Both the position numbers and the translations under genes were made by a program. The notes under the pieces are model-generated. The model ran no database searches. It was given only the letters and a program-made list of their open reading frames with translations, and was not told the DNA's origin. From assembly GCA_049523135.1 (NCBI GenBank), contig JBEKNE010000001.1, positions 210,095 through 274,094 of the forward strand: a stretch of DNA of 64,000 bases. Reading direction: 5' to 3'. Positions 1 through 64,000 of the stretch are shown here, piece after piece. This stretch comes from Candidatus Microgenomates bacterium (GTDB lineage: Bacteria > Patescibacteriota > Microgenomatia > UBA8517). Position 1 is the first letter of the stretch. Every line of letters begins with the position of its first letter.

Positions 1-230
1 GCTTCAGGCATTACAACCTGGCTATATATATCTGTGACACAAGCTCTGAGATTAACATTATGTGCATTGAAGGACACTGGAGAAGTGAGGCCAGTCAAAG
101 CGAATTTGAAGCAGGTCTCGTACTTGGTCGAAAGCTCGCTGCAACCCTCCCTGGGCAAAAATATACGGGTATGAAATATCCAACTAGCCGGATGCGCAAG
201 GCATGGAAGTCTGCAAAGAGATATAGATAA
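1..230 (+). CDS. 3' end of an unidentified protein-coding gene (frame 3, open to window start; ...FEAGLVLGRKLAATLPGQKYTGMKYPTSRMRKAWKSAKRYR*)
   Basis: Open reading frame running off the 5' edge with stop TAA at 228-230; intrinsic terminator follows. No confident homology by eye. Confidence 0.3.
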   Translation, partial: FRHYNLAIYICDTSSEINIMCIEGHWRSEASQSEFEAGLVLGRKLAATLPGQKYTGMKYPTSRMRKAWKSAKRYR

Positions 231-249
231 ACAAAGACAAGTGCAGGTT

Positions 250-289
250 AGCCCTGAACAATAAGAAAAATGTTCAGGGCTATTTTTTT
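250..289 (+). terminator. Rho-independent terminator (AGCCCTGAACA..TGTTCAGGGCT + T7)
   Basis: Perfect 11-bp inverted repeat followed by a 7-8 nt T run, seen directly. Confidence 0.8.
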
Positions 290-306
290 GGCAAAACCAG
301 CCTTGC

Positions 307-335
307 TTGCGCCCTGCCCAAACTTCTGATATAAT
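307..335 (+). promoter_or_regulatory. Sigma70-like promoter for the r-protein operon (TTGCGC - 17 bp - TGaTATAAT, extended -10)
   Basis: -35 TTGCGC at 307-312, TG at 327-328, -10 TATAAT at 330-335; spacing 17. Confidence 0.5.
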
Positions 336-410
336 TCCCCTCGTAACATGATAGTGGTATTGAATAACATCAGCCACGATAATTAGAGTTTTTGAGGGAA
401 GCCCCATCTA

Positions 411-436
411 AGGCGCCTCTCAAAGGCGCTTTTTTG
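411..436 (+). promoter_or_regulatory. Leader hairpin + U-run between promoter and rplC (attenuator/terminator-like)
   Basis: GGCGCC..loop..GGCGCT stem followed by TTTTTT at 430-435, about 50 nt upstream of the rplC start. Confidence 0.45.
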
Positions 437-483
437 TTGTTTAATGGCGAATCGGATTTGCCCCGATTTGCTCCAAAACCAAA

Positions 484-1272
484 ATGATAAATACGATTTT
501 AGGCTCAAAAGGAGTCAGCTCACAGACCTTTGTAGAAGGGTTTAGAGTTCCCGTTACAAAAGTAACCGCGGGGCCTTGTGTTGTGACCCAAATTAAATCT
601 CAGGATAAAGACGGTTACTGGGCAATTCAGATTGGATTTTCTTCTAGGAAAGCAAAACACACTTCAAAACCCCTTCAAGGACACCTCAAAGAAACTTCAA
701 AAGACAGCAAATTTCCAAGATATTTACAGGAAGTCAGAGTTGATAAAGAGCCTGAATTTAAAGTTGGAGATATAATCTCAGTCTCCGATATTTTGAAAGC
801 AGGAGATGTTGTTGCCGTAACGGGAGTCTCAAAAGGAAAAGGGTTTGCGGGGGTAGTTAAAAGACACCACTTTAAGGGAGGTCCCAGAACCCATGGACAA
901 TCCGATCGGGAGCGTGCTCCGGGATCAATTGGTCAGACAACTACTCCAGGAAGAGTCTACAGGGGAAAAAGAATGGCCGGAAGAATGGGCGGAGAGCAAA
1001 ATACCGTCAAGAATTTGCATATAATCTCAATTAATCCTGAAAATTCCGAGATTGAAGTCTCCGGACAAATACCCGGGCATCCCGGATCCCTAATTTCTAT
1101 CAGGAAAATTAAATCAGGAAGTCTGAAGGAGCTTGAACATGAAGTTGTTGCACAGGTAGTTGAAGGCGAAGCTCCTGCGGAGGAGGGAACCCCCGAAGTA
1201 GCAGCCAGTAGCCCGAAACCAGCAGAACCGGCAAAGGCGGATACCAAACAGACTGAACCAGCAAAAGAATAA
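484..1272 (+). CDS. rplC: 50S ribosomal protein L3, with ~45-aa Pro/Glu/Ala/Lys-rich C-terminal extension
   Basis: L3 N-terminal pattern (GFRVPVTKV..., GQ motif region) and operon position; low-complexity tail EAPAEEGTPEVAASSPKPAEPAKADTKQTEPAKE. Confidence 0.93.
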   Translation: MINTILGSKGVSSQTFVEGFRVPVTKVTAGPCVVTQIKSQDKDGYWAIQIGFSSRKAKHTSKPLQGHLKETSKDSKFPRYLQEVRVDKEPEFKVGDIISVSDILKAGDVVAVTGVSKGKGFAGVVKRHHFKGGPRTHGQSDRERAPGSIGQTTTPGRVYRGKRMAGRMGGEQNTVKNLHIISINPENSEIEVSGQIPGHPGSLISIRKIKSGSLKELEHEVVAQVVEGEAPAEEGTPEVAASSPKPAEPAKADTKQTEPAKE

Positions 1273-1281
1273 AAAATAAAT

Positions 1282-1956
1282 ATGGCAAAAGTACAAATAT
1301 TTACAATAAAAGGAACAAAAACAGGTGAGATGAGCCTTCCTAAGGAATTTGAGCAGAAGGTAAATCTTCCTCTTTTGGCTCAAGCTATTCATATTTATGA
1401 GGAAAGAAGCCACGTTGGTCTCAGGAATACCAAAACAAGATCTGAGGTCAATAGGACCACAAAAAAGCTTTATAAACAAAAAGGAACCGGTGGAGCCCGT
1501 CACGGAAGCCGTCGTGCACCTATTTTTGTCGGCGGAGGTGTAACTTTTGGTCCGAGGCCCCTTCGAAGGGTTTTGAATTTATCGGATAAACTTAAAAGTC
1601 AGTCAAGACTTTTAGCCTATTCATTAAAAATCAGTGAAAAAGAATTAGTTCTTGTTTCCGGACTTGCCAAACTCGGAAAAACAAAAGAAGCACACACTTT
1701 TCTGAAAGCTTTGGAGAAAGCTACCGGCGCCAAAAGGTTTACTTTTGTTCTTTCGGAGAAGGCAACAGGGATTACAAAGTTTTTGAGAAATTTATCTCAG
1801 ACAGAAACCGTCTTTTATAAAGACGCAAACGCTTTTGATATTTTCAGGGGAGGAATGATTGTCATGGATGAGGAAATATTTGGGAGTAGCCCGAAAGAGG
1901 AAAAAAAGACGGTAAAAACAGTTAAAAAACAAGATACGAAAGAAATCAAAAAATAA
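1282..1956 (+). CDS. rplD: 50S ribosomal protein L4
   Basis: GTGGARHGSRRAPIFVGGGVTFGPRP motif; position after rplC. Confidence 0.93.
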   Translation: MAKVQIFTIKGTKTGEMSLPKEFEQKVNLPLLAQAIHIYEERSHVGLRNTKTRSEVNRTTKKLYKQKGTGGARHGSRRAPIFVGGGVTFGPRPLRRVLNLSDKLKSQSRLLAYSLKISEKELVLVSGLAKLGKTKEAHTFLKALEKATGAKRFTFVLSEKATGITKFLRNLSQTETVFYKDANAFDIFRGGMIVMDEEIFGSSPKEEKKTVKTVKKQDTKEIKK

Positions 1957-1957
1957 T

Positions 1958-2233
1958 ATGTTGAAACCAATATTTACGGAAAAAAGTCTGAAAGACGCAA
2001 AACAAGGAAACTATACATTTAGTGTAGAACCCAGAATGAACAAAAAAAGAATTGCGGCAGAAATTGCCAAAATTTTTGATGTAAAAGTAACTCGCGTCAG
2101 AACATTAAAAACAGGCGGAGAGAAAGGAAGGAATGCCAAAGGTAGAAATTTCAGCTCCGTTGCCGGCAAGAAGGCCATAGTAACTCTTAAAGAAGGAGAT
2201 AAAATAGATGTTTTTGAGGAGGGCAAGAAATGA
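1958..2233 (+). CDS. rplW: 50S ribosomal protein L23
   Basis: Size, basic composition, conserved operon position between L4 and L2. Confidence 0.9.
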   Translation: MLKPIFTEKSLKDAKQGNYTFSVEPRMNKKRIAAEIAKIFDVKVTRVRTLKTGGEKGRNAKGRNFSSVAGKKAIVTLKEGDKIDVFEEGKK

Positions 2234-2985
2234 AACAACTAAAAACTATATTGGCTAAAAAATCAGGCAGAGGTCCTCATGGCAATGTCACCGTAAGGCA
2301 CCAGGGCAAGAGAGAAAAGAGATATTTGCGTACTGTTGATTTCAGAAGAGACAAAAAAGATATATGGGGAGCTGTTGAGGCAATAGAATACGATCCGAAT
2401 AGAAATGCCGAGCTTGCTAAGGTAAAATACGAGGATGGCGAAAGGCGTTACATACTTTCACCTTTCGGACTTGAGGTTGGTTCTAAAGTTATAGCTTCGG
2501 AAGAAGCACCGGTTGAGGCAGGAAATGCTCTTCCTTTGAGAGCTATTTCGGTAGGAACTCCGATTCATAATGTTGAGATAACTAAAGGAAAAGGCGGACA
2601 GCTGGTAAAAGGTGCGGGAAGTACGGCAGTTGTATTTGGAAAAGAAGACAACTGGGTCTTGGTAAAACTTCCTTCAGGAGAAATCAGAAGATTCGATCCG
2701 GATTGCTCGGCTGAGGTTGGACAGGTCGGAAATATCGATGCCAAGAATGAGGTAATTCACAAGGCGGGACGCGTCAGGCATATGGGAATCCGCCCGTCCG
2801 TCAGAGGTGTAGCCATGAATCCGCATTCACATCCGCATGGAGGTGGAGAAGGAAGAAGCGGCGTCGGATTAAAATATCAAAAGACGGTCTACGGCAGGAA
2901 AGCTGTTGGAAAGACCAGAAACAAAAAGAAATATTCCAACCGTTTGATAATTCAGAGGAGAGGGGGAAAAGCGGTTTTAGGTTAA
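2230..2985 (+). CDS. rplB: 50S ribosomal protein L2
   Basis: L2 signature ...GRNxxGxxTxRHxGGGHK-like core ([26 protein letters not shown]). Confidence 0.95.
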
Positions 2986-2989
2986 TTCT

Positions 2990-3271
2990 ATGGCAAGAAG
3001 TTCTAAAAAAGGGCCTTTTGTAGACCCGATACTGGTTAAAAAAATAGAGAAGGGAATGGGCTCGAAAGAAAGCCCTATCAAAACGTGGTCAAGAAGGTGT
3101 CAAATTTCACCGGAGTTTGTCGGAAAGTATTTTCAGGTTCATAACGGCCATGTTTTTATTGATGTTTTTGTGACCGAAGATATGGTTGGACACGCTTTGG
3201 GGGAATTTTCTCCCACCAGAACATTCAGAGGACACGGAGAAATCGTGAAGAGAACTTTGGAGAAAACGTAA
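2990..3271 (+). CDS. rpsS: 30S ribosomal protein S19
   Basis: [11 protein letters not shown]...[10 protein letters not shown]...[16 protein letters not shown] typical S19. Confidence 0.95.
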
Positions 3272-3275
3272 TCAT

Positions 3276-3692
3276 ATGGAAAAAGAATTTAAAGCAACAC
3301 AAAAATATCTTTTGATGAGCCCGAGAAAAATCAGGCTGGTAGTGGATGTTGTCAAAAAAATGAAACCTACCGAAGCGGTAGAAAAATTGCCTTTTGTACA
3401 AAAAAGAGCCGGTGCGGAACTTGCCAAAGTCATTAAAAGTGCTATTGCTTCCGCCAAAGCTCAGGGAATTTCCGAGACAGATTTGGTATTTAAAGAGATT
3501 CAAATAGGTGAAGGGCCAAGACTCAAAAGGGGTATCGCCGTAAGCCGCGGAATGTGGCATCCGATTAAAAAGAGAATGAGCCATATAAGAGTTATTTTGA
3601 CAATTCTTAAAAAAGAAGAGGTAAAGGCAAAAACTGAAAAAGTTATTGAAGAAAAAGTAGAAAAGAAAGGAAAAAATGGGACAAAAAGTTAA
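3276..3692 (+). CDS. rplV: 50S ribosomal protein L22 (Lys/Glu-rich C-terminal tail)
   Basis: Operon position; L22-like core with beta-hairpin region. Confidence 0.9.
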   Translation: MEKEFKATQKYLLMSPRKIRLVVDVVKKMKPTEAVEKLPFVQKRAGAELAKVIKSAIASAKAQGISETDLVFKEIQIGEGPRLKRGIAVSRGMWHPIKKRMSHIRVILTILKKEEVKAKTEKVIEEKVEKKGKNGTKS

Positions 3693-4326
3693 TCCAATCG
3701 GTATAAGAATAGGCAGTTTCCTACCTTGGAAGTCAAGGTGGTTTGCTGATCAGGGAAATTTCCGGAATTTCCTGATTGAGGACGTGAGAATCAGAAAAGA
3801 ACTAACCAAGAAGTTGAAGCTGGCAGGAGTAACCGGAGTTGAAATCGAAAGATTGCCTAAAAGCATGGTGGTAATAATTACGGTTAGCCGTCCGGGAGTT
3901 GTTATTGGTAGAGGGGGAACCGGAATAGAAGATGTTAAAAAGTACATTTTGGGAATTATGAGTGAAGTCAGGAGGAAACCTGTAAAAGATCTTAAGATTG
4001 ATATAAGGATTAATGAAGTAAAAAATCCCGAACTTTCGGCATATTTGGTTGCGGAAAGAATTGCGGGGGAAATGGAAAGAAGAATCCCCCACAGACGTGC
4101 GGTTCAGAAAGCAATTGAACGTGTGATGGCATCCGGAGCTCTTGGGGTTAAAGTAGTTGTTGCTGGTCGTATAAACGGCGCGGAAATTTCCAGAGTTGAA
4201 AAATTCCATCAGGGTTCGGTTCCAACACAAACTTTGCGCGAGAATTTGGATTATGCCCAAGTTCCGGCACTTTTGAAGAGGGGTTATGTAGGGGTAAAAG
4301 TTTGGATTCACAAAAAGCAGGAATAA
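3676..4326 (+). CDS. rpsC: 30S ribosomal protein S3
   Basis: MGQKVNPIGIRIG... KH domain start typical of S3. Confidence 0.95.
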   Translation: MGQKVNPIGIRIGSFLPWKSRWFADQGNFRNFLIEDVRIRKELTKKLKLAGVTGVEIERLPKSMVVIITVSRPGVVIGRGGTGIEDVKKYILGIMSEVRRKPVKDLKIDIRINEVKNPELSAYLVAERIAGEMERRIPHRRAVQKAIERVMASGALGVKVVVAGRINGAEISRVEKFHQGSVPTQTLRENLDYAQVPALLKRGYVGVKVWIHKKQE

Positions 4327-4339
4327 TTTATAAAGTACT

Positions 4340-4750
4340 ATGTTACAACCAAAAAGGAGAAAATATATAAAAGAATTTAGAGGCAGGCGACACGGCGTTG
4401 CAACCCGCGGGAGTGCAATTTCTTTTGGGGATATGGCAATGAAGGCTCAGGAAGTTTCATGGATCACATCAGCTCAGATTGAAGCCGCAAGACGTACAAT
4501 TACCCATGGTCTGAGAAAAGGTGGAAGAGTTTGGGTAAGAATTTTTCCTGATAAACCAATTACTGCGAGGCCCGCAGGAAAAAGAATGGGTGGAGGTAAA
4601 GGTGATATTTCAACTTATGTTGCTGTAGTGAGACCGGGAACAATCCTTTTTGAAGTTGCGGGTGCCGACCCTGAGATAGTCAAGGAAGCTTTTAGAAAAG
4701 CCGGAGCAAAATTGCCTATAAGTGTAAAGACGATTAGTAGACAGGAATAA
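4340..4750 (+). CDS. rplP: 50S ribosomal protein L16
   Basis: MLQPKRRKYIKEFRGRRHG... typical L16. Confidence 0.95.
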   Translation: MLQPKRRKYIKEFRGRRHGVATRGSAISFGDMAMKAQEVSWITSAQIEAARRTITHGLRKGGRVWVRIFPDKPITARPAGKRMGGGKGDISTYVAVVRPGTILFEVAGADPEIVKEAFRKAGAKLPISVKTISRQE

Positions 4751-4759
4751 TATTCTGAT

Positions 4760-4975
4760 ATGAAAAGAAAAGATTTTACCGGTTTAAGAGAGAAAACAAT
4801 CAAAGACTTGAAAGCCTTGGCTTCCAAGAAGAGAATTGAATCCATTAAAACAAAAATGGGGATAATGTCCGGAAAAGAGAAAAATCTGAAATTGCACAGG
4901 AATTTAGATAGAGAAATTGCTAAAATACTAACCTTGATCAGGGAAAAAGAGATAATTGAGAAATTACAACCATGA
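4760..4975 (+). CDS. rpmC: 50S ribosomal protein L29
   Basis: Size (71 aa), helical, position between L16 and S17. Confidence 0.85.
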   Translation: MKRKDFTGLREKTIKDLKALASKKRIESIKTKMGIMSGKEKNLKLHRNLDREIAKILTLIREKEIIEKLQP

Positions 4976-5220
4976 AAATTTTTATCGGTAAAGTAATCGG
5001 CACAAAACAAGCAAAAACAGCCACCGTTGCTGTGGAGCGGATGGTTATAGCTCCTATTTACAAAAAAAGATTTAAGAGACTAACCAAGTTTCAAGTTCAT
5101 GACGAAATCGGCGTAAAAGTCGGCGATATGGTTAAGTTCGCAGACTCCCGACCTTACTCTAAAACAAAAAAGTGGAAAATTACTAAAGTGATGGATACCA
5201 AGAAAGGAGCGAAAGCTTAA
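4972..5220 (+). CDS. rpsQ: 30S ribosomal protein S17
   Basis: Gx(V/I)xS.KMxKT..V.VER motif-like start GKVIGTKQAKTATVAVER. Confidence 0.92.
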   Translation: MKIFIGKVIGTKQAKTATVAVERMVIAPIYKKRFKRLTKFQVHDEIGVKVGDMVKFADSRPYSKTKKWKITKVMDTKKGAKA

Positions 5221-5221
5221 A

Positions 5222-5587
5222 ATGTTGCAACTTAGAAGCATACTGGTACCGGCGGATAATAGCGGAGCAAGAAGGATTATGGTAATCGGTGTTCCCGGGA
5301 GAGTCGGCAAGTTTGCAACTCTTGGAGATGTTGTTTTAGGAGTTGTCAAGGAAGCCGATCCGGCAGGAATTGTCGGACATCACGAAAAAGTCAAAGTACT
5401 TATTGTGCGCACAAGGAAAGAAGTCAGAAGGCGTGACGGAAGCTATATCAGATTTGATGATAATGCGGGAGTTGTTATAGATAAACAAGGTCTTCCCCGC
5501 GGCACCAGAATTTTAGGGCCGATTGCAAGGGAAGTTAAGGAAGCCGGTTATAACAAAATAGCATCACTCGCCCGTGAGGTAGTATAA
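5222..5587 (+). CDS. rplN: 50S ribosomal protein L14
   Basis: MLQLRSILVPADNSGARRIMVIGV... typical L14 (MIQ..T.L.VADNSGA). Confidence 0.95.
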   Translation: MLQLRSILVPADNSGARRIMVIGVPGRVGKFATLGDVVLGVVKEADPAGIVGHHEKVKVLIVRTRKEVRRRDGSYIRFDDNAGVVIDKQGLPRGTRILGPIAREVKEAGYNKIASLAREVV

Positions 5588-5597
5588 AAATAAAAAT

Positions 5598-5912
5598 ATG
5601 GTCAAATTTAAAATTGGAGATACAGTTAAAGTAACGGCAGGAAAAGATAAAGGCAGAGAGGGAAAAATTGAAAAAGTCCTGTCTGCCGAGAGAAAAGTAG
5701 TAATTCCTGAGGTAAATCTCTATAAAAAACATGTTAAGGGTTTTGGAGATGTAAAAGGAGGAATTTATAGTATTCCCAGAGGTTTGGGATTTGGCAAGAT
5801 TGCTCTGATTTGTCCGAAGTGCAAGAAAATTACAAGGGTTGGTTTTAAGTTCGCGGGAGAGGAAAAAGTGCGCATTTGTAAAAAATGCGGAAAGGAGATT
5901 GACACAAAATGA
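5598..5912 (+). CDS. rplX: 50S ribosomal protein L24 with C-terminal CxxC..CxxC zinc ribbon
   Basis: N-terminal KOW (KIGDTVKVTAGKDKGREGKI) then CPKCKK..CKKCGK. Confidence 0.9.
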   Translation: MVKFKIGDTVKVTAGKDKGREGKIEKVLSAERKVVIPEVNLYKKHVKGFGDVKGGIYSIPRGLGFGKIALICPKCKKITRVGFKFAGEEKVRICKKCGKEIDTK

Positions 5913-6466
5913 TAGGCAGATTACAAGAAAAATACGAAAAAGAAGTTAAAGGGACTTTGGCTAAGGAATTTGGTATCAAAAATGGCCTTGCTACCCCAAG
6001 AGTGGAAAAGGTTGTCATTAATATGGGAATTGGGTCAATTGCTAAAAATCAGCAACAGTTGGATGCTTTGAAAAAAGATTTGGCAGTGGTTGCCGGACAG
6101 GCTCCCTCCGTCCGTAATGCGAAAGTCTCGATAGCCAGTTTTTCCCTTAGAGCCGGAATGCCGGTAGGCTTAAGCGTTACTTTGAGAAAAGAACGTATGT
6201 ATGCCTTTTTGGATAAGCTTTTTTCAATAGTTTTGCCGCGCTTGAGGGATTTTAGAGGAGTATCATTAAAATCTTTTGATAAAATAGGAAATTATACATT
6301 AGGGTTTGAAGAGCATACTGTTTTTCCGGAAATTGATCCGACCAAAAGCGCCAATGCCCACGGTCTTGAAGTCACAATTGTGACAACAGCCAAAGATAAG
6401 GAGCAGGCAAAAAGACTTTTGGAGCTCTTGGGATGCCCGTTTGTGAAGGAGGAAATTAAAAAATGA
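5909..6466 (+). CDS. rplE: 50S ribosomal protein L5
   Basis: L5 core (VINMGIG..., [18 protein letters not shown]). Confidence 0.95.
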
Positions 6467-6648
6467 GTACAACTGCAAAAGAAGTAAGAGAGACAAAGAA
6501 ACTGAAATACAAAGTTCGATATCACAACAGATGCAAAATCTGCGGCAGATCGCGTGGATATCTTAGGAAATACGGAATATGCAGGCTTTGTTTTAGGGAA
6601 TATGCTCTTAAGGGAGAAATCCCGGGAGTTAGAAAGGCATCATGGTAA
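6463..6648 (+). CDS. rpsZ: 30S ribosomal protein S14 type Z (zinc-binding)
   Basis: 61 aa, [17 protein letters not shown]. Confidence 0.93.
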
Positions 6649-7031
6649 AAGCAAGAACTAATTATCCGGTTGGAGATTTTTTGATAAGACTTAAAAATGC
6701 CGCAATGGCGGGAAATAAAAAGGTGGATGCCAGTCCCGACAAGCAGATAAAAGCTATCGCCGAGGCTCTTAAAAAAATGGGTTATCTGGATGAAGTAAAA
6801 AGTGAGAAAGGAACTTTAACCGTTTCTCTGACTTTTAAGAATAAGGAGCCAAGACTTATGAATCTAAAACTTGTCTCAAAGCCGGGCTTAAGGGTTTATT
6901 TGGGAGCTGATGAGCTTGAAGAAAAGAAAGGTCCGTCGGTTTTTTTGGTTTCAACACCAAAAGGAGTAATTTCTTCGCTGCAGGCAATTAAAAACCGCGC
7001 AGGGGGAGAAGTTATAGCCGAAATTTGGTAA
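6642..7031 (+). CDS. rpsH: 30S ribosomal protein S8
   Basis: DFLIRLKNA... typical S8 start; operon position. Confidence 0.93.
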
Positions 7032-7041
7032 TAATAAAAAA

Positions 7042-7596
7042 ATGAGCAAAATTGGAAAACAACCGGTAATAATTCCGTCAGGAGTAACAGTTGAAGTTAG
7101 TGGTCATGATGTCAAAGTCACAGGGCCTAAGGGAACTTTGGAAAAACATTTTCCGCCGGAAATTAATGTTGAGGTTAAGGACGGTAAAGTTTTTGTAACC
7201 GCTAAAGGATCCGGAAAATATGTTACATCCTTACATGGAACAACAAGAGCTCTGATAAATAACGATGTAAAAGGTGTTTCGGAAAGTTGGAGCAAAAAAC
7301 TGGAATTAGTAGGAACGGGATTTAAGGCGGAGCTGAGCGGCAATGTTTTATCGCTTACCGTCGGCTATTCCCACCCCGTAAAAATAGAGGCACCGGATGG
7401 GATTAGTTTTAAGATTGAAAAAACAATCGTCACAGTTGAAGGAGCCAATAGGGAACTTGTCGGACAGGTATCTGCTAATATCCGCGCAGTCAGACCTCCG
7501 GAACCCTACAAAGGAAAAGGAATTAAATATACGGATGAGGTGATAAGAAGAAAGGCCGGTAAAGCAGCCGCAACAAAAGCAGGTCCGGCAGCTTAA
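7042..7596 (+). CDS. rplF: 50S ribosomal protein L6
   Basis: SKIGKQPVIIPSGVTV...VKVTGPKG typical L6. Confidence 0.93.
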   Translation: MSKIGKQPVIIPSGVTVEVSGHDVKVTGPKGTLEKHFPPEINVEVKDGKVFVTAKGSGKYVTSLHGTTRALINNDVKGVSESWSKKLELVGTGFKAELSGNVLSLTVGYSHPVKIEAPDGISFKIEKTIVTVEGANRELVGQVSANIRAVRPPEPYKGKGIKYTDEVIRRKAGKAAATKAGPAA

Positions 7597-7605
7597 AGCG
7601 CAAAA

Positions 7606-7968
7606 ATGAAAAAATTACAATTAAAAACAAAAAGATATATTCAAAGAAAAAACCGTGTCAGGTCTAAAGTGGTGGGAAGTGCCTCCCGCCCAAGGCTTTC
7701 CGTTTTCCGGTCAAATAGTCATATTTACGGACAAATTATTAATGATGAAAAGGGAGTAACATTAGTGGCTTTTTCCGACCTGAAAATTAAGAAGGCGGAT
7801 AAAAAGATGACAAAAGTAGAAGTGGCCGGACAAGTTGGAGAAGAAATTGCCAAATTGGCTTTGACTAAGAAGATTAAAACAGTTATTTTTGACAGGAACG
7901 GATTCAGGTTCCACGGCAGAGTTAAAGCTTTGGCTGAAGGAGCAAGAAAAGGAGGTTTACAATTTTAA
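7606..7968 (+). CDS. rplR: 50S ribosomal protein L18
   Basis: RPRLSVFRSNSHIYGQIIND typical L18. Confidence 0.93.
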   Translation: MKKLQLKTKRYIQRKNRVRSKVVGSASRPRLSVFRSNSHIYGQIINDEKGVTLVAFSDLKIKKADKKMTKVEVAGQVGEEIAKLALTKKIKTVIFDRNGFRFHGRVKALAEGARKGGLQF

Positions 7969-7970
7969 AC

Positions 7971-8465
7971 ATGGCAAATTTTAATAGAGGCAGAAACAAT
8001 AATTATCAGGGCCCGCCCAAAGAATTTGAGGAAACTGTTGTCCAAATCAATAGGATCAGCAAGAAAACCAAAGGCGGAAACCAAATCAGATTTTCGGCGC
8101 TGGTTGTTGTGGGTGATAAAAAGGGAAAAGTGGGAGTCGGTCTTGCCAAGGCTACCGATGTGCGAAATGCCATAAGAAAGTCGGTAGATGCGGCCAAGAG
8201 AAAAATGACAATGATTCCTCTTGCGGGAACTACCGTTCCTTACTCCGTTCACGAAAAGTTTTCTGCAGCCGAAGTTTTGCTTAAGCCGGCCCCTCCAGGA
8301 TCAGGAATTATTGCGGGAGGCGCCATGAGAGTTGTACTTGAAGCGGCAGGTGTTAGGGATGCAGTAGGTAGAATTTTAGGAACAAAAAATAAAGTTTCAA
8401 ATGTTTACGCAACACTTAAAGCCTTGGAAAAGATTTCTGAAATAGTTGAAATGAAGAGAAAATAA
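7971..8465 (+). CDS. rpsE: 30S ribosomal protein S5
   Basis: S5 dsRBD + GRRFSALVVVGDKKGKVGVGLAKA region. Confidence 0.95.
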   Translation: MANFNRGRNNNYQGPPKEFEETVVQINRISKKTKGGNQIRFSALVVVGDKKGKVGVGLAKATDVRNAIRKSVDAAKRKMTMIPLAGTTVPYSVHEKFSAAEVLLKPAPPGSGIIAGGAMRVVLEAAGVRDAVGRILGTKNKVSNVYATLKALEKISEIVEMKRK

Positions 8466-8467
8466 TT

Positions 8468-8740
8468 ATGATACGTTTACCAAAAGTCACCGAAAGAAGA
8501 AAAAAGAGAGTTGGACGTGGAATGGGAAGCGGAAAAGGATCCCATACCTCCGGCCGTGGTCAAAAAGGACAAAAAAGCAGAGGAAACAAAATCGGTGTTC
8601 TTTTTGAAGGAATGAAAATGAAAAAGTCTTATCTTAAAAGACTTCCTTTAATGCGCGGAAAAGGAAAATTCCATGCAAAAGTAGGCAGGCGCGAAAAAAT
8701 TGCGGGCTTCAAGGCTAAAAAAGCCAAGACTTCAAAATAA
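8468..8740 (+). CDS. rplO: 50S ribosomal protein L15, N-terminal extended region only (90 aa; C-terminal globular domain missing)
   Basis: RVGRGMGSGKGSHTSGRGQKGQKSRG matches the L15 N-terminus. The ORF stops at 8740 and no L15 C-domain (KVLG..G...A..FS.SA.EKI) is found in any frame downstream. It starts directly after rpsE, so there is no L30. Confidence 0.8.
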   Translation: MIRLPKVTERRKKRVGRGMGSGKGSHTSGRGQKGQKSRGNKIGVLFEGMKMKKSYLKRLPLMRGKGKFHAKVGRREKIAGFKAKKAKTSK

Positions 8741-8764
8741 AAAGTTTATATTTTGGGATATTTT

Positions 8765-8815
8765 GCCAACAAAAAACCTGAAACAGTATCCTTTTTAGGG
8801 GGCCTATTTCAGGTT
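8765..8815 (-). terminator. Intrinsic terminator of the antisense cassette (AACCTGAAA/TTTCAGGTT stem, U-run on minus strand); also closes rplO
   Basis: 9-bp perfect inverted repeat at 8775-8783/8807-8815 with A6 (plus) = U6 (minus) immediately downstream in the minus orientation. Confidence 0.6.
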
Positions 8816-8839
8816 CTTTGCACTTCAATTGCGGTTTTT

Positions 8840-9190
8840 TTAACTGATCAGTACGGTAAGACCTTTTTTGTGAGTACGTCTTTCCAACTTCCTGATCAGG
8901 TCCAGATAATCTTGGTCAGAATAACCATGCGTCCTTCTAACTGTGAACCAGTTATTTATTTCGGCATCTTTAGGATGCACTGACCAAATGTGTTTGTACT
9001 TTCGTTTGCTGGCGTCACCAAAGTGTACGTTTACGCAAACGAACTCGGCCCTATCGTAAATTTCTTTGGCTTGTTGGCCGGTAGTCCATAAGTCGTGTTT
9101 CCAATCGGTATTATCTGGACGGACCTCAACAACCTTTAGATATGGTTGTTCGTGGTAATAATACAAACGAGTGATCCCATCTGGTTCCAT
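8840..9190 (-). CDS. Hypothetical 116-aa protein of the antisense cassette at the rplO-secY junction
   Basis: Strong SD on the minus strand (AAAGGAGAAAAAG-ATG). No recognizable family by eye (YYYHEQPYLKVVEVRPDNTDWKHDLW...). Confidence 0.6.
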   Translation of the reverse strand: MEPDGITRLYYYHEQPYLKVVEVRPDNTDWKHDLWTTGQQAKEIYDRAEFVCVNVHFGDASKRKYKHIWSVHPKDAEINNWFTVRRTHGYSDQDYLDLIRKLERRTHKKGLTVLIS

Positions 9191-9203
9191 CTTTTTCTCC
9201 TTT

Positions 9204-9398
9204 TTAAATATTTCTGAAAATTAGTATGACAACGATTATTACCCCGATCTCAATAGCAATCAATATTTTTTGTTGAGATTTGGATAAACCCGTTAGAAAG
9301 ACCACGAATTTCCGAATCGGCTTTCGTAGAAAATAACCGATCAAGATTGCAACAAAAACAGTAATAACAGTAGTGACCAACACGATTAAAAAATTCAT
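9204..9398 (-). CDS. Small two-TM membrane protein (64 aa), first gene of the antisense cassette
   Basis: Perfect SD (AAAGGAGGTAAA-ATG) on the minus strand; two hydrophobic helices; 13-nt gap to the downstream 116-aa gene. Confidence 0.55.
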   Translation of the reverse strand: MNFLIVLVTTVITVFVAILIGYFLRKPIRKFVVFLTGLSKSQQKILIAIEIGVIIVVILIFRNI

Positions 9399-9670
9399 TT
9401 TACCTCCTTTTTGGTTTGATTGAATGAGTAGCCCTTTAGGTATACCAGGTTACTTTGATATCCAAGGGGCTACCCACTCAAGTTGGAAAGAAAATCCGCA
9501 ATATTTGAAAGTGCAAAACTAAGCCTAAAAAACAAAAATCAGGCTGCAAATTGAGCCTGGCGTTGTTTATTTAGTATCGGGATGCTAGCACAAACAGGAG
9601 GAAAAGTCAAGATTATGGGGTATTGGAAGAACTTCATGGGTAGCTTCAGATTTGGATTTGGATTATAATC

Positions 9671-10960
9671 TTGGAAGTTATGCTTAATTCTGTTGAACAA
9701 TTTTTTATAAAAGCAGTCAGAACTCCTTCTATCAGGAAGAAGCTGATTATCACGGGGATAATTTTGATTGTTTTTAGACTAGCGGCACATATTCCGGCCT
9801 CCGGAATTGATAGAACTACTCTTACGGCGCTTTTTGCGGGTAGCCCGCTTCTTTCCCTTTTGGATGTTTTTTCCGGCGGAACTTTGGCCAATTTTTCAAT
9901 TCTGGCTCTGGGTCTAAACCCTTACATTAATGCTTCGATTATTTTCCAGCTCTTAGGCTACGTTGTTCCTTCAATTGAGGAACTGCAAAAAGAGGGAGAA
10001 TACGGACAGGAAAAAATCAATCAATACACCCGTCTTTTGACAGTACCTCTTAGTGCTCTTCAGGCATTCGGAATGTATGCCCTTTTGAAGGGACAACATG
10101 TAATCTCAAACTTAAGTCCGATTGCGCTTCTTGCACTTGTGATAACAATGACGGCAGGAACAATTTTTGCCGTTTGGCTCGGTGAACTTATTACAGAATA
10201 CGGATTTAAAGACGGAGTTTCAATCCTGATATTTACCGGAATAATAGCCCGTTTGCCGGTTACTTTGACCCAGTCGGCAAGCATTTTCCAGTCTCAGGAT
10301 ATACTTAAGATTGTTATTTTCTTCGCAATAGTGGTACTTCTTGTTGGGCTGATTGTGTTTGTCAGTGAGGCAACGCGCCAGATACCGATTCACTATGCCA
10401 AAAGGCGTACGGAAAGCGGGCTTGCGGCTTCTTCATACTTGCCAATCAGGTTAAATCAGGCGGGAGTCATCCCGATAATTTTTGCAGTTTCCTTGGTTTT
10501 GATGCCTTCTATGATCGGACAATTTTTGGCAAATGTCAGTAATCCCCAGATCGCCGGTTTTGCCCGTTTTTTAACTACAACATTCAGTACGCAGGGAGCC
10601 CTTTATAACGTTGTTTATTTCTTCCTTGTTTTTGGCTTTACATATTTTTACACGGCAGTTGTATTTAGTCCGGAAAAAGTCGCTGAAGATTTGCAAAAAG
10701 GAGGAGGTTTTATTCCGGGAATTAGACCTGGCAAAGAAACGGAGAAATATCTATCTTTTGTCCTTTCAAGAATAACCCTGGTCGGAGGAATTTTCTTGGG
10801 TGCTGTGGCAGTTCTGCCGTCCCTATTCAGAAATTTTGTGGGAACAACCAGCATGGCGGTTGGAGGAACAAGTATTTTAATTATTGTTTCCGTTGCCTTG
10901 CAGGTAATTAGGGAACTTGAAGGGGAACTTGTTATGGAAAGGTATGAGGGATTTCTGTAA
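9671..10960 (+). CDS. secY: Preprotein translocase subunit SecY
   Basis: 10-TM protein with SecY motifs (LGxxPYI.ASII.QLL, GTSxLI); position before adk. Confidence 0.93.
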   Translation: MEVMLNSVEQFFIKAVRTPSIRKKLIITGIILIVFRLAAHIPASGIDRTTLTALFAGSPLLSLLDVFSGGTLANFSILALGLNPYINASIIFQLLGYVVPSIEELQKEGEYGQEKINQYTRLLTVPLSALQAFGMYALLKGQHVISNLSPIALLALVITMTAGTIFAVWLGELITEYGFKDGVSILIFTGIIARLPVTLTQSASIFQSQDILKIVIFFAIVVLLVGLIVFVSEATRQIPIHYAKRRTESGLAASSYLPIRLNQAGVIPIIFAVSLVLMPSMIGQFLANVSNPQIAGFARFLTTTFSTQGALYNVVYFFLVFGFTYFYTAVVFSPEKVAEDLQKGGGFIPGIRPGKETEKYLSFVLSRITLVGGIFLGAVAVLPSLFRNFVGTTSMAVGGTSILIIVSVALQVIRELEGELVMERYEGFL

Positions 10961-10962
10961 AT

Positions 10963-11622
10963 ATGAATATTGTACTTCTTGGTTCTCCGGCATCAGGTAA
11001 AGGGACTCAGGCTGAAATTTTATGCCAAAAATTCGGCCTTTTTCACCTATCAACCGGCAATATCGCCCGCAAGTTAGCCGAAACAGATGAGAGAATAAAA
11101 GAAATGATAAATTCGGGCAAACTTATTCCTCAAGAAGAAATGACGATGCACGTCTTGGATTTTCTGGAACACAACAAACCAAGCTTGAAAGACATTCTTT
11201 TTGAAGGATTTCCAAGATTTATTTCTCAGTATGAGGCCTTGGATAATTTTCTTAAGGATAAAGGTGACGGCATTGATACCGTAATTTCTCTTGAAGTTCC
11301 GATGGAGGTTGCAATCAAGAGAATCTCTGCAAGATGGATGTGTCCGAAAGACGGCGAGATTTTTAATACCGAGACAAAACCACCCCAAAAACCGGGAATT
11401 TGTGATAAATGCAGAAGTACCTTGATTCAACGTGATGATGATAAACCGGAGTCTGTAAAAACAAGGTTTGAATATTATATTCAAAACACAAAAGGGCTGA
11501 TTGACTATGTAGATAAAAAAGGAAAACTTACCAGAGTGGATGGTGATAGACCCATTGAGGACATTGCCAAGGATTTGGAAGAAATAGTTAGAAAGGCTTC
11601 GTTAAATCATGATAAAAATTAA
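10963..11622 (+). CDS. adk: Adenylate kinase (zinc-lid type)
   Basis: P-loop GSPASGKGTQ; LID with CPKDG...CDKC. Confidence 0.93.
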   Translation: MNIVLLGSPASGKGTQAEILCQKFGLFHLSTGNIARKLAETDERIKEMINSGKLIPQEEMTMHVLDFLEHNKPSLKDILFEGFPRFISQYEALDNFLKDKGDGIDTVISLEVPMEVAIKRISARWMCPKDGEIFNTETKPPQKPGICDKCRSTLIQRDDDKPESVKTRFEYYIQNTKGLIDYVDKKGKLTRVDGDRPIEDIAKDLEEIVRKASLNHDKN

Positions 11623-12358
11623 GACTCCTGAGGAAATTCAGATTATGATCGAGGGCGGGGCCAAGCTTGGAAAAGTAAAAAAAGCTCTTGCGGCTGCGGC
11701 TAAGCCCGGAGTTAGTGCGCTTGACATCGAAAATCTGGCAATGAAGCTTATTAAGGAGGAAGGGGCGGAGCCGTCTTTCAATAAAGAGCCTAATTATTAC
11801 TGGGCAACTTGTGTGAACGTCAATGAAGGCATAGTTCACGGAATTCCCACTGCAGATACCGTTTTTAAGGATGGAGATGTGGTCAAAATTGATGTTGGAA
11901 TTTATTACAAAGGCTTCCACACAGATACCTCTATCAGTGTGGGTATTAACCCTTCCCCCGAAAACAAGAAGTTTTTGTATGTGGGAGAGCTGGCTTTGCA
12001 AAAGGCGCTAAAGGAAGTTAAAGAAGGAAACCACCTTTACAGCATTTCCAAGGCTATTGAGGATACTATCGAGGGAGCCGGCTATTCCACGATAAAAGCT
12101 TTGGTCGGGCACGGAGTTGGCAGAAAACTCCATGAAGATCCCCAAATTCCCTGTTTTGTTCCCGGGGGGATTGAGGACGGCCCTATTATAAAGCGCGGAA
12201 TGGTTTTTGCGGTTGAGGTTATGTACGCCGCAGGAAGCGATAAAGTTGAAATCCTGGAAGACGGGTGGACAATTGCCATGCGTGATGGTAAAATGTCAGG
12301 ACTTTTTGAGGATAGTATAGCCGTGACAAAGAAAGGACCCAGGGTTCTAACGAGATGA
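11609..12358 (+). CDS. map: Methionine aminopeptidase type I
   Basis: Pita-bread fold motifs (HGIP, D..DVVKIDVG, GHGVG, E..F.VE). Confidence 0.92.
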   Translation: MIKIKTPEEIQIMIEGGAKLGKVKKALAAAAKPGVSALDIENLAMKLIKEEGAEPSFNKEPNYYWATCVNVNEGIVHGIPTADTVFKDGDVVKIDVGIYYKGFHTDTSISVGINPSPENKKFLYVGELALQKALKEVKEGNHLYSISKAIEDTIEGAGYSTIKALVGHGVGRKLHEDPQIPCFVPGGIEDGPIIKRGMVFAVEVMYAAGSDKVEILEDGWTIAMRDGKMSGLFEDSIAVTKKGPRVLTR

Positions 12359-12570
12359 AGACCAAAAATGTAGTTAATGTTGATGGTTCTGTTTCTCAAG
12401 CCTTACCCAATACAATGTTTAGGGTAGAGCTAGCGGACGGAAGGAGTATTTTGGCGACATTAACAGGGAAGATGCGAAGAGCTTATGTCAGGATTTTCCC
12501 GGGGGACAGGGTCAAGGTCGAAATGACGCCCTACGATGAAAACCGGGGCAGGATTGTTTATAAATATTAA
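12355..12570 (+). CDS. infA: Translation initiation factor IF-1
   Basis: 71 aa S1-like; [26 protein letters not shown]. Confidence 0.93.
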
Positions 12571-12574
12571 TATC

Positions 12575-12688
12575 ATGAAAGTTTTAAGTTCGATTAAAGT
12601 ACGATGCAAAGATTGCAAGATTGTTAAGCGCAAGGGCGTTTTATACGTTATTTGTAAAAACCCCAAACACAAGCAACGCCAAGGTTAA
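12575..12688 (+). CDS. rpmJ: 50S ribosomal protein L36 (37 aa, zinc ribbon; below ORF-track size cutoff)
   Basis: Manual translation [37 protein letters not shown], classic L36 C..C..C..H pattern, between infA and rpsM. Confidence 0.9.
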
Positions 12689-12698
12689 TCTTTAATTT

Positions 12699-13115
12699 AT
12701 GACAAGAATCGCCGGAATTGATTTACAGGACAGTTGGAAAGTTGATTACGCCTTAACCAAAATTAGAGGGATTGGTTGGGCGTTGTCAAGGAAAATTATG
12801 AAAGATGCCGGAATCGATCATAAAAAAAGAGTGTCGGAACTAACCGGCGATGAGGTTGCCAAAATCGGGGTTGAACTTGAAAAATATCAAATAGAAGGTG
12901 ACCTTATTAGAACAGTAAAAGCCAATATTCAAAGATTGCAGGTAATCGGTTCTTACCGGGGAATGAGGCATACCAGAGGTTTGCCGGTAAGAGGGCAAAG
13001 AACAAGAACAAATGCGCGTACAAAACGCGGTAAGAGAAAAACAGTAGGAGCTTTCAAGAAGGAAATTCTTTCTAAAATGAGTGCAGGCAAGACTGAGGAG
13101 GAAAAGAAAAAATAA
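12699..13115 (+). CDS. rpsM: 30S ribosomal protein S13
   Basis: MTRIAGIDL... typical S13 start (ARIAGV.IP); basic C-terminal tail. Confidence 0.93.
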   Translation: MTRIAGIDLQDSWKVDYALTKIRGIGWALSRKIMKDAGIDHKKRVSELTGDEVAKIGVELEKYQIEGDLIRTVKANIQRLQVIGSYRGMRHTRGLPVRGQRTRTNARTKRGKRKTVGAFKKEILSKMSAGKTEEEKKK

Positions 13116-13122
13116 CTAGGAT

Positions 13123-13503
13123 ATGGCAACTAAAACAAAAAGAGCTAACAAGGAAGTAGGTTTGGCAAGGGTTTATATTTCCGCTTCTTTCAATAATACT
13201 TTAGTAACGGTAACCAATACTCTCGGTGAAACTTTGGCATGGGGTTCATCCGGAGCCTCCGGCTTTAAAGGAACGAGACGTGCTACCCCTTTTGCAGCCA
13301 CAACTGCAGTTGAAAAAGTTATTAATAAAGCAAAAAGTGAATTTGGAGTTAACGAAGTTGAAATTTATGTTAAGGGACCAGGTGCAGGCCGCGATGCGGC
13401 TCTTCGGGCAATTAAGGCGGCAGGGGTAAAGATTTCTTTGATTGCAGATATTACACCGGTTCCTCATAACGGACCGAGACCGAAGAAGAAACGCAGAGTC
13501 TAA
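13123..13503 (+). CDS. rpsK: 30S ribosomal protein S11
   Basis: GLARVYISASFNNTLVTVTN...GFKGTRRATPFAA typical S11. Confidence 0.95.
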   Translation: MATKTKRANKEVGLARVYISASFNNTLVTVTNTLGETLAWGSSGASGFKGTRRATPFAATTAVEKVINKAKSEFGVNEVEIYVKGPGAGRDAALRAIKAAGVKISLIADITPVPHNGPRPKKKRRV

Positions 13504-13519
13504 AAATCAGAATTTAATT

Positions 13520-14119
13520 ATGGCAAAATACGTAGGACCAAAAGACAGATTAAGCAGACGCGAAGCCTTTGATATTTTTGGAGCGGGAGCAAAGTTAACC
13601 AGACTTCAGGTTCCCCCCGGAGTTCATGGGCCGAAAGGCGTCAGGGGTTCTTCCCGATATGGCCAGCAGCTAAGGGAAAAACAAAAGGTAAAACGACTTT
13701 ATGGAATTTTGGAGAAGCAGTTTAGGAAATATGCCGAAGAAGCTTTTAAGACTAAAGGTAATACAGGAGAAGCTCTTCTTGTGAATCTTGAAAGACGTCT
13801 TGACAATGTTATCTACCGACTTGGTTTTGCTCCGAGTAGACCCAGTGCCCGCCAGATTGTTTCCCACAGACATGTTCTAGTAAACGGTAAGAAAGTTAAT
13901 ATTCCTTCTTACAGGCTGTCCGTTGGTGATACGGTTAGCCTGGACTCGAAAGCTTCCGGCATTCCTGAGGTTGGCAAAGTCGTTGAGCGGAAAGATTTTA
14001 AGATCCCTTCATGGTTGGAAAAGAAAGCCTTGGTCGGAAAAGTTGCGGCATTACCCAAAAGAGAAGATATAACTGAACCTATCAGTGAGCAGGATATAGT
14101 TGAATTCTATTCCAGGTAA
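13520..14119 (+). CDS. rpsD: 30S ribosomal protein S4
   Basis: MAKYVGPKDRLSRRE start (ATG 13520; the ORF-track start at 13442 is an upstream extension overlapping rpsK); S4 domain LERRLDNVIYRLGFA. Confidence 0.9.
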   Translation: MAKYVGPKDRLSRREAFDIFGAGAKLTRLQVPPGVHGPKGVRGSSRYGQQLREKQKVKRLYGILEKQFRKYAEEAFKTKGNTGEALLVNLERRLDNVIYRLGFAPSRPSARQIVSHRHVLVNGKKVNIPSYRLSVGDTVSLDSKASGIPEVGKVVERKDFKIPSWLEKKALVGKVAALPKREDITEPISEQDIVEFYSR

Positions 14120-14169
14120 GGTTATAATACACCCTAGTCTTAAAGTTAAGACTGTATTTTGAAAGAAAA

Positions 14170-15087
14170 ATGAACGAGCCCATGTTTGAAATTAAAGAAG
14201 AAAAGAAAGAAGCTGGTTACGGCAGGTTTGCCATTACGCCTTTGGAACAAGGTTATGGTTTAACTATCGGAAACTCGATTAGACGGGTTCTTTTGACCTC
14301 ACTTCCGGGAGTTGCCGTCACTTCAGTTAAAATTGCCAGTGTTAAACACCAGTTCTCTACTCTAAGCGGGATGAAAGAAGATATTGTTGAGTTTATTCTT
14401 AACCTCAAAAAAGTCAGATTTTCAGGAAATACCGATAAACCCGTTAAAGCTTCCTTGGAAGTTACAAAAGCGGGGGAATTTACTGCGGCAGAAATTAAAG
14501 TCGGTGGTGGAATTAAAGTTGCCAATCCTGAACTCGTTCTTGGAACCTTGGATAAAGGATCCAAACTTTCCGCAGAAATTGTAGTTGAGACTGGAGTTGG
14601 TTATTCTCCCGCAGAGGATAGACCTTCCGAAACAATCGGCCTTATTCCGGTTGACGCTTCCTTCTCACCTGTAAAGAGAGTTAGCTATAAGATTGAGGAA
14701 ACCCGTGTCGGTCGTCTTACAAATTACGATAAACTCATTATGGAAGTTTGGACAGACGGCACAATGGATGCCAAAAATGCTTTAGTTGAATCCGCAAAGA
14801 TCTTAATGGGTTATTTTGCTCAAGTAGTTAACCCCAAGAAAGTTGAAAAACAAGCAGAAGCTCCCAAAGATGAATTGGGACTAACCGGCAAACTTTCGGT
14901 TGAGGAAATCGGACTTCCTACAAGAGTTGCAAATGCTTTAATCAAAGCCGGTTTTGAAACGGTTGAAGATTTGGCTCACGCGAAGAAAGAAGATTTGGTA
15001 AAAGTCAGAAATCTTGGCGAAAAATCCCTCAAAATTGTAGCAGCTGCACTCGGAACAAAAGGAGTCGAGTTCCCCGCTATTAAGTAA
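14170..15087 (+). CDS. rpoA: DNA-directed RNA polymerase subunit alpha
   Basis: N-terminal domain (GYGxTIGNSLRRVLLSSLPG) and C-terminal domain (LGLPTRVANALIKAGFETVEDL). Confidence 0.93.
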   Translation: MNEPMFEIKEEKKEAGYGRFAITPLEQGYGLTIGNSIRRVLLTSLPGVAVTSVKIASVKHQFSTLSGMKEDIVEFILNLKKVRFSGNTDKPVKASLEVTKAGEFTAAEIKVGGGIKVANPELVLGTLDKGSKLSAEIVVETGVGYSPAEDRPSETIGLIPVDASFSPVKRVSYKIEETRVGRLTNYDKLIMEVWTDGTMDAKNALVESAKILMGYFAQVVNPKKVEKQAEAPKDELGLTGKLSVEEIGLPTRVANALIKAGFETVEDLAHAKKEDLVKVRNLGEKSLKIVAAALGTKGVEFPAIK

Positions 15088-15091
15088 AACT

Positions 15092-15547
15092 ATGAACAAG
15101 AAAGTGTTCGGAAGAAAACTTTCCCGCAGTCGACCGGCCAGGGAGGCATTATTTGCAACTTTGGCTAAGGCTCTGATTATAAACGGGAAGATAGTTACCA
15201 CCCGCGCAAAAGCAAAGGCGGTTATCGGCAGTGTAGAAAAAATGGTTAGTTTGGCAAAGAAGGGTGATATTTCGGGTAGAAGGCATGTTTTGGGAGAGCT
15301 TGATAATGACAGAAAAGTAACGGATATGCTATTTCAGAAGGTTGCAAAAGCTTTTCCGGATAGAAACTCCGGGTTTATAAGAGTAATTTCTCTTCCAAGA
15401 CGCGTTGGGGATAACGCTCAGATGGTTAGAATGGAATGGACGGAAAAGATTGAATACGAGAGTAAAAAAGTTGAAGCCAAAAAAGAAGAACCCAAGAAAG
15501 TGGTTAAAAAAGTTGCCAAAAAGACAGCAAAAACTGCTAAAAAATAA
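15092..15547 (+). CDS. rplQ: 50S ribosomal protein L17 (Lys-rich C-terminal tail)
   Basis: L17 core (...RRHVLGELDNDRKVTDMLF..GFIRVISLPRRVGDNAQM); follows rpoA. Confidence 0.9.
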   Translation: MNKKVFGRKLSRSRPAREALFATLAKALIINGKIVTTRAKAKAVIGSVEKMVSLAKKGDISGRRHVLGELDNDRKVTDMLFQKVAKAFPDRNSGFIRVISLPRRVGDNAQMVRMEWTEKIEYESKKVEAKKEEPKKVVKKVAKKTAKTAKK

Positions 15548-15963
15548 TGAAAACATTTCAACCAACACCTAAAGACATAAAGAAAGAATGGCACTTAGTA
15601 GATGCAAAAGATCAAATATTGGGTAGACTTTCCACTGAGATTGCAGGACTTTTGATGGGTAAGGGTAAAACTACTTTTAGCCGTCATATGGATTCCGGAG
15701 ATTACGTAGTTGTGATTAATGCCGAAAAAATTATGGTAACCGGCAGGAAAGCTTCCCAAAAAGTTTATAGAAGTCATTCGGGGTATCCAAGCGGATTTAA
15801 GGAAAAGAAATATAGTACCGTGATGGAAAAAAATCCTGAAAGAATAATTGAGCATGCAGTTGCCGGTATGATTCCGGAAAACCGTTTGAAGAATGAAAGA
15901 ATGCTAAGATTGAAAGTTGTTGCGGGAGATAAGAATCCGTACGAAGCAAAATTTAATAAATAA
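15547..15963 (+). CDS. rplM: 50S ribosomal protein L13
   Basis: KEWHLVDAKDQILGRLSTEIAGLL... typical L13. Confidence 0.93.
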   Translation: MKTFQPTPKDIKKEWHLVDAKDQILGRLSTEIAGLLMGKGKTTFSRHMDSGDYVVVINAEKIMVTGRKASQKVYRSHSGYPSGFKEKKYSTVMEKNPERIIEHAVAGMIPENRLKNERMLRLKVVAGDKNPYEAKFNK

Positions 15964-15964
15964 T

Positions 15965-16375
15965 ATGGCAAGAACAAAAAAGATTGATTATACATATGGA
16001 GTTGGTCGTAGAAAAGAAAGCACAGTTCGTGTCAGGCTTTTCCGTGGAAAAGGCGAAAATACAGTTAACAGTATGCCTGCGGAGAAATATTTCCCGGGTG
16101 AAATTGCCAAGAAAGCTTTGGCTAAACCCTTCGGTGCGACTGAAACTTCTGACAAATATTATTATTCAGCAAGAGTTTCCGGAGGAGGCAAAGAAGGACA
16201 GCTTGAAGCTTTGGTATTGGGGATTTCCAGAACTTTAGTCAAAGTTGCTCCGGATAAAAATAGGGTAACTCTCAGAAAACTTGATCTTTTAACCCGTGAT
16301 TCGCGTACAAGACAAAGAAGAATGGTGGGAATGGGTGGTAAATCAAGAAGAAAGAAACAATCTCCAAAGCGTTAA
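15965..16375 (+). CDS. rpsI: 30S ribosomal protein S9
   Basis: MARTKKIDYTYGVGRRKES...; C-terminal ...RDSRTRQRRMVGMGGKSRRKKQSPKR; ATG at 15965. Confidence 0.93.
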   Translation: MARTKKIDYTYGVGRRKESTVRVRLFRGKGENTVNSMPAEKYFPGEIAKKALAKPFGATETSDKYYYSARVSGGGKEGQLEALVLGISRTLVKVAPDKNRVTLRKLDLLTRDSRTRQRRMVGMGGKSRRKKQSPKR

Positions 16376-16414
16376 ACTTCAAAGTTTGTAAGTTTCTTTG
16401 TTATACTTTTAATT

Positions 16415-17515
16415 ATGGAAGGTGGCGTGTCTGAAATTCCAAACGTTTCTCCTGAAAGTAAAGAAATGGAACCTATCACTCTGGAGCAAACTTGTGTTAT
16501 TGGAAGTGTTTTCTATAAAGATTATCAAGTTGAAAATTCGGAAGGCAGTGTCAGGGGACATGAGGCGATTGATTCCTTGATGAAAATTGCAGAAAAAGGC
16601 TATAAGGCAGCAGTAATTATTGGTGAAGGAACTGACCAGAAATTTTTGGACGATTTAAAGAAAAGATTGTCTGGCCTTGGAGATAAAGGAGAAAACATTG
16701 TTTGGCATATTCAAGAAAAACCTGGCTATAGTGAGGCAAGACGGGAATCTGTAATACTTGCTTGGAGCAAATACCCTGAGACAAAGGCTTTCATAATGCA
16801 AGAGATTGAAAAAGATCTGACCAAAGATCAAGGATATGAGAAATTCTTGGATGCCCTTTCCGATAATAAAATTTTGGTAATGATGAATAGGGGCATAGAT
16901 GCTCCCTATAATGGAAATTATTTTTCTGATGCGAATATACCAAAAGAGCAGTTTTGGGGAGAAAGACATCAAAATATTGAAATGGCTGGTCAAGAAAATG
17001 CCGCGGGATTGACCAAGAAGGAACATGATTGGGACAGATTAAGTGATACACGTGCTATAAGAAATGAAGAAATAGAAATCGGAAACACAAAGATTAATCC
17101 GGCGGACTTGATACTTTTAAAATATCAATACGTAGACGGTTACAACGAGGGTGATAGAAAAAATAAGATAGATGCTTATTCGGCAGCAGTTTACAATATG
17201 GTCCCAATTTTGGAAGCATTAGGATTTGAAGATCAAATGGCAGAGGCTCCGATAAAATATGCTCATTCGGAAAAACAAAGAGAACAAGAAGAGGGTAACC
17301 CCGTTTTTAGAGCAAAAAGATTGGGACATAAAGTAGATCTGCCTGCTATTAATTTTGATATTGTTGCCAATATTGTGGAATGGAAAAAAGAAGGCAAATG
17401 GCCGTCGATTTTACTCGAAGCGATTAAAGGCGACCATACGCTAAATATAAAACACTTCAATGAAGATGATTATAGTTTGACTGGGACTATTTTAAGAAAG
17501 AATCCGGCTTTCTAA
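16415..17515 (+). CDS. Hypothetical protein (366 aa) appended to the r-protein cluster; no recognizable domain
   Basis: Long clean ORF 40 nt after rpsI. No motif recognized by eye; likely soluble. Confidence 0.55.
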   Translation: MEGGVSEIPNVSPESKEMEPITLEQTCVIGSVFYKDYQVENSEGSVRGHEAIDSLMKIAEKGYKAAVIIGEGTDQKFLDDLKKRLSGLGDKGENIVWHIQEKPGYSEARRESVILAWSKYPETKAFIMQEIEKDLTKDQGYEKFLDALSDNKILVMMNRGIDAPYNGNYFSDANIPKEQFWGERHQNIEMAGQENAAGLTKKEHDWDRLSDTRAIRNEEIEIGNTKINPADLILLKYQYVDGYNEGDRKNKIDAYSAAVYNMVPILEALGFEDQMAEAPIKYAHSEKQREQEEGNPVFRAKRLGHKVDLPAINFDIVANIVEWKKEGKWPSILLEAIKGDHTLNIKHFNEDDYSLTGTILRKNPAF

Positions 17516-17542
17516 AGAGGGGATAGAGGGATAATTTTATAT

Positions 17543-17770
17543 TTATACTTTTGGGGCAAATTTTTTCTGTCTTTGAAGAAATGATATATGTCTTTTTTCC
17601 TGTTCTTGAGCCAAAAATATTTCAACTTTTTTCTGACATTCAGGGTCAGGACACGAAGTTTCCTGATAGGTAACAACACTGTTTCCGATTTTTTCCGTTC
17701 TTGTTGAAACAACAATTCTTTGCTTTCCGCACTTAACACAAACACTTGGGTTATTTTTATTAGTAACCAT
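17543..17770 (-). CDS. Small zinc-ribbon protein (75 aa; CxxC...CxxC)
   Basis: CVKCGK ... CPDPEC; antisense orientation; alternative-frame ORF 17512..17745 rejected. Confidence 0.45.
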   Translation of the reverse strand: MVTNKNNPSVCVKCGKQRIVVSTRTEKIGNSVVTYQETSCPDPECQKKVEIFLAQEQEKRHISFLQRQKKFAPKV

Positions 17771-17916
17771 TTATTTGCCTAAATATGCGCTTTTAAGATA
17801 AATGGATAATTTATGTGAGGATCTTACCAATGAATCTGTAAGTGAATTATTTAAACTAATCTCATTATACCACTCTTTACTTTGATAAGTGGGATTTGCT
17901 ATGCGGAAGACAATTA

Positions 17917-17945
17917 TTGGCCAAATCGAAATGAAATGTTAAAAT
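17917..17945 (+). promoter_or_regulatory. Candidate promoter for the tRNA-like gene (TTGGCC - 17 - TAAAAT)
   Basis: -10 TAAAAT at 17940-17945, 8 nt before the predicted tRNA 5' end. Confidence 0.35.
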
Positions 17946-17953
17946 ACGCATTA

Positions 17954-18024
17954 CGGGGTGTAGTTCACCGGTAGAATGGGCGCACGGGGTGCGTCCGAAC
18001 TGAGTCCAATTCTCAGCACCCCGA
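17954..18024 (+). tRNA. tRNA-Pro(GGG)-like gene, 71 nt, no encoded CCA, non-canonical C33 and C55 in my hand fold
   Basis: Cloverleaf folds as acceptor CGGGGTG/CACCCCG plus A73 (typical tRNA-Pro), D arm GTTC-ACCGGTA-GAAT, anticodon arm GGCGC-ACGGGGT-GCGTC, 4-nt variable loop, T arm CTGAG-TCCAATT-CTCAG. A14, G18G19, A21 and G53-C61 are conserved. The odd loop positions may mean a degenerate copy. Confidence 0.5.
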
Positions 18025-18080
18025 CTATAGGGTATTAAGTAGGTATTGACTTCGTATTTCCTTCGGGGTGACAATTAAAT

Positions 18081-18926
18081 ATGGTTACTTCTCTTCAAAA
18101 ATGTACTTTTTGTGGAAAACCAGTATACCGTGACAATAGAAGAATTAATGAAAGTAAAAAACGTAGGTGGAGAATATTTTGTTCTCAAAAGTGCCTTGCC
18201 CTGTCACGAAGGACTCGAAAAGAGTACATATGTGCCAGAAAGGGTTGTGGAAAGCATTTCACAAGAAATCCGGGTGAATTATATAGATCAAAGATATTTT
18301 ATTGTTCCTTAAGGTGCGCTGCTTTAGTAAATAATAAGCTACGGAAGAAAATTATCCGAATATGCCCAACTTGTAACGGAAAATTTACTGGTAAAAATAA
18401 ATATTGTTCATCTGTGTGCATACCTAAACGTGGGTCTAAGTACACAAGAGAAATTGTTATAGAAATAATCACGGAATTTTATAAAAAACATGAACGAATA
18501 CCTGTAAAAAAAGAATTGTATGGTTGTTATAGAGTAGCAAGAAAATATTTTGGAACTTGGAATAAAGCCATTGAGGCCGCTGGTTATAAACCAAATCCAG
18601 TGATGTTTTCCAATAAATATATTGCAAAAGACGGAGATAAATGTGATTCTTTGGCTGAGAAGATAATTGACGATTATTTATCAAGACGGAATATTAAGCA
18701 TATACGAAATTTCCCATACCCTGGAAATGATGGGTTTAAGGTAGATTTTAAAGTTGAAGATAATTGGATTGAATTTTTTGGTTTGTCTGGGCAATTAAAA
18801 AGTTACGATCAGATTGAGAGGAGAAAGTTAAAGCTTACTAAAAAATTGGGGATCAATTTGATAAAGATTTATCCAGAAGATCTATTTCCAATAGGTAAAC
18901 TTGACAAAAAACTAGTTTTTTCTTGA
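18081..18926 (+). CDS. Homing-endonuclease-like protein: three FCS/TRASH-type zinc fingers + HEARO-like repeat + C-terminal Vsr/DUF559-like PD-(D/E)xK nuclease domain
   Basis: Zinc fingers CTFCGK..FCSQKC, CARKGCGK..YCSLRC and CPTCNG..YCSSVC. YGCYRVARKYFGTWNKAIEAAGY resembles the homing-endonuclease-associated repeat. SLAEKIIDDYL...VDFKVEDNWIEFFG resembles the DUF559/Vsr core (VDF...IEvDG). Domain calls are from memory of family consensus. Confidence 0.55.
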   Translation: MVTSLQKCTFCGKPVYRDNRRINESKKRRWRIFCSQKCLALSRRTRKEYICARKGCGKHFTRNPGELYRSKIFYCSLRCAALVNNKLRKKIIRICPTCNGKFTGKNKYCSSVCIPKRGSKYTREIVIEIITEFYKKHERIPVKKELYGCYRVARKYFGTWNKAIEAAGYKPNPVMFSNKYIAKDGDKCDSLAEKIIDDYLSRRNIKHIRNFPYPGNDGFKVDFKVEDNWIEFFGLSGQLKSYDQIERRKLKLTKKLGINLIKIYPEDLFPIGKLDKKLVFS

Positions 18927-19232
18927 CCTTTATTTTGAATATTCGTAAAGATATGAGAAGGAAGGATGCGGAATTTCATAAAGGGTGAGGGCAAATCGCC
19001 GCCCCCTTCTCAATTCAGATGCAAGAATTACTTAGGCTAAAGATACATGAGGGTTTTATCAAAATAAAGCAAACATTTCAGGAGTAGAAGTCGTTGGTCA
19101 CGCCAGACTTGAACTTGAAAGAAAATCGGGTAGAAAAGTCTCGATGAGGAACAATTATTTGATGGGCTACAGGGACGGAAAGTCAATTGGGTCTTGAATT
19201 TTAATTTGGAAGAATGTAAAAGGAATTCTGAC

Positions 19233-20315
19233 ATGGTAAAAATAAAAAAACCCGAAGTAGAAGCTCCAGTCAAGCAGGAGGGTGGCTCTGCGAAACTTCA
19301 AGCAATAAGGCTTGCCATGGACCAGATTGAGAAACAATATGGAAAAGGCTCAATTATGCGTCTGGGTGGTGAAGGCGAAAGATACAAGATTGACGTCATC
19401 TCTACAGGTTCTATAGCGGTCGATCTAGCCCTTGGAGTAGGAGGACTACCAAGAGGTCGTATTACAGAAATCTACGGTCCTGAGGCCTCTGGTAAGACCA
19501 CGCTGGCCTTGGCGGTTATTGCTGAGGCACAGAAGCGCGGCGGGCAGTGTGCTTTTGTGGATGCCGAACACGCACTCGACCCGCAGCGTGCTGAAATCCT
19601 TGGCGTTGACCTTGATAATCTTCTTATGTCCCAGCCCGATACAGGCGAGCAGGCTCTCGAGATTACGGAAACCTTAATCCGCTCGGGTGCTATCGACGTA
19701 GTTGTTGTCGATTCCGTTGCTGCCCTTGTACCGCGTGCCGAGCTTGAAGGAGAAATGGGAGATGCTGTTATGGGAATGCAGGCACGTCTTATGTCTCAAG
19801 CCCTTCGTAAATTAACCGGTGCTATCTCCAAATCAAAAACTGTTCTTATCTTCACAAATCAACTTCGTCAGAAGATCGGAGTTATGTTTGGCAACCCTGA
19901 AACCACCCCCGGCGGACTTGCTCTTAAGTTTTATTCATCGGTAAGAATCGACCTTCGAAGAATCGAAGTTCTTAAAGACGGAGAAAAGGTAATCGGATCC
20001 CGCCATAGAGCCCGTATTGTTAAAAATAAAGTTGCACCTCCCCTCAGAGTTGCCGAATTCGATATTATGGAAACCGAAGGAATTAGTAAAACAGGTGGGC
20101 TTCTTGATGTAGGACTGGAACTTGGACTGATAGGTAAAAGCGGCTCATTCTTTAACTATCAGGGCAAGCCAATTGCACAAGGAAAAGAAGCCGCCAAGTT
20201 ATATCTAAGGGATAATCCCAAAGTTGCCGATGAAATTGATAAGAAAATCCGCGAAATGGTAGCTAGTGGTAAGAAGCTCCCCAAGGAAATTGGAGAAGAG
20301 GAAAAAGAAGAGTGA
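19233..20315 (+). CDS. recA: Recombinase RecA
   Basis: Walker [14 protein letters not shown]1/L2 loops, MAW-like core; start at MVKIKK (ATG 19233), the ORF-track start 19194 is an extension. Confidence 0.95.
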
Positions 20316-20328
20316 GTCTCTCTAAAGA

Positions 20329-20967
20329 TTAATAAATTGGTCCGTAGTGATGATGTGTTGGGGCTTGGGGACAGTTTTTAACTTCTCCCCAATACCAACC
20401 AAATTGTTCTTTATCGAATCCTGTAATTTTTTCCAAAGCCGCCTTAAACTTTTTTACTTTATTAAGCACCTCTTCATCAGGTAATTCCTCTTCAGACTTA
20501 AATTGCCTAAAATGAACATTCTTTTCATCTTGTGTAGTACTAACGGAAGTTTTAAATATGACAGTTTTCCATCTTGTAAGGATTTCCTGTTTCTTTAAAT
20601 ATAATTCTTTCTCGGTGGCATACTTATCTGCAGTTTTCTTTATAGAAGAAATATCATTAATTTTGTCTAGCTTGCTTTTAATAATGTTGTCTGGTGTTAA
20701 AGAAATTTTCTTTTCTGCGAGTTCAATTTGTTGATCAAGTTTATGGTTGAGTTGAGCACAAGATGCTGCTGGGTGAAAATCTGCGCTTTCAAGATAATGA
20801 ATGAACCCATCCGAATATCGAGTGTTACTCATTTTTTCTGTGCAAAAGTTTTCAGGGGTAAGTTCTACGCCAGTTAAGGAAGCACATATTTGTATAAGTT
20901 TGGTGTGGGGACAGTAAGGTCCTTTTTCGTAATCATCTGGATAATTGTGCCGCCTTTCATCGAACAT
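20329..20967 (-). CDS. Hypothetical protein (212 aa) antisense between recA and recX
   Basis: Clean ORF on the opposite strand; no recognizable family; N-terminal Cys/His-containing region then Lys/Glu-rich helical region. Confidence 0.5.
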   Translation of the reverse strand: MFDERRHNYPDDYEKGPYCPHTKLIQICASLTGVELTPENFCTEKMSNTRYSDGFIHYLESADFHPAASCAQLNHKLDQQIELAEKKISLTPDNIIKSKLDKINDISSIKKTADKYATEKELYLKKQEILTRWKTVIFKTSVSTTQDEKNVHFRQFKSEEELPDEEVLNKVKKFKAALEKITGFDKEQFGWYWGEVKNCPQAPTHHHYGPIY

Positions 20968-21006
20968 ACTCGCGATTGTAAAGTCATCAAGTTATAATGT
21001 CAAGAA

Positions 21007-21618
21007 ATGTCGGTAATTACTTCAATTAAACAGCAAAAAAATAAAGACAGAGTTAATGTTTATTTGGATGACAAGTTTGGCTTTGGAATTGATCTGGATA
21101 ATTTTGTTTTACTTCATCTGAAAGTTAATCAGGAACTAACTGAGCAAGAAATTGAAGAAATAGTCAAAAAGGCTGAGTTTCAAAAAACTCTGGATAAGCT
21201 TTTAAGGTTTGCGATGGTACGCCCTCGAAGTGAAAAAGAAATACGCGACTATTTCCGCCGGAAAAAAGTTCACGAAAGTCTACATGAAAAACTCTTTGAA
21301 AAACTTATGCATTTTGAACTTTTGGACGATGACAAATTTGCCGAGTGGTGGGTGGAACAGCGGACAAATTTTAAACCCAAACCAAAAAGAATTTTGATTC
21401 AGGAGTTAAGAATTAAGGGAATTGATAAAGAAATAATCGATAAAGTGTTGGGTGAAGAGGTTGTTGACGAAGAAAAGATAGCGAGAGATTTAATTGAAAA
21501 GCGCGCTTATAAATGGGAAGGTCTACCCCCTCGTGAGGCCCGGCAAAAAATATCCCAATATTTGGCAGGAAAGGGATTTAACTGGGATGTAATTGAAAAA
21601 GTGGTGGCAAAACGGTAA
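21007..21618 (+). CDS. recX: Regulatory protein RecX
   Basis: Three-helix-repeat protein with RecX-like pattern (...ALRLL..R.RSE.EIR..L...). Confidence 0.75.
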   Translation: MSVITSIKQQKNKDRVNVYLDDKFGFGIDLDNFVLLHLKVNQELTEQEIEEIVKKAEFQKTLDKLLRFAMVRPRSEKEIRDYFRRKKVHESLHEKLFEKLMHFELLDDDKFAEWWVEQRTNFKPKPKRILIQELRIKGIDKEIIDKVLGEEVVDEEKIARDLIEKRAYKWEGLPPREARQKISQYLAGKGFNWDVIEKVVAKR

Positions 21619-21720
21619 AATACCCCTAGAGTCAAAGAAAATGGTTAAAAGAACTCAAATTGCAGCTTCTTTCGCCGTAAGCCTAATTTAAGGCTAATCT
21701 TCTTTGGTTCCTAAAATAAA

Positions 21721-22884
21721 ATGACAGTAAAGGATGAATACACCGAAAAATTGGCTAAAGTGGCTAGGTTGACCTCTGATGAGGCCAGAAAGGCCCTTTT
21801 GGAGGAGGTTCAGAAGGATCTGACTTCCGAAATAGCTAAGAAAATAAGAGCTGCCGAGGAAAAAGTAAAAGAGGAAGCCAGCGAAAAGGCTCGCGAGATC
21901 CTTCTTGACGCTATGAAGCAGGGTGCAACCGGTTATGTGGCTGAATATACGGTTTCTTCAGTAACTGTGCCCAATGAAGATGCCAAGGGAAGAATAATCG
22001 GAGCGGGTGGAAGGAATATTAGGGTTTTTGAAAAAGAGACAGGAGTTGAGATGGAAATTGACGAGACTAACGAGATCAGACTTTCTTCATTTGATTCCAT
22101 AAGACGCGAAATTGCAAAGAGGGCTCTCGAAATCCTTATAAAAGATGCCAGAATCCAGCCTTCGAGAATTGAGGAAGTAATTAGACAGGTTAAAGCCCAA
22201 ATGGAAGATGTGCTTTTGGAGGAAGGCAAGAAAATTTGTCACGAGTGCGGCGTATTTAATTTGCCGGTTGAGCTTATGCGTATGATAGGGCGTTTCAGGT
22301 TCAGAACTTCTTACGGTCAAAACTTGGGAATTCATACTATTGAAGAAACAAAAATGGGGGTTGCCATTGCACTCGAAATTGGAGCCAATGCAGATATTGT
22401 GCGACTTGGATGTCTTCTTCACGATATCGGAAAAGTTGTTACCGATGAGGAAGGAAATCATATCGAACTGGGAGTTAACCTTTGCAAGAAATACGGAATG
22501 CCGAAAGAAGTAATAGCTTGTGTAGCGGAACACCATGAAGATAGACCTTTCAGCAGCAATGAAAGCGTAATTGTTTGGATGGCGGATGCAATTTCGGGAT
22601 CAAGACCTGGTGCACGCTATGAACCCCATGAAGATTATGTAAAAAGAATGAGCAATATTGAGGAAATTGCCAAAGGTTTTCCAGGTGTGGATGTTGCCTA
22701 TGCATTTCAGGCGGGTCGCGATGTCAGAGTAATTGTTAACCCGGATGAAGTTGATGATGATAAACTAACTATACTGGCCCACGATATTGCTAGAAAATTG
22801 GAAAAGGAAGCGGAATATGCAGGACAAATCAAAGTTTCGGTCATCAGGGAAGTCAGAGCTACGGAAACTACTTCGGCAAAATAG
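21721..22884 (+). CDS. rny: Ribonuclease Y-like (KH + HD domains; no N-terminal TM segment)
   Basis: KH GRIIGAGGRNIRVFEKETGVEMEID; HD motif LLHDIGK, AEHHED. Confidence 0.85.
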   Translation: MTVKDEYTEKLAKVARLTSDEARKALLEEVQKDLTSEIAKKIRAAEEKVKEEASEKAREILLDAMKQGATGYVAEYTVSSVTVPNEDAKGRIIGAGGRNIRVFEKETGVEMEIDETNEIRLSSFDSIRREIAKRALEILIKDARIQPSRIEEVIRQVKAQMEDVLLEEGKKICHECGVFNLPVELMRMIGRFRFRTSYGQNLGIHTIEETKMGVAIALEIGANADIVRLGCLLHDIGKVVTDEEGNHIELGVNLCKKYGMPKEVIACVAEHHEDRPFSSNESVIVWMADAISGSRPGARYEPHEDYVKRMSNIEEIAKGFPGVDVAYAFQAGRDVRVIVNPDEVDDDKLTILAHDIARKLEKEAEYAGQIKVSVIREVRATETTSAK

Positions 22885-23746
22885 TCTCCTTGTTGTCTTT
22901 TTTACCTTGCTTATTTTTGTAACTGTATTTGTTTATTTAAATAGATCTGTTTTTCAAACAAATTCTTCCCTATTCAAAAGATCAAATACAAGTAAGTTCG
23001 GTCAGCTGCTCGGTTCTCCGATCCCGACTCCACCCCCGACGCCAACCCCCAAACCATTAACCGTTGCCGAGATGAATACTTTGTATGGCCCTTGTGTTCA
23101 TCTGCCGGTTCTTATGTATCACCATATTCAATCTGAGGATGCGGCAAAAGCGGATAAACAGACAAATCTGACAACTTACACTGATTATTTCAAAAAGCAG
23201 ATGCAATATCTGAAAGATGACGGTTATCATGTTGCCACAATGCAAGACTTAGTCAATTTTTTTGACAACGGAACCCCAATTCCTCCTAAGAGTGTTCTTC
23301 TTACTTTTGATGACGGATATGAAGATTTTTATACGGATGCTTATCCAATTCTTCAAAGTTTTGGATATAAGGCAACCATGTTTACTCCGACTGGACTTAT
23401 GGACAATCCAGATTATCTTACATGGGATCAGATTATGTCAATGAATGGGGGGATTTTATTTGGAAATCACACATGGTCCCATAAAAATGTAGGAGTATCC
23501 GTAAGTATTATGCAATATGAAATTTCTACTGCCGATACACAGCTTTCCGATCACAATTTAAATTCTCCGAAGGTTTTTGCATATCCTTACGGTTTGGATA
23601 CTCCGGCCTCGGAAAGTTATTTGAAATCACTTGGATATAAAGCCGCATTTACTGAAATTTCCGGAAGTGTCCTTTGCAAGAAACAAAGATTTGCTTTACC
23701 CAGAATCCGGATCGGTAGTACATCTCTCTCTTCTTACGGATTTTAA
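22817..23746 (+). CDS. Polysaccharide deacetylase (NodB/CE4) family membrane-anchored protein
   Basis: TM helix then Pro/Thr linker and NodB motifs (LTFDDGY, GNHTWSH); the start is uncertain and overlaps the rny 3' end. Confidence 0.75.
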   Translation: MQDKSKFRSSGKSELRKLLRQNSLLVVFFTLLIFVTVFVYLNRSVFQTNSSLFKRSNTSKFGQLLGSPIPTPPPTPTPKPLTVAEMNTLYGPCVHLPVLMYHHIQSEDAAKADKQTNLTTYTDYFKKQMQYLKDDGYHVATMQDLVNFFDNGTPIPPKSVLLTFDDGYEDFYTDAYPILQSFGYKATMFTPTGLMDNPDYLTWDQIMSMNGGILFGNHTWSHKNVGVSVSIMQYEISTADTQLSDHNLNSPKVFAYPYGLDTPASESYLKSLGYKAAFTEISGSVLCKKQRFALPRIRIGSTSLSSYGF

Positions 23747-23768
23747 TTGTTTATATTAGTCCGAAAAC

Positions 23769-23797
23769 TTGACATTTTGTTCGCTTTCATTTATGCT
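23769..23797 (+). promoter_or_regulatory. Sigma70 promoter for hup (TTGACA - 17 - TATGCT)
   Basis: Consensus -35 TTGACA at 23769-23774 and -10 TATGCT at 23792-23797. Confidence 0.55.
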
Positions 23798-23807
23798 ACT
23801 TCGCAGA

Positions 23808-24083
23808 ATGACAAAAGCGGAACTTCTTGATCAAGTTGCAAGAAAAGCACACCTTACCAAAAAGGCGGCGGAAGAAGCAGTTGAAGTTTTTCTGGATGAA
23901 GTCGGAAGAGTTTTGGGTAAAGGAGAAAAAGTAGTTCTTTCCGGTTTCGGAACTTTTAAAGTTATCTCCATGAAAGGGAAAACCGTAAAAATTCCTAAAA
24001 CGGAAAAAATGGTTACAATTAAATCTCACAGACTTCCGCGTTTTACTCCGGGCAAAAAATTAAAGAGACAAGTAAGCCGCTAA
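23808..24083 (+). CDS. hup: DNA-binding protein HU
   Basis: MTKAELLDQVA...GFGTFKV...PRFTPGKKLK HU/IHF fold signature. Confidence 0.9.
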   Translation: MTKAELLDQVARKAHLTKKAAEEAVEVFLDEVGRVLGKGEKVVLSGFGTFKVISMKGKTVKIPKTEKMVTIKSHRLPRFTPGKKLKRQVSR

Positions 24084-24114
24084 CTCCTCAAATTCTAAGT
24101 GTTATACTAGGCTT

Positions 24115-25098
24115 ATGGACAAGGCTATTATTATTGATGGTCTAGTTAAGAATTTTGAAATTATCGAAAAAGAGCCGGGTTTAACGGGTGCCCTCAAATC
24201 TCTAATATCTCCCAAGAAAAAACTTGTACACGCCCTAAGGGGAATATCTTTTGCAATTCAGCCCGGAGAGCTTGTTGGGTTTATCGGTCCGAACGGAGCC
24301 GGTAAAACAACAACTCTTAAAACTTTATCGGGTCTGCTTTATCCGACGGGGGGATTTGTGGAAGTTTTGGAATATAATCCTTGGGAAAGAAAACCGGAAT
24401 TTTTGAAACAAATTTCCCTTGTGATGGGCCAAAAAAATCAGCTTTGGTGGGACCTTCCTGCCATCGAAACATTTGAACTTAACCGGGCGATTTATGAAAT
24501 TCCCACCCAAACATATAGGGAAACTCTTAATGAACTTATCGAACTGTTAGATATTGGAAAGCTGCTTAAAACCCCCGTAAGAAAACTTTCTTTGGGACAA
24601 AGGATGCGGATGGAACTGACAGCCGCCCTTCTTCATAAACCAAAAATATTATTCTTGGATGAACCCACAATCGGGCTTGACCTTGTTGCTCAACAAAAAG
24701 TGCGTGATTTTATTTACGATTACAATCGGAAATACAATGCAACAATTCTTCTTACATCCCACAACATGGACGATCTGACGAACCTGGCAAGGCGTGTGAT
24801 TATTATTGATAACGGAAGTATTTTATTTGACGGAGCCTTAGAGGAGTTGGTTTCTCGATTTGCTAAAGAAAAAATTATTAAAGCAACTCTTTCCGGAGAG
24901 GACAACATCGCTCAGATTGAAAAGATCGGAAAGGTTAGAAAACTTACCTTTCCTGAAGTTACTATCGCAGTTCCCAGGTCAACGGTTGCGGTTGCCGCCG
25001 CGGAACTGTTACAAAATTTTCCCGTGGATGATCTGACAATAGAAGAAATTCCGATAGAAGAAATAATCCGCAAAGTTTTTAAAGGGGAGTTAAAGTGA
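24115..25098 (+). CDS. ABC transporter ATP-binding protein (ABC-2 type exporter ATPase)
   Basis: Walker A GPNGAGKTT, signature LSLGQRMR, Walker B ILFLDEPT. Confidence 0.9.
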   Translation: MDKAIIIDGLVKNFEIIEKEPGLTGALKSLISPKKKLVHALRGISFAIQPGELVGFIGPNGAGKTTTLKTLSGLLYPTGGFVEVLEYNPWERKPEFLKQISLVMGQKNQLWWDLPAIETFELNRAIYEIPTQTYRETLNELIELLDIGKLLKTPVRKLSLGQRMRMELTAALLHKPKILFLDEPTIGLDLVAQQKVRDFIYDYNRKYNATILLTSHNMDDLTNLARRVIIIDNGSILFDGALEELVSRFAKEKIIKATLSGEDNIAQIEKIGKVRKLTFPEVTIAVPRSTVAVAAAELLQNFPVDDLTIEEIPIEEIIRKVFKGELK

Positions 25099-25121
25099 TA
25101 AGTGAAACTTGTTAGAATATC

Positions 25122-25925
25122 ATGAAAAAATATTGGAGTATCTTCAAAATCTCCTTTGAACAGGAGTTTGCATACCGTCTGAATTTTATTCTTTGGAGAG
25201 TGAGAAACGTTTTTCAGATTCTTTTGACTTATTTTCTCTGGAGTACGGTTTTTGCGAATCCCACAACACAAATTTTCGGCTACGATAGGACAAAGATTTT
25301 AACCTATGTTTTTGGAATAATGATTGTTCGGGCACTGGTTCTTTCGGCGCGGGCAATGGATGTTTCAAATGATATTTCTCAAGGAGATTTATCCAATTAT
25401 CTTTTAAAGCCTATTAGCTATTTCAAATATTGGTTTACAAGAGATATCTCCAGTAAAGCCTTAAATTTAATATTTGCGGCAGTTGAGTTTACCGGTCTTT
25501 TTATAATTTTAAGACCGCCGTTTTTCTTTCAAGGTAACCCTCTTACTTTATTAATCTTTTTGGTTAGTATAATTTTGGCAATTTTAATTTATTTTCTTCT
25601 TCTTTTTTTGATCAGTTCAATTCCTTTTTGGGCTCCTGAAATTGGCTGGGGTTCGCACTTTTTAGTTACGGTTGTCATAATAGAAGCCTTGTCGGGTTCA
25701 CTTTTCCCGATAAATATCTTACCCGGAGTTTTGCAATCGATAGTTTTGGCGACTCCATTCCCTTATCTTATTTATTTCCCTGTCGAGGTTTATCTTGGAA
25801 ATATAACAGGGGCTGCCCTTATCGGCGGCTTAATGGTTGCGACTGCCTGGTGCGGAGTTTTATGGTTTTCACTGAATTTTATCTGGCAAAAGGGACTTAA
25901 AGCCTATCAGGCGTTTGGAAGATGA
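25122..25925 (+). CDS. ABC-2 family transporter permease
   Basis: 6-TM hydrophobic protein immediately after the ATPase. Confidence 0.75.
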   Translation: MKKYWSIFKISFEQEFAYRLNFILWRVRNVFQILLTYFLWSTVFANPTTQIFGYDRTKILTYVFGIMIVRALVLSARAMDVSNDISQGDLSNYLLKPISYFKYWFTRDISSKALNLIFAAVEFTGLFIILRPPFFFQGNPLTLLIFLVSIILAILIYFLLLFLISSIPFWAPEIGWGSHFLVTVVIIEALSGSLFPINILPGVLQSIVLATPFPYLIYFPVEVYLGNITGAALIGGLMVATAWCGVLWFSLNFIWQKGLKAYQAFGR

Positions 25926-26715
25926 TATGAAAAAATTCAAGAAATATTTAAAAATTTGGTGGATGATGAGCAAAAATTCTTTTTCTATGGTTCTCAGTCA
26001 AAGGATCGCACTTTTTATGTTTTTGACGGGAAAAATTTTAAGATTTGTTTTCTTTTTCGGTTTTCTGTATTTTCTATTGCTCGGTAGCGGAAGTCTGGCA
26101 GGTTATACGGGAAACGAAATAATATTTTTCTTTTTAACCTTTAATTTGATTGATGTTATTACCCAGTTTTTATTTAGAGAAGCTTACAATTTTAGACCGA
26201 TGATAATTAATGGCGACTTTGATTTGGTTTTGGTAAAGCCTATTAGCGCTCTTTTTAGGGTATTAATGGGAGGAGCTGATGTGATTGACTTGATAACGAT
26301 CCCTCCGCTTATTGTTTTAACGGTTTATTACGGAACACTTCTTCATCCTACAATTTATGGTTTGGCATTATTTTTAGTATTGTTATTTAACGGCTACCTG
26401 ATAGCAACCGCGTTTCATGTAATTATTCTTTCCTTTGCAATTATTACGCTTGAAGTTGATCACACTGCAATGATTTATAGAGATATAACCAGTTTGGGAA
26501 GACTTCCGACAGATATTTATAAGGAGCCTCTAAAATCTTTTTTGACTTACATTGTCCCGGTGGGAATCATGATGACTCTTCCCGCAAAGGCAATGATGGG
26601 AACGGTGACCCCTGCTGTGGTAATGATTGCATTTTTGGTCGGATTTACCGCGATTTTTGTTTCTCTGAAGTTTTGGAAATATTCATTAACTAGATATTCA
26701 AGTGCCAGTAGTTAA
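25915..26715 (+). CDS. ABC-2 family transporter permease (second subunit)
   Basis: 6-TM hydrophobic protein, overlapping start with the previous permease. Confidence 0.75.
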   Translation: MEDDMKKFKKYLKIWWMMSKNSFSMVLSQRIALFMFLTGKILRFVFFFGFLYFLLLGSGSLAGYTGNEIIFFFLTFNLIDVITQFLFREAYNFRPMIINGDFDLVLVKPISALFRVLMGGADVIDLITIPPLIVLTVYYGTLLHPTIYGLALFLVLLFNGYLIATAFHVIILSFAIITLEVDHTAMIYRDITSLGRLPTDIYKEPLKSFLTYIVPVGIMMTLPAKAMMGTVTPAVVMIAFLVGFTAIFVSLKFWKYSLTRYSSASS

Positions 26716-26720
26716 ATAGT

Positions 26721-27704
26721 ATGAATAATCTTTTAGTTATTTGTGGTCCCACTTCAACAGGAAAGACGAGTTTAGGCATTACTCTTGCCAGGAAGTTTAA
26801 TGGTGAAATTATCTCGGCCGATTCCAGACAGGTTTATAAAGGAATGGATATAGGAACCGGTAAAAGCCTGCCGAAGGGGGTAAAAATAAAATTCCCATGG
26901 TTTGGAAAATATGGATATTACGAAATAAATGGGGTAAAAATCTGGGGTTATGATTTAGCCGATCCGAGGCATGGATTTAGCGTCTCACAATATCTAAAAT
27001 TTATCGAAAGAATACTTGCAGATATTAATAAAAGGGGCAAACTTCCTATTCTTGTTGGTGGAACAGGACTTTACATAAAAGGAGTAATTGAAGGAATCCC
27101 GACGGCCTTGATTCCTAGAAGCAGTCAGTTAAGGAAAAATCTGGAGATGAAAAGTCCTGAAGAGCTTTTTGAAAATCTGGCCCAAATAGATTCCATCAGA
27201 GCAGCGCAAATGAATTCTTCCGACAAGAAAAATCCAAGACGTCTGATTCGTGCCATAGAGGTTGCAACATGGAAAATAAGTAATATGGGAAAGGATCGTG
27301 ATATTGAAAAAAGGAAAGTGAATTTGAATGTTTTGGAAGTAGGGCTTACCGCTTCTGCAAAGGTAATTGAAAAAAGAATAAATTTGAGGGTAAAAAATCG
27401 TCTAAAGGAAGGGATTAAAGAAGAAATAGAACACTTGCTGAAATCCCATGTTGGTTGGGATGTGCAGTCAATGTCGTCAATAGGCTATGGCCAGTGGAAA
27501 GATTATTTTGAGGGTAGAAAACCTGAGGAAGAAGTTGTTAAAGAATGGGAAGAAGAAGAAAAAAAGTATACAGGGCGTCAAATGGTATGGTTTAAAAAAG
27601 ATAAAAAGATTGTCTGGTTTGATATATCTGACCCTGATTATCCCGAGAATGTGGACAAATTAATCGGAAAATGGCATAATAACCTAAATGTTCAGAAAAA
27701 TTGA
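26721..27704 (+). CDS. miaA: tRNA dimethylallyltransferase
   Basis: N-terminal P-loop ICGPTSTGKTSLGITLA and ISADSRQVYKGMDIGT motif. Confidence 0.9.
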   Translation: MNNLLVICGPTSTGKTSLGITLARKFNGEIISADSRQVYKGMDIGTGKSLPKGVKIKFPWFGKYGYYEINGVKIWGYDLADPRHGFSVSQYLKFIERILADINKRGKLPILVGGTGLYIKGVIEGIPTALIPRSSQLRKNLEMKSPEELFENLAQIDSIRAAQMNSSDKKNPRRLIRAIEVATWKISNMGKDRDIEKRKVNLNVLEVGLTASAKVIEKRINLRVKNRLKEGIKEEIEHLLKSHVGWDVQSMSSIGYGQWKDYFEGRKPEEEVVKEWEEEEKKYTGRQMVWFKKDKKIVWFDISDPDYPENVDKLIGKWHNNLNVQKN

Positions 27705-28662
27705 GATTTCCCACAAAACTGTTATTTTTACCGTATTTTTCCTACTGAGTCTTTGGTTCGTGTATTTTATAAGGGGAATAATTTTAGAACTTTTTGTTGC
27801 TTTTCTCCTGATGACTATTATGGAACCGTTGGTGGTATTCCTTGAGAAGATTAAAATCCCAAGGGTCGTGTCGGTATTAATAACTTACATCTTGGTGATT
27901 GGAGTTTTGGGAGGATCAATAGCTTTAATAATTCCGACTTTGGTTCAGCAAACAACCAACTTTGCGAATGCCCTTCCCACGTATTTTGCCAATATCGGTA
28001 TTCAACTTTCAATAAGTGGAGATGTTGCGAAAGGGTTCATGCAACAGATAAGCGGAGTTTCCGGTGAGGTGCTTAATTTTACTTTTTCACTTTTCTCGAA
28101 TGTGTTTGCCATTTTGACGATTCTTGTTTTTGCCTTCTATATGCTTCTGACTCACAACGGGTTTAAGAGCCAGGTCCAGATGCTTTTCGGTGAAGCCAAG
28201 GGCCAAAAAATCAGTAAACTGATTATCGGCATTGAGGAAAAATTAGGTAAATGGGCCAGGGGGCAGCTTATTTTGATGTTGGCAGTAGCGATTGGAACTT
28301 ACATAGGGTTACTTCTTATCAGTGTTCCGTTTGCCTTACCGCTTGCGATTTTAGCCGGGATTTTTGAAATAATTCCTATTTTGGGACCGATTGTTTCCAC
28401 TATTCCTGCTGCCCTTATCGGATTTGGTATTTCTCCTGTTACAGGAGTGGGAGTGGTTGTTGTAGCACTATTGGTACGCGGGCTTGAAGGTTATGTGTTG
28501 GTGCCAAAGGTTATGCAAAAGTCCGTAGGAGTTTCACCTTTGGTTGTGCTTATTTCAATTGCCGTTGGTGCCAAGCTTGCCGGAATAATGGGAGTAATTG
28601 TTTCAATCCCTTTGGTTATTACGTTTGAAGTTTTAATTAGAGAATACTTCATCAAGGAATAA
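27688..28662 (+). CDS. AI-2E family transporter (PerM-like permease)
   Basis: 8-TM protein with the AI-2E conserved segment ...IPILGPIVSTIPAALIGF.... Confidence 0.8.
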   Translation: MFRKIEISHKTVIFTVFFLLSLWFVYFIRGIILELFVAFLLMTIMEPLVVFLEKIKIPRVVSVLITYILVIGVLGGSIALIIPTLVQQTTNFANALPTYFANIGIQLSISGDVAKGFMQQISGVSGEVLNFTFSLFSNVFAILTILVFAFYMLLTHNGFKSQVQMLFGEAKGQKISKLIIGIEEKLGKWARGQLILMLAVAIGTYIGLLLISVPFALPLAILAGIFEIIPILGPIVSTIPAALIGFGISPVTGVGVVVVALLVRGLEGYVLVPKVMQKSVGVSPLVVLISIAVGAKLAGIMGVIVSIPLVITFEVLIREYFIKE

Positions 28663-28670
28663 TTTATACC

Positions 28671-28702
28671 AACAAAAAATCCCGCTTGTGCGGGACTTTT
28701 TG
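28671..28702. terminator. Bidirectional intrinsic terminator (TCCCGC-TTGT-GCGGGA flanked by A6 / T5)
   Basis: Stem-loop with T-run on the plus strand (ends the permease transcript) and U6 on the minus strand (ends rnpB). Confidence 0.8.
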
Positions 28703-29013
28703 TACTCTGGAAAAGAGTAAGCCAGGTTCTGTTTTTCGATGATCATCCATCTAACGCCCTCGAACCTCGGGACTCGGGAAAGCGCTTCAAACGTCCCTTT
28801 CGGAGGTTGCAGCGGGGAGGATTGCCTCTTTTCACTCGTTTTCTTTTACCTTTAGGGTAAGAGACTCGACATAGTTTCTGTGGCTCTATACTGGCCAAAC
28901 CCAAGGTTTCCCTTGAGCCTGTCTCCGGCTTACGCCAGACACCCTGCTTTCTGCTGCCTGGACTTTCCTCACCAGCCTTGTGAGGCTAGCGCGATCATCC
29001 TTTCTCCAGAGTG
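28703..29013 (-). ncRNA. rnpB: RNase P RNA (bacterial type, compact ~310 nt)
   Basis: Minus strand reads ...GGUGAGGAAAGUCCAGGC... (CR-I/P4 5' strand) and ...ACAGAACCUGGCUUAC... (CR-V/P4 3' strand), with an A-U covariation relative to E. coli CCGGG/CCCGG. P1 pairs CUCUGGAG with CUCUUUUCCAGAG, P2 pairs GAUGAUCG with CGAUGAUCAUC, and P3 is the hairpin CCUCAC-AAGGCUG-GUGAGG. GUGAAA and ACAGAAAC motifs are present. The region is GC-rich and ORF-free on both strands. Confidence 0.85.
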
Positions 29014-29018
29014 AGGAA

Positions 29019-29050
29019 AGTATACCACTTTTTGCTACCGATTTCATAAA
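29019..29050 (-). promoter_or_regulatory. rnpB promoter with extended -10 (TGgTATACT)
   Basis: On the minus strand TGGTATACT lies ~7 nt upstream of the predicted RNA 5' end (CACUCUGG); the -35 is weak (ATGAAA-like). Confidence 0.45.
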
Positions 29051-29120
29051 CCCAAAATATTTTTAATATTCAATTTGCTGAGACACTTCAGTATCGGCCG
29101 AAGTTGGACTAATATTAATT

Positions 29121-31493
29121 ATGATTGCTACGACTAATAAAATTAAACGTCAGAAATTTAGTGCTTGGGTTGTGTTTCTTAGGCAATTCAAAAACCCGCT
29201 TCTTTTGGTTTTTATTGTCTCAACTATAGTTGCATTTGTTGTTGGAGAAAAAACGGAAGCGTTTGCTATTTGGATTGTAATGTCTCTTTCCATAATTTTA
29301 GGTTTTTGGAATGAATACCAAGCGGAAAAAGTTGTCAATGATCTGATTAAGCGGATTTCATTTACGGTTAGCGTTAAAAGAAACGGAGTTGAAAAAATAA
29401 TTCCCGTTGCCGAAATACAACTTAATGATGAAGTTTTTCTGCATTCTGGATCGATTATCCCCGCCGATATCCGAATATCAATTTCTGAAGGTCTAGAGGT
29501 CAATGAATCTGTTATTACTGGAGAATCGTTACCTGTGCCGAAAAAGGACGGAGACCCTGTTTATATGGGAACAGTTGTAACAAGCGGAAATGCTCACGGA
29601 GTTGTTACTGCAATCGGAATGGATACAAAATATGGAAAAATTTCTGGTCTAACCGATAAAGCCCGGCCTCTTACCGAATTTCAAAAAGGGCTTCAGGATT
29701 TTAGTTTGCTTCTTGCCAAAATTGCGGGGGTAACAGTTGTGCTTGTTATCGGTTTTGGATATTTTCTGCATCATCCGATTGTCGATACGGTACTTTTTGC
29801 ATTGACTGTAGCTATGGGAATCACACCGGAGCTTTTGCCGCTTATTGTCACATTAAGTCTTTCTTACGGTTCCAAAAAATTAGCAAAGAAGGATTTAATT
29901 GTAAAACAATTTGTCTCAATAGAGGATATTGGAAATATGGAAGTTCTTTGCACGGATAAAACAGGCACTTTAACGGAGGGCAAAATTTCTCTAAGTTTAT
30001 ATCAGGACAAATCCGGTAAAGAAAACCCCGAAGTTCTTAGCTTAGGTTTAATTTGCAATTCAGGGTTTACCCATGGATACGCCGCTGCGGATTCTATCGA
30101 TAAAGCAATCATTGATTTTGCAGAGTCAAAGGGCATTAAGATTACCAATAAACCAGAAAAACTTTATGAAATGCCCTTTAATTTTGAGAATAGATTTATG
30201 TCTATCGCGATAAAAAGAGATGGAAAAGTAGTTTTGATTTGTAAAGGTTCGCCAGAAGCAATAATAGCTCGGTTGAAACTTGATGATGAGGAGAAGAAAA
30301 AACTTGAGAGTACTTCGGATGGTCTTCAAAAGAACGGCTTGAGAGTAATTGCTGTTGCATCAAAAGAAATAGTCAATTTTGATCCTAAACTTATTAAAAG
30401 CGAATTTAAAGATCTTAAGTTTGGAGGATTTATGAGTTTTGCCGATGTTCCCAAAAAAGATTTGGCGGAAGATTTTAGAAAATTTGAAAATCTCGGGGTT
30501 TCAATAAAAATAATTACGGGAGACAGTGAAATTGTTGCTGAAAAAGTGTCCAAAGATGTCGGGTTTGATTATAAAAAGGTTTTGACCAACTCTGAAGTTG
30601 AGAAGATGAATGACTTGGAGTTGGAAAAAGAAGTATGGAAAGTAGACATTTTTTCCAGAATTACTCCATCCCAAAAAGTAAGGATAATTCAAGCTTTAAA
30701 GAAGGGTGGCAGAACCATAGGTTATATGGGTGATGGGGTTAATGACGGCCCGGCTCTTCGTATCGCCGATGTGGGAATTTCTGTTAATACCGGAGTGGAT
30801 GTAGCCAAAGATACAGCCTCAATTGTACTTCTTAGGAAGAGCCTTGGGACTATTGCTGATGGAATTAAAGAAGGAAGAATTACTTTCCAAAATACAATTA
30901 AATATATTTTAATGGGAACAAGCTCTGATTTTGGAAACATGGTGAGTGCGGCGGCGGCATCCATAATCTTGCCATTTTTGCCCATGACACCGGTGCAGTT
31001 TTTACTTAATAACATTTTGTATGATGTTTCTCAAACTTCTATCCCGACGGATAATATTGACCCTGATCAGATACGACTTCCCAGAAGTTGGGACATAAAT
31101 TACATAAAGAAATTCATGATTTTATTTGGTTTAATAGGAACTTTATATGACTTTTTGACCTTCGCAGTTATGTATTTTGTATTTCACGCTAGAGGAAGCC
31201 TATTCCAGACCGGTTGGTTTGTTACTTCGTTCATAACTCAAGTCTTGGTAGTTTTTGTAATAAGAACCAGAAAAATTCCCTTTTGGAAAAGTAAGCCCAG
31301 TACTCCATTTTTAATAACTTGTTTAAGTGTTGTAGTTCTGGCTTTATATCTGCCATTTAGTCCGTTTGCAGACTACCTCGATTTTAGTAGACTTCCGTTA
31401 CTTTATTTTGGTTTTCTAATTGGAATTACTCTAACATATTTAGGAATGGTTGAAATCGGAAAATATTATTTGAATAGGAATAAATTTATATAA
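29121..31493 (+). CDS. Cation-transporting P-type ATPase (MgtA/Ca2+-type, P2/P3 family)
   Basis: DKTGTLT phosphorylation motif, TGES, GDGVNDGPAL hinge, 10 TM helices. Confidence 0.88.
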   Translation: MIATTNKIKRQKFSAWVVFLRQFKNPLLLVFIVSTIVAFVVGEKTEAFAIWIVMSLSIILGFWNEYQAEKVVNDLIKRISFTVSVKRNGVEKIIPVAEIQLNDEVFLHSGSIIPADIRISISEGLEVNESVITGESLPVPKKDGDPVYMGTVVTSGNAHGVVTAIGMDTKYGKISGLTDKARPLTEFQKGLQDFSLLLAKIAGVTVVLVIGFGYFLHHPIVDTVLFALTVAMGITPELLPLIVTLSLSYGSKKLAKKDLIVKQFVSIEDIGNMEVLCTDKTGTLTEGKISLSLYQDKSGKENPEVLSLGLICNSGFTHGYAAADSIDKAIIDFAESKGIKITNKPEKLYEMPFNFENRFMSIAIKRDGKVVLICKGSPEAIIARLKLDDEEKKKLESTSDGLQKNGLRVIAVASKEIVNFDPKLIKSEFKDLKFGGFMSFADVPKKDLAEDFRKFENLGVSIKIITGDSEIVAEKVSKDVGFDYKKVLTNSEVEKMNDLELEKEVWKVDIFSRITPSQKVRIIQALKKGGRTIGYMGDGVNDGPALRIADVGISVNTGVDVAKDTASIVLLRKSLGTIADGIKEGRITFQNTIKYILMGTSSDFGNMVSAAAASIILPFLPMTPVQFLLNNILYDVSQTSIPTDNIDPDQIRLPRSWDINYIKKFMILFGLIGTLYDFLTFAVMYFVFHARGSLFQTGWFVTSFITQVLVVFVIRTRKIPFWKSKPSTPFLITCLSVVVLALYLPFSPFADYLDFSRLPLLYFGFLIGITLTYLGMVEIGKYYLNRNKFI

Positions 31494-31934
31494 ATGAGAC
31501 TTGTAGTACAAAGAGTCGAAAAAGCGAAAGTTGTGAAAGTATCTGACAAAAAAACGGTTGGGAAAATCGGTTTGGGTCTTTTTGTTTTAGTCGGATTTAA
31601 AAAAGGTGACTCAGAAAATGATGTGAACTCGTTGGCAGAAAAACTTTCAAAACTTCGTGTAATGTCGGACGATAAAGAAAAGATGAATTTATCAGTTCTC
31701 GATACCAAATCGGAAATTTTGGTTGTTTCCCAATTTACTCTTTATGCCGATACAATGGGGGGCAATAGACCGAGTTTTTTTAAAGCGGAAGAACCGGCTA
31801 GGGCCGAAAAACTTTATAACTATTTTATTGAAAATCTTAGGCAAAAAGGAATAAAAGTTGAAACCGGAAGTTTTGGAGATTATATGCAGATAGAGGCCAC
31901 CCTAAACGGACCGGTTACAATAATTTATGAGTAA
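31494..31934 (+). CDS. dtd: D-aminoacyl-tRNA deacylase
   Basis: MRLVVQRV...SQFTLYAD..GNRPSF conserved Dtd motifs. Confidence 0.88.
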   Translation: MRLVVQRVEKAKVVKVSDKKTVGKIGLGLFVLVGFKKGDSENDVNSLAEKLSKLRVMSDDKEKMNLSVLDTKSEILVVSQFTLYADTMGGNRPSFFKAEEPARAEKLYNYFIENLRQKGIKVETGSFGDYMQIEATLNGPVTIIYE

Positions 31935-32532
31935 GATATTAAAATCTTTGGGCACGGTAGTTCTGGTATTCGCCTGCGTTGTCGTAGCGATAACAACGTT
32001 TTTGGTTGGCTATATAAAAGGATATTCATTCGGTAAAAACGATCAATATGGTGTTGATCAGAAGTATTTATCACAATTCGTTTCAGCGACATCAAAACCG
32101 TTTGCAACTTCCACTTCTTCTCCAAAACCAATTGTGGTTTATGTAAAACCTACTCCAGCTCCGAGTTGGGGAGGACCTCAGCTTTGGGATGCAGTCAATC
32201 AATCCAGAGTTGAGCATGGAGTTAACCCTTTAAAATCGAAAGATGATCTTTGCACAATTGCCTCAATACGTTTGAATGAACTTCTACAACTGGGAACACT
32301 TGACGGACACCAGGGTTTTTCGGCACTTGAACAAAGAAACGATATAAAACCGATTTTTGATAGCTATGGAGTTGTTTCCGAATTTCTGGTTAGCGGGGCA
32401 ACCAGTCCTCAAAATGCAGTTGATCTTTGGCTTAATACAATGGGTCATAAACAGCTTCTGACAGGAGGAGAGTATGTTTGGGGCTGTATTTATGCTCAAA
32501 ACGGATTTGGTGTAGCAATCGCAGCGTATTAA
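31927..32532 (+). CDS. CAP/SCP/PR1-like domain protein, membrane anchored
   Basis: N-terminal TM; C-terminal CAP motifs (GH..Q.L..GGEYVWGCIYA). Confidence 0.65.
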   Translation: MSKILKSLGTVVLVFACVVVAITTFLVGYIKGYSFGKNDQYGVDQKYLSQFVSATSKPFATSTSSPKPIVVYVKPTPAPSWGGPQLWDAVNQSRVEHGVNPLKSKDDLCTIASIRLNELLQLGTLDGHQGFSALEQRNDIKPIFDSYGVVSEFLVSGATSPQNAVDLWLNTMGHKQLLTGGEYVWGCIYAQNGFGVAIAAY

Positions 32533-33131
32533 ATCAATTTTTCTCTTTTTAAGAACTTTATTAATTTTTTCTTTGAAGTAAATTGACGCCCAATTCCAAC
32601 AAAAAGCCTATTCATATCGTTCCAATATTTTTTAGGAACTGTTTTAATTAATTCCTTTTCGGTTTGTTCAGGGTTTTTTGTATGGACCCAACCAAGTAGG
32701 TTACTGATTCTGTGGACATGGGTATCAACTGCGATTGCTGGAATGTTAAATGCACGATTAAGAACCAAATTTGCAGTTTTTCTACCAACCCCGGGGAGGG
32801 TAATAAGTTTTTTAAATGTTCCTGGAACTTTTCCGTTAAAATCTTTTAGTACTTTTTCGGTTAGAAGCTTTATGTGTTTTGCTTTTATTTTATAAAAACC
32901 AACAGGGTAGATTAATTTTTCAATGCTTTTGACTTCAAGTTTATTTAATTCGGAAAAATTTGGAGCAACCTTAAAAAGTCTTTTCGCGGCAGCCAGAGTG
33001 GTATTGTCGTTAGTCCGTGCGGACATAACTGTTGAAATTAATGTTTTATATTTATTTGAGCCAAAAACCTCCAAGGGGATCGGCTTATAGTTATTTTTGA
33101 ATACTTTAAAAACTTTGGAGTAGTCTTTCAT
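32529..33131 (-). CDS. nth: Endonuclease III-like HhH-GPD DNA glycosylase (no C-terminal 4Fe-4S Cys cluster)
   Basis: HhH motif LITLPGVGRKTANLVL and catalytic-region D in VDTHVHRI; ends without the CX6CX2CX5C cluster. Confidence 0.75.
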   Translation of the reverse strand: MKDYSKVFKVFKNNYKPIPLEVFGSNKYKTLISTVMSARTNDNTTLAAAKRLFKVAPNFSELNKLEVKSIEKLIYPVGFYKIKAKHIKLLTEKVLKDFNGKVPGTFKKLITLPGVGRKTANLVLNRAFNIPAIAVDTHVHRISNLLGWVHTKNPEQTEKELIKTVPKKYWNDMNRLFVGIGRQFTSKKKLIKFLKREKLI

Positions 33132-33149
33132 TATCTGTTAAGGAATACA

Positions 33150-33190
33150 AAAGGGGCCCTACCAATTCCGGTGGGTGCCCTTTTGCTTTA
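33150..33190 (-). terminator. Hairpin + U-run after the small zinc-ribbon gene (minus strand)
   Basis: GGGGCCCTACC..GGTGGGTGCCC imperfect inverted repeat with flanking A4 (plus) / T4 (minus). Confidence 0.4.
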
Positions 33191-33206
33191 AGTGTTCAAA
33201 TCAAAG

Positions 33207-33344
33207 TTATTTGCCTCCGATCTTGAACATGGTTGTGCCACAAACTTCACAAACTGCTTTTGTAGCTTTCTTGCCATTTTTCATGGTAACCTCTTGAGCA
33301 TCTTTGCCCTCTCTTTTTGCGCGGCACTTTACACAGTACATCAT
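33207..33344 (-). CDS. Small C4 zinc-ribbon protein, 45 aa (not in ORF track)
   Basis: Manual translation MMYCVKCRAKREGKDAQEVTMKNGKKATKAVCEVCGTTMFKIGGK: two CxxC pairs; resembles the widespread ~45-aa zinc-ribbon small-protein family. Confidence 0.5.
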   Translation of the reverse strand: MMYCVKCRAKREGKDAQEVTMKNGKKATKAVCEVCGTTMFKIGGK

Positions 33345-33403
33345 AAATTACTTCACCCCCTTCCTTAGGACAGACAACACTTAATTGTCTTTTACAGAAC
33401 AGC

Positions 33404-33691
33404 TCATTTAATCATGAACTTGCTCCAGGCTAAGTATATCACGAGCTCCAGGAACAGGATGAAGCTAATGAGAATTAAGCTTCTGAGAATGTTTTTTCTG
33501 GTTTTTGAGGCTGACCCATCTTGTGCCAAGTATTCGGCTTTTTTTTCATGCCTGACCGTGGCTGGTGAAGAAATTTTGTCTGATCTTGATTCCCCCTTGA
33601 CATGCGTTCCAGAAGGCTCTTTTGGTTGCCACGAAACGAGAAATCCGTAATGCGGATTCTCTTTATTTTTTCGTGTCCTTTCTATTGCCAC
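33404..33691 (-). CDS. Questionable ORF (95 aa, GTG start, C-terminal hydrophobic segment)
   Basis: ORF-track entry only; no SD; runs through a plus-strand hairpin/T-run; may be non-coding. Confidence 0.15.
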   Translation of the reverse strand: MAIERTRKNKENPHYGFLVSWQPKEPSGTHVKGESRSDKISSPATVRHEKKAEYLAQDGSASKTRKNILRSLILISFILFLELVIYLAWSKFMIK

Positions 33692-33782
33692 GGCATCAAT
33701 TTACATCGAATTGGTAAATTTTACAATCTCCTTGACACTGACTTTTCAAGATGTAAAAATGACACCAGCCTGCCAAAAGTAA

Positions 33783-34241
33783 ATGCAAAATTTGAGTTTA
33801 TATATTTCTTTAATTTTGGGAGTTTGGCTTTTGGTACTAAGTTTTTTCTTGTACCGTTATTTCGCTCTTTTTAATAGACTAGGTAAAGATATTGAAGTAT
33901 CTGATCTTAAAAAAGTTTTGGAAAAACTTTTAGGACGGGTAGATGAAAATACCGAAAATATAAAAGGTATTGAAAAAAGAATTGATCTTTTGGAAGATGA
34001 CGGCAAATACCACGTACAGAAAGTAGGCTTGGTAAGATTTAATCCGTTTAAAGAACTTGGCGGAGATCATAGTTTTAGTTTGGCCATTCTTGACGGTCAC
34101 GACTCGGGAGTTATCATAACAGGACTTCATACAAGAGAAAGAACCAGAATTTATATGAAGGATATTAAAAAGGGTAAGAGTAGTTCCGAACTGTCAACTG
34201 AAGAAGAAAAGGCTTTGGTTAGCGCTCAAAAGAGCAGATAG
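33783..34241 (+). CDS. DUF4446 family protein
   Basis: N-terminal TM and conserved VGLVRFNPF...GGDHSFSLAILD segment typical of DUF4446. Confidence 0.7.
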   Translation: MQNLSLYISLILGVWLLVLSFFLYRYFALFNRLGKDIEVSDLKKVLEKLLGRVDENTENIKGIEKRIDLLEDDGKYHVQKVGLVRFNPFKELGGDHSFSLAILDGHDSGVIITGLHTRERTRIYMKDIKKGKSSSELSTEEEKALVSAQKSR

Positions 34242-34325
34242 TAATATATACAAATAAACTTTGTGTTATTTAAAAGCTCTTATTTGCGATTGCAAATTCG
34301 GGTCCATTGAGTATAGAATGAAACA

Positions 34326-35570
34326 TTGTTACCTTTAATGAAAAACTTTAAGAATTTTTTTATTTCAAGAAAATTTATAGTAATTGTCAGTTTTGTTGGA
34401 CTTTTCTTAATTACGGTTGGGGTCTCATTAATCATTTTTTATTATGTAGCTCCTCAAAAAGCTTCTAACCTTCTTTCCGAGATTGGTCAAAGGACAAAAA
34501 TAAATGTCAATCTTCCCAAGACCGAAGAATGCCCGATTAACGGGGAAATGTATACAAAAGCGGAAAGTGATGTCTGGAATACAAGGCGTCCTATTGCAAT
34601 GATGATTGAAAATCACACTGAGGCAAGACCAGAGTCGGGTTTATCACGCGCGGATGTTGTTTACGAAGCTGTAGCTGAAGGCGGAATAACAAGATTTACG
34701 GCAATATTCTATTGCGGAGCGGCAGCGGAGGATGTCCAAGCAGCTCCTCTTAGAAGTGCCAGGGTCTATTTTGTCAATCTTGCGGCAGGTTATGGAACCG
34801 ATCCAATCTTTTTGCATCAAGGTGAAGCGAATAATATTTGCAGCACTTGCCCGGGAGGAAATAAACCATCATCTCAAATCGATCCTTTAGTTAATGTACT
34901 GACTCTATTTGATAAGCTTGGTTGGCAAGGAGGAACAACAGGCAATAATTTTGATGGCGGCTACGACATAGGCTATCCTATCGTTGTTCGTAACCAATAC
35001 CGCTTGAGTAGCACCGCTTCCGCTTGGGAGCATTCGGTTGTAGCAGATCTTGATCTTGTTTGGCAGGAAGCTGCAAAGCGGGGATGGAATTATAAAGACA
35101 GTAGTGGAGTGCCGTGGACACAGGGCTTTACAAAATGGATTTTCCAAAACGGCAAAGCAACAACCTCACCTGCAGTATCCGATATCAAGTTTAACTTTTG
35201 GGCTAGTATGCCGGGTTATGATGTTGAATGGAAATATAATTCCGCTACAAATTTTTACATGAGATATAATGCCGGGCAAGCGTTTATTGATTGGGAATTT
35301 GATAAGCCTCAGATAGCGGCAGCGAACGTAGCAATAATGTTCGTTAAGGAAAGTGGTCCTCTTGATAGTGAGCATCATATGTTCTATCAGGATATCGGAA
35401 CAGGCAATGCAATAGTTTTCCAGAACGGTCAGGCGATAGTGGGAACTTGGAAAAAGGCATCAGCGCTTGACAGGGAAGTTTTTTATGATACAAATGGGAA
35501 AGAGATACAAATGGTTCGTGGACAAACCTGGGTAGAGCTGGTACCTTCCACAAACAAAGTCAGTTATTAA
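34326..35570 (+). CDS. DUF3048 (YerB-like) family secreted protein
   Basis: N-terminal TM/signal; RPIAMMIENH...RPESGLSRADVVYEAVAEGGITRF matches the DUF3048 core. Confidence 0.7.
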   Translation: MLPLMKNFKNFFISRKFIVIVSFVGLFLITVGVSLIIFYYVAPQKASNLLSEIGQRTKINVNLPKTEECPINGEMYTKAESDVWNTRRPIAMMIENHTEARPESGLSRADVVYEAVAEGGITRFTAIFYCGAAAEDVQAAPLRSARVYFVNLAAGYGTDPIFLHQGEANNICSTCPGGNKPSSQIDPLVNVLTLFDKLGWQGGTTGNNFDGGYDIGYPIVVRNQYRLSSTASAWEHSVVADLDLVWQEAAKRGWNYKDSSGVPWTQGFTKWIFQNGKATTSPAVSDIKFNFWASMPGYDVEWKYNSATNFYMRYNAGQAFIDWEFDKPQIAAANVAIMFVKESGPLDSEHHMFYQDIGTGNAIVFQNGQAIVGTWKKASALDREVFYDTNGKEIQMVRGQTWVELVPSTNKVSY

Positions 35571-35591
35571 TTATTACCTGCTCCAAAATAG

Positions 35592-36176
35592 ATGGCGACT
35601 CTAGGTGACATTATTACTTCGAAAGTTAGAATTAAAATCTTGGAGCTTTTCTTCTCCAACCTGAAAGAGGTTTATCATGTCAGAGGAATTGTTAGGGAAA
35701 CCGATGAGGAAATTAATGCCGTAAGACGCGAACTGATGAAACTTGAAACAGACGGCTTACTTAGGAAAGAACCCCGGGGAAACAGGATTTACTATTCAGT
35801 TAGACCCGAATATCCGTTTTTTGATGATTTGGTTTCAATGGTTGCCAAAACTACCGGTTTGGGTAAATTGATAATTGAAAACAGAAATAAAATTGGCAGG
35901 ATCTCATTTATAATGTTTTCAGGAAAGTTTATCAGACGAAAAGAGCGCAAGCGTGAGGACGATGTAGATATTTTGGTTGTTGGAGAAGTGGTATTGCCTG
36001 AATTAGCTTCAATTATTAGAGTTGAGGAAAGCAAGCGAGGAACAGAAATAAATTACACAGCGATGAACAGAGATGAATTTGATTTCAGAAAAAAAAGGCG
36101 TGACCCGTTTCTTCTGGGAATACTGTCCGGCAGTCGGGTTATGATAATTGGGGATGAAGAAGACCTCGTCGGTTAA
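35592..36176 (+). CDS. Putative transcriptional regulator (N-terminal winged helix + C-terminal nucleotidyltransferase-like domain)
   Basis: wHTH-like N-terminus (VRIKILELF...HVRGIVRETDEEINAVRRELMKLETDGLL); basic linker; C-terminal DDVDILVVG. Confidence 0.5.
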   Translation: MATLGDIITSKVRIKILELFFSNLKEVYHVRGIVRETDEEINAVRRELMKLETDGLLRKEPRGNRIYYSVRPEYPFFDDLVSMVAKTTGLGKLIIENRNKIGRISFIMFSGKFIRRKERKREDDVDILVVGEVVLPELASIIRVEESKRGTEINYTAMNRDEFDFRKKRRDPFLLGILSGSRVMIIGDEEDLVG

Positions 36177-36184
36177 TTTTATCT

Positions 36185-37516
36185 ATGCTGTCAACTCCCG
36201 TTAAAAGACTGGTGTTAATTACGGTTTTGGTTATAGCGGCAATATATATTTGTTTGCCTCATACTTTTTCATTGTTTGGCAAGAATATTACCCGTCCGGA
36301 TTTGAATGTAAAAATCGGAAATCTTACTATCAACCGTAGTTTTGATTTGCATCTAGGTCTGGACCTTGCCGGAGGCAGCCAACTCGTGTTTGAAGCGGAT
36401 ATGAGCAAAATCCCCGCCGATAAGCAAGCCACAGCTTTGGAAAGTGTAAAAAATGTAATTGAAAATCGTGTTAATCTTTTTGGAATATCCGAACCCACTG
36501 TCCAGACGTCTGTTTTTGAAGGCAAGGATAGAATTATCGTCGAACTTCCGGGAATTAGTGATACCCAGCAGGCGATTAGTCTTATTGGTCAAACAGCCCA
36601 GCTTGCTTTTGCCGAAATTAAGGAAGTTCCTGGTATCAAAGGGGCATCACCTTCAGCACAGCTTGTTCCTACAGATCTGACTGGAGCTGATTTGCAAAGC
36701 GCATCGGTTATATTTGATTCACAAACCGGAAAACCCGAAGTCTCTCTTCAATTTACAACTGAAGGTGGCAATAAATTTGCGGATATTACCGGCAGAAATG
36801 TGGGTAAACCTCTTCCCATTGTGCTTGATAATAATATCATTGAGGAACCCGTAGTTCAGGAGCAAATTACCGGCGGAAACGCACAAATAACCGGAAGTTT
36901 TACTGTTGATGAAGCAAAACAACTTGCGGTTCAACTTAATGCCGGAGCTCTTCCTGTTCCCGTAAATCTTGTTCAGGAGACAACGGTCGGGGCAACTCTG
37001 GGAGCACTTTCCGTTAAGCAAAGTCTTCTTGCCGGGGTTGTTGGAATGATAATGGTTTGTCTTTTTATGATTCTGGCTTATGGAAAACTTGGTATTATCG
37101 CCGATCTTGGTCTCGGTATATTCACCGTGATCACAATTGCTCTTTATAAACTTATACCGGTTACAATTACACTTCCCGGAATTGCCGGATTCTTGCTTTC
37201 TGTCGGGATGGCAATGGACGGGAATATTCTTATTTTTGAAAGGTTTAAGGAGGAAAAGCCTAAGCACGAATATCATCAAGCGATGGAAATCGCATTTGGA
37301 AGAGCGTGGAATTCAATAAGAGATGCTTATACGGCGACACTTATTACATGTTTCATTTTGGCTAATCCTTTAGATTGGAATTTCTTAAATACCTCAGGTC
37401 CGATTAGAGGTTTTGCAATTACTCTTGGACTCGGAATTTTTATAAGTCTTTTTTCGGGAATTTTTGTCAGCAGGAATCTGCTTAGAGTTTTTACGAAAGG
37501 AGACAAAAATGATTGA
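36185..37516 (+). CDS. secD: Protein translocase subunit SecD
   Basis: N-terminal TM, periplasmic domain with LGLDLAGGSQLVFEAD, C-terminal 5-TM bundle. Confidence 0.9.
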   Translation: MLSTPVKRLVLITVLVIAAIYICLPHTFSLFGKNITRPDLNVKIGNLTINRSFDLHLGLDLAGGSQLVFEADMSKIPADKQATALESVKNVIENRVNLFGISEPTVQTSVFEGKDRIIVELPGISDTQQAISLIGQTAQLAFAEIKEVPGIKGASPSAQLVPTDLTGADLQSASVIFDSQTGKPEVSLQFTTEGGNKFADITGRNVGKPLPIVLDNNIIEEPVVQEQITGGNAQITGSFTVDEAKQLAVQLNAGALPVPVNLVQETTVGATLGALSVKQSLLAGVVGMIMVCLFMILAYGKLGIIADLGLGIFTVITIALYKLIPVTITLPGIAGFLLSVGMAMDGNILIFERFKEEKPKHEYHQAMEIAFGRAWNSIRDAYTATLITCFILANPLDWNFLNTSGPIRGFAITLGLGIFISLFSGIFVSRNLLRVFTKGDKND

Positions 37517-38384
37517 CTGGATGAAATATCGTTGGCTTTATTTGCTTATTTCCGGAACCGTAATTCTTTCGGGAATTTTTGGGATGATAAAATGGGGTTT
37601 TCGGATTGGTGTTGAATTTAAGGGCGGAACCTCTATTGAATATCAGCTTAATCGCGATGTGGATCCGGATAAATTAAGTACGGCAGTAAAAAGTGTCGGA
37701 GTGGAAGTTGTTTCTATCCAAAAAACAGCAACAGGATCTTATATTTTGAAACTTGGTCAGGTAACCAATTCCCAAAGGGCGGATATTAAGAAAAGTATCG
37801 AAAAACTTGGAGTTTCGGCAGATGAGCTTAGTTTTGAAGTGGTCGGCCCGACAGTCGGAGCCGAACTTGTCAGAAAAACAGTTTATGCGTTGCTACTTTC
37901 TTCTTTAGGAATTCTTCTTTGGGTGGCAATCCAATTCAAAAGTTTTAAGTTTGGAATTTCTGCAGTTTTGGCGATGCTGCACGATAGTTTGGTGGTTATC
38001 GGAACATATTCTCTCTTTTGCCACTTCTTCGGAGCGGAGGTAGATTTACTTTTTGTAACGGCTCTTCTCACAATACTTTCTTTTTCCGTACACGATACGA
38101 TTATAGTTTACGATAGGATTAGGGAATCCAAGAAAAGTTTTGGTGATGACCTTTATGGTCTAGCCAACAAAGCAACAAGCGAGACAATGGTCAGGTCCCT
38201 GAATAATACTTTTGTTGTTATTTTTATGATGGTGGCGCTTCTTCTTCTGGGAGGATCAACCATCAAATGGTTTACCGCAACTCTTCTTGTGGGGACTCTT
38301 TCGGGAGCATATTCGTCACCTTTTGTCGCAGTTTCAATTTTGGTAACCTGGGACGAACTTCAAAAGAAATTCAAGAAGTACTAG
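37509..38384 (+). CDS. secF: Protein translocase subunit SecF
   Basis: Start MIDWMKYRW (ATG 37509, 4-nt overlap with secD stop); SecF TM bundle. Confidence 0.88.
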   Translation: MIDWMKYRWLYLLISGTVILSGIFGMIKWGFRIGVEFKGGTSIEYQLNRDVDPDKLSTAVKSVGVEVVSIQKTATGSYILKLGQVTNSQRADIKKSIEKLGVSADELSFEVVGPTVGAELVRKTVYALLLSSLGILLWVAIQFKSFKFGISAVLAMLHDSLVVIGTYSLFCHFFGAEVDLLFVTALLTILSFSVHDTIIVYDRIRESKKSFGDDLYGLANKATSETMVRSLNNTFVVIFMMVALLLLGGSTIKWFTATLLVGTLSGAYSSPFVAVSILVTWDELQKKFKKY

Positions 38385-38448
38385 TTTTTACTGTTTTTGG
38401 ACATCTGCTTGGTTTGAAGCGTCGGAAAATTATGCAAGAGAAAATAAT

Positions 38449-39789
38449 TTATGACTTTTGGGAAAGTGCAGCTATTAAATCTTCTTTATTATTTTCAATT
38501 TCCTTATTTACTACTTTTTCAAATAGGTCATTCAGTATTTTTCCGACTTCCGGACCCGGTTTAAGGTTAAGCTCTTTCATCACGTCATTTCCGTCAATCT
38601 TCAGATCGCGAACAGTGAAGGGTTCCTTTTGAACTTCGATAAGTCTTTTCTTAAATTCCTCGAGCCGCCATGAAGTTTCCCTGGCTCCCCCTCCAAGTCT
38701 GTCTGCAACCCGAAGAGCTAGCATATCATCCATATTTTCCAGGCCCACATTCCGTAAAATTCTTCTTATGGCGGAGTCTGTTTGATGTTCATCAACCGTG
38801 AATTGATGCCACCGGATAAGTTTTATAAATTTGTCCTTTTCTTTATTGGAAAATCTAAGTCTGTCCGCAATGTTTTCGGCAATTTTAGTTGAAACCATTT
38901 CATGATTATAAAAAGTTATAGTTCCGGTTGAGAGTTTTTTATAAGTTTGGGGTTTACCAATATCATGAACTAAAGTTGCAAAGCGTGTAACAGGATCTGG
39001 CGATTTACAAAATTTCAGAGACATCAGAAGATGATTCCCAACATCATAAATGTGGTGACGCCCTGGGGATTTTTGCTCGACGCCGAAGCACTTTTCCATT
39101 TCCGGTAGAATTTCCTGCATAAGTCCGGAATTCCTGAAAAGAACCATCCCCTCATAGGGATTTGGAGATGCAAAGAGTTTAAAAAGTTCATCTTTTACTC
39201 TCTCTTTGGCGATTTTATTGATTAGAGGAGCGTTTTTTTTGATTGCTTCAAATGTCTTATTCTCGATGGTAAAGCCAAGTTCTGCGGCAATCCTTACGGC
39301 TCTCATCATTCTCAAGGCATCTTCGGAGAATCTTTCATTCGGATCTCCAACTGCTCTAATTAATTTATTTTTTATATCCTCTTGCCCTTTGTATAAATCG
39401 ATAATTTTAAGATTTTTATCGAGAGCCAATGAATTAATTGTAAAATCGCGCCTTGCCAAATCCTCTTCTAAGCTCTTTCCCCAGACAATTTTGGTTGGAT
39501 GGCGAAAGTCTTCGTACCCCTCTTCGGTTCTGAAAGTCGTTATTTCGTGAGGACGTTCAGGATCATCCGGATTATCCGTAAATACCGTACCGAACTGATT
39601 GTTATAAAGCCCACCGGGGACCACTTTTAAAATTTCTTCAGGGGTGGCATTGGTTGTGAAGTCCCAATCATTTGTAATTCTGCCCATAATGATGTCCCTG
39701 ACGGCTCCCCCCACGATATAAATTTCATATCCGGCTTTATCAAATTTTTCCAAGATATCTTTTACCGATTTTGGTAATTGGACTTCCAT
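38449..39789 (-). CDS. cca: CCA-adding enzyme (tRNA nucleotidyltransferase) with HD domain
   Basis: Pol-beta NT motif IYIVGGAVRDIIMGR...DWDF, HD motif LVHDIGK; start at MEVQLPKS. Confidence 0.88.
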   Translation of the reverse strand: MEVQLPKSVKDILEKFDKAGYEIYIVGGAVRDIIMGRITNDWDFTTNATPEEILKVVPGGLYNNQFGTVFTDNPDDPERPHEITTFRTEEGYEDFRHPTKIVWGKSLEEDLARRDFTINSLALDKNLKIIDLYKGQEDIKNKLIRAVGDPNERFSEDALRMMRAVRIAAELGFTIENKTFEAIKKNAPLINKIAKERVKDELFKLFASPNPYEGMVLFRNSGLMQEILPEMEKCFGVEQKSPGRHHIYDVGNHLLMSLKFCKSPDPVTRFATLVHDIGKPQTYKKLSTGTITFYNHEMVSTKIAENIADRLRFSNKEKDKFIKLIRWHQFTVDEHQTDSAIRRILRNVGLENMDDMLALRVADRLGGGARETSWRLEEFKKRLIEVQKEPFTVRDLKIDGNDVMKELNLKPGPEVGKILNDLFEKVVNKEIENNKEDLIAALSQKS

Positions 39790-39815
39790 GGCTATATAAG
39801 ATAAATTATACCAGT

Positions 39816-41426
39816 ATGAAGTGGGAAGTATTAGACAAATCATCGATATCGGATACAGAGTCAGTCGTAAATGTACTTCTTAAAAATAGGGGAATAAAGG
39901 GTGAAAAACAAAAGGAAGAATTTTTTTCACCAACTCTTCCCTCCAAAATTTTACTGAAATTTCTGGGTGTAAAAGAATCTGAGGTTAAAAAAGCAATTGC
40001 CAGAATTAAAAAAGCAAAGAAAAACAAGGAATTTGTAATTGTTTATGGAGATTATGATGCAGACGGAATTACGGCAACGGCAATTATGTGGGAAGCGCTC
40101 CATTCCTTTGGACTTGATGTTTTACCCCATATTCCGGATAGATTTGAGGAAGGATATGGAATTAATGCGGAAAGTATTCAGAGTCTTAAAACCAAAATTC
40201 CAAATTTAAAACTTATTGTGACAGTTGATAACGGGATTGTCGGTTATGAAGGAATTGAATCTGCTAAAAAATTGGGAATTGATGTTATCGTAGTTGATCA
40301 CCATACAAAGGGAACAAAAAACCTCAGTGCCCAAAGTGTAATTCACACGACAATGACTTCAGGTTCCGGTTTAGCATGGTTTTTTGCCCGTGAGTTGATA
40401 ATCATCCCAAATACTTTAGAATTGGCTGCAATCGGAGTAATCGCAGATCAGATTCCCCTGATTGGAGTGAATAGGTCAATTGTAAAATACGGGCTTCAGG
40501 AATTAAATAACACTAAAAGACCGGGTCTCTTAGCTCTTTTTAAAGAAGCAAGAATAGAAAAGGTTGGTGTGTATGAAGTGGGTTACATGATTGCTCCAAG
40601 GATAAACGCGATGGGCCGATTAAAAAACGGGATTGAATCGCTTCGTCTGCTTTGTACTAAAAATAAACTTAAGGCTTTTGAAATTGCCAAAAATATAGGA
40701 GGTATAAATTCTGAACGGCAAAAGATTGTTGAAGAGGTTCTTCTTCTTGCACGGAAGAAAGTGACCAATGAAAAAATTATAGTAATATCAGGTGAGAATT
40801 ATCACGAGGGAGTAATAGGACTTGCGGCGGGACGTCTGGTTGAGGAGTTTTATCGTCCGGCAATAGTATTTTCGGTAAAAGGAGATATTTCAAAGGCATC
40901 TGCCCGTTCCGTAGTAGGATTTAACATAATTGAAGCAATTAGGGGGGTAAATCTTCATCTCGAAGGTGGAGGGCATCCTATGGCGGCCGGATTTTCTATT
41001 GAAACAGAAAAAATTGACAAATTTACCAAGGAGATAAATAGATATGCCAGTAAATTGTTAACCAATGAGCTGTTATCAAAAAAACTAAGAATTGATTGTA
41101 AAATTGGTTTTGATCAATTGAATTATGATCTGATAAAGAAACTTGATGAGTTTGAACCGACGGGGTTAGGCAATCCTGGGGCTACGTTTATGTCAAAGCG
41201 CGTAGAAATAATAAGTGTAAAACCTGTCGGGCGTGAGGCAAGACATCTGAAGATGAAACTAAAACAAGATGAATATATTTTTGACTCAATATTTTTCGGT
41301 GGAGGAGAAATGTACTCAAAGTTAATTCCAAATTCAAAAATTGATATAGTTTATCAAATTGAGGAGAATATTTGGAATGGATATAAATCAATTCAGCTAA
41401 AAATAAAGGATATAAACAAAAATTAG
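39816..41426 (+). CDS. recJ: Single-stranded-DNA-specific exonuclease RecJ
   Basis: DHH motifs (VIVYGDYDADGITA, VDHH), DHHA1 (GGGHPMAAG); start at MKWEVL. Confidence 0.9.
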   Translation: MKWEVLDKSSISDTESVVNVLLKNRGIKGEKQKEEFFSPTLPSKILLKFLGVKESEVKKAIARIKKAKKNKEFVIVYGDYDADGITATAIMWEALHSFGLDVLPHIPDRFEEGYGINAESIQSLKTKIPNLKLIVTVDNGIVGYEGIESAKKLGIDVIVVDHHTKGTKNLSAQSVIHTTMTSGSGLAWFFARELIIIPNTLELAAIGVIADQIPLIGVNRSIVKYGLQELNNTKRPGLLALFKEARIEKVGVYEVGYMIAPRINAMGRLKNGIESLRLLCTKNKLKAFEIAKNIGGINSERQKIVEEVLLLARKKVTNEKIIVISGENYHEGVIGLAAGRLVEEFYRPAIVFSVKGDISKASARSVVGFNIIEAIRGVNLHLEGGGHPMAAGFSIETEKIDKFTKEINRYASKLLTNELLSKKLRIDCKIGFDQLNYDLIKKLDEFEPTGLGNPGATFMSKRVEIISVKPVGREARHLKMKLKQDEYIFDSIFFGGGEMYSKLIPNSKIDIVYQIEENIWNGYKSIQLKIKDINKN

Positions 41427-41749
41427 TTATGGTTTTCGGCAACAATTAGTGACCTTACACTTCCATCACTTTGAACAAAAGGAGGAAGCACAATCTGTAT
41501 TTCGTCGTTGTTAATTAACGATTGATCGGTATATGCATTTGTAACTCCGTGTCCAAGTATTCCATTAATCTCTTTGTGGATTTCCTTATCGTTGGTAGAG
41601 GCGTATATATATCTTGGACATTCCTTAATATCAAGTTTTCCACAATGTCCATCATGAGGAAGTGATATCATTTTTGAGTCAGGCGGATTTTCTCTAAATT
41701 TAACAAAACCGCAATGTTTACGAAACCGGCATTCACCTTCTGTTGTCAT
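41423..41749 (-). CDS. Hypothetical Cys/His-containing protein (108 aa)
   Basis: Clean ORF convergent with recJ; CRFRKHCGF, HDGHCGKLDIKEC possible metal ligands; family not recognized. Confidence 0.45.
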   Translation of the reverse strand: MTTEGECRFRKHCGFVKFRENPPDSKMISLPHDGHCGKLDIKECPRYIYASTNDKEIHKEINGILGHGVTNAYTDQSLINNDEIQIVLPPFVQSDGSVRSLIVAENHN

Positions 41750-41893
41750 AGGAGTCTATTTTACAAAAACTGTGCTTATTATCAAGGACGTAAAAACTGC
41801 TTGCACTCATCCAACTTTTATTTATAGTAATTTATTACCATATTTTATTTTGTTGAATGAGTGCATTTGGAAAGAAACGAAAAAGGAAAAAGA

Positions 41894-42046
41894 TTAACCG
41901 CTTCCAGACTTTTGGTGACATTTATATACTTCCGCAATTTCTGGAATTTTTTCATCATCATCTGGTTCAGGTTCTTGCTCTTTCTCCTTTTTTTTCGGAC
42001 AGTTATCCTCGTCGTGTAGAAAAGAACCACAAAATGAGCAATACAT
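41894..42046 (-). CDS. Small Cys-rich protein, 50 aa (not in ORF track)
   Basis: Manual translation MYCSFCGSFLHDEDNCPKKKEKEQEPEPDDDEKIPEIAEVYKCHQKSGSG with a strong SD (GAGGAGAAUAUU-AUG). Preferred over the alternative-frame track ORF 41845..42081, which lacks an SD. Confidence 0.45.
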   Translation of the reverse strand: MYCSFCGSFLHDEDNCPKKKEKEQEPEPDDDEKIPEIAEVYKCHQKSGSG

Positions 42047-42064
42047 AATATTCTCCTCTCCGTT

Positions 42065-42117
42065 CCGAATAGTAGTAACACACTACTTGCATGGGTAATG
42101 TGTTCCTTTCTATTCGG
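42065..42117. repeat. Long imperfect inverted repeat (CCGAATAG...TAACACA..TGTGTT...CTATTCGG)
   Basis: 8-bp outer and 6-7-bp inner complementary arms, 20 nt upstream (minus sense) of the small ORF start. Confidence 0.5.
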
Positions 42118-42135
42118 ATGTGTGTCAAAGTGCCG

Positions 42136-42197
42136 ATAAAAACAAAAAACCTCTTTTTAAAAAGAGGTTGAACGGTAACCAAATAGGTTCAACCCCC
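42136..42197 (-). promoter_or_regulatory. Two mutually exclusive hairpins; on the minus strand they read as anti-terminator then terminator + U-run (attenuator-like)
   Basis: Perfect palindrome AACCTCTTTTT/AAAAAGAGGTT (42148-42169) with A12 (plus) = U-run (minus). It overlaps GGTTGAAC...GTTCAACC (42166-42194) through shared GGTT. Confidence 0.4.
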
Positions 42198-42324
42198 TTA
42201 GGTTAAGAGGTTAATTTGAACAAATTTAGTTCCGTAAGAAAATTCCATAATTAGATATTTGTATTACATAGAATTTATGCCTACTTGTCAAGCACGGAAA
42301 TTAAAATTACAATTGGGAAGAGTT

Positions 42325-43638
42325 ATGGAAAGAACACTTGTAGCGGAAGCCGTAAAAAAGATTGGAGAAAAAGTCCGCCTGGAAGGTTGGGTAAATACTG
42401 TCCGTGATCATGGAAAAATTACTTTTATAGATTTAAGAGACAGGAGTGGGATTGTTCAGTGTGTCGGGAGCGATTTGGAAAAAGTATCTCCGGAATCCGT
42501 GGTTGAAATAACAGGAATCGTTGCCAAACGTCCGGAAAAATTAATTAATCCAAAAATAAAAACCGGGAGCGTTGAAATTCAAATTGAAACATTGAAAGTA
42601 ATCAGTGCAGCTGCCGAGTTACCGTTTGACATGGGTGCGGAGGACCTGAATTTGGATTTACCGACTCTTTTAAATTATCGCGCGCTAACTCTGCGTCACA
42701 AAAAACAGCAGGCAATTTTTAAGGTTCAGGCAGTTATCATAGATGCTTTCAGGCAGTCTCTTCTTAAAAAAGATTTCATTGAGTTTCAGGCCCCTTCAAT
42801 AATATCGGCAGTGCCGGAAGGAGGGGCGGAAGTATTCAAAATAAAATATTTCGATCATGAAGTTTATCTTTCCCAAAGTCCCCAACTTTATAAATCACTT
42901 CTTGTTGGAGCGTTTGAACGTGTGTTTTCCGTAAATCATATATTTAGGGCCGAACCATCCGTGACGACACGCCACCTGACGGAGGTTACCAGTTTGGATG
43001 CGGAATTCGGTTTTATAGATTCATGGAAAGATGTTATTGATATGGAAGAATATGTAGTGAGATTTATCTTTTCCGAAGTTGAGAAAAAATGTGGAGATGA
43101 ATTGAGCCTGCTTGGTGCGACTTTACCAAAACTTTCGGATAAAATATCAGTTCTTAAACTACGTGAAGCTCAGGAAATTATTTATAAAAGGACGGGAAGA
43201 GATGTCCGAGCCGAAAAGGATTTAGCTCCGGAGGATGAAAGGGAAATTTGTAAGTGGTCATTAGAGGAGAAAGGTAGTGACCTTGTATTTATTTCTCATT
43301 TTCCGACCAAGAAAAAACCTTTTTATGTTTATCCTGATCCTTCCGACCCGACTTATGGATTTTCAGTTGACCTATTGGGTAGGGGTGTTGAGTGGTCAAG
43401 CGGTGGTCAAAGACTTAATGATTACAAGGAAATATTAGAACATGTGAAGGAGTGGGGTTTAAAGGAAGAAGACATAGAGCTTTTCCTGCAGTCTTTCCGT
43501 TACGGGGTTCCTCCGCTCGGCGGATTTGCACTAGGGGCCGAACGGATGACGATGCATATCCTGGAACTTAAAAATATACGTGAAGCTTCGCTCTTTCCGA
43601 GAGATATGGAAAGAGTTGATCTTAGACTTTCCAAATGA
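42325..43638 (+). CDS. aspS: Aspartyl-tRNA synthetase (compact, likely non-discriminating type)
   Basis: N-terminal OB anticodon-binding domain, class II motifs (FRAE, GGxxRLxM-like GAERMTM); start MERTLV with SD GGGAAGAG. Confidence 0.88.
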   Translation: MERTLVAEAVKKIGEKVRLEGWVNTVRDHGKITFIDLRDRSGIVQCVGSDLEKVSPESVVEITGIVAKRPEKLINPKIKTGSVEIQIETLKVISAAAELPFDMGAEDLNLDLPTLLNYRALTLRHKKQQAIFKVQAVIIDAFRQSLLKKDFIEFQAPSIISAVPEGGAEVFKIKYFDHEVYLSQSPQLYKSLLVGAFERVFSVNHIFRAEPSVTTRHLTEVTSLDAEFGFIDSWKDVIDMEEYVVRFIFSEVEKKCGDELSLLGATLPKLSDKISVLKLREAQEIIYKRTGRDVRAEKDLAPEDEREICKWSLEEKGSDLVFISHFPTKKKPFYVYPDPSDPTYGFSVDLLGRGVEWSSGGQRLNDYKEILEHVKEWGLKEEDIELFLQSFRYGVPPLGGFALGAERMTMHILELKNIREASLFPRDMERVDLRLSK

Positions 43639-44564
43639 ATCTTCGCAAAAACAAAAATTGGTTTTTGTACTTGTCCATGCTGGCCTTTGTTTTCATTTCT
43701 ACAAGCGCCCTATCTATTTCAAAAAACCTCCCTACGGCGGTAAAAAATATTTCGGAAAACTTATTCCTTCAGAAGAAGTTTCCACCTAATCCGGTTTTGG
43801 GAGCCGATACTTCTTTTCCTGTTCTTTCGGCTCAGGGAGCTCTTGCTGTTGATTTGGATTCGGGTGTAAGTCTTTATGAAAAAAATCCCGATGCAACCCT
43901 TCTTCCCGCCTCTACTACAAAAATAGTAACAGCACTTGTTTCTCTTGATACCTACCCGCTTGATCAGGTTTTAACTGTACCCAAGGGAGTTAATGTAGAT
44001 GGGCAAAAAATGGGTCTTTATGCGGGGGAGCAGATGAAATTTGAGAATATACTTTACGGTTTACTGGTTTATTCGGCAAACGATGCAGCGGAAACATTGG
44101 CAATCGATTATCCCGGCGGATATGATGCTTTTATTTCCGCGATGAACGCCAAAGCAAAAGATCTTTCCATGGTTAATTCCCATTTTGATAATCCTGTTGG
44201 GCTTGATACCGATGATCAACATTCAACCGCAAGAGATTTAGTCAGAGCTGCTGAAGTGGCAATGAGAAATCCTGAATTTGCAAAAGTTGTTGACACAGAA
44301 CAAATTACAGTAACCGACGTCACAAACAAAAATGTTTACAATCTCAAGAATATTAATGAGCTTTTGGGAAGTGTACCCGGGGTTATGGGAGTTAAAACCG
44401 GTTGGACAGAAAATGCGCGTGAGAATTTAGTTACTTACATAGAACGCGACGGACATAAAGTTATGATTGCGGTTTTGGGGAGTGAAGACAGGTTTGGAGA
44501 AACTAAACAGCTTATTGATTGGATTTTCTCAAATTATAAATGGGAAGACGTAACGTTTCCTTAA
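43635..44564 (+). CDS. D-alanyl-D-alanine carboxypeptidase (PBP5/6-like, S11 peptidase)
   Basis: Signal peptide; SxxK (ASTTK), SxN (SAND), KTG (KTGWT) motifs. Confidence 0.85.
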   Translation: MNLRKNKNWFLYLSMLAFVFISTSALSISKNLPTAVKNISENLFLQKKFPPNPVLGADTSFPVLSAQGALAVDLDSGVSLYEKNPDATLLPASTTKIVTALVSLDTYPLDQVLTVPKGVNVDGQKMGLYAGEQMKFENILYGLLVYSANDAAETLAIDYPGGYDAFISAMNAKAKDLSMVNSHFDNPVGLDTDDQHSTARDLVRAAEVAMRNPEFAKVVDTEQITVTDVTNKNVYNLKNINELLGSVPGVMGVKTGWTENARENLVTYIERDGHKVMIAVLGSEDRFGETKQLIDWIFSNYKWEDVTFP

Positions 44565-44581
44565 TTTAATTTCCGTGGTGG

Positions 44582-44617
44582 GATTACTCAGCGTAATGGG
44601 ATTACTGTGCGTAATAA
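44582..44617. repeat. Tandem 18-bp hairpin units (GGGATTACTCAGCGTAAT / GGGATTACTGTGCGTAAT) between convergent genes
   Basis: Two near-identical units, each an ATTAC/GTAAT mini-hairpin; probable bidirectional terminator. Confidence 0.4.
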
Positions 44618-45654
44618 GCAGAAGTTACTGCAGGTAAGTAGGCTTCAAATCCGTTATCTCCTTCAAATACATAGATCGGTTGGTAAAATTCAGTTATAGA
44701 ATCGGGATCAAAATAAGCAAGATAAATTTTCCTGATTTTTAGAGAGTCGCCGTCTTTATTTACACCAAGTGACGCAATAAATGCCTGATTATTTTGCAGT
44801 TCACTAAATGCTTCTGCAGGAGTTTTAATAGGATAAGTTGAATATTGGGTTTCATCGACGGCGTAATAATGATATTCCGCCGCAATTATTTCCTGTCCCT
44901 GATTATTTGCTCCGCTTATTATTGCCCAAACGTTGGCCTGATCAGGATTGCCGGTTACGCTTGGAAGATTATCATAATCTTGTCTAAATAAATTGATTTT
45001 AATTAAGTTTGATTCCGAAAGTGAAAGGGCATTTACAAGTTGTCCATTTGAAAGTTTTAGAAACTCATTTGTCATAGGTCCGGTGAGGTCTGTAGGAAGA
45101 ATATTTGCGCCGGAAAGAATTGATCTGAAGTCTGAAGCTGCAACTTCCGCAACAGGGGGTTTAAAGTCCAGCGGGCTTTTATCAGCGGCTAAGTTGTAAC
45201 TGATCGAAAATGTGCCCGTAATTATATTCATTTGCAGCGTTGAGGGGTAATTGGCGTTTGTAAATTTGTAGATAGTATCTGAGACTTGTTGGGCGTCGGA
45301 GCCGTATCCCAAGCTCGAGCTTATTGTTTTTGCGGAGTCCAGAGAAAGAAGGTTTGCATTTGTTTTAGGCATAAAATAAACCTTGGCCTGAGTTGGAATG
45401 TCTGTAGGAAGTCCTCCTTCTGCCGTTTCAAGAGTATAGGTGAGTTTAGCGGTGATTCCATTACTTGGAAAAGGAATTACGGTAAGTTTGCCGTATTTTA
45501 CGGTTGGTGTCGGAGGGGGCGCCGGAAACAGTTTTTTATAAATTGCAATTCCCGAGTCAAGAATAATTCTTCCGACAATTAGGAAAATAAGCAGGTAAAT
45601 AATGTATCTAATAACTTTTCTGGCTGTAATTGCAATTCGGGTCAGTGAGGTCAT
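44602..45654 (-). CDS. Hypothetical membrane-anchored extracellular protein (350 aa)
   Basis: N-terminal TM then Pro-rich linker; no recognized domain. Confidence 0.5.
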   Translation of the reverse strand: MTSLTRIAITARKVIRYIIYLLIFLIVGRIILDSGIAIYKKLFPAPPPTPTVKYGKLTVIPFPSNGITAKLTYTLETAEGGLPTDIPTQAKVYFMPKTNANLLSLDSAKTISSSLGYGSDAQQVSDTIYKFTNANYPSTLQMNIITGTFSISYNLAADKSPLDFKPPVAEVAASDFRSILSGANILPTDLTGPMTNEFLKLSNGQLVNALSLSESNLIKINLFRQDYDNLPSVTGNPDQANVWAIISGANNQGQEIIAAEYHYYAVDETQYSTYPIKTPAEAFSELQNNQAFIASLGVNKDGDSLKIRKIYLAYFDPDSITEFYQPIYVFEGDNGFEAYLPAVTSAYYAQ

Positions 45655-45730
45655 ACCTTAGTATAAATGCTAAATACTAAATTATAAATGCTAAATGATA
45701 AATAAATAATTAGATGTTAGAATTGAAGCT

Positions 45731-47080
45731 ATGGATAAAGTCAGAACGCGGTTTGCTCCATCTCCGACAGGATTCCTACACATAGGTGGCTTAAGAACCG
45801 CACTCTATGCGTATGCGCTGTCAAAACATAGTGGTGGAGATTTTATCTTAAGGATTGAGGATACCGATCAAAAACGTCAAGTAGCCGGTGCAACCGAAGC
45901 TTTACAAAAAACACTGAAGGAATTTGATTTAAATTGGGACGAATTTTATGTTCAATCGGAACGGCAGAAAACCGGAATATACGAAAAAGCCGCGAAAAAA
46001 ATGGTTTCCGAAGGCCACGCTTTTTATTGCCAATGTAAACCCAAGAATGCAAAAGAAGAAGGTTTTTCAACCGATTTGAGAGATCAATGTCGCGACAAAA
46101 GTTATACTTCCGGTGCAATCAAACTTAAAGTTCCGGACGGGGAAACCATTACCTATTATGATTTTGTTCACAGGAAAGAAATTTCGTGGAATAGTGATAC
46201 CGTCTATGACGCGACTCTTCTAAAATCCGACGGGTTTCCAACTTATCATCTTGCGGCGATGGTTGACGATTTGGATATGGGTGTGACCCACATTCTGCGG
46301 GGTCACGACTGGCTTCCTTCAACTCCGATTCATCTTTTGGTTTTTAAGTATCTTGGAGGAACTAGGCCTGAAATAGGACATTTAACCGATATTCTTTCGG
46401 CGGAAACCGGTAAGAAATTAAGTAAAAGAAGAGATTCTGTTTTTGTGGAAAAATTTTTGGAAGAGGGGTATCTGCCCGAAGCTCTTCTAAATTTTGTAAT
46501 GCTACTCGGCTGGGCGCCGAAAGATAACCGTGAACTTTATACTCTGCCGGAATTTGTTAAAAATTTTGATATAAACGGTTTTCAGGAAGCGAACCCAAGA
46601 TTTTTGGAAGATAAATTAAATTGGTTTAATGGAGAATATATCAGAAAACTTTCTGATGAAAGTTTAAATTCCAAATTCCAAACTATAAATTCCGAATTTG
46701 CAAAACTCTCAAAAGAAAAACAATTTGCAATAACAAAATTAGTAAAGGATAGAATAAAGAAAATATCGGACATTGATGAACTTGCAAAGTTTTTTTGGGA
46801 TGTGCCCAGTGTTGATGTAAAAATTCTTGGAAATGATTACAAAAATCATATTTCCGATGCAATTGGAATAATTGAAAATTTTGATAAATGGGAATTGGAG
46901 GAATTGAATGAAAAATTAATGCAAAATATTAAAAATAAAGGATATAAAGTCGGAAACTTTTTCATGGATTTAAGAATTGCAATTACCGGTTCTAAATTTA
47001 CGCCCCCGATAAACGACTCGATTATTATTTTAGGGAAAGAAGAAAGCATTAAGAGATTGAAAACTACTCTTAAATTGTAA
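45731..47080 (+). CDS. gltX: Glutamyl-tRNA synthetase
   Basis: HIGH motif (PSPTGFLHIGG), KMSKS (KLSKR). Confidence 0.9.
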   Translation: MDKVRTRFAPSPTGFLHIGGLRTALYAYALSKHSGGDFILRIEDTDQKRQVAGATEALQKTLKEFDLNWDEFYVQSERQKTGIYEKAAKKMVSEGHAFYCQCKPKNAKEEGFSTDLRDQCRDKSYTSGAIKLKVPDGETITYYDFVHRKEISWNSDTVYDATLLKSDGFPTYHLAAMVDDLDMGVTHILRGHDWLPSTPIHLLVFKYLGGTRPEIGHLTDILSAETGKKLSKRRDSVFVEKFLEEGYLPEALLNFVMLLGWAPKDNRELYTLPEFVKNFDINGFQEANPRFLEDKLNWFNGEYIRKLSDESLNSKFQTINSEFAKLSKEKQFAITKLVKDRIKKISDIDELAKFFWDVPSVDVKILGNDYKNHISDAIGIIENFDKWELEELNEKLMQNIKNKGYKVGNFFMDLRIAITGSKFTPPINDSIIILGKEESIKRLKTTLKL

Positions 47081-47095
47081 ATTGAAAATAGAATT

Positions 47096-48073
47096 ATGAC
47101 TCTTCCTGCCAAAAAAACTTATAAAAAGTTTGAACAAGAGAAAATTAACTCGGAATTTCTTCGGAATAAGCTGAAAATAAAGAGTTTGGAAGCCAGGCGC
47201 TCCCTATTTGAAAAATATCCCCATGTTGAAAAATTTCTTTCGGAAAAAGGTTTGGATCTGGGTAAAATCCGTGAGCACTCCGCAAAAATTATTACCACGG
47301 GAGCCCTAACCGGAACACTTCTTTTTGCTACCCCCGGGCTGGCCGTTAATATTCCTCCAGTAACCAATATTATTAAAAAACTGTCGGATATTGAAGGTAC
47401 GGGTTCAAATATTTCCAATCAGCAAACACTGCTTTCTTCATTGCAACAAATTTTGCCTCAAAAAGTAGGGCCGCTTGATAGAACCCAGGAAAAAACCTTG
47501 GAGCAGGTTTTTCAGGGAAATATTGGTGTTAATGCGAAAGCAACATTGGAAGGGGAGCATCTTAATACTACATACGGCTATATTGGAGCCGAACAACATC
47601 TGGCCCGTTACCCCGGAGATAGCATGGCTGTTCATCCCAAAATACCAGAACTTGATGAGGGAATGGCACCGGGACTCGGTGCCTGGGGTTATTTTGCCGA
47701 TTCGAAGAAAGATCTTACACCAAGTTTAGATAACGATGAAAAGTGGTATGTTGCGGTGCAAACTTTATATTTGCCGGATTGGGAAAAACGTTTACCCTAT
47801 TTAATTAATTGGTACAAATATAGAAAAGTTTTGGTTGTGAATACGGTTAATGGAAATGCAGTTGTTGCTGATATTGCCGATTCCGGACCTGCTGCGTGGA
47901 CAGGAAAACAATTTGGCGGAAGCCCTGAGGTTATGAATTACCTCGGCGGTGCCAAATATAAGAAGGGATCTGTTATAGTATTTTTTGTAGACGATCCGAA
48001 TAATCAGGTTCCCTTAGGACCGGTGGAATATAATGATGTAAATAACCTGGGAGTTACGATGGTACAAACATAA
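47096..48073 (+). CDS. Hypothetical protein with C-terminal RlpA-like double-psi beta-barrel (DPBB/3D) domain
   Basis: C-terminal VVADIADSGPAAWTGKQFGGSPEVMNYLG resembles the RlpA/3D-domain core; N-terminal TM. Confidence 0.5.
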   Translation: MTLPAKKTYKKFEQEKINSEFLRNKLKIKSLEARRSLFEKYPHVEKFLSEKGLDLGKIREHSAKIITTGALTGTLLFATPGLAVNIPPVTNIIKKLSDIEGTGSNISNQQTLLSSLQQILPQKVGPLDRTQEKTLEQVFQGNIGVNAKATLEGEHLNTTYGYIGAEQHLARYPGDSMAVHPKIPELDEGMAPGLGAWGYFADSKKDLTPSLDNDEKWYVAVQTLYLPDWEKRLPYLINWYKYRKVLVVNTVNGNAVVADIADSGPAAWTGKQFGGSPEVMNYLGGAKYKKGSVIVFFVDDPNNQVPLGPVEYNDVNNLGVTMVQT

Positions 48074-48077
48074 AAAT

Positions 48078-48440
48078 ATGAGCAAACTTTTTTTTGATCA
48101 TTTAATAGTTTTTGACGAGATAGAAGTTGTTATCAAAAAAACGGCTACCTCCAAGGAAGAAAAAGAAGAACTTTGGGGTTTGGTTGACGAGATAGTTAAT
48201 CATAAAGTTGTTGAGAAAGTACTTGACAGATTACCCCGGGAAAATCATGAAGAATTTTTGGAATTATTTCATAAAAGCCCACATGATGAGGAAATCATTT
48301 TCGGGTATCTAAAAAGTAAAATCGGCGAGAATGTAGAAAAAGAATTACAAAAAGAATTGGAAAATGTCTCTTCAGAAATTTTAAAAGAGTTGGAACCGCA
48401 AGATGAGGTTTCTGCGGAAATGCAGGTATCAAAAAAGTAA
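48078..48440 (+). CDS. Hypothetical acidic protein (120 aa)
   Basis: Glu/Lys-rich helical ORF, 1-nt gap to the next gene. Confidence 0.4.
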   Translation: MSKLFFDHLIVFDEIEVVIKKTATSKEEKEELWGLVDEIVNHKVVEKVLDRLPRENHEEFLELFHKSPHDEEIIFGYLKSKIGENVEKELQKELENVSSEILKELEPQDEVSAEMQVSKK

Positions 48441-48743
48441 ATGGACAATCATTTTGGCGGAGTTATTTGGACAAATCATTCACTTGATAGACTAAGGGAA
48501 CGTGGAATAAAACAAGGTGATGCTTGGGCTGCATGGAGAAACCCCGAAAGCTCAAAGAAAGGATCTGCCCCCGGATCTTGGGTTTATTACCGTAATTACA
48601 ATGGAACCCAGATTGAAGTTGTAGCTAAACAAAATGAAAAACACGAGTGGCTAATTCTTTCCGTTTGGTCAAGGCCCATTTTCAGCAATGGCAAAAAACC
48701 GGAGTCCTTCTGGAAATTCATTTTCAAGAAGCTATTCCATTAA
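48441..48743 (+). CDS. Hypothetical small protein, DUF4258-like (possible toxin-like)
   Basis: WTNHSLDRLRERGIKQGDAWAAW resembles the H-A-x-ER-x-x-ERGI signature of DUF4258; weak. Confidence 0.35.
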   Translation: MDNHFGGVIWTNHSLDRLRERGIKQGDAWAAWRNPESSKKGSAPGSWVYYRNYNGTQIEVVAKQNEKHEWLILSVWSRPIFSNGKKPESFWKFIFKKLFH

Positions 48744-48786
48744 GCCTTGCTCCAGATTATACTTAAAAGTAGAATTTGATTTTGGC

Positions 48787-49863
48787 ATGAAAAAGATATT
48801 TGGCAAGGCAAACGACTTCAGAAAAAGATTGGGAAAATGGTTCTGGTTGACCATTGTAATAATTGCTTTGGTTATCTGGAGAATATATGTTTCTTTAAAC
48901 ACTTCCGTAAAAGTTCAAACTGTGCAAGTTACCCGCGGTGATATAAGTGAGGCTGTTTCCACATCTGGCAATGTTGAAGCGGATTACTATGCGGCACTTA
49001 CTTTTCCTTCAGGTGGTCAAATATCAGCTGTTGGAGTAAAAGCAGGGCAAAAAGTTGTAAAGGGCCAATTCATTGCTCAAATAGATTCGATACCCCTTAA
49101 TGCAGCCTATGAGGATGCTTTGAATAATTACAGAGATACGCAGGCGGCTGTGGAGTTGGAACATGATAACGATAAGAATTATGGGTCGGCAGAGACTTTC
49201 GCCCAAAAGGCCACAAGAACTGCCGCTGAGGTCGCAAATGATAATGCTTATAACAATCTTTTAGCCGCTGAGGATAATCTTAAAAATGCGGTAATTTATG
49301 CTCCCTTTTCCGGAATAATCGATACGGTTAGTCCCGGCTCCCCGGGAATAAATGTTTTGCCTGGGGCCGCGAACTATACGATAGTTGATCCATCATCCGT
49401 TTATTTTGATGCCGAGGTTGAAGAAACGGATTTAACGAATGTATCTGTTGGAGAAAGCGTAGATATAAAACTGGATGCGTATCCTGATAAAGATTTTCAG
49501 GGAAAAGTAACCGTTATTGGAAACGTTGCATTTACTTCCTCAACAGGCGGAAATGCTTATCATGTGAGGATTTCACTTCCCGACAATTCGGCTCAAAAGT
49601 TTAAAGTTGGGATGCAGGGGGATGTGGAAATTGTTTACGGGACAGTTTCCAACACAACTAAGGTATCAACTTCGGCAATATTGTCTGATGGAGGCAATAA
49701 CTATCTTTGGGTGATAGACGGCGGGCGGATCAAAGAGGTTGAGGTGGGTCTTGGTGCGGCTTCCGATACGGAAACGGAAATTAAATCCGGAGTTTCCGAG
49801 GGTATGACTGTGGTGGACAATCCAGCCTCAAATCTTAAGGACGGTGAGAATGTTCAATATTAA
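48787..49863 (+). CDS. Efflux transporter periplasmic adaptor subunit (MacA/HlyD-like)
   Basis: N-terminal TM, coiled-coil, beta-barrel/lipoyl-like segments; precedes MacB-like ATPase/permease. Confidence 0.8.
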   Translation: MKKIFGKANDFRKRLGKWFWLTIVIIALVIWRIYVSLNTSVKVQTVQVTRGDISEAVSTSGNVEADYYAALTFPSGGQISAVGVKAGQKVVKGQFIAQIDSIPLNAAYEDALNNYRDTQAAVELEHDNDKNYGSAETFAQKATRTAAEVANDNAYNNLLAAEDNLKNAVIYAPFSGIIDTVSPGSPGINVLPGAANYTIVDPSSVYFDAEVEETDLTNVSVGESVDIKLDAYPDKDFQGKVTVIGNVAFTSSTGGNAYHVRISLPDNSAQKFKVGMQGDVEIVYGTVSNTTKVSTSAILSDGGNNYLWVIDGGRIKEVEVGLGAASDTETEIKSGVSEGMTVVDNPASNLKDGENVQY

Positions 49864-49884
49864 AGTTGTTAATCCTGAATTTTT

Positions 49885-50574
49885 ATGCAGCCTCTAATTT
49901 CTCTTTCAAATGTTAAAAAGATATACAAGTTGGGGGATGATATTGAAGTTGATGCTCTTCGCGGAATAAATCTTGAGGTTTATCCCAAGGAATTTGTCGC
50001 AATAATCGGTCATTCAGGCAGCGGCAAATCCACACTAATGCATATAATCGGAATTTTGGATAAGCCCACGAGCGGAACGGTTATTCTGGAGGGACATGAT
50101 GTTTCCAAACTTAAAGAAGAAAAACTTGCGGAGCTTAGAAATAAACACATAGGTTTTGTTTTTCAGGCTTTTAATTTGCTTCCCAAAACTTCGGCCGTGG
50201 AAAATGTGGAGTTGCCCTTGGTTTATTCAAGCATCTCGGAAAGAGAAAGAAGAGAAAGAGCAATTAAGGCTTTGCAGGTAGTGGGGCTTGGCGAGAGACT
50301 TGACCATGCGCCTAATCAGCTTTCGGGAGGACAACAGCAAAGGGTGGCGATTGCCAGAGCGTTTGTTACAAAACCAAGCATAATTTTGGCCGATGAACCA
50401 ACAGGAAATTTGGATAGTAAAAGTAGCGACGAGATAATAGATCTTTTGGCTGAACTTAATCGGGAAGGAAACACGATTATTTTGGTAACTCACGAAATGG
50501 AGATCGCCAGGAAAGCAAAAAGAATTATAGAAATAAAGGACGGACTTATTATTTCCGATAGAAAAAATAAATGA
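49885..50574 (+). CDS. ABC transporter ATP-binding protein (MacB/LolD-like)
   Basis: Walker A GHSGSGKST, signature LSGGQQQRVAIARA, Walker B ILADEPTGNLD. Confidence 0.92.
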   Translation: MQPLISLSNVKKIYKLGDDIEVDALRGINLEVYPKEFVAIIGHSGSGKSTLMHIIGILDKPTSGTVILEGHDVSKLKEEKLAELRNKHIGFVFQAFNLLPKTSAVENVELPLVYSSISERERRERAIKALQVVGLGERLDHAPNQLSGGQQQRVAIARAFVTKPSIILADEPTGNLDSKSSDEIIDLLAELNREGNTIILVTHEMEIARKAKRIIEIKDGLIISDRKNK

Positions 50575-51776
50575 TTGCCATAACCGAAATTTCAAAACTT
50601 GCTTTCAGGAGCTTATTGCGTAATAAAACCAGATCGCTTCTTACAATGGTAGGGATAATTATTGGAGTTTCCGCAGTAATTCTTTTGGTTTCGATCGGAC
50701 AAGGCTTGCAGGATTATTTGCTTAATACTTTTGAATCTTTGGGGAGCAATTTGATTACTGTTTTACCCGGGAAGGTTGGTCAGGGAGGGTTTTCTGCCGC
50801 GAGCAGTCCCAATTTTGCCGGGACCAAGCTTACAATAAAAGATGTTACCGATATTGCCCAACTCGGCGGTTCAGTGGAAACGGCGGGCGGAGGGCTTGAA
50901 TCGGCGGCAACAGTCAGTAATGGAGGAAAAAACAAATTTGTGTCGGTAATTGGGGCTGACGCAACATACCTTAAGATAAGGGATTTTAGTGTGGAAAGCG
51001 GCAGAACTATTACCGATTCGGATTCCCGCGTATCACGCAATGTTGCAATTGTCGGGAAGACCATCGTGACGGATCTTTATGGTGGGGCTGACCCTGTTGG
51101 TAAAAAAATAACCATAGGTTCGCAAAAGTTTGAAATAATAGGCGTCTTAAATGAAATTGGATCGGGAGGGTTTGGTATAGATGTGAACAGCTATATATTT
51201 ATACCTTTAACCACGGCGCAAAATGTCTTCGGCATTAAGGGCGTTGAGGTTATTGCGGCAAAAGCGGTTGATAAAGAAAGCATTCCCCAAGCTATTAGCC
51301 AAATAAATGCTTTACTGTCGAAACGTCTTAAGTCGGATGATTTTTCTGTGGTTGACAACACTTCTTTAGTGCAGACAGTTGACCAAATCTTAGGGGTTTT
51401 GACATTGGCCTTGGGAGGAATTGCCGCAATTTCCCTTTTGGTAGGGGGAGTCGGAATAATGAATATTATGCTTGTTTCCGTTACCGAGAGGACAAAGGAA
51501 ATTGGTCTTAGAAAAGCCGTAGGGGCAAAGCCGGGGGATATCCTTTACCAGTTTCTTATAGAGTCTGTGGTTTTGTCGCTCGGGGGCGGGGTAATCGGGG
51601 TTGCAATCGGGGCGCTTGGGGCATGGGCAATGAGCTTTTTCATCCAAACATCCGTTTCTTTTTGGAGTGTGGCATTGGCATTTGGTGTTTCGGCTCTGAT
51701 AGGAATAGTTTTCGGTGTTGCGCCTGCCGCAAGAGCTTCTAAGTTAAATCCAATCGATGCCCTTAAATATGAATGA
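50571..51776 (+). CDS. ABC transporter permease (FtsX/MacB-type)
   Basis: N-terminal TM, large periplasmic domain, C-terminal FtsX-like 3-TM bundle. Confidence 0.85.
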   Translation: MIAITEISKLAFRSLLRNKTRSLLTMVGIIIGVSAVILLVSIGQGLQDYLLNTFESLGSNLITVLPGKVGQGGFSAASSPNFAGTKLTIKDVTDIAQLGGSVETAGGGLESAATVSNGGKNKFVSVIGADATYLKIRDFSVESGRTITDSDSRVSRNVAIVGKTIVTDLYGGADPVGKKITIGSQKFEIIGVLNEIGSGGFGIDVNSYIFIPLTTAQNVFGIKGVEVIAAKAVDKESIPQAISQINALLSKRLKSDDFSVVDNTSLVQTVDQILGVLTLALGGIAAISLLVGGVGIMNIMLVSVTERTKEIGLRKAVGAKPGDILYQFLIESVVLSLGGGVIGVAIGALGAWAMSFFIQTSVSFWSVALAFGVSALIGIVFGVAPAARASKLNPIDALKYE

Positions 51777-51778
51777 GG

Positions 51779-52228
51779 TTAAATGAGGGATTTCAAATCC
51801 GAAATGATTTGTAAAGAATGTGTTAATGGGTTTACCTTTTTATAAAATTTTTTAATTTCTCCTTTCGGATCAATCAAATAAGTATTCCTGATAGTTCCTT
51901 CAAATTCTCTGCCCATAAATTTTTTAGTTCCCCAAGATTTATAGTCTTTAATTACTTTTGTTGATTCATCGGAAAGTATAGGGAAATTTAGGTCATATTT
52001 CTCGGCAAACTTTTTGTGCGAAGCAACGGAATCTTTTGATATGCCAAGTATTTGTGTCCCCATTTTTTGCAGTTCGTGATATGAATCCCTGAAACTGCAA
52101 GCTTCTTTTGTACAGCCTGGAGTATCGTCTTTCGGATAAAAATATAAAACTATCCAACTTCCTTTATAATCCGACAGTTTGTGAAGCTTCCCCTCTTGGT
52201 CCGGAAGAGTAAAGTCTTTTGCTTTCAT
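51779..52228 (-). CDS. bcp: Peroxiredoxin (Bcp/thiol peroxidase type)
   Basis: FYPKDDTPGCTKEAC peroxidatic Cys motif; start MKAKDFTLPD. Confidence 0.9.
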   Translation of the reverse strand: MKAKDFTLPDQEGKLHKLSDYKGSWIVLYFYPKDDTPGCTKEACSFRDSYHELQKMGTQILGISKDSVASHKKFAEKYDLNFPILSDESTKVIKDYKSWGTKKFMGREFEGTIRNTYLIDPKGEIKKFYKKVNPLTHSLQIISDLKSLI

Positions 52229-52310
52229 TATCAGTATTTTTATACTTATTTTTTGTTTTATCAAGTAAGTCTTTATCAAGGAAGAAAGTTTTCAGTTTTA
52301 ATTCAGCATT

Positions 52311-52622
52311 TTGATGTATATTACGATTACAAAGAAGGTGATAAGGATGATGAATTATTACGGATTTAGAATGGTGGGACCGGCTCATTCTTTTATTAGT
52401 TTTGGCTGGATTTTCGGAGTTATTTTTTGGATTTTATTTATACTTTTGATAGTCGGGCTTATAAGATGGTATGTTTCCGACAAACCAAATAAGACCTCCG
52501 AAGATTCAAGTGAAGACGAAGTCAAAAAAGAAGACTCGGCTTTGGAAATTCTTAAGAAACGATATGCCAGAGGAGAAATAACATTTAGTGAATTTGAGAA
52601 GATGAAGAAAGACATAAAATAG
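52311..52622 (+). CDS. SHOCT-domain membrane protein
   Basis: TM helix then C-terminal LKKRYARGEITFSEFEKMKKDI SHOCT motif. Confidence 0.65.
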   Translation: MMYITITKKVIRMMNYYGFRMVGPAHSFISFGWIFGVIFWILFILLIVGLIRWYVSDKPNKTSEDSSEDEVKKEDSALEILKKRYARGEITFSEFEKMKKDIK

Positions 52623-52652
52623 TTTTTAAGTTTATTCTCAGCATATAAATTT

Positions 52653-53744
52653 ATGCTAAAATGTTTTAGCTGTATGAAAAAACTGATAGCTTTTTTTGTT
52701 GCTGCCGTTGTACTTTTATTTTCGCCTTCCAAGATTTTGGCCAGCGGAACTCCTAGTCAATCAAACTCAAGTTATAAGGGTCCTTCAAATTCACTGCCGG
52801 CAGACGGATCTACAACAGGAACAATAACAATTTATTTGAAGGATTCAAACAACAACCCGGTTGCTTATGATACGTTGAAGTTGTCATCGTCGAATGATAG
52901 TACGGCTATATTCAATAATAATCAAACAACCGGTGCCGACGGAAGTGCAAATTTTACAATATCTTCAACTACCGCCGGTACAACGGAGGTCACAATGACG
53001 GATTCAACTGCAGGAATAACTTTTACAAATTGGTTTGCAGTAACTTTTTATTCGGCAACCGTTAACTGTTCCAATGTTCCGGCGGCACCTGTTCTTAACT
53101 CGGTTGTTTCCAATTCAAGCGGTGCGGTTATATTAAGCTGGACAGATTCAGCCAATCCGGTTTCAAATTACGTTGTTTCCTACGGTATTGCATCGGGAAG
53201 TTATATTTACGGAAACCCAAATGTTGGAGGTCAGGGAACTACAACAACGACAATCAGTGGACTAACTGCAAATAAAAAATATTATTTTGTAGTGGCCGCC
53301 AATAATGCTTGCGGAATCAGCAGTTTTTCAAATGAAGTGTCCGCTGTCGCGAGTCCCGCCACCCCTACACCGGTAGCAACAATTACACCGACTGTCGCTC
53401 CATTGATTTCTACTTTAGCTACATCCGAGCCAACCGAAACACCCGAGGAAGTTACGGAAACCCCAAGTCCTACCCCTGAAGCTTCAACCGGGAGCCCCAA
53501 TACTCTTATGAGAGATATTGCGATCGGAATAATAGCTCTCGGCGTGATCCTACTTTTAGGTATTGTCCTTATAGCCAAGAAGGGAAAGAAAAAAGGTCCC
53601 GGCGGTTTTCAAAAGATTGATACAAATTCGACTCCACAGAATTCACCGCAGAATTGGCCGCAAAATCAGTCCGACAACCCATCGTCTCAACCGCCTACAT
53701 ATAATCCACCGACAAATTTTCCTCCGCAAACCCCGTTGCAGTAA
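52653..53744 (+). CDS. Secreted/cell-surface protein with Ig-like/FN3-like beta domains, Thr/Pro linker, C-terminal TM anchor and Pro/Gln-rich tail
   Basis: Signal peptide; S/T-rich repeats; PATPTPVATITPTVAP linker; hydrophobic anchor IAIGIIALGVILLLGIVLIA. Confidence 0.55.
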   Translation: MLKCFSCMKKLIAFFVAAVVLLFSPSKILASGTPSQSNSSYKGPSNSLPADGSTTGTITIYLKDSNNNPVAYDTLKLSSSNDSTAIFNNNQTTGADGSANFTISSTTAGTTEVTMTDSTAGITFTNWFAVTFYSATVNCSNVPAAPVLNSVVSNSSGAVILSWTDSANPVSNYVVSYGIASGSYIYGNPNVGGQGTTTTTISGLTANKKYYFVVAANNACGISSFSNEVSAVASPATPTPVATITPTVAPLISTLATSEPTETPEEVTETPSPTPEASTGSPNTLMRDIAIGIIALGVILLLGIVLIAKKGKKKGPGGFQKIDTNSTPQNSPQNWPQNQSDNPSSQPPTYNPPTNFPPQTPLQ

Positions 53745-53806
53745 AAGGCACTGTCATCTTCGGCGGAGTGAAGATAACAAATTTAAAAAGGCGTTATAAT
53801 TAGAAA

Positions 53807-54829
53807 ATGGCTGCCCAGATTATTGCCCGTATCACCACATTCATTGCTCTTATTACTGGAATTTTTCATTCTGCAAGCGGAATTATTTTAACGTCCACTC
53901 CGATTATTCAAAATCCTCTTGCGATTCAAACAATGAGAGCAGGAAGTTATCCCGGGAGTAATGTCACGTTTGAACAGACTCTACCTTCGGGAAGCAATTA
54001 CAAACGTTATATTGTTTCTTTTTATTCACAAGGATTAAAAGAATATGCGTATCTTACAATTCCCAATACCGGTAAACCTCAGAACGGGTTTCCTGTTATC
54101 ATTTTTAACCACGGCTATCAAACTCCCGAACTTTATACGCCGGAGGGGAATTATATTGCCTACATGGATGCTCTCGCCAAGGCTGGTTATGTAATTTTTA
54201 AGCCGGACTATCGTGGAAATGGAAAATCACAAGGTGCCCCGACCAGTTCTTATTTCTCTCCGAATTATACGGTTGACGACCTAAATGCAATTTCTTCAGT
54301 TAAGAATTTAGAGGATCCAAAAACCGGTCTGAAGGTAATAGATAATAGTAAAATCGGAATGTGGGGTCACTCGATGGGTGGAGCAATTACGCTAAGGGCT
54401 TCGGAAATTTCTCCCGATATAAAAGCGGTTGTAATTTGGGGAGGGGTGGTTGGTAGCTACAACGATATTATTTATAACTGGCAGGATGCTGTTTCCTACA
54501 AGCCGGCAAAAGAGGATCTGACTTTGCGGAATTTGGGCTTAGCTGCCCTTCTGACTCAGTATGGAAACCCTACCCAAAATCCGGATTTTTGGGATTCCGT
54601 CGATCCAAGTGCAAATGTTGCTTATATTACAGCACCTGTCCAAATTCATGTTGGGGGAAGCGACGAGCAGGTGCCTTCTTCCTTCTCAAAATATTTATAT
54701 AATCAGCTTATCGCCGCTGGCAAAACGGCCGAGTTTTACAGCTATCCCGGGGCAAACCATGATATTGCGCAGGGATTTTCCCCGGCGATGAAAAGAACAA
54801 TTGACTTTTTCGACCGTTATCTTAAGTAA
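53807..54829 (+). CDS. Alpha/beta hydrolase (S9/dienelactone-hydrolase-like serine hydrolase)
   Basis: Nucleophile elbow GHSMGG, catalytic His region GANHD. Confidence 0.75.
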   Translation: MAAQIIARITTFIALITGIFHSASGIILTSTPIIQNPLAIQTMRAGSYPGSNVTFEQTLPSGSNYKRYIVSFYSQGLKEYAYLTIPNTGKPQNGFPVIIFNHGYQTPELYTPEGNYIAYMDALAKAGYVIFKPDYRGNGKSQGAPTSSYFSPNYTVDDLNAISSVKNLEDPKTGLKVIDNSKIGMWGHSMGGAITLRASEISPDIKAVVIWGGVVGSYNDIIYNWQDAVSYKPAKEDLTLRNLGLAALLTQYGNPTQNPDFWDSVDPSANVAYITAPVQIHVGGSDEQVPSSFSKYLYNQLIAAGKTAEFYSYPGANHDIAQGFSPAMKRTIDFFDRYLK

Positions 54830-54848
54830 AATCAGCTATAATTCACCC

Positions 54849-55895
54849 ATGAAGAAGGAATATGTAAAGTCAATTGACTCTCTCAGGGTTATCGCCATAC
54901 TGGCGGTTATCATGATCCATGTAACGACCCGTACACTGGAAGCGGCAAAATTTAATCTTGCGGCTTTTCCTTTTACGATTTTCTTAAATCAAATTTCCCG
55001 ATTTGCCGTTCCTCTTTTTATTTTGATTTCCGGTTTTGTTCTGGAAGCAAGTGCCCGGGATGAAAGTTATTGGTCTTTTATTAAAAGGCGTTTTTCAAAA
55101 GTATTTATTCCCTATGTTCTTTGGAGTGCTATCTATTATCTTTTTATCTACAACCAAAATCATGATAATTTTTTAAGAGTGATTTTAGTCGGAAATGCTT
55201 CTTATCAACTTTATTTTATTCCGACTCTCTGTATTTTTTATCTCTTGTTTCCTTTTCTTCATAAAATTTATAATGTTATTTCAAATAAAATTATTTTGTT
55301 TTTGCTTTTTTCTTCAGAAATATTTCTTTTGTATCACGATTATTTCATAAAGCAATTTAGTTTTAGCGACCCGATCCATATTGCAATTCTTAGCTACTTT
55401 TTCTTCATTGCCGGAATTGTCGTCTCAAGAAATAGGGAAGCAATGAATTCATTTATCCATAAATGGAAATATTTATTAGTTTCGGGAATGGTTCTTTCCG
55501 GAGTTTATGTTTTTTTGGAGGGATTTGACAGATATTTATCGGATAAAAATTATCTTGATTATTATTCTCAATGGCGCCCCAGTGTTTTGATTTATACAGT
55601 TCTTCTTGCTTTAGTGCTTTTCCATATTTTTGAAAAAGTAAAGTTCCAGTTTTCACTTTCCGAAAAACTTTCTAAGCTTTCCTTTAATGTTTTTCTTATT
55701 CATGTAATTTTTCTCGAAGGATTTTGGACCGTTGCCGGAAAAACCATTTTTAATTTCCTTAGCGGGTTTACAATCGGAAAACCCCTTTTTGATATTTTGT
55801 TTTTTGTGATAGTCACTGGATTATCGTTTGCTTTTGCTTATATTATTCAGAAGATTTCAAAATTGAATAAAATCTTAGGTGTGCTCGGTTCTTGA
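54849..55895 (+). CDS. Acyltransferase family 3 (membrane O-acyltransferase)
   Basis: IDSLRVIAILAVIMIHV start typical of Acyltransferase_3; 10 TM. Confidence 0.8.
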   Translation: MKKEYVKSIDSLRVIAILAVIMIHVTTRTLEAAKFNLAAFPFTIFLNQISRFAVPLFILISGFVLEASARDESYWSFIKRRFSKVFIPYVLWSAIYYLFIYNQNHDNFLRVILVGNASYQLYFIPTLCIFYLLFPFLHKIYNVISNKIILFLLFSSEIFLLYHDYFIKQFSFSDPIHIAILSYFFFIAGIVVSRNREAMNSFIHKWKYLLVSGMVLSGVYVFLEGFDRYLSDKNYLDYYSQWRPSVLIYTVLLALVLFHIFEKVKFQFSLSEKLSKLSFNVFLIHVIFLEGFWTVAGKTIFNFLSGFTIGKPLFDILFFVIVTGLSFAFAYIIQKISKLNKILGVLGS

Positions 55896-55896
55896 A

Positions 55897-56070
55897 GAAA
55901 GGGCTTTAGTCAGGGCTTCACGTATATTTTTGCCGCCAAACCAGCCTTTGAGATAGACAACTGCGTGTTTATTTTTGTTCCAGTCCTGAAGATAATATTT
56001 GTCAATGCGGCCGCCCTTTTTTGTAAAATCGCGGACAAGATCGTTAAATGAAAAAGATGTGTTAATACAC
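55897..56070 (-). pseudogene. Start-less C-terminal gene fragment (~58 codons) on the minus strand
   Basis: Minus-strand frame reads ...FNDLVRDFTKKGGRIDKYYLQDWNKNKHAVVYLKGWFGGKNIREALTKALSS... with an in-frame stop upstream and no ATG/SD. Confidence 0.3.
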
Positions 56071-56143
56071 TATTATACTACGATTTGTTCGTTTTAGATA
56101 GTTTAAATTGAATCAAACTTTTATTGTAAACAAGTTATTTTAT

Positions 56144-56845
56144 TCAGTAATCTTCCAGATATTTTCCTTCTTTATCGACAATTATTGGTTTGCTGTCACG
56201 AATGATGATTAATCCTTTGCAATCGGAATTGTGTTCGATTTCATTATCAAAAAATTTTTTAACTCTTTCGCGATTTATAGATACAGTTCCCGGTTTACAA
56301 AAATCCACAATTTGATTTGGGGTGAAATAGTGTCCGTCGAGCAGTTGAGTGGCGTTTTCTATAACACCCGCATTTCTGTTTGATACAAGCCGTTGCTTAC
56401 CGAGAGAAATTTTTCCTTGAAAATTAAGGAAATTATTTTCCCATGAATCCGCCGTTAAAAGTATTTTGTCTGGATGAATAACAAATGCTCCAAGAAGACC
56501 GTGTTTAGTTGTTTCAAGTGTTTCTAAGAATATTAATTCTTTATGTTGTTCCGGAAATGATATTTTGGGATTAAAGAGGAGTCCGTTATAAATTTTTGGA
56601 AAGTAAATTATCCTTTTATATTCGCCAATTCTCGTTTCTTCCGAAAGTAGATTATACGGAAGTGCGTGAATTGTGGGATATTTTGTTAAAGTTTTTCTGC
56701 CCGATTCCAATAAAGATTTCAGTTGTGTAGTACTTAGGTTTTGAATGTCGGATATTTCCTGAGCCTTTTTAATCTCTTCTAAAGGCAGAATTTTTATATT
56801 TTCGAAGTCTATTTCTATTGTTCGGGGTGTATTTTCTATGCTCAT
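56144..56845 (-). CDS. Hypothetical protein (233 aa), no recognized domain
   Basis: Clean ORF; soluble. Confidence 0.45.
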   Translation of the reverse strand: MSIENTPRTIEIDFENIKILPLEEIKKAQEISDIQNLSTTQLKSLLESGRKTLTKYPTIHALPYNLLSEETRIGEYKRIIYFPKIYNGLLFNPKISFPEQHKELIFLETLETTKHGLLGAFVIHPDKILLTADSWENNFLNFQGKISLGKQRLVSNRNAGVIENATQLLDGHYFTPNQIVDFCKPGTVSINRERVKKFFDNEIEHNSDCKGLIIIRDSKPIIVDKEGKYLEDY

Positions 56846-56952
56846 TTTCCGGATTTTCTCAATAGATAATAGTCTTTAAAAGCATATTTACAACCCTCAA
56901 ATTTTAACCCGCATTGAAGCGTTCGGCCAGGTATGCTAGCCTGAAGTACCGA

Positions 56953-58119
56953 ATGAAAATAAAAATATTAGTTTACATATTGATTTTAGGATTGGGACTT
57001 TTGGTTGGCGGTTTAATCACACGCAATTATGTCTTGCCGAAGCTTTCTGGGGAAAAAGTAACTCCAATTAATATAATATTTCCCAAAAAAGAAGTGATTG
57101 GATTCCTCCCTTATTGGCTTTTTAGCAAAGCTGACCAGGATTATTCGAAATATATTACGACCTTGACTTATTTCAGTTTGACTGTGGATAAAGACGGCAC
57201 GATTCAAAAGTATACGAAACCCGGGGAAAGCGAACCCGGATATCTGGGACTTCAAAACGGCAAAGCGGACCCTTTCTTAAGTTCCGCCAAAGATAAAGGT
57301 TTAGACTTGTCGTTGGCCGTTTTTAACGGGAATGATGGCGATATTAATGAAATACTGAAAGATCCTGCAACCTCAGCAAATAATTTAACGGGTGAGGTTA
57401 TTCCGATAATGCGGCAGTATGGATTTACCGATTTAAATCTTGATATAGAGCAGACCCAGGATGCGTCTCCCGCGGCAAGAATAAATTTTGTGCAGTTTGT
57501 TCAGGATGTAAAAAATAATTTGGATAACGCCAAAGCGGGGATGCTAAGTATTGATGTGAGTGCAATTTCTTTTGTTAAGGATTCAAATCTTGCCGACCCT
57601 GCTGCTCTTGCCCCAATTGTCGATAAAGTAATTCTTATGGCTTACGATTATCACAGTACGGCTTCTTTTGTAACCGGACCCGTTGCCCCCGCATATGGAG
57701 CCGGAAGCGTTTCGGAACTTGATACAGATTCCGCCATTGCGGCTGCCCTAAAAATAATGCCGACGGAAAAACTTATTTTGGGAATTCCGCTTTACGGTTA
57801 TGAATGGGAAACAATCGGAAATACGGCGCGCTCTGCTGTTATTCCCGGAGCGAGTCTAATAATAAGTAATCAGCGTGCGGAGGATTTTCTTGCCGGTTGT
57901 GCAACCTGTAGCGCTACTTTTGATACAACCGACGAAGAATCGCATATTATTTATGAAACCGGTACGGGAACTTATCAGCAAATATTTTATCCCAATGAAA
58001 ATTCAACTCAGATAAAAGTAAATATGGCAAAAGAATACTCTCTCGGGGGGATTGCTGTCTGGGCGCTTGGCTATGAAGGTAAAACTATTTTAGAACCCCT
58101 TTCCTTGTACCATAATTGA
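56953..58119 (+). CDS. Glycoside hydrolase family 18-like protein (chitinase/YaaH-like), membrane anchored
   Basis: DxxDxDxE-like catalytic motif (FTDLNLDIEQ); N-terminal TM. Confidence 0.7.
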   Translation: MKIKILVYILILGLGLLVGGLITRNYVLPKLSGEKVTPINIIFPKKEVIGFLPYWLFSKADQDYSKYITTLTYFSLTVDKDGTIQKYTKPGESEPGYLGLQNGKADPFLSSAKDKGLDLSLAVFNGNDGDINEILKDPATSANNLTGEVIPIMRQYGFTDLNLDIEQTQDASPAARINFVQFVQDVKNNLDNAKAGMLSIDVSAISFVKDSNLADPAALAPIVDKVILMAYDYHSTASFVTGPVAPAYGAGSVSELDTDSAIAAALKIMPTEKLILGIPLYGYEWETIGNTARSAVIPGASLIISNQRAEDFLAGCATCSATFDTTDEESHIIYETGTGTYQQIFYPNENSTQIKVNMAKEYSLGGIAVWALGYEGKTILEPLSLYHN

Positions 58120-58747
58120 AAGTATAAGTTTGACCGGCTGAGACTTTAACTTCATGGCTTATATAATTCAGATCGTTGAAGGCCAGGGTAGCGCTGCCGG
58201 ATTTGATGGACACCGTTACAATCGGTTTAATGGGATTTCTGGAGACGGTTGCGTCTCCGTTTAACTCCGTAAGAAGCGAGGATACCCTGATGCTAATGGG
58301 GTAGCTTCCGTTTACTATAAATTCTCCCGTGCCGCTAACTTGAGAAAAAACAACATTAGCAGGCAGAGTTTGTATGATGTCTATTTCAGTATTTTTCGAA
58401 TAGTTTATTGTGCATGAGTTTGGAAAAGTAAGAGTAAGACTTCCGCTGGCCCCGGTAGTCAAATTTTCACCCTGTTGAACTGCCTGAGGAGAATTGATTT
58501 GGGAAGATACGGTTGCGGTTCTTCCTTGCCAGTCGACTTCGCCGGACATTGTTGTAATTTCTCCCTTAAGGGACTGGCTTGGTGCATTTTCTATAGAGAA
58601 GGTTGGCGTATTTTTTGTTACGGATATGGCAGTGGGAGTGGGAACTTCCACAATATCCCGGTTTCTACTCTTGTAGAAAAGAAAACCTCCTACGGCAATC
58701 AATAAAACCGGAATGACGGTTAATATTAAGTATTTGGAAGCTTTCAT
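58085..58747 (-). CDS. Hypothetical membrane-anchored Ser/Thr-rich extracellular protein
   Basis: N-terminal TM (LILTVIPVLLIAVGGFLF), beta-rich S/T-rich body. Confidence 0.5.
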   Translation of the reverse strand: MKASKYLILTVIPVLLIAVGGFLFYKSRNRDIVEVPTPTAISVTKNTPTFSIENAPSQSLKGEITTMSGEVDWQGRTATVSSQINSPQAVQQGENLTTGASGSLTLTFPNSCTINYSKNTEIDIIQTLPANVVFSQVSGTGEFIVNGSYPISIRVSSLLTELNGDATVSRNPIKPIVTVSIKSGSATLAFNDLNYISHEVKVSAGQTYTFNYGTRKGVLK

Positions 58748-58820
58748 TTTATATAGTAATTATACTATCATCGCTAAATTTTCATCGTATTTTCAGACTT
58801 CAAAAATAAAATGATTTGAA

Positions 58821-59738
58821 TTGATAAAAAATTGTTTGAAGGTGATTGATGCAAACAAGGCCATCAATATAATAACTTTTGGTTATGTATTTGTTGTTTG
58901 TATCTACATGATTTCCCATAGAATCTGGTTTTCCCCGGATCAGTTTTTTGTTTTTGCCCTAATCGGAGCCACATTTATCGGACGGGCAGGAATTTTTCTA
59001 AAAGACTGGGTGCTTTTTATATTTCCCTACCTGGGTTATGAATTTTTGCGGGGTTTAATTCCCTTTGTCAGTAAAAATGTTCACATTTTTCCGATGATTA
59101 ATATCGACCAATTTATTTTCGGTTTTATCCCGACGGTTAAACTTCAATCCTTGCTTTATAATCCTAACCATCTTATGTGGTATGACTATGTGGCAGTAAC
59201 CCTTTATATTTGTCACTTCGTAACTCCAATGATTGTTGGGTATTTTTTCTGGTTAAAAGACAGGAAGTTTTTCAAAAAATATGCTATTGGAATTCTAGGT
59301 GTTTCTTATGCGGCTTTTATTACATACATTATTTTTCCTGCAATGCCTCCTTGGATGGCCAGCAGTTTTGGTTATATTCCGCCTGTAAAAGAAGTTACCG
59401 GAATAGTTATGTCTCATTTCTTTCCAACAACAATAAAATTGCCGTCAATTTATTCTTTTGTAGGAGGTAACTCTGTTGCGGCAATGCCCTCTCTTCATGC
59501 AGCATTCCCCTTAATGGTATTTTTCTTTCTTTATAAGTGGAATAAAAAGATGGGAATTGCCTTTATTCCTTATGTTTTAGGAGTTTGGTTTGCGGTGATT
59601 TACTTGGGGGAGCACTATTTTATAGATATGGTAATTGGGGCTCTTTACTCAACTGTTATCTTTATAATTATTGAAAAGTTAAGTAACCATGCCAAAGCCA
59701 AGTCTGTTTCTAACAAGAATTTGCTTTTCCGCCTTTGA
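58821..59738 (+). CDS. PAP2 superfamily membrane protein (phosphatase/IPC-synthase-like)
   Basis: Multi-TM with PSLHAAF and GEHYFIDMVIGA (PSGH / SRx5Hx3D-like) motifs. Confidence 0.6.
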   Translation: MIKNCLKVIDANKAINIITFGYVFVVCIYMISHRIWFSPDQFFVFALIGATFIGRAGIFLKDWVLFIFPYLGYEFLRGLIPFVSKNVHIFPMINIDQFIFGFIPTVKLQSLLYNPNHLMWYDYVAVTLYICHFVTPMIVGYFFWLKDRKFFKKYAIGILGVSYAAFITYIIFPAMPPWMASSFGYIPPVKEVTGIVMSHFFPTTIKLPSIYSFVGGNSVAAMPSLHAAFPLMVFFFLYKWNKKMGIAFIPYVLGVWFAVIYLGEHYFIDMVIGALYSTVIFIIIEKLSNHAKAKSVSNKNLLFRL

Positions 59739-59942
59739 TAGATTTTTGATTTTTGCTTCCCTTCTTAAAGCCTCAGATTTTGTTGCGAATTTTTCCTGGT
59801 AAATCAGTTTTATGGGTTTATGGCTTTTTGTGTATTTCGCCCCACGGCCCGAAAAATGTTCTTTAAACCTTTTGGCAACATTATTTGTGGAACCTGTATA
59901 GTAGCTTCCGTCGTGACAGAGGAGAATGTAAGTAAACCACAT
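59679..59942 (-). CDS. GIY-YIG nuclease family protein (small YhbQ/UPF0213-like)
   Basis: FTYILLC.DGSYYTGSTNNVAKRFKEH ... EKFATKSEALRREAKIKNLSKAEK classic GIY-YIG. Confidence 0.85.
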   Translation of the reverse strand: MWFTYILLCHDGSYYTGSTNNVAKRFKEHFSGRGAKYTKSHKPIKLIYQEKFATKSEALRREAKIKNLSKAEKQILVRNRLGFGMVT

Positions 59943-59997
59943 ATTTAAATATTACGCTTAATATTGCGGATTCGTCTAATGGTATACGTTATAATAA

Positions 59998-60804
59998 GTG
60001 ATGCTTAGAAAACCAAGAAAACACTTTTCTTGCAATTTGCTTCCCAGGACTGATCCAAGATATATTATATGGCTTAACAGTTTAAAGAAAAAACGCAGAT
60101 GTGAACCTTGGAATAAGAGTAAAACTAGATTTACTGACAAAAGAATTAAGAAAATATCAGAAACTTTCTTGAGAAAAAAGATTGACAATTTTTCTAACTG
60201 GCGGATTAATGCTAGAAATTCGGGATTAATTCCAAACCCAAACCGATCTTTTAAACATTCCAAAGAGCTAGCATTTTTAATTGGCATGACCTTGGGTGAT
60301 GGTTGCTTACAAAAAATATCCAGAACAGAATCTTTAAGAATTACATTAGGATCGAATAGACCATTATTAATTGCCTACACAGCAAACATAGTTGGAAAAG
60401 TAATCAACAAAAAACCATCGGTTATTAAGCGCAATTGCTCAAACTGTTTTAATGTCACTCTTTATCAAAATAATCTAAGCAAAAGATTAGAAGTACCTTT
60501 GGGTGCCAGGAAAAATTTAAAAATAATGTTACCAAATTGGATTTGGTCAAAAAAATCATTCCTTGTCTCGGCCTTAAGCGGATTGTTTGAAGCTGAGGGA
60601 TCATTCTCAATACATAAACCAACTTATACTTACAATTTTAGTTTTTCTAATGTGAACGTTAGTTTACTTGACGAAGTAGAAAAAGCACTAAAATTATTAA
60701 ATTTTCATCCGGAAAGGAGATCAAAAGAGGTTAGATTAAGAAAAAAAGAGGAAGCTTTAAGGTTTGAAAAACTAATTAGCTTCAGGAATTATCCTCTGAT
60801 ATAA
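59998..60804 (+). CDS. LAGLIDADG-family homing endonuclease (double-motif, freestanding)
   Basis: Two LAGLIDADG motifs, LAFLIGMTLGDGCL and LSGLFEAEGSF, ~100 aa apart; basic N-terminal ~85 aa. Confidence 0.8.
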   Translation: MMLRKPRKHFSCNLLPRTDPRYIIWLNSLKKKRRCEPWNKSKTRFTDKRIKKISETFLRKKIDNFSNWRINARNSGLIPNPNRSFKHSKELAFLIGMTLGDGCLQKISRTESLRITLGSNRPLLIAYTANIVGKVINKKPSVIKRNCSNCFNVTLYQNNLSKRLEVPLGARKNLKIMLPNWIWSKKSFLVSALSGLFEAEGSFSIHKPTYTYNFSFSNVNVSLLDEVEKALKLLNFHPERRSKEVRLRKKEEALRFEKLISFRNYPLI

Positions 60805-60817
60805 TAAGGCGGTATAT

Positions 60818-60892
60818 TGCGGGATCGTCTAACCGGTAGGACACGGCCCCCTGGAGGCTGGTATCGGGGTTCAAATCCCTGTCCCGCAGCCA
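60818..60892 (+). tRNA. tRNA-Gln (anticodon CUG by hand fold), 75 nt with encoded CCA
   Basis: Cloverleaf folds as acceptor TGCGGGA/TCCCGCA (U1-A72) + G73 + CCA, D arm GTCT-AACCGGTA-GGAC, anticodon arm CGGCC-CCCTGGA-GGCTG, T arm CGGGG-TTCAAAT-CCCTG. Position 33 reads C in my fold, which is unusual. Confidence 0.7.
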
Positions 60893-61083
60893 ACACGTGC
60901 ACCCCTGTGACCGTGAAGCCTAGAATAGCCCGAAAATACACTTAAAACTGCTAGTTTTTACCTCAAACATTCGTACTACACGCTCGCTGTTCGGAGAAAG
61001 ACTATAAAAATACAATCAACGTGCACTTAATGAAGTTATAGTGCAGTTATAAAGGAATGGAGTAAAATTATAAGAGTTTAATA

Positions 61084-61149
61084 ATGTTAAAAATCAAAGA
61101 CAAGGGAATAGTTTTAGAAGAAAGTAATTTGGAATCTGAAAAACTTTAA
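61084..61149 (+). pseudogene. Original N-terminal segment of the first GH130 gene, orphaned from its body by a stop and frameshift
   Basis: atgttaaaaatcaaagacaagggaatagtt... = MLKIKDKGIVLEESNLESEKL*, near-identical to the start of the gene at 62124 (MLKIKDEGIILEKTNLEFENK); out of frame (+2) with the ORF at 61155. Confidence 0.6.
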
Positions 61150-61154
61150 ATAAA

Positions 61155-62120
61155 ATGGAAATAGGAGTTGAAAATACGGAAAATGTCACTTTTTCCCCTG
61201 CGATTGAAAAAAATCCGGAAATTAAGGCTGCAATGAGTATGGCAGTAGTTTCTATGGAAGGATACTACGATGCTCTATACAGACAAGTCACTAAAGCAAA
61301 ACCCGGAGAACTAATTCCGGAATCTGTTATAGCTTTTGCATCAAGCCCCAATGGGGTGGATTTCGCAAGAAGCGGAATGGTGCCACTAAAACCAACCACG
61401 GAAATAAATAGTATTGATCGACTAGCAGTAGAAGATCCAACTATTGTGAAATTAGATGGTAAATATTATGTTTTCCATTCTGCCGTCAGTCCGAAAGTAA
61501 GCGGGGAGGGTGTGCAAGTTGCTATCCAGGTGGTAGAAGGAGATTCATTGGGGCATTTGGGGACCGAAAAAAAGGTTGTTCTGACTCCCAAAGATGTCCA
61601 AGATTCTTTGGGCAAAAAAGTTGATATGGTTAAGGAACCGGAATTTTATTTCGGTAAAGACGGACTTTGGCATATGATTTACGAACACACAGGAAGAGGG
61701 ATTTCGGAAATTGCAACTGCCGAAAGCCCCCAATTGACCGGTCCGTATAGGAATAACCGTCCCCTTATGGAAGTTCGCCCGAATGCCTGGGACTCCCAAC
61801 ACCTTAGTCCCGGCCCACTGCTTTTTACTTCAAAAGGGGACATTTTAATGTTTTACAACGGCAGAGGCCCCAAAAGTTCTGAGGATCAAACGCCAAGTTG
61901 GTCGATCGGACATGTTATTATTGACGCTAGTACGGGGGTTGTCAGTGACCGCGCAGAGTCCCCAATTATTCGACCTTCCGATGAAATTGGTCCGGAAAAT
62001 CAGCTGATCTCATTTGCCAATTCAATAACATCAACCGAAGGAACCAAAAACAACAGACTTTATTATACGGTAGCCGATACGCGTTCAGCCGTTGCCAGTA
62101 TTTTTATAAACGGTATATAA
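61155..62120 (+). CDS. GH130-family (DUF377) glycosidase/phosphorylase-like protein, paralog 1 (N-terminus possibly disrupted)
   Basis: Beta-propeller GH130-like motifs (EDPTIV..DGKYY, ...WSIGHVIID); upstream orphan N-terminal fragment. Confidence 0.65.
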   Translation: MEIGVENTENVTFSPAIEKNPEIKAAMSMAVVSMEGYYDALYRQVTKAKPGELIPESVIAFASSPNGVDFARSGMVPLKPTTEINSIDRLAVEDPTIVKLDGKYYVFHSAVSPKVSGEGVQVAIQVVEGDSLGHLGTEKKVVLTPKDVQDSLGKKVDMVKEPEFYFGKDGLWHMIYEHTGRGISEIATAESPQLTGPYRNNRPLMEVRPNAWDSQHLSPGPLLFTSKGDILMFYNGRGPKSSEDQTPSWSIGHVIIDASTGVVSDRAESPIIRPSDEIGPENQLISFANSITSTEGTKNNRLYYTVADTRSAVASIFINGI

Positions 62121-62123
62121 ATA

Positions 62124-63149
62124 ATGTTAAAAATCAAAGATGAGGGAATAATTTTAGAGAAAACAAATTTAGAATTTGAAAATAAGGCTGTACTAAATCC
62201 TGCTTGCATCCAGGTGGGTGACATAACTCATATGTTCTATCGAGCAGTTAACCAAAATGATATTTCCTCCATAGGTTATTGCCAACTAAAGGATAATAAG
62301 GTGATTAAAAGGTTTGATAAGCCGATTCTTTTTCCCGAATTCGATTATGAAAAAGATGGACTGGAAGATCCAAGAATTACTTATTTGGACGGAGTCTACT
62401 ATCTTTTTTTTACGGTCTATGACGGCAATGACGCTCTCATTTCCTACGCCACAAGCAGTGATCTTATTCATTTCGTCAAACAAGGTCTTATTTCACCTAA
62501 GATTTCCTACGATGAAGCAGAAGATATTTTTCGCGGATCGGGGATCAGGGAAAGGTATTCAATGTTTGAGATGTATTATAAAGAAAAAGGGGGCAAGAAC
62601 ATCCTGCTGTTTGAAAAAGATGCCTCTCTTTTTCCCCAAAAAATAAATAACAAATTCGCTCTTCTTCATAGAATTTTACCCGGAATTCAAATCATTTATT
62701 TTGACAGCTTTTCAGACCTTACTGATAACCACTGGCGTGATTATTTAAAGAGTTTGGGTGATTTTATTGTGCTTGATCCTCTCTTTTGGTTTGAAAACCG
62801 CAATGTCGGCGGTGGTTGCCCACCTATTGAAACGGAAGATGGATGGCTCATTATCTATCACTCAGTAGAAGATACGCCTTTAGGAAAAATCTATCATGCT
62901 GCTGCCGCACTTCTTGATCGTAAAAATCCTCTGAAAGTTTTAGGACGGTTATCGGAGCCTCTGTTTTCCCCGGAAACTTCCTGGGAAAAAGGTGGCGGTA
63001 CAAGTAATGTTGTCTTTCCTACCGGTGCAGTAATACAAGGTAAAAGACTTTTTATTTATTACGGGGCTGCCGATAAATTAATTGCCGCAAAATCCATTGA
63101 TCTTTTAGAACTCCTATCTGAGCTCAAGAAAAGCTCATTAAAATTATGA
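62124..63149 (+). CDS. GH130-family (DUF377) glycosidase/phosphorylase-like protein, paralog 2
   Basis: LEDPRITYLDGVYYLFFT, ...YYGAADKLIAAKSID GH130-like. Confidence 0.7.
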   Translation: MLKIKDEGIILEKTNLEFENKAVLNPACIQVGDITHMFYRAVNQNDISSIGYCQLKDNKVIKRFDKPILFPEFDYEKDGLEDPRITYLDGVYYLFFTVYDGNDALISYATSSDLIHFVKQGLISPKISYDEAEDIFRGSGIRERYSMFEMYYKEKGGKNILLFEKDASLFPQKINNKFALLHRILPGIQIIYFDSFSDLTDNHWRDYLKSLGDFIVLDPLFWFENRNVGGGCPPIETEDGWLIIYHSVEDTPLGKIYHAAAALLDRKNPLKVLGRLSEPLFSPETSWEKGGGTSNVVFPTGAVIQGKRLFIYYGAADKLIAAKSIDLLELLSELKKSSLKL

Positions 63150-64000
63150 AACCCGATCAGCAAGATAAATCTTTAATAGTATTTCTTTCCACCTTTCCGC
63201 CGCGGCAATGTGGAATAGCCACCTTTACTGCCGATCTTGCCGATACCGTTGACCGAATGTTTAGTCCGTTTATTGAATCAAAAGTTGTTGCCATGAATGT
63301 GAATGATATAAGTCACTTGCCTTATTCAAACAGAGTAATTTTTCAAATAAGCCAGACTAATGAAAAAGATTATATTGATGCGGCCTTAAAGCTTAACGAG
63401 CTCGAGAAAGTTAAACTAATTAACATTCAGCATGAGTTTGGCATTTTTGGAGGTGAATATGGTTCAAATTTAATTCTTTTTCTGGAAAAAATTAAAAAGC
63501 CGGTTATTGTTACATTCCATACCGTTCTCCCCACTCCGGATGAAAAAATGTTAAATGTGGTTCGAAACATAGCAAAATATTCTAAAGGGATTGTTGTTAT
63601 GACTCAATATTCAAAAGAACTATTAGAGAAAAATTACGGTTTAAATCCCAACCAAATTCAAATTATTCCGCATGGTATTCATAATGTTCCCTATAAAACC
63701 AGTCAATACGCAAAATCAGTCCTTGGTTTTTCCACCAAACTGATTCTTTCAACCTTTGGCCTGTTAAGTTCAACAAAAGGAATTGAATATGTAATAGAGG
63801 CTTTACCACCTGTTGTAAAAAAATTTCCAAACATTCAATTTATTGTTGCCGGTGTTACTCATCCGGTGGTTTTGGAACAGGAAGGAGAAAAATACCGCAA
63901 TTTCCTTATAAATAAAGTTTATGAGCTTAATCTAAGTAAGTATGTCTTATTTTTTAACACATATTTTAATACAAATGAGCTTCTTAGAATTCTGGAAGCT
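63146..64000 (+). CDS. Glycosyltransferase family 4 (partial, continues past window end)
   Basis: GT-B N-terminal domain pattern; ATGA overlap with the preceding stop. Confidence 0.7.
   Translation, partial: MKPDQQDKSLIVFLSTFPPRQCGIATFTADLADTVDRMFSPFIESKVVAMNVNDISHLPYSNRVIFQISQTNEKDYIDAALKLNELEKVKLINIQHEFGIFGGEYGSNLILFLEKIKKPVIVTFHTVLPTPDEKMLNVVRNIAKYSKGIVVMTQYSKELLEKNYGLNPNQIQIIPHGIHNVPYKTSQYAKSVLGFSTKLILSTFGLLSSTKGIEYVIEALPPVVKKFPNIQFIVAGVTHPVVLEQEGEKYRNFLINKVYELNLSKYVLFFNTYFNTNELLRILEA

Follow-up and report, generated by a model that had tools for sequence, protein, structure and literature searches.

In E. coli and B. subtilis, the spc operon genes rpsE, rpmD, rplO, and secY are co-transcribed. 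In a 64-kb stretch of a contig from a Candidatus Microgenomates bacterium (64,000 nucleotides; hereafter, the window), rplO ends after about 90 codons, and two small genes on the opposite strand lie between it and secY. An initial annotation of this DNA had read the arrangement as an insertion at the rplO-secY junction that left rplO as a truncated stub. Was a ribosomal protein gene broken by inserted DNA? If not, why is the junction open, and what occupies it? The reading that we favor, with a probability of roughly 0.7, is that this Woesebacteria-like member of the Microgenomates (CPR) has a normal short uL15, a break in the operon between rplO and secY, and an insertion hotspot that holds a self-contained antisense accessory unit. 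Short uL15, operon break, and hotspot would be three independent facts that meet at one place. The genes of the region, with the basis for each call, are as follows.

7971–8465, + strand: rpsE (S5), from the list of open reading frames and Pfam matches to the N- and C-domains of Ribosomal_S5
8468–8740, + strand: rplO, a naturally short uL15 of 90 aa, from a partial match to TIGR01071, short homologues, and a common tail motif
8840–9190, - strand: gene for a predicted soluble alpha/beta protein of 116 aa, from a rare uncharacterised family
9204–9398, - strand: ORF for a 64-aa product with two predicted TM helices, an ORFan found in this population only
9638–9679, + strand: native promoter block of secY (GGTAGCTTCAGATTTGGATTTGGAT-TATAAT), from the same block in relatives
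9680–10960, + strand: secY, from Pfam SecY (E = 1e-104) and an N-terminal alignment with relatives

The sequence from 8300 to 9900 is 100% identical in eight independently assembled contigs from different samples. The junction is not an assembly or frameshift artefact.

The short L15

The rplO gene lies directly 3' of rpsE with no rpmD (L30) in between, and a missing rpmD is a trait of the CPR. Its 90-aa product consists of the N-terminal rRNA-binding extension and a Lys-rich tail, and the C-terminal globular domain is absent. In the model for full-length bacterial L15 (TIGR01071, rplO_bact), only positions 9–64 of 144 were matched (E = 1.8e-11), and the score of 44 bits falls short of the curated cutoff of 77.95. 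Among Pfam families, PF00828 (Ribosomal_L27A) did not match the protein. We searched all frames of the whole 64-kb window with tblastn and with an HMM built from the C-domains of relatives, and no L15 C-domain was found. To this extent the initial annotation was right: the gene does end at about 90 codons, and no L15 C-domain follows it.

The gene sits where uL15 is expected, immediately after rpsE within the spc cluster, and an alignment of 30 orthologues shows that the Gly/Lys-rich N-terminal motif (GRGxGSGxGKTxGRGxKGQ) is present. Judging by its position and its close homologues, the product is a uL15 orthologue despite the sub-cutoff score. Proteins of this size are also common: L15 has 100 aa or fewer in 91 of the 120 best homologue clusters, several of which come from contigs of more than 100 kb, and short L15 of 76–99 aa is widespread across the Microgenomates, where its basic tail is conserved. 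The window's L15 and its relatives share the tail motif REK(I/Y)xxFKxKK and an end in ...KTSK. Four relatives (L011, L027, L032, and L033) have a short L15 with rplO and secY contiguous or overlapping.

These comparisons bear on whether the short rplO might be a pseudogene, a sequencing frameshift, or a by-product of the insertion, with its C-domain lost or encoded separately. A damaged gene could account for the score under the TIGR01071 cutoff and for the unmatched PF00828, and the missing part of a split gene could lie outside the 64-kb window, which is what our search covered rather than the whole genome. Yet the eight assemblies are identical in sequence, dozens of short orthologues have the conserved tail, short L15 exists where nothing is inserted, short uL15 from the CPR is in the literature (PMC9297842), and the C-domain is absent from every frame of the window. 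We consider this explanation to be largely refuted and give it practically no weight. The initial annotation had itself proposed that finding the same short L15 in related genomes would count against an anomaly, and this is what the relatives carry. Its link between the insertion and a degenerate stub also fails, as the short form is widespread, is also seen with contiguous rplO and secY, and has been published.

Specifically, a small CPR uL15 without the carboxy-terminal region was described by Tsurumaki et al. (RNA 2022; PMC9297842), and the window's protein agrees with it in being an extension-only uL15 of about 90 aa from a Microgenomates genome without uL30. We add to that report (PMC9297842) that short and long uL15 are interleaved among close relatives, that the short uL15 keeps the extreme C-terminal ...KTSK end of the long forms, and that the loss of the C-domain is independent of what lies downstream. 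In a tree built from S8, L6, L18, and S5 (624 columns, neighbour joining only), the short forms are polyphyletic: the window groups with L017 (79% bootstrap), L016 with L024 (90%), and L033 with L035 (84%). The short L15 appears to have arisen or spread several times, with repeated loss of the C-domain among close relatives. By this comparative evidence it is the normal form for the lineage and not insertion damage. The C-terminal globular domain has been deleted in frame, with the Lys-rich C-terminal end kept and the gene still under selection. What looked like a ribosomal gene broken by an insertion thus dissolves into a known trait of CPR ribosome reduction, and the repeated loss bears on which parts of the ribosome are dispensable.

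The boundary between rplO and secY

The window shares the gene order S8-L6-L18-S5-L15 ... SecY-Adk-Map-IF1 with the spc operon of E. coli and B. subtilis. It differs from them in that rpmD is absent, secY has a promoter-like TATAAT and no Shine-Dalgarno sequence, and the link between rplO and secY is broken across much of this clade. The TATAAT is at 9664–9669, 10 nt before the ATG at 9680; the initial annotation, which gave 11 nt, had correctly noticed that secY has a promoter-like element of its own. (A TTG at 9671, assigned mechanically as the start of secY, was rejected, as the alignment of homologues points to the ATG.) All 11 Woesebacteria-type relatives with a non-overlapping secY keep the block, with the TATAAT 9–12 nt before the ATG, and in these 11 the block is unaffected by the presence or absence of inserted DNA. 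Because the TATAAT without a Shine-Dalgarno sequence is conserved in the clade, the boundary between rplO and secY is probably a natural operon break. The mRNA of secY is probably near-leaderless.

We compared the junction across 31 relatives by inspecting 1–3 kb of sequence downstream. The two genes overlap or abut (no more than 2 nt apart) in nine relatives, are separated by 56–127 nt in four, and are separated by 0.4–2.3 kb in another six. In the other 12, secY was not found within the 1–3 kb. With longer flanks for three of these 12, the gap came to 4.1 kb in one, to 9.2 kb (18 genes) in another, and to more than 9.5 kb in the third, where an OLD-family nuclease is encoded; for the remaining nine, rearrangement is an alternative to an island. 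The cargo at the junction in relatives includes RHH/RelE-like pairs, SNase, Nudix, GNAT, and MazG-like genes, all of them unrelated. Across the 31 relatives, then, the core flanks are conserved and the content between them ranges from none, where the genes overlap, up to more than 9.5 kb. The rplO/secY break is a hotspot of flexible-genome DNA in this lineage. The premise of the initial annotation that rpsE, rplO, and secY should be contiguous does not apply to this lineage, where the junction is variable. Its claim that the two minus-strand genes were inserted stands, since there are relatives in which rplO and secY overlap or lie 56–127 nt apart.

The break tolerates insertions and has come to collect accessory DNA. 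In both structure and cargo, the hotspot resembles flexible genomic islets: the flanks (rplO and the secY promoter block) are conserved, the content is highly variable, and the cargo consists of TA pairs, nucleases, Nudix, GNAT, an OLD-family nuclease, and ORFans. It differs from them in being inside the near-universal S10-spc-alpha ribosomal cluster. A tRNA scan found no tRNA near the junction in the window, and neither a tRNA nor an integrase was seen in the flanks of the hotspot loci that we examined. We found no relevant description of a rplO-secY hotspot in the CPR in the literature. In this CPR clade, the near-universal linkage of rplO and secY has been replaced by a break with a conserved secY promoter that lacks a Shine-Dalgarno sequence and with 0 to more than 9.5 kb of cargo, and the two-gene cassette of the window is cargo from the flexible genome. 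Such a hotspot should be useful for the comparative genomics of the CPR, for judging assumptions about the synteny of marker genes, and for finding strain-variable genes.

The antisense unit and its relatives

The antisense unit extends from about 8761 to 9619 (0.86 kb) and has its own predicted promoter and terminators. On the minus strand, the order is promoter, T1, boxL, H2, 64-aa ORF, 116-aa gene, boxR, and T2. Its GC content is not anomalous and carries no signature of foreign DNA. The noncoding elements and the repeats at its boundaries are as follows.

9602–9624: right copy of an imperfect 23-nt direct repeat (AAAAGTCAAGATTATGGGGTATT), which overlaps the -35 of the unit
9582–9619, - strand: unit promoter from a promoter scan, with CCCATAATC-TTGACT (-35 at 9605–9610), a 17-nt spacer, and a TG-extended TAGCAT (-10 at 9582–9587); in search form, CCCATAATnTTGAC
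9527–9559, - strand: T1 from a terminator scan, a short hairpin with a U-run, terminator- or attenuator-like and bidirectional
9496–9517, - strand: boxL (TTTGCACTTTCAAATATTGCGG), near the predicted 5' end of the transcript and complementary to boxR
9420–9481, - strand: H2 from the inverted repeat and fold, a 5' leader hairpin of about 22 bp that closely precedes the first Shine-Dalgarno sequence
8817–8834, - strand: boxR (CCGCAATTGAAGTGCAAA), which repeats boxL in inverted orientation and follows the 116-aa gene closely on its 3' side; the box pair in search form is TTGCACTTTSAAAT(W)TTGCGG / CCGCAAxxGAAGTGCAA
8761–8821, - strand: T2 from fold and conservation, a terminator hairpin with a UUUUUUGUUGGCAAAA tail that would end the minus-strand unit
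8740–8762: left copy of the direct repeat (AAAAGTTTATATTTTGGGATATT), which bounds the inserted unit

The promoter is predicted to be of the sigma70 type. It is unique in the window and is conserved in L005, L024, L046, L047, and L053. T1 separates the promoter from the genes and therefore could keep the unit largely silent. L047 has the same element and L053 has a hairpin and U-run of different sequence at the same place; T1 is absent from L005, L024, and L046. H2 is kept in L046 and L053, with four pairs changed on both sides (covariation). The pair formed by boxL and boxR occurs once in the window, with 0.01 expected by chance. In the minimum free energy structure of the whole predicted mRNA, 18 of 22 nt of the boxes pair here and 17 of 19 in L047, and the duplex has a dG of -23 to -28 kcal/mol. 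With the boxes paired, the two ends of the mRNA would be joined in a 5'-3' panhandle, which together with H2 would most plausibly stabilise or regulate the transcript.

At the other end of the unit, the stem of T2 spans 8769–8821, with its tail reaching 8761. The minus-strand fold has -27.5 kcal/mol and a z of -4.3, as compared to a z of -1.1 on the + strand, and the stem-loop followed by a U-run tail (UUUUUUGUU) has the form of an intrinsic terminator, as predicted. T2 is conserved, with compensatory changes in the stem, downstream of the homologues in L005, L045, L047, L048, and L053. It corresponds to the U-run terminator facing rplO that the initial annotation had pointed out. T2 would insulate rplO from antisense transcription. 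Its pair of A- and U-tracts is likely also a weaker stop for read-through from rplO on the + strand, so that T2 would probably end the spc-operon transcript as well. We predict the promoters, the terminators, the leaderless secY mRNA, and the panhandle from sequence.

Homologous promoters, boxes, and terminators surround homologues of the 116-aa gene in unrelated contexts in L005/L045, L046, L047, and L053; the L047 unit, for example, is found at a place that corresponds to the interval 297–327 of the window. In L024, the same promoter and boxL adjoin secY with other cargo. Because the 116-aa gene occurs with the same noncoding ends at other chromosomal sites in relatives, the unit is shown to be accessory cargo that relocates.

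As an alternative, the unit might be a small mobile or recombining cassette that is mobilised in trans and swaps its cargo. The boxes would then be terminal inverted repeats, sites of recombination, or the two ends of a segment that inverts, and the 23-nt repeat would be a scar of insertion or recombination. The cargo between the boxes does vary: here they hold the 64-aa and 116-aa genes, and in L005/L045 another gene, for about 100 aa, together with a homologue of the 116-aa gene. L047 and L053 carry only the 116-aa gene, and the gene of L024 is a different one. The locus also differs among relatives, TTTTTTTGGCAAAA is found on both sides of the L047 unit, L005 has a partial extra copy of boxR, and the two copies of the direct repeat match at 18 of 23 positions, which was reached in 1 of 2000 shuffles. 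However, the boxes lie inside the conserved promoter and terminator and are therefore not the ends of an element. There is no transposase, integrase, or invertase within or beside the unit, only one orientation is seen in the eight assemblies, and the box motif is found neither in IMG/VR nor in the larger islands of relatives. Furthermore, G-U-compatible changes of boxR in L024 and L053 suit RNA pairing more than identity between DNA repeats. We consider this reading unlikely. As for the features that mark IS elements and MITEs, inverted boxes are present but lie inside the conserved promoter and terminator, a direct repeat is present but imperfect (18/23), a transposase is absent, and there is one box pair in the window.

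Integron gene cassettes, which are bounded by attC sites and usually lack promoters, are a related comparison. The unit resembles them in being small (one or two genes), in having conserved but imperfect inverted repeats at its ends, and in carrying cargo that can be exchanged and often consists of ORFans. It differs in having its own promoter and terminator and box sequences that are unrelated, and we found no R''/R' cores of attC in it and no IntI or attI among the neighbouring ORFs. As a tentative possibility, the unit may belong to an undescribed class of self-expressing cassettes in the Woesebacteria/Microgenomates. These cassettes would have a promoter and boxL at the head (with or without H2), boxR and a terminator at the tail, interchangeable cargo in between, and an mRNA panhandle; they would relocate between intergenic sites, with the rplO/secY break, which the leaderless-type secY promoter would have created, as a preferred landing pad within the universal cluster of ribosomal genes.

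Alternatively, the unit might regulate the spc operon or secY in a lineage-specific way, by convergent or divergent transcription or through a ribosome-associated protein. It is located among the clustered ribosomal protein genes, about 55 nt separate its promoter from the divergent one of secY, T2 probably terminates read-through from rplO, and the L047 unit also adjoins a ribosomal protein cluster, at the upstream edge. But homologous units lie beside a PDDEXK nuclease, dnaB, and an M50 peptidase; most relatives have no such unit at the junction; and the promoter block of secY is the same with or without it. A regulatory role of this kind seems very improbable to us.

The two encoded proteins

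The initial annotation had reported a minus-strand pair with near-perfect Shine-Dalgarno sequences, and we confirmed both as strong: AGGAGG is 4 nt before the ATG of the 64-aa ORF and AAGGAG is 6 nt before that of the 116-aa gene. It had also suggested that the pair could be a toxin and its immunity protein or a phage remnant. In the broader form of this idea, the two would be a toxin-antitoxin, toxin-immunity, holin-like, or anti-phage pair, with the 64-aa product as toxin and the 116-aa protein as partner. The genes are small, co-oriented, and 13 nt apart; a two-TM peptide behind a highly structured leader is reminiscent of the mRNAs of type I toxins; and TA and defence genes are present in neighbouring islands of relatives. 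The 64-aa sequence has two hydrophobic segments and a very weak match to a holin family (phrog_198, E = 0.098). Against a pair of this kind, we found no matches in Pfam, NCBIfam, PHROGs, or PADLOC for either protein or for 20 family members, so that TA, defence, and phage families are all unmatched. A sequence profile search of PDB gave 0 matches, tblastn against 50,697 phage records gave no phage match, and a scan of IMG/VR with a protein pattern gave none either. Also, the two genes do not form a conserved pair: the 64-aa ORF has no homologue, and the units of L046, L047, and L053 that are homologous to this one lack it and have the 116-aa homologue alone; elsewhere the homologue has unrelated neighbours. 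The elements of the leader are conserved in units that lack the 64-aa ORF. Neither homology to type II TA families (Pfam, NCBIfam, PADLOC) nor conserved pairing was seen. There is no evidence for a toxin-antitoxin, defence, or phage origin of the unit, and we do not think that the two genes are a toxin-antitoxin pair; overall, we consider any reading as a toxin or defence pair to be quite doubtful.

The likeness to type I TA loci and small membrane peptides consists of a hydrophobic peptide of less than 70 aa and a long stable leader hairpin. In contrast to type I loci, no antisense sRNA is evident from the sequence, homologous units without the peptide keep the leader, and 64 aa with two TM helices is atypical of the class. 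A search of the protein database with the 64-aa sequence returned only the sequence itself. The codon-usage log-odds of the ORF is 0.10, as compared to a mean of 0.00 (standard deviation 0.20) for spurious ORFs, a value that does not set it apart from them. Our best guess is that it encodes a lineage-specific small membrane peptide. An Rfam scan of 8000–10200 gave only chance-level matches.

The 116-aa ORF has homologues at 53–69% identity with a dN/dS of 0.096, and by this conservation it is a real gene. A + strand ORF of 76 aa (8753–8983) was rejected because it is antisense to this conserved gene. The AlphaFold model of the 116-aa protein is confident, and the fold had no convincing match; we saw neither significant similarity in structure or profile to RNase H-like or SUI1/eIF1-like folds nor the catalytic DDE/DEDD set of RNase H-like enzymes. 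Four long proteins also matched, with lengths of 3581, 1240, 521, and 1508 aa; since they turned out to be TPR, VWD, kinase, and STAND proteins, we rejected them as spurious repeat matches. Because no conserved catalytic constellation is visible, our best guess is that the 116-aa protein is a non-enzymatic binding protein. A rare protein family that travels with unusually conserved noncoding ends, for which pairing across the mRNA is predicted, poses a testable question about both RNA structure and cassettes. Across the loci with homologues, the tRNA scan found a tRNA close to the gene at a single locus, L001.

An insertion hotspot between rplO and secY

The region from rpsE to secY in the window is laid out as follows, from the ORF map and the sequence (for secY, the ORF map, with the true start taken from alignment with relatives):

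7971-8465, plus strand: rpsE
8468-8740, plus strand: 90-aa ORF, rplO (ribosomal protein L15, uL15)
8840-9190, minus strand: 116-aa ORF
9204-9398, minus strand: 64-aa ORF
9680 (ATG) to 10960, plus strand: secY

Eight contigs assembled independently from different samples agree at 100% identity across 8300-9900, which excludes misassembly and frameshift. As initially annotated, both minus-strand ORFs have strong Shine-Dalgarno sequences (the 64-aa ORF with AGGAGG, the 116-aa ORF with AAGGAG), and folding gave a minus-strand U-run terminator hairpin facing rplO (-27.5 kcal/mol, z = -4.3).

The initial annotation started from rpsE, rplO, and secY being almost always contiguous in bacteria. This premise fails in the clade (database names assign the organism to Candidatus Microgenomates, a group within the candidate phyla radiation, or CPR), where the gaps range from overlap to more than 9.5 kb. 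Among 31 related genomes fetched from GTDB, rplO and secY overlap or abut (at most 2 nt apart) in nine, are 56-127 nt apart in four, and are 0.4-2.3 kb apart in six; in the other 12, secY was not found within the 1-3 kb of downstream sequence that was fetched. We fetched larger flanks for three of these 12 relatives. L049 has a 9.2-kb island (10282-19519) of 18 genes, including SNase, Nudix, Ham1, and a methyltransferase; L050 has an island of over 9.5 kb (10288 to beyond 20288) that includes an OLD-family ATPase/TOPRIM nuclease, a TrpR-like protein, SNase, and CYTH; and L051 has a 4.1-kb island (4017-8094) with two GNATs, a MazG-like protein, and a GDSL lipase. In the remaining rplO-secY islands, the cargo includes Nudix genes and RHH/RelE-like pairs. 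Across Woesebacteria-type genomes (L006-L036 and L049-L051), the length of the junction is extremely variable, from 0 to more than 9.5 kb, and peptidase S51 is also among the cargo.

Because the relatives' gaps are so variable, we regard the window's 0.86-kb insert as one small example of how a hotspot shared across the lineage can be filled; the junction comparison across the 31 relatives confirms that the cassette is an insertion relative to related genomes. It is a new, functionally uncharacterized case of accessory cargo at such a site, and our literature search found no publication on a hotspot at rplO-secY. What makes the site notable is that the probable operon break and the hotspot lie inside a universal ribosomal gene cluster.

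The inserted unit and its homologues

Homology to L047, a relative's locus with a similar unit, places the limits of the unit at about 8761-9619. From 5' to 3' on the minus strand, it contains:

9605-9610 and 9582-9587, minus strand: predicted promoter (CCCATAATC-TTGACT, 17-nt spacer, TG-extended TAGCAT)
9559-9527, minus strand: T1, a hairpin with a U-run
9517-9496, minus strand: boxL, TTTGCACTTTCAAATATTGCGG
9481-9420, minus strand: H2, a leader hairpin of about 22 bp
between H2 and boxR, minus strand: 64-aa ORF, then 116-aa gene
8834-8817, minus strand: boxR, CCGCAATTGAAGTGCAAA
tail reaching 8761, minus strand: T2 terminator and tail

The unit is separated from the rplO stop by about 20 nt, and about 60 nt of native secY promoter remain beyond its other end. 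It is bounded by two imperfect copies of a 23-nt direct repeat that agree at 18 of 23 positions (1 of 2000 shuffles scored as high), and its GC content is unremarkable.

The 116-aa family is rare, with six clusters among 5.8 billion proteins and about 15 genuine representative clusters among 1.84 billion. Homologues are found beside rplS (L001-L004), near a PDDEXK nuclease (L005), adjoining an epimerase (L047), after an M50-like peptidase (L048), and after dnaB (L053). In L047, one flank (3-37) matches window 263-297 at 94% identity and the other (2589-2664) matches window 327-405 at 87%, and its unit is therefore about 8 kb away, at the opposite edge of the ribosomal cluster. The L047 island (2.5 kb) holds the 116-aa unit, the epimerase, and a 332-aa ORF; the window sequences that match its flanks are a terminator (AGCCCTGAAC...GTTCAGGGCT plus TTTTTTTGGCAAAA, 250-297) and then a non-coding stretch (327-405). 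This upstream edge of the cluster (window 250-405 / L047) is a second variable site.

The promoter, boxL, boxR, and terminator are all kept around the gene in L005/L045, L046, L047, and L053, although synonymous sites inside the 116-aa gene are saturated. As judged from sequence, the unit moves between sites and its conserved non-coding ends stay with it. The cassette is notable for this conserved frame, with a promoter and box at one end and a box and terminator at the other. T1 is present in the window and L047, and in L053 with a different sequence; H2 is present in the window, L046, and L053, with four pairs changed on both sides; and the 64-aa ORF is in the window only. Its place upstream of the 116-aa homologue is taken in L005 (880-1200) and L045 (21-320) by another ORF, about 100 aa long (MKTLGDLQTAMYDY...). 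After this ORF come an incomplete boxR copy and half a terminator hairpin, and the arrangement looks as if two cassettes were fused. In L024, the same promoter and boxL adjoin secY in the same antisense orientation (4275-5085, minus strand; 5020-5100), and the ORF behind them (about 230-267 aa) is unrelated cargo. L024 also has a degenerate sequence resembling boxR near 4250-4265.

Predicted box pairing and the encoded proteins

In whole-transcript folds, boxL and boxR are predicted to pair at 18 of 22 nt in the window and at 17 of 19 nt in L047. The predicted duplex energy is -23 to -28 kcal/mol, versus means of -7 to -10 for shuffled sequences, and the box changes in L024 and L053 keep the pairing, partly via G-U pairs. 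From these folds, we infer a 5'-3' panhandle in the mRNA that, with H2, would stabilize or regulate the transcript. A competing explanation is that the boxes act at the DNA level, as sites of recombination or inversion; a single orientation was found in 8 of 8 assemblies. The start of translation of the 116-aa gene may also be constrained at the RNA level. Its first 50 or so nucleotides and Shine-Dalgarno sequence (window 9150-9201 versus L005 1190-1239) have 86% DNA identity, in contrast to the otherwise saturated synonymous sites.

The 116-aa protein is under purifying selection (dN/dS of 0.096 versus L001). Its AlphaFold2 model is confident (pLDDT 90, pTM 0.81), with the predicted order beta-beta-alpha-beta-beta-beta-alpha-beta. 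The invariant residues (R8, P25, W69, F82, and L98) form no obvious catalytic set, and a SUI1/YciH lead failed on hhalign. The toxin-immunity pair and the phage remnant that had been suggested are both unsupported: the 116-aa protein had zero matches in Pfam, NCBIfam, PHROG, PADLOC, PDB-sequence, and phage searches, and no homologue of the 64-aa ORF was found in the protein database. The 64-aa ORF encodes two hydrophobic segments, and its status as a putative gene rests on a consensus Shine-Dalgarno sequence, an ATG, and tight spacing to the next gene. Its codon score (0.10) did not set it apart from spurious ORFs (mean 0.00, sd 0.20).

Short L15 and the probable secY promoter

The 90-aa L15 matches TIGR01071 (rplO) at positions 9-64 of 144 only (E = 1.8e-11, 44 bits; the cutoff is 77.95 bits) and does not match PF00828. 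Across all frames of the 64-kb window, neither tblastn nor an HMM from relatives' C-domains detected the C-terminal domain of L15. The reported loss of this domain holds, but not as an anomaly, because short L15 is widespread in relatives: L15 is 76-95 aa in 8 of the 31 related genomes, and 91 of the 120 best homologue clusters are at most 100 aa, several of them on contigs of 100-800 kb. A markedly smaller uL15 without the carboxy-terminal region was previously described in some CPR bacteria (Tsurumaki et al., PMC9297842), and what had been called a truncated "stub" is the lineage's normal short uL15.

Across L006-L036, short forms are 76-95 aa and long forms are 131-153 aa; in many "long" Woesebacteria L15, the usual terminal ...AGGK helix is missing too, and these forms do not match PF00828. 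Five short forms have in common a basic tail, (R/K)(E/Q)K(Y/I)xxFKxKK, and their ...K(T/A)SK terminus is the same as in long forms. This shared tail end suggests that L15 was shortened by in-frame internal deletion. Short L15 also occurs with contiguous or overlapping rplO and secY (L011, L027, L032, and L033), so the truncation does not depend on the cassette. In a bootstrapped neighbor-joining tree of S8+L6+L18+S5, short-form genomes pair with long-form ones (the window with L017, 79%; L016 with L024, 90%; L033 with L035, 84%), and L027, with a short L15, is placed inside a long-form Amesbacteria clade. This interleaving among close relatives suggests repeated loss or allele exchange.

The TATAAT at 9664-9669 is 10 nt upstream of the secY ATG. 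A block of about 30 nt (...CTGTTTTTAGGATCAGnTTTGGGATATAAT) is conserved upstream of secY in 11 of 11 relatives with non-overlapping secY, with TATAAT 9-12 nt before the ATG and no Shine-Dalgarno sequence. The same block is present in the window (9638-9679) and in L009, L011-L014, L019, L021, L024, L029, and L051. The block is probably an independent, clade-wide secY promoter that yields a near-leaderless mRNA, in agreement with the initial proposal that secY has its own promoter.

Upstream, rplO starts 2 nt past the rpsE stop codon, and rpmD (L30), whose loss is known across the CPR, is absent between them (window 7968-8470). A TTG-initiated ORF of 76 aa (8753-8983, plus strand) is antisense to the conserved 116-aa gene and was judged spurious. 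Public annotation of the rplR/L15 region is inconsistent: rplR (L18) is 120 aa long as an ORF of the window (7606-7968), the public call on identical sequence (L037, 5223-5426) is 67 aa, and the window's L15 is recorded as a 72-aa product (P0007) that starts at an internal Met.

Follow-up and report, generated by a model that had tools for sequence, protein, structure and literature searches.

A putative homing endonuclease gene linked to the tRNA-Pro(GGG) gene of Patescibacteria

Phages and organelles are well-known hosts of free-standing homing endonuclease genes. An example is SegB, a GIY-YIG enzyme that is encoded as a free-standing homing endonuclease in the tRNA gene cluster of phage T4. 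To our knowledge, there are few descriptions of such genes persisting over long times in bacterial chromosomes. For the free-standing homing endonucleases of T4-type phages, see PMC2988022 and PMC13096335. The EDxHD (Vsr-like) homing endonuclease family and its relative I-Bth0305I have been described by Taylor et al. (2011, PMC3239194) and Dassa et al. (2009, PMC2677866). I-Bth0305I combines an N-terminal helical DNA-binding module with a Vsr-like nuclease at its C-terminus. The Vsr-like fold is also found in the RAP/FASTK organellar proteins, which process RNA according to PMC11879112.

Here we describe a gene from a 64,000-nt stretch of DNA, referred to below as the window, of Candidatus Microgenomates bacterium (assembly GCA_049523135.1, contig JBEKNE010000001.1, positions 210,095 to 274,094 of the forward strand). 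Like the SegB gene, this open reading frame (the ORF) is a free-standing nuclease-type gene beside a tRNA gene, and it is present or absent at the same place among relatives. By analogy, it would be expected to cut a nearby allele lacking the ORF and to be copied into it by recombination. Unlike phage SegB, the ORF family is Vsr-like, resides in cellular chromosomes across a phylum-level radiation, always lies beside one particular tRNA gene and appears to be long-lived and mostly vertically inherited. It also differs from the I-Bth0305I type, as it is chromosomal in Patescibacteria instead of being carried in a phage intron or intein, and is linked to a tRNA gene instead of being embedded in a protein gene. 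A literature search returned no paper on a gene of this kind that keeps to one tRNA species throughout a radiation.

The tRNA-Pro(GGG) gene

ARAGORN detects only two tRNAs in the window. One of them is a tRNA-Pro(GGG), called as a 72-nt element at 17954–18025 (+) with stems of 7/4/5/5 bp, in which tRNA positions 1–73 correspond to 17954–18024 and nucleotide 18025 is a single trailer base. A 71-nt tRNA-Pro cloverleaf with proline identity features had been proposed here from the sequence, and the program bears this out. The bacterial tRNA-Pro(GGG) encoded by E. coli proL has the GGG anticodon, G37, the A32-U38 pair, C1-G72 and A73, and the bacterial ProRS identity set comprises G72, A73, G35 and G36. 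The window tRNA has all of these features as read from the sequence. Unlike the proL product, it carries C33 (position 17985, normally U) in an A-C-GGG-G-U anticodon loop and C55 (position 18006, normally U/pseudouridine) in a U-C-C-A-A-U-U T-loop that retains T54 and C56. It is also compact, with a 7-nt D-loop (ACCGGUA, including the GG) and a 4-nt variable loop, and it encodes no CCA, its 3′ trailer being C-T-A. Rereading the sequence and the fold upheld the two cytosines and the missing CCA, all three of which were part of the original prediction. Since the gene encodes no CCA, a CCA-adding enzyme is needed in trans. The gene for such an enzyme, previously placed from 38449 onwards, spans 38449–39843 (−) and contains the Pfam PolyA_pol head, RNA-binding, tRNA_NucTran2_2 and HD domains. 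Maturation of the tRNA would involve this enzyme together with RNase P, the RNA gene of which lies at 28702–29010.

A consensus scan places the tRNA promoter at 17917–17945 (+), with a −35-like TTGGCC, a 17-nt spacer and a TG-extended −10 TAAAAT. The −10 element (17940–17945) ends 8 nt before tRNA position 1, as had been noted before, and TG(T/G)TAAAAT is found at the same distance from the tRNA in the related loci L081, L082, L083, L115, L117 and L129. The minimum free energy fold of the tRNA has a z-score of −2.9. All 21 stem pairs are kept across 78 distinct orthologues with up to five pair types each, every stem position being paired in at least 77 of the 78. C1-G72 is invariant in this set, and A32..U38 and C32..G38 are the predominant combinations. 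The element fills the same slot between S9 and recA as the canonical gene of relatives.

The Rfam model RF00005 does not report the window tRNA, either at the gathering score (29 bits) or at E≤10, and the whole clade of the window tRNA lies below the Rfam tRNA threshold. Siblings with U33 and U55 from this compact tRNA-Pro clade escape the model as well, which means that C33/C55 are not the cause; the different tRNA-Pro(GGG) of L081 scores 62 bits. Rfam was for this reason rejected as a judge of tRNA status.

The two unusual nucleotides differ in their distribution. C33 is rare, being found in 5 of 68 ORF-linked tRNA-Pro(GGG) genes versus 2 of 191 other tRNAs. C55 is a widespread trait among the tRNA-Pro genes of this lineage of Patescibacteria: in related genomes the TCC T-loop is present in 21/66 other tRNA-Pro genes, 5/20 tRNA-Pro(GGG) genes without the ORF and 8/109 other tRNAs. 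C55 was consequently dismissed as a mark of ORF-linked tRNAs, TCC T-loops being common in tRNA-Pro(UGG/CGG) and in tRNA-Pro(GGG) genes without the ORF. Among siblings without the ORF, L124 and L160 are closest; both have T at position 33 and are identical to the window tRNA outside positions 33 and 55, with the L160 tRNA differing at both. The tRNAs of L083 and L117 likewise differ at these two positions only. The window locus has its nearest relative in L083, and vice versa (RecA dN 0.037). L083 retains C33/C55 even at a dS above 1 from the window, and shows a compensatory change of the 26:44 pair, which among siblings is G-C, U-A or A-U. Two parallel origins of C33/C55 were rejected, as the two loci are nearest relatives and one origin followed by 26:44 changes is simpler. 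C33 would thus have arisen before the split from the L083 lineage and been kept since.

These data bear on whether the element is a gene at all. A decaying pseudogene or chance cloverleaf would fit the location of C33 and C55 at two positions that are among the best conserved in tRNAs, and the silence of the Rfam model. This explanation is extremely unlikely, since Rfam also misses siblings with canonical loops, the stems are intact and covary, the genomic slot and the promoter are those of the gene in relatives, C33/C55 have been kept in L083 across saturated synonymous divergence together with a compensatory change, and many tRNA-Pro genes of the lineage that look functional have C55. The intact stems, the shared slot next to recA and the retention of C33/C55 in L083 likewise speak against the earlier suggestion that the tRNA is a degenerate or regulatory copy. 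Judged from its sequence features, the 72-nt element probably serves the genome as its functional tRNA-Pro(GGG) gene, with an extended −10 promoter of its own. The conserved promoter, the RNase P RNA and the CCA-adding enzyme, all encoded in the window, are indirect signs that the tRNA is expressed and processed.

The ORF and its protein

The ORF (18081–18926, +, from the ORF list) starts 56 nt past A73 of the tRNA and encodes a homing-endonuclease-type protein of 281 aa. A consensus scan finds a putative promoter at 18046–18075 (+), consisting of a −35 TTGACT, an 18-nt spacer that contains TTCG..TTCGG, and a −10 GACAAT. The ATG follows 5 nt after this −10 element, so the ORF is probably transcribed from its own promoter into a leaderless mRNA. 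The motif TTGAC(T/A)..TTCGG..TTCGG..TAnnAT is present 5′ of the ORF in many loci, irrespective of the orientation of the tRNA or the genomic context. Downstream, the putative recA promoter (19194–19222, +; TTGAAT, 17 nt, TAAAAG) is homologous to CCCCATTGAAT..TGTAAAAG, which directly follows the tRNA in the ORF-less loci L129, L160 and L115, and it appears to mark the downstream border of the ORF insertion. The context gene recA itself (Pfam RecA, E 6e-132) is located at 19233–20315 (+). Its true start is, by sequence comparison, the ATG at 19233 and not the TTG at 19194, as tblastn alignments of the RecA proteins of relatives begin at residue 14 of the longer recA ORF. Family searches with the neighbour genes u366, zn75 and u212 gave no informative match.

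The original prediction divided the protein into three FCS/TRASH-type zinc fingers, a homing-endonuclease-associated repeat named HEARO, and a Vsr/DUF559-like nuclease. The AF2 model of the protein has a pLDDT of 83.5. In the N-terminal part (aa 8–38, 51–79 and 95–113; 18102–18419, +), twelve cysteines, C8, C11, C34, C38, C51, C56, C75, C79, C95, C98, C109 and C113, are invariant or nearly so and are grouped as three CxxC...CSxxC units, in keeping with three Cys4 fingers of the FCS/TRASH type. The class assignment is less firm: the zf-FCS profile matches 10 of 31 relatives (best E 5e-4), the window protein not among them, and the window protein itself gives weak matches to L24e (E 0.07), a MYM-type finger (E 0.08, PDB) and L33. 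The middle part contains the Pfam HNH_repeat PF18780, the 'homing endonuclease associated repeat' and a three-helix module of DNA-binding type, at aa 121–170 (18441–18590, +; E 1.1e-9), which is found in 31/31 family members. The repeat was therefore recognized correctly and its label was not. HEARO stands for the HNH endonuclease-associated RNA and ORF of the IscB type, and is a mislabel that arose by confusion with the Pfam name HNH_repeat; neither a HEARO RNA in the window or region nor an HNH nuclease domain in the protein was found.

The C-terminal domain (aa 184–270; 18630–18890, +) was delimited by invariant columns and its predicted fold. D184, G185, C188, S190, E193, D197, H207, Y213, D222, E231, Y242 and K249 are invariant, and these columns hold in phage relatives too. 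At the sequence level, neither Vsr (PF03852) nor DUF559 (PF04480) is matched in Pfam at E≤1 by the window protein or its 31 relatives, NCBIfam gives no Vsr or DUF559 match to the window protein, and no match to I-Bth0305I or to solved structures was detected. At the fold level, the predicted structure of the domain (pLDDT 84) has I-Bth0305I as its top Foldseek match in the PDB (3r3p_A, probability 1.0, E 2e-3, TM 0.58/0.65). Other PDB matches are the DUF559-like 3hrl and mitoribosomal proteins, probably of the RAP type, while BFVD gives 38 viral structures at E≤1e-3, down to E 3e-7, including DUF559 proteins, proteins annotated as 'homing endonuclease' and a 'DNA mismatch endonuclease'. The domain is thus predicted to have a Vsr-like, restriction-endonuclease-like fold in common with Vsr and DUF559 proteins, and the Vsr/DUF559 assignment stands for the fold and fails for the sequence. 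Vsr lacks the additional DNA-binding modules of the ORF protein, and nothing suggests a role of the latter in mismatch repair.

The protein has the same layout as I-Bth0305I, with three FCS fingers and HNH_repeat in place of the NUMOD motifs of the phage enzyme (PMC3239194). E193, D197, H207 and D222 follow the order of the composite EDxHD motif and are candidate catalytic residues. The wider domain family, with 2545 representatives, is also fused to TPR, HEAT and HhH modules. Phage relatives of the ORF occur in multiple copies and adjoin LAGLIDADG ORFs, behaving like free-standing endonuclease genes.

Linkage to the tRNA gene and loss of the ORF

More than 479 homologues of the ORF were found, mostly in Patescibacteria. 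At 79 of 79 evaluable Patescibacteria loci, the 5′ end of the ORF lies about 0–600 nt from a tRNA-Pro(GGG) gene. ARAGORN reports this tRNA just 5′ of the ORF in 65 of 81 loci and in addition in L081–L083. Eleven more loci, missed by the program, have a cloverleaf with a GGG anticodon, 21/21 stem pairs and odd T- or D-loops; five further loci cut by contig ends were left out. Loci without an ARAGORN call had been considered as exceptions to the linkage, and each proved to have a tRNA. As Rfam misses one Patescibacteria tRNA-Pro clade and ARAGORN another group, counts of 'missing tRNAs' can be artefacts.

The ORF and the tRNA are found as a pair in at least six genomic contexts, with the tRNA in either orientation. 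The order S9..tPro>ORF>recA occurs beside recA<tPro>ORF>, in which the pair is inverted as a unit, tPro<ORF>recA>, in which the tRNA alone is inverted, and c9<c11<c12<c5<tPro>ORF>. The 5′ end of the ORF points towards the tRNA in every arrangement. recA adjoins the ORF in 35 of the 81 loci, and the linkage to the tRNA holds where recA is elsewhere. With its tRNA inversions, partial tRNA duplicates and the replaced tRNA type of L081, the locus shows turbulence at the DNA level.

Aberrant forms are frequent among the ORF-linked tRNAs, with T-loops such as GGCGGAA, GGCAGTA and AGCGTTA and D-loops without GG; such loops were seen only beside the ORF, in a comparison whose ORF-less tRNA-Pro(GGG) genes all came from one clade. 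Furthermore, in one subclade the ATG of the ORF lies 0–3 nt past the tRNA discriminator, so that 3′ processing of the tRNA would create a leaderless mRNA. This start of an mRNA at a tRNA 3′ end recalls tRNA punctuation. Together with the mitoribosomal fold matches and the RNA-processing function ascribed to Vsr-like FASTK/RAP proteins in PMC11879112, these observations would suit an RNase of the Vsr/RAP type with zinc ribbons like those of L24e and L33, which binds the tRNA-Pro(GGG) precursor, processes it and its own co-transcript and would let the tRNA elbow and anticodon loop drift. Such an RNA-level partner seems very unlikely. The fold of the nuclease domain agrees best with those of DNA homing endonucleases and DUF559 proteins, and the accessory domains, unlike those of RAP/FASTK proteins, belong to DNA homing endonucleases, the HNH_repeat being a DNA-binding module of these enzymes. 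In addition, many ORF-linked tRNAs are fully canonical, a tRNA on the opposite strand provides no co-transcript, and the apparent association of aberrant tRNAs with the ORF draws its ORF-less genes from a single clade.

Relatives without the ORF were found at the same locus. In the tRNA clade of the window, 20 tRNA-Pro(GGG) genes have no ORF, and relatives with RecA proteins 92–96% identical read S9-tRNA-recA. The sites are filled in the window, L081, L082 and L083 and empty in L129 and L160, where RecA is 92–93% identical and the order is S9-tRNA-P(recA)-recA. In the ORF-less loci L115, L117, L108 and L148, the promoter motif of the ORF is left as a remnant; L115 and L117 belong to the relatives with 92–96% identical RecA. 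Five of the 81 ORF copies are degenerate through stops, frameshifts or truncation. The ORF is under purifying selection (dN/dS 0.06–0.13). Only losses are documented; a gain event was not detected at these loci. ORF identity correlates with RecA identity (r 0.41) and no pair of genomes has ORFs more alike than their RecA proteins, so that there is no sign of recent horizontal transfer in this comparison. Co-conversion tracts are not visible, and dating by dS was rejected, because synonymous sites are saturated.

In other relatives, the spacers between tRNA and recA and between S9 and tRNA carry other cargo (NUDIX, methyltransferase-like and unknown genes), which makes the tRNA-recA spacer a general variable spot. 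Other homing endonucleases were searched for in the tRNA-recA gaps of ORF-less relatives, and ordinary or unknown cargo was all that was found. This variable cargo raises the question whether the ORF is a defence or toxin gene in a hotspot for which the tRNA is a mere landmark, and the PADLOC candidate PDC-S69 does match the protein (E 2e-7), though in the nuclease domain only (aa 176–269 versus 177–271 of the 289 positions of the model). We consider this highly improbable, as a hotspot does not explain why tRNA-Pro(GGG), and no other tRNA, is found in every context and class, and no partner genes, integrase or att-type structure accompany the ORF. A tRNA-targeting integrative element was likewise rejected, there being no integrase among the neighbours of the ORF and no duplicate of the tRNA 3′ end at the window locus.

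A homing model and its meaning

We hold, with moderate confidence, that the ORF is a homing-type endonuclease gene of the free-standing kind and that it is specific to the tRNA-Pro(GGG) locus. This is the leading explanation for the linkage at all evaluable loci, the empty sites and the predicted fold, and it keeps the idea of a tRNA-targeting homing endonuclease or mobile remnant from the original prediction, with homing as the part that we infer. The three zinc fingers and the HNH_repeat would read a long DNA site and the Vsr-like, EDxHD-type domain would cut the DNA. Squeezed in between the tRNA and the promoter of recA, the ORF would have a promoter of its own and give rise to a leaderless mRNA. 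The enzyme would then cut chromosomes without the ORF in or beside the tRNA-Pro(GGG) gene, RecA-dependent repair off an ORF-carrying copy would copy the ORF in, and the ORF would later decay or be deleted.

The ORF could also encode a domesticated, host-beneficial DNA-binding nuclease that derives from a homing endonuclease and acts at the tRNA-Pro(GGG) locus, inherited vertically from an early Patescibacteria ancestor and lost in many lineages, with possible roles in regulating the tRNA and recA promoters or in local repair or recombination. The scaling of ORF divergence with RecA divergence, the lack of detected transfer, the strong purifying selection, the record of losses only and the position next to recA at 35 of 81 loci are all in line with this, and the conserved TTCGG..TTCGG repeat of the promoter could be an operator. 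We nevertheless regard domestication as unlikely. Close relatives with the same tRNA and recA do without the ORF, the linkage to the tRNA persists when recA is elsewhere, the invariant acidic, His and Lys residues argue for an active nuclease as opposed to a protein that only binds, and homing endonucleases are its closest relatives both in structure and among phage proteins.

A bolder form of the homing model is that the nuclease cuts inside the tRNA-Pro(GGG) gene and that the resulting arms race reshapes tRNA nucleotides normally thought untouchable. Such an arms race would account for C33, the rewired elbows, the tRNA inversions and partial duplications, and the allele replacement in L081, and the element of one subclade would additionally use tRNA 3′ processing to obtain a leaderless mRNA. 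We think this quite unlikely. C33/C55 are not supported as immunity mutations, as L082 carries the ORF beside a wild-type tRNA. This tRNA is the same as that of the ORF-less L161; the tRNA sequence therefore does not explain self-immunity.

If the ORF is a homing endonuclease gene of the tRNA-Pro(GGG) locus, its family would provide a clean natural system for studying how selfish nucleases last so long in very small genomes and whether they influence the form of tRNA genes. It would also allow one to ask which sites are recognized by a Vsr-like homing enzyme that reads DNA with zinc fingers, which bears on enzyme engineering. If the arms race is real, tRNAs of Patescibacteria would have evolved non-canonical features as a direct effect of selfish DNA.

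The tRNA-Pro(GGG) gene and its detection

ARAGORN detects two tRNAs in the 64-kb window. One is the tRNA-Pro(GGG) at 17954-18025 (+ strand), which folds into a complete cloverleaf with the acceptor arm CGGGGUG/CACCCCG (C1-G72, A73), the D-arm GUUC-ACCGGUA-GAAU, the anticodon arm GGCGC-ACGGGGU-GCGUC, a 4-nt variable loop and the T-arm CUGAG-UCCAAUU-CUCAG. Cytosines occupy positions 33 (17985) and 55 (18006). CCA is not encoded, since A73 is followed by C-T-A. Fold and sequence agree with the original prediction on all three points: cloverleaf, C33/C55 and missing CCA. A TG-extended -10 box, TAAAAT (17940-17945), lies 8 nt upstream, and TG(T/G)TAAAAT is found in the same place in relatives. Elsewhere in the window are genes for a CCA-adding enzyme (38449-39843), a bacterial type A RNase P RNA of only 309 nt that scores just above the Rfam threshold (28702-29010, - strand; 105.8 bits, threshold 100) and a fully canonical tRNA-Gln(CUG) with the T-loop UUC (60818-60892, + strand).

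It had been suggested that the tRNA-like element might be a degenerate copy. The tRNA occupies the slot of the relatives' ordinary tRNA-Pro(GGG) gene, no stem position is unpaired in more than one of 78 distinct orthologues, with up to five pair types, and C33 and C55 recur in L083, the nearest ORF-carrying relative. These observations argue against a decaying copy and for a gene selected for tRNA structure. The 26:44 pair is U26-A44 in L083, G26-C44 in the window and A26-U44 in other siblings. The tRNAs of the relatives L124 and L160 equal that of the window except for T at 33 and 55. In the predicted fold, a C33-G37 pair leaves only the three anticodon bases in the loop; m1G37 would block this pairing.

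C55 is nothing peculiar to the window tRNA, because TCC T-loops are widespread in the fetched loci (21 of 66 other tRNA-Pro, 5 of 20 ORF-less tRNA-Pro(GGG) and 8 of 109 other tRNAs). C33 is rarer and was found in 5 of 68 ORF-linked tRNA-Pro(GGG) genes (window, L083, L021, L049, L054) and in 2 of 191 other tRNAs, both the same tRNA-Leu(GAG). With Fisher p = 0.015, uncorrected for relatedness, the association of C33 with the ORF is a lead only. The tRNA-Leu(GAG) of L128 and L147 has the loop CCGAGGA, showing that C33 is sporadic in other Patescibacteria tRNAs. Taken alone, the C33/C55 tRNA is a modest curiosity.

The Rfam tRNA model (RF00005) did not report the window tRNA-Pro(GGG), not even when a 91-nt slice was searched at E≤10. 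This miss is uninformative, since the same model misses the U33/U55 siblings L160, L117, L082, L129 and L124. The compact tRNA-Pro clade, with a 7-nt D-loop and a 4-5-nt variable loop, falls entirely below the RF00005 gathering score despite perfect cloverleaves, and tRNA counts in genomes carrying it may be underestimates. ARAGORN at default settings misses tRNA-Pro(GGG) genes with perfect stems and a rewired elbow (L003 107-180, L007 3908-3981, L018 3906-3979, L019 3855-3927; also L026, L029, L030, L042, L043 (about 3840-3980), L046 and L062). Their T-loops are GGCGGAA, GGCAGTA, AGCGTTA or GGCGGTA, without T54-Psi55-C56, and their D-loops are AGATAG(T)TA or AAAAGTA, without G18G19. All such genes in the sample adjoin the nuclease ORF, the ORF-less genes being drawn from one clade only.

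Linkage and architecture of the nuclease family

The ORF (18081-18926, + strand, 281 aa) belongs to a family with over 479 members, most of them from metagenome bins of Patescibacteria. Among 80 loci fetched from species-representative genomes, ARAGORN called a tRNA-Pro(GGG) immediately 5′ of the ORF, on either strand, in 64 (65 of 81 with the window), and a lower threshold added two more. A GGG-anticodon cloverleaf with 21 of 21 stem pairs is present in all remaining loci with enough upstream sequence; ARAGORN is blind to these because of their T-loops (GGCGGAA, GGCAGTA, AGCGTTA) and GG-less D-loops. The three closest relatives (L081-L083) also carry tRNA-Pro(GGG). Including the window, the family lies beside tRNA-Pro(GGG) in 79 of 79 evaluable loci; five further loci, cut by contig ends, were left out.

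The pair is found in at least six gene orders. Writing tPro for the tRNA, S9 for rpsI and > or < for gene direction, the window type is S9..tPro>ORF>recA>recX>rny. In rny<recX<recA<tPro>ORF> the tRNA-ORF pair of this order is inverted as a unit, in tPro<ORF>recA> only the tRNA is inverted, and another order is c9<c11<c12<c5<tPro>ORF>. The tRNA is always faced by the 5′ end of the ORF. The gap measures 0-95 nt in all but three loci (L077, 199 nt; L010, 586 nt; L081, about 100 nt). Four ORF relatives with 32-36% identity lie on viral contigs, two copies per contig, with no adjoining tRNA. The viral contigs L203 (2497-5889) and L205 (1688-4624) each hold two paralogous HNH_repeat plus nuclease ORFs; together with adjoining LAGLIDADG-type ORFs, the viral copies form a cluster of homing-endonuclease-like genes.

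The profile search of the ORF protein returned the Pfam family HNH_repeat (PF18780, 'homing endonuclease associated repeat') at aa 121-170 (E 1.1e-9), for which the predicted label 'HEARO' was a misnomer. There was no other significant Pfam match and no NCBIfam match. The three putative zinc fingers correspond to three CxxC...CSxxC units whose 12 cysteines are invariant or almost so in an alignment of 31 homologues, of which 10 match zf-FCS. In the C-terminal 100 residues, D184, G185, C188, S190, E193, D197, H207, Y213, D222, E231, Y242 and K249 are invariant. AlphaFold models are confident (full-length pLDDT 83.5; C-terminal domain pLDDT 84, pTM 0.77). In both Foldseek searches against the PDB the top match is the catalytic domain of the homing endonuclease I-Bth0305I (3r3p; prob 1.0, E 2e-3, TM 0.58/0.65), followed by TnsA, a DUF559-like protein and mitoribosomal proteins. 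Predicted viral structures gave 38 matches at E≤1e-3, many annotated as DUF559, homing endonuclease or mismatch endonuclease. The 'Vsr/DUF559-like' assignment thus stands at the fold level; no membership in Vsr/DUF559 was found at the sequence level. I-Bth0305I is the founding member of the EDxHD family, in which a modular DNA-binding region at the N-terminus accompanies a Vsr-like fold (PMC3239194). By residue order alone, E193-D197-H207-D222 of the ORF fits this motif. The fold by itself is no proof of homing, since the nuclease-domain family at large is extensive (2545 representatives at E≤1e-3) and is also joined to TPR, HEAT and HhH modules.

Absence of the ORF and instability of the locus

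Scanning metagenome contigs with the 5′ half of the window tRNA yielded 119 loci holding 53 tRNA-Pro(UGG), 37 tRNA-Pro(CGG) and 20 tRNA-Pro(GGG); the ORF is absent from all of them. In L090, L102, L105, L110, L151 and L154, and in three more loci among L164-L202, a tRNA-Pro 5′ half (to the D-arm or anticodon loop) gives way to unrelated sequence without any ARAGORN tRNA call. These tRNA-Pro genes could be truncated or carry an intron; group I introns have been described in Patescibacteria tRNAs (PMC13011429).

Several of these loci come from close relatives of the window organism; the RecA proteins of L108, L117, L129 and L160 share 92-96% identity with that of the window. L129 and L160, with the order S9 - tRNA - recA promoter (CCCCATTGAAT..TGTAAAAG) - recA, are empty sites. 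In L115 and L117, the motif TTGACTTCG..TTCGG..TAATAAT between tRNA and recA promoter is the ORF's own promoter in ORF-carrying loci, and the ORF has therefore been lost there. L108 and L148 keep the same remnant with the tRNA inverted. Relatives lacking the ORF at this site, proposed as a way to define the insertion, thus exist. In the window, the cassette has three parts: the promoter (18046-18075), the ORF and roughly 270 nt that trail it. It lies precisely between the tRNA on one side and the promoter of recA (19194-19222) on the other. The mechanically called recA start TTG (19194) is the -35 box (TTGAAT) of that promoter; the real start is ATG 19233, about 10 nt after the -10 box.

Stops, frameshifts or truncation affect 5 of 81 ORF copies. 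The intact copies are under purifying selection (dN/dS 0.06-0.13). ORF identity increases with RecA identity (Pearson coefficient 0.41). In no pair is the ORF more alike than RecA, so losses but no recent transfers are seen. Synonymous substitutions have reached saturation even in the closest genome pairs, and 'close' still means long-separated. A vertically inherited nuclease or regulator useful to the host would account for the vertical signal and for the strong constraint, but agrees poorly with the many close relatives without the gene.

Besides the in-place inversions of the tRNA or the tRNA-ORF pair, partial duplicates of the tRNA (positions 1-20) occur 35-85 nt upstream of the complete tRNA-Pro, after the tRNA promoter (L108 about 1098-1117, L160 about 310-329, L163 about 2100-2120; tRNA on + strand). 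The spacers inserted with these duplicates are related (..GCCGCTGAA..), and the duplicates resemble a scar left at the D-loop by repair or insertion. The tRNA-Pro(GGG) of L081 (5523-5596) is of a quite different, canonical type, scoring 62 bits with the Rfam model and nearest to the L001 and L012 tRNAs. The L081 ORF (73-80% identity) and RecA (96%) place this locus in the window's clade, and the tRNA allele beside the ORF has been replaced. Such turbulence fits repeated breakage. A PADLOC candidate match and the varied cargo in the same spacer hint at a defence gene in a tRNA hotspot, but such a gene would leave the exclusive tie to one tRNA unexplained.

Other changes were observed nearby. 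The tRNA-Pro 3′ end (positions 57-72) has 16-nt duplicates 50-160 nt downstream in L085, L095, L127, L149 and L069, which resemble att-type scars of small insertions. Between rpsI and the tRNA lie a 366-aa ORF (16415-17515, + strand) and a 75-aa Cys-rich ORF (17543-17770, - strand), neither with informative family matches; they represent a second insertion at this locus, since close relatives have only 35-130 nt there. A 212-aa ORF (20329-20967, - strand) separates recA and recX, which are directly adjacent in L117, L129 and L160.

Expression and proposed mechanism

The ORF promoter reads TTGACT-18 nt-GACAAT. The mRNA is probably leaderless, because the ATG follows 5 nt after the -10 box without a Shine-Dalgarno sequence. 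Within the promoter spacer (18052-18067), TTCG(G)...TTCGG forms a direct repeat with a period of about one helical turn, which is kept in the equivalent spacers of L001, L005, L012, L020, L023, L049, L053 and L058; it may be an operator, e.g. for autoregulation. CTATAG(G) stands directly 3′ of the tRNA in 8 of 20 same-strand loci.

In one subclade (L003, L007, L018, L026, L029, L060, L064-L067, L074) the ATG lies 0-3 nt after the tRNA discriminator (...CCCCGAC/ATG; junction at about 3981-3990 in L007). Judging from this layout, tRNA and mRNA would have to form one transcript, and tRNA 3′ processing would create the leaderless mRNA 5′ end, a likely bacterial analogue of tRNA punctuation. An RNA-processing role for the ORF protein would explain this arrangement as well as the many aberrant tRNAs beside the ORF, and Vsr-like RAP/FASTK proteins process RNA in organelles (PMC11879112). 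Yet both the accessory domains and the closest fold matches point to DNA homing enzymes, and the tRNA often lies on the strand opposite the ORF.

We propose that a dedicated promoter drives the tRNA-Pro(GGG) with a leader of 1-3 nt, and that the transcript is trimmed and supplied with CCA by the encoded CCA-adding enzyme. It would then be charged by ProRS via the identity set G72/A73/G35/G36. The zinc fingers and HNH_repeat of the nuclease would bind a long DNA site, and the Vsr-like domain would cut. As tRNA-Pro(GGG) is the sole constant neighbour in all contexts, we infer a target in or beside its gene. The ORF would persist because its enzyme cuts ORF-less chromosomes and RecA-mediated repair copies the ORF in, offset by decay and deletion.

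Literature searches returned work on the EDxHD family, on free-standing endonucleases of phages and on group I introns within tRNA genes of Patescibacteria, and nothing on a free-standing endonuclease family linked to tRNA-Pro(GGG). What is new in the ORF family is its domain architecture, its chromosomal home, its radiation-wide distribution and its linkage to one tRNA.

Follow-up and report, generated by a model that had tools for sequence, protein, structure and literature searches.

A reduced bacterial type A RNase P RNA gene between two transporter genes of a Microgenomates-group bacterium

Knowledge of type A RNase P RNA rests on the structure of the Thermotoga maritima holoenzyme with tRNA and on biochemistry in Escherichia coli and Bacillus subtilis. 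In these RNAs, the metal-binding active site is built from the P4 region and the conserved joins next to it, the joins after P11 and P12 stack on the T-loop and D-loop of the tRNA, the 3' CCA is bound through pairing with the GGU of L15, and the two domains are kept in register by the P13/P14 layer and three contacts, L8-P4, L9-P1 and L18-P8 (PMC4919922, PMC8457005). Parts of this architecture are lost in nature: archaeal type A RNAs as a rule lack P13/P14 and P18 (PMC4919922), and the Aquificales and Chlorobium have lost P18 and, with it, the L18-P8 contact (PMC8457005). Diverged RNase P RNAs were also reported by Lui et al. 2021 for 35 closed CPR genomes, the class Microgenomatia included (PMC8172020). 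Many of these RNAs are missing P13, P14, P16 and P17, P18 is absent from some and P12 from two, and two thirds have no GGU; 10 of the 35 are detectable only below the Rfam cut-offs; the loss of P13, P14 and P18 "is not uncommon"; and, in complete CPR genomes, no RNase P RNA other than such a reduced rnpB was found (PMC8172020).

Here, we analyze a 64-kb stretch of DNA (the window), in which a preliminary description made from the sequence alone had placed an unlisted rnpB gene on the minus strand of the gap between the genes for an AI-2E permease and a P-type ATPase. Using cmscan, we searched the whole window against all 4227 Rfam families and found two matches above the gathering scores, namely a tRNA and RNaseP_bact_a (RF00010). 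The latter, whose absence the preliminary description would have taken as a refutation, is a single full-length match to model positions 1-367 on the minus strand of the gap (28702..29010), with 105.8 bits against a gathering score of 100 and an E-value of 2.5e-31; it is the sole RNase P match in the window, and RF00010 is the best and only model of the RNase P clan above threshold. The margin of only 5.8 bits is narrow because helices are missing. The E-value and the covariation counts described below exclude chance. Folded alone, the RNA has a thermodynamic fold that beats all 100 shuffles (z = -3.6) and recovers P1, P3, P8 and P9. Nothing speaks against its identification as rnpB, and we are highly confident that what lies between the two transporter genes is the ordinary housekeeping rnpB of this organism, in a reduced type A form known from the CPR. 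At 309 nt, the RNA has the compact size of ~310 nt first given for it, and the region is indeed GC-rich (G+C of 0.48-0.53 compared with about 0.32-0.42 on both flanks). Two details of the preliminary description need correction: the gap measures 458 bp (28663..29120) rather than 350 bp, and it is not ORF-free, as three mechanical ORFs of 44-53 aa overlap it. The features of the locus are listed in Table 1.

Table 1. Positions of rnpB, its structural elements and the adjacent features (window positions; RNA positions counted from the 5' end of the RNA)
Feature	RNA positions	Window positions	Strand	Description
rnpB, RNase P RNA, bacterial type A		28702..29010	minus	309 nt; RF00010 match and covariation on 24 sequences
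Putative promoter		29019..29047	minus	-35-like ATGAAA 29047..29042 (weak); 17-nt spacer ending in TG 29027..29026; -10 TATACT 29024..29019
Bidirectional intrinsic terminator		28671..28701	both	stem TCCCGC/GCGGGA 28680..28695, 4-nt loop (TCCCGC-ACAA-GCGGGA)
AI-2E family transporter		27688..28662	plus	Pfam
P-type cation ATPase		29121..31493	plus	Pfam
P1	1-11 with 294-305		minus	5' strand UCUGGAGAAAG, partner C.CUUUUCCAGA; the partner, close to the 3' end, is also read CUCUUUUCCAGA
P2	12-18 with 267-273		minus	GAUGAUC/GAUCAUC, 7 bp
P3	20-41		minus	9-bp hairpin, CACA loop
P4	46-54 with 285-292	5' strand 28965..28957; 3' strand 28726..28719	minus	U49 bulged (28962)
P5	55-58 with 198-201		minus	hand-written structure
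P6 pseudoknot, 5' strand GAAAGC	60-65	28946..28951	minus	joining region P5-P7; partner 28783..28778
P6 pseudoknot, 3' strand GCUUUC	228-233	28778..28783	minus	within the P16 terminal loop
P7	67-71 with 194-197		minus	hand-written structure
P8	72-87		minus	hand-written structure
P9	90-115	28896..28921	minus	11 bp (unusually long), GAAA tetraloop
P10/P11	119-129 with 185-193		minus	hand-written structure
P12	142-175	28836..28869	minus	3 + 10 bp, one G.A and one C.A mismatch
P15-L15-P16 arm		28758..28806	minus	P15 CCUC/GAGG, P16 GGGAC/GUCCC, 19-nt terminal loop bearing the P6 3' strand
P15	205-208 with 250-253		minus	hand-written structure
P16	214-218 with 238-242		minus	hand-written structure
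CR-I GAGGAAAGUCCAGGC		28970..28956	minus	identical in every aligned relative (prescribed by the search pattern)
CR-V ACAGAACCUGGCUUAC		28732..28717	minus	sequence and Rfam alignment
Join at the P13/P14 site, GUGAAAAGA		28827..28835	minus	9 nt between P12 and the P11 3' strand; conserved GUGAAA block
Join at the P18 site, GCGUUAGAUGGAU		28745..28757	minus	13 nt between P15 and P2

We wrote the full structure by hand from the Rfam model alignment and by inspection; in it, RNA position n corresponds to window position 29011 - n. Helices P1-P12, P15 and P16, including P4 and P6, are present together with the conserved loops. P1 and the P3 hairpin are found in the minus-strand sequence as proposed earlier, and two further pairs, reaching 29012 and 28704, are possible in P1. 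The P2 helix exists as well, but the 3' strand originally quoted for it, CGAUGAUCAUC, does not occur literally; the sequence reads GGAUGAUCAUCG. P4 has eight standard pairs, AAG.CCAGG with CCUGGCUU. Its CCAGG/CCUGG differs from the Rfam consensus CCGGg/CCCGG in one pair, A52-U287 instead of G-C, with both strands changed, as the preliminary description had stated. Compared with type A RF00010, P7 contains a U without partner, which is bulged. The GGU of L15 lies at RNA positions 245-247 (28766..28764). All of the universal core blocks are present, i.e., CR-I GAGGAAAGUCC, ACAGAAA after P11, GUGAAA after P12, GCAA after P5, and CR-V ACAGAACC.GGCUUA. The P4 pairing and the CR motifs, the latter at the expected place on the minus strand of 29060..28663, had been read correctly.

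To obtain relatives, we scanned a species-representative genome collection for CR-I and CR-V separated by 205-235 nt, which yielded 31 loci; this pattern fixed both the A-U variant of P4 and the length of the gap, and the count is no estimate of frequency for all Patescibacteria. The loci are mostly labelled as Candidatus Woesebacteria, Shapirobacteria, Blackburnbacteria, Microgenomates or "Patescibacteria group" MAGs. None is identical to the window rnpB; the nearest are L020 (88%, central 257 nt only), L033, L025 and L031 (about 87%, full length) and L008 (84%). Judged by these relatives, the window host is a bacterium of the Microgenomates/Woesebacteria group (Patescibacteria, CPR). Eight of the records (L004, L016, L017, L018, L021, L026, L027 and L028) are labelled as "uncultured Gammaproteobacteria" or "Alphaproteobacteria" MAGs and carry the same compact rnpB and the order miaA, AI-2E, rnpB, dtd, with proteins 40-57% identical to those of the window; these labels are probably wrong.

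We aligned the window RNA with 23 of the relatives using MAFFT (n = 24) and counted the hand-written structure on this alignment, which is not structure-aware, so that the pairing percentages of P3, P9 and P12 are underestimated. Standard pairs occupy 90.5% of 2069 cells compared with 36.5-51.6% if the 3' partners are slid by 1-3 columns. Similarly, changes on both sides occur at 69 of the 94 pairs (26-38 in the slid versions), and the covariation score is 0.379 (0.083-0.126 slid); none of 500 shuffles attained any of the observed measures. Compensatory changes occur in all helices but P4 and P10, for example in P1, P2, P8, P12, P15, P16 and the long P9. P10 has two pairs, both invariant, and covariation in P4 is uninformative in this set of 24 sequences because the search pattern fixed both strands. 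In the specificity domain, P7, P8, P9, P10/11 and P12 are 80-100% paired, with compensatory changes. Both sides change at all four pairs of P15 and at four of the five pairs of P16. P6, which lies outside the nested structure of the Rfam model, is paired in 89.6% of cells, and five of its six pairs change on both sides, giving variants such as AAGGC/GCCUU (L003), GGAAAC/GUUUCC (L032) and AAAAAC/GUUUUU (L022). The core blocks are invariant or nearly so in the 24 sequences: CR-I and CR-V, which the pattern fixed, and, free of it, ACAGA.A, GUGAAA, GCAA, AGA..GAU of the P15-P2 join and the AA of L8, which is invariant; L9 is a GNRA loop. The compensatory changes across the helices show that the fold is under selection in this lineage.

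The preliminary description had raised the question of which peripheral helices are missing. We found that P13, P14 and P18 are absent and P17 is vestigial, and that P15 and P16 are present. The 43-position block that follows GUGAAA in the Rfam model, which by the standard helix order of type A RNAs we take to be P13 and P14, is shrunk to 1 nt in the window RNA; likewise, the 24-position P18 block of the model, from P15 to the AGAUGAAUG strand, is shrunk to 1 nt. Between P16 and the P6 strand, 9 nt (GUUUGAAGC) could form at most a 3-bp hairpin, and the relatives have no conserved pairing there; this leaves no room for a real P17. The P12-P11 join measures 8-9 nt in 20 of the 24 sequences and 30-38 nt in four relatives (L019 from Blackburnbacteria, and L030, L015 and L014 from Shapirobacteria), in which it forms two mini hairpins that we read as P13/P14 remnants. 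The P15-P2 join is 12-13 nt in 24 of 24 sequences, and P18 is thus absent from all of them, a uniformity that partly reflects selection and a biased frequency, since the relatives were chosen for a short distance between CR-I and CR-V. The GGU of L15 is kept in the window RNA and about half of the relatives and degraded (AGU, AGC) in the others, and this partial loss fits the published absence of GGU from two thirds of the CPR RNase P RNAs. P13, P14 and P18 are not family-defining, and natural losses of them are documented (PMC8172020, PMC8457005).

Two further variations were observed among the relatives. L027, L022 and L011 (alignment columns 379-405) carry a hairpin insertion of 15-16 nt, e.g., CUCCGGUCAACCGGAG, between the P2 3' strand and CR-V, an unusual helix site for type A RNAs. 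In L004, L032 and L017 (alignment columns 319-342), an extra hairpin of ~20 nt lies inside the P16 loop after the P6 3' strand; P17 is normally placed before that strand.

The long P9, with a region of 27-33 nt, is limited to the window RNA and its seven nearest relatives; in the other 16, the region is an 11-nt CGG-GNRA-CCG hairpin in 10 and 13-34 nt long in the remaining six. The layer of P13/P14 and P18 normally keeps both domains of RNase P RNA in register. Archaeal RNase P contains four or five proteins, and a bacterium is expected to have RnpA only. One could speculate that the 11-bp P9 is a lineage-specific replacement strut with a new long-range contact that offsets the loss of P13/P14 and P18 or, alternatively, that the archaeal-like helix set makes for an enzyme needing protein beyond RnpA; we regard this as unlikely. 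The covariation on the long P9 shows a real helix and nothing more. The accessible sections of Lui et al. 2021 make no mention of the long P9 of this subclade (PMC8172020).

Based on established knowledge of the family, we infer catalysis, a protein partner and the tertiary contacts as follows. The rnpB RNA together with the small RnpA protein would remove the 5' leader from tRNA precursors. The catalytic core would consist of P1-P5 (P4 with its bulged U among them), P15/P16, the P6 pseudoknot and the invariant GCAA that follows P5, and the specificity domain of P7-P12 with the ACAGAAA and GUGAAA joins. The GGU of L15 would pair with the 3' CCA of the precursor, the AA of L8 would serve the L8-P4 contact and the GNRA L9 the L9-P1 contact, and the L18-P8 and L14-P8 struts are lost. 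The elements for the active site, for binding of the T-loop and D-loop, and the GGU are all present and conserved in the window RNA, as are the AA of L8 and the GNRA loop of L9.

We suggest that rnpB would form a separate minus-strand transcription unit. An extended -10 promoter would set the start at the presumed mature 5' end or 1-2 nt upstream of it, and an intrinsic terminator, used in common with the convergent AI-2E permease gene, would end transcription. In a promoter consensus scan, there was one match compared with 1.2 expected in the region, i.e., no more than chance alone. The comparative support for the putative extended -10 promoter is good: TGnTATAMT (M = A or C, i.e., TGnTATAAT or TGnTATACT) ends 7-8 nt before the RNA 5' end in the window and in all 13 of the relatives inspected, most of which also have xTGAAA at -35, and the upstream DNA is otherwise dissimilar. 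From the spacing of the -10 element, transcription would start at about 29012..29010. The terminator hairpin lies 6 nt past the RNA 3' end and 18 nt past the stop codon of the permease gene; the T-runs after it are UUUUUUGUU (28679..28671, minus strand) and CTTTTT (28696..28701, plus strand). The terminator scan lists only the plus-strand orientation. In 12 of the 13 relatives, a different GC-rich hairpin with a T-run is found 3-8 nt past the RNA 3' end, often flanked by an A-run as well; among these 13, only L003 has no hairpin with a T-run there. The preliminary description had proposed both elements, and both the sequence and the relatives (13/13 and 12/13) bear this out; "bidirectional terminator" is a fair description.

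Using tblastn with the window proteins against the 31 loci, we found that the vast majority have the order ABC-2 permease, miaA, AI-2E, rnpB (on the opposite strand), dtd, and this conserved gene order ties the window to the Woesebacteria/Microgenomates clade independently of the RNA. Only the window, L025 and probably L008, a locus that ends inside the ATPase gene, have the P-type ATPase gene between rnpB and dtd; in most relatives (L033, L031, L012 and others), dtd is within a few hundred bases of rnpB. The ATPase gene looks like a recent insertion into the conserved order. The ABC-2, miaA, AI-2E and dtd genes are tightly packed on the plus strand, and the miaA and AI-2E frames overlap by 17 nt (27688..27704); the tight packing around AI-2E is typical of a small compact genome.

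The window contains two tRNA genes, one for tRNA-Gln with an encoded CCA and a candidate for tRNA-Pro without. The CCA encoded by tRNA-Gln matches the GGU retained in L15. The tRNA-Pro (GGG) candidate was reported by ARAGORN in an intergenic gap (17954..18025, plus strand); the Rfam tRNA model gave no report of it up to an E-value of 10, and only a chance-level sRNA match was seen around it. By eye, it forms a cloverleaf, with C rather than U at position 33 and a T-loop of UCCAAUU rather than UUCRANN; an unusual CPR tRNA and a false positive would both fit. A regular expression for the "RNR" motif of RnpA, applied to all six frames, found no rnpA in the 64-kb window; for a genome of several hundred kb or more, this absence carries no weight.

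A score barely over the Rfam threshold and the loss of three or four helices are what would be seen if this rnpB were a decaying, nonfunctional remnant, with tRNAs processed by another rnpB copy or by a protein-only RNase P (HARP/PRORP). However, 24 aligned species, at 67-88% identity, share the reduced architecture and show compensatory changes in almost all of its helices, the nucleotides of the catalytic core are invariant, and the promoter, the terminator and the gene order are conserved as well. Moreover, in complete CPR genomes, a reduced rnpB is the only RNase P RNA that was found (PMC8172020). We consider a remnant very improbable and infer that the RNA is active.

There is scarcely any prospect that the region instead codes for a short protein and resembles an RNA incidentally. 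The E-value of 2.5e-31 is to a full-length model of a structured RNA, substitutions are paired and compensatory, and the changes in helix length among the relatives would break a reading frame. ORFs do exist, two of 53 aa on the minus strand (28743..28904 and 28886..29047) and one of 44 aa on the plus strand, and a 74-residue partial product was called on the public contig L002 (4056..4280, corresponding to window positions 28743..28967, minus strand), but the longer contig L001 has no gene call there. Equally negligible is the chance that the gene encodes an RNase P RNA of another class, be it the bacterial type B or, through horizontal acquisition, the archaeal type A. Its helix set equals that of archaeal type A RNAs, which also lack P13/P14 and P18 (PMC4919922); on the other side, the bacterial type A model is the only one of the RNase P clan above threshold and the best, a P15/L15/P16 module of the bacterial kind, with GGU, is present together with the P6 pseudoknot, relatives of the class with two mini hairpins at the P13/P14 position show stepwise loss inside a bacterial lineage, and the flanking genes are all bacterial and ordered as in Microgenomates MAGs. 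As for type B, P5.1, P10.1 and P15.1 are absent, and the sites of the type B insertions hold no additional nucleotides.

For annotation, an essential housekeeping RNA gene is to be added to the list for this window at the coordinates of Table 1. Among the relatives, 25 of the 31 loci score above the Rfam gathering threshold, 23 of them at 104.6-125.8 bits and two outliers at 266 (L009) and 229 bits (L005). The other six (L013, L016, L018, L023, L024 and L028) remain below the gathering score of 100, at 82.9-99.9 bits with E-values of 1e-23 to 2e-29, and strict Rfam annotation would call these genomes free of RNase P RNA. These six loci have perfect CR-I and CR-V and, where the flanks are visible, the same gene order. 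The RNase P RNAs of this clade thus lie at the edge of the RF00010 threshold, such that strict pipelines report some genomes as having no rnpB, and gene callers may place spurious short ORFs on the gene. Both points have already been made for the CPR by Lui et al. 2021 (PMC8172020); the locus is an added example of a reduced rnpB form already described for the CPR and not a discovery. The 74-residue "protein" of L002 is such a spurious ORF; the short contig ends inside rnpB.

Compared with the type A RNAs of RF00010, such as E. coli M1 RNA and the Thermotoga maritima P RNA, the window RNA shares the core blocks, P4 with its bulged U, P6, P15/L15/P16 with GGU, the AA of L8 and the GNRA L9; it differs in having 309 nt against a consensus of 367 positions, in lacking P13, P14 and P18, in its vestigial P17 and in its P9 of 11 bp. 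The loss of P18 is common to it and the P18-less type A RNAs of the Aquificales and Chlorobium, which are unrelated lineages and retain P13/P14. Archaeal type A RNAs lack the same helices (P13/P14 and P18; PMC4919922) but belong to a different Rfam family, whereas the window RNA matches the bacterial model. The window RNA also resembles the CPR RNase P RNAs of Lui, Nielsen and Arkin 2021, which come from the same radiation, are similarly reduced and score near or below the Rfam cut-offs; relative to that set, it keeps P12, P15, P16 and the GGU and, thus, lies at the conservative end of the spectrum (PMC8172020).
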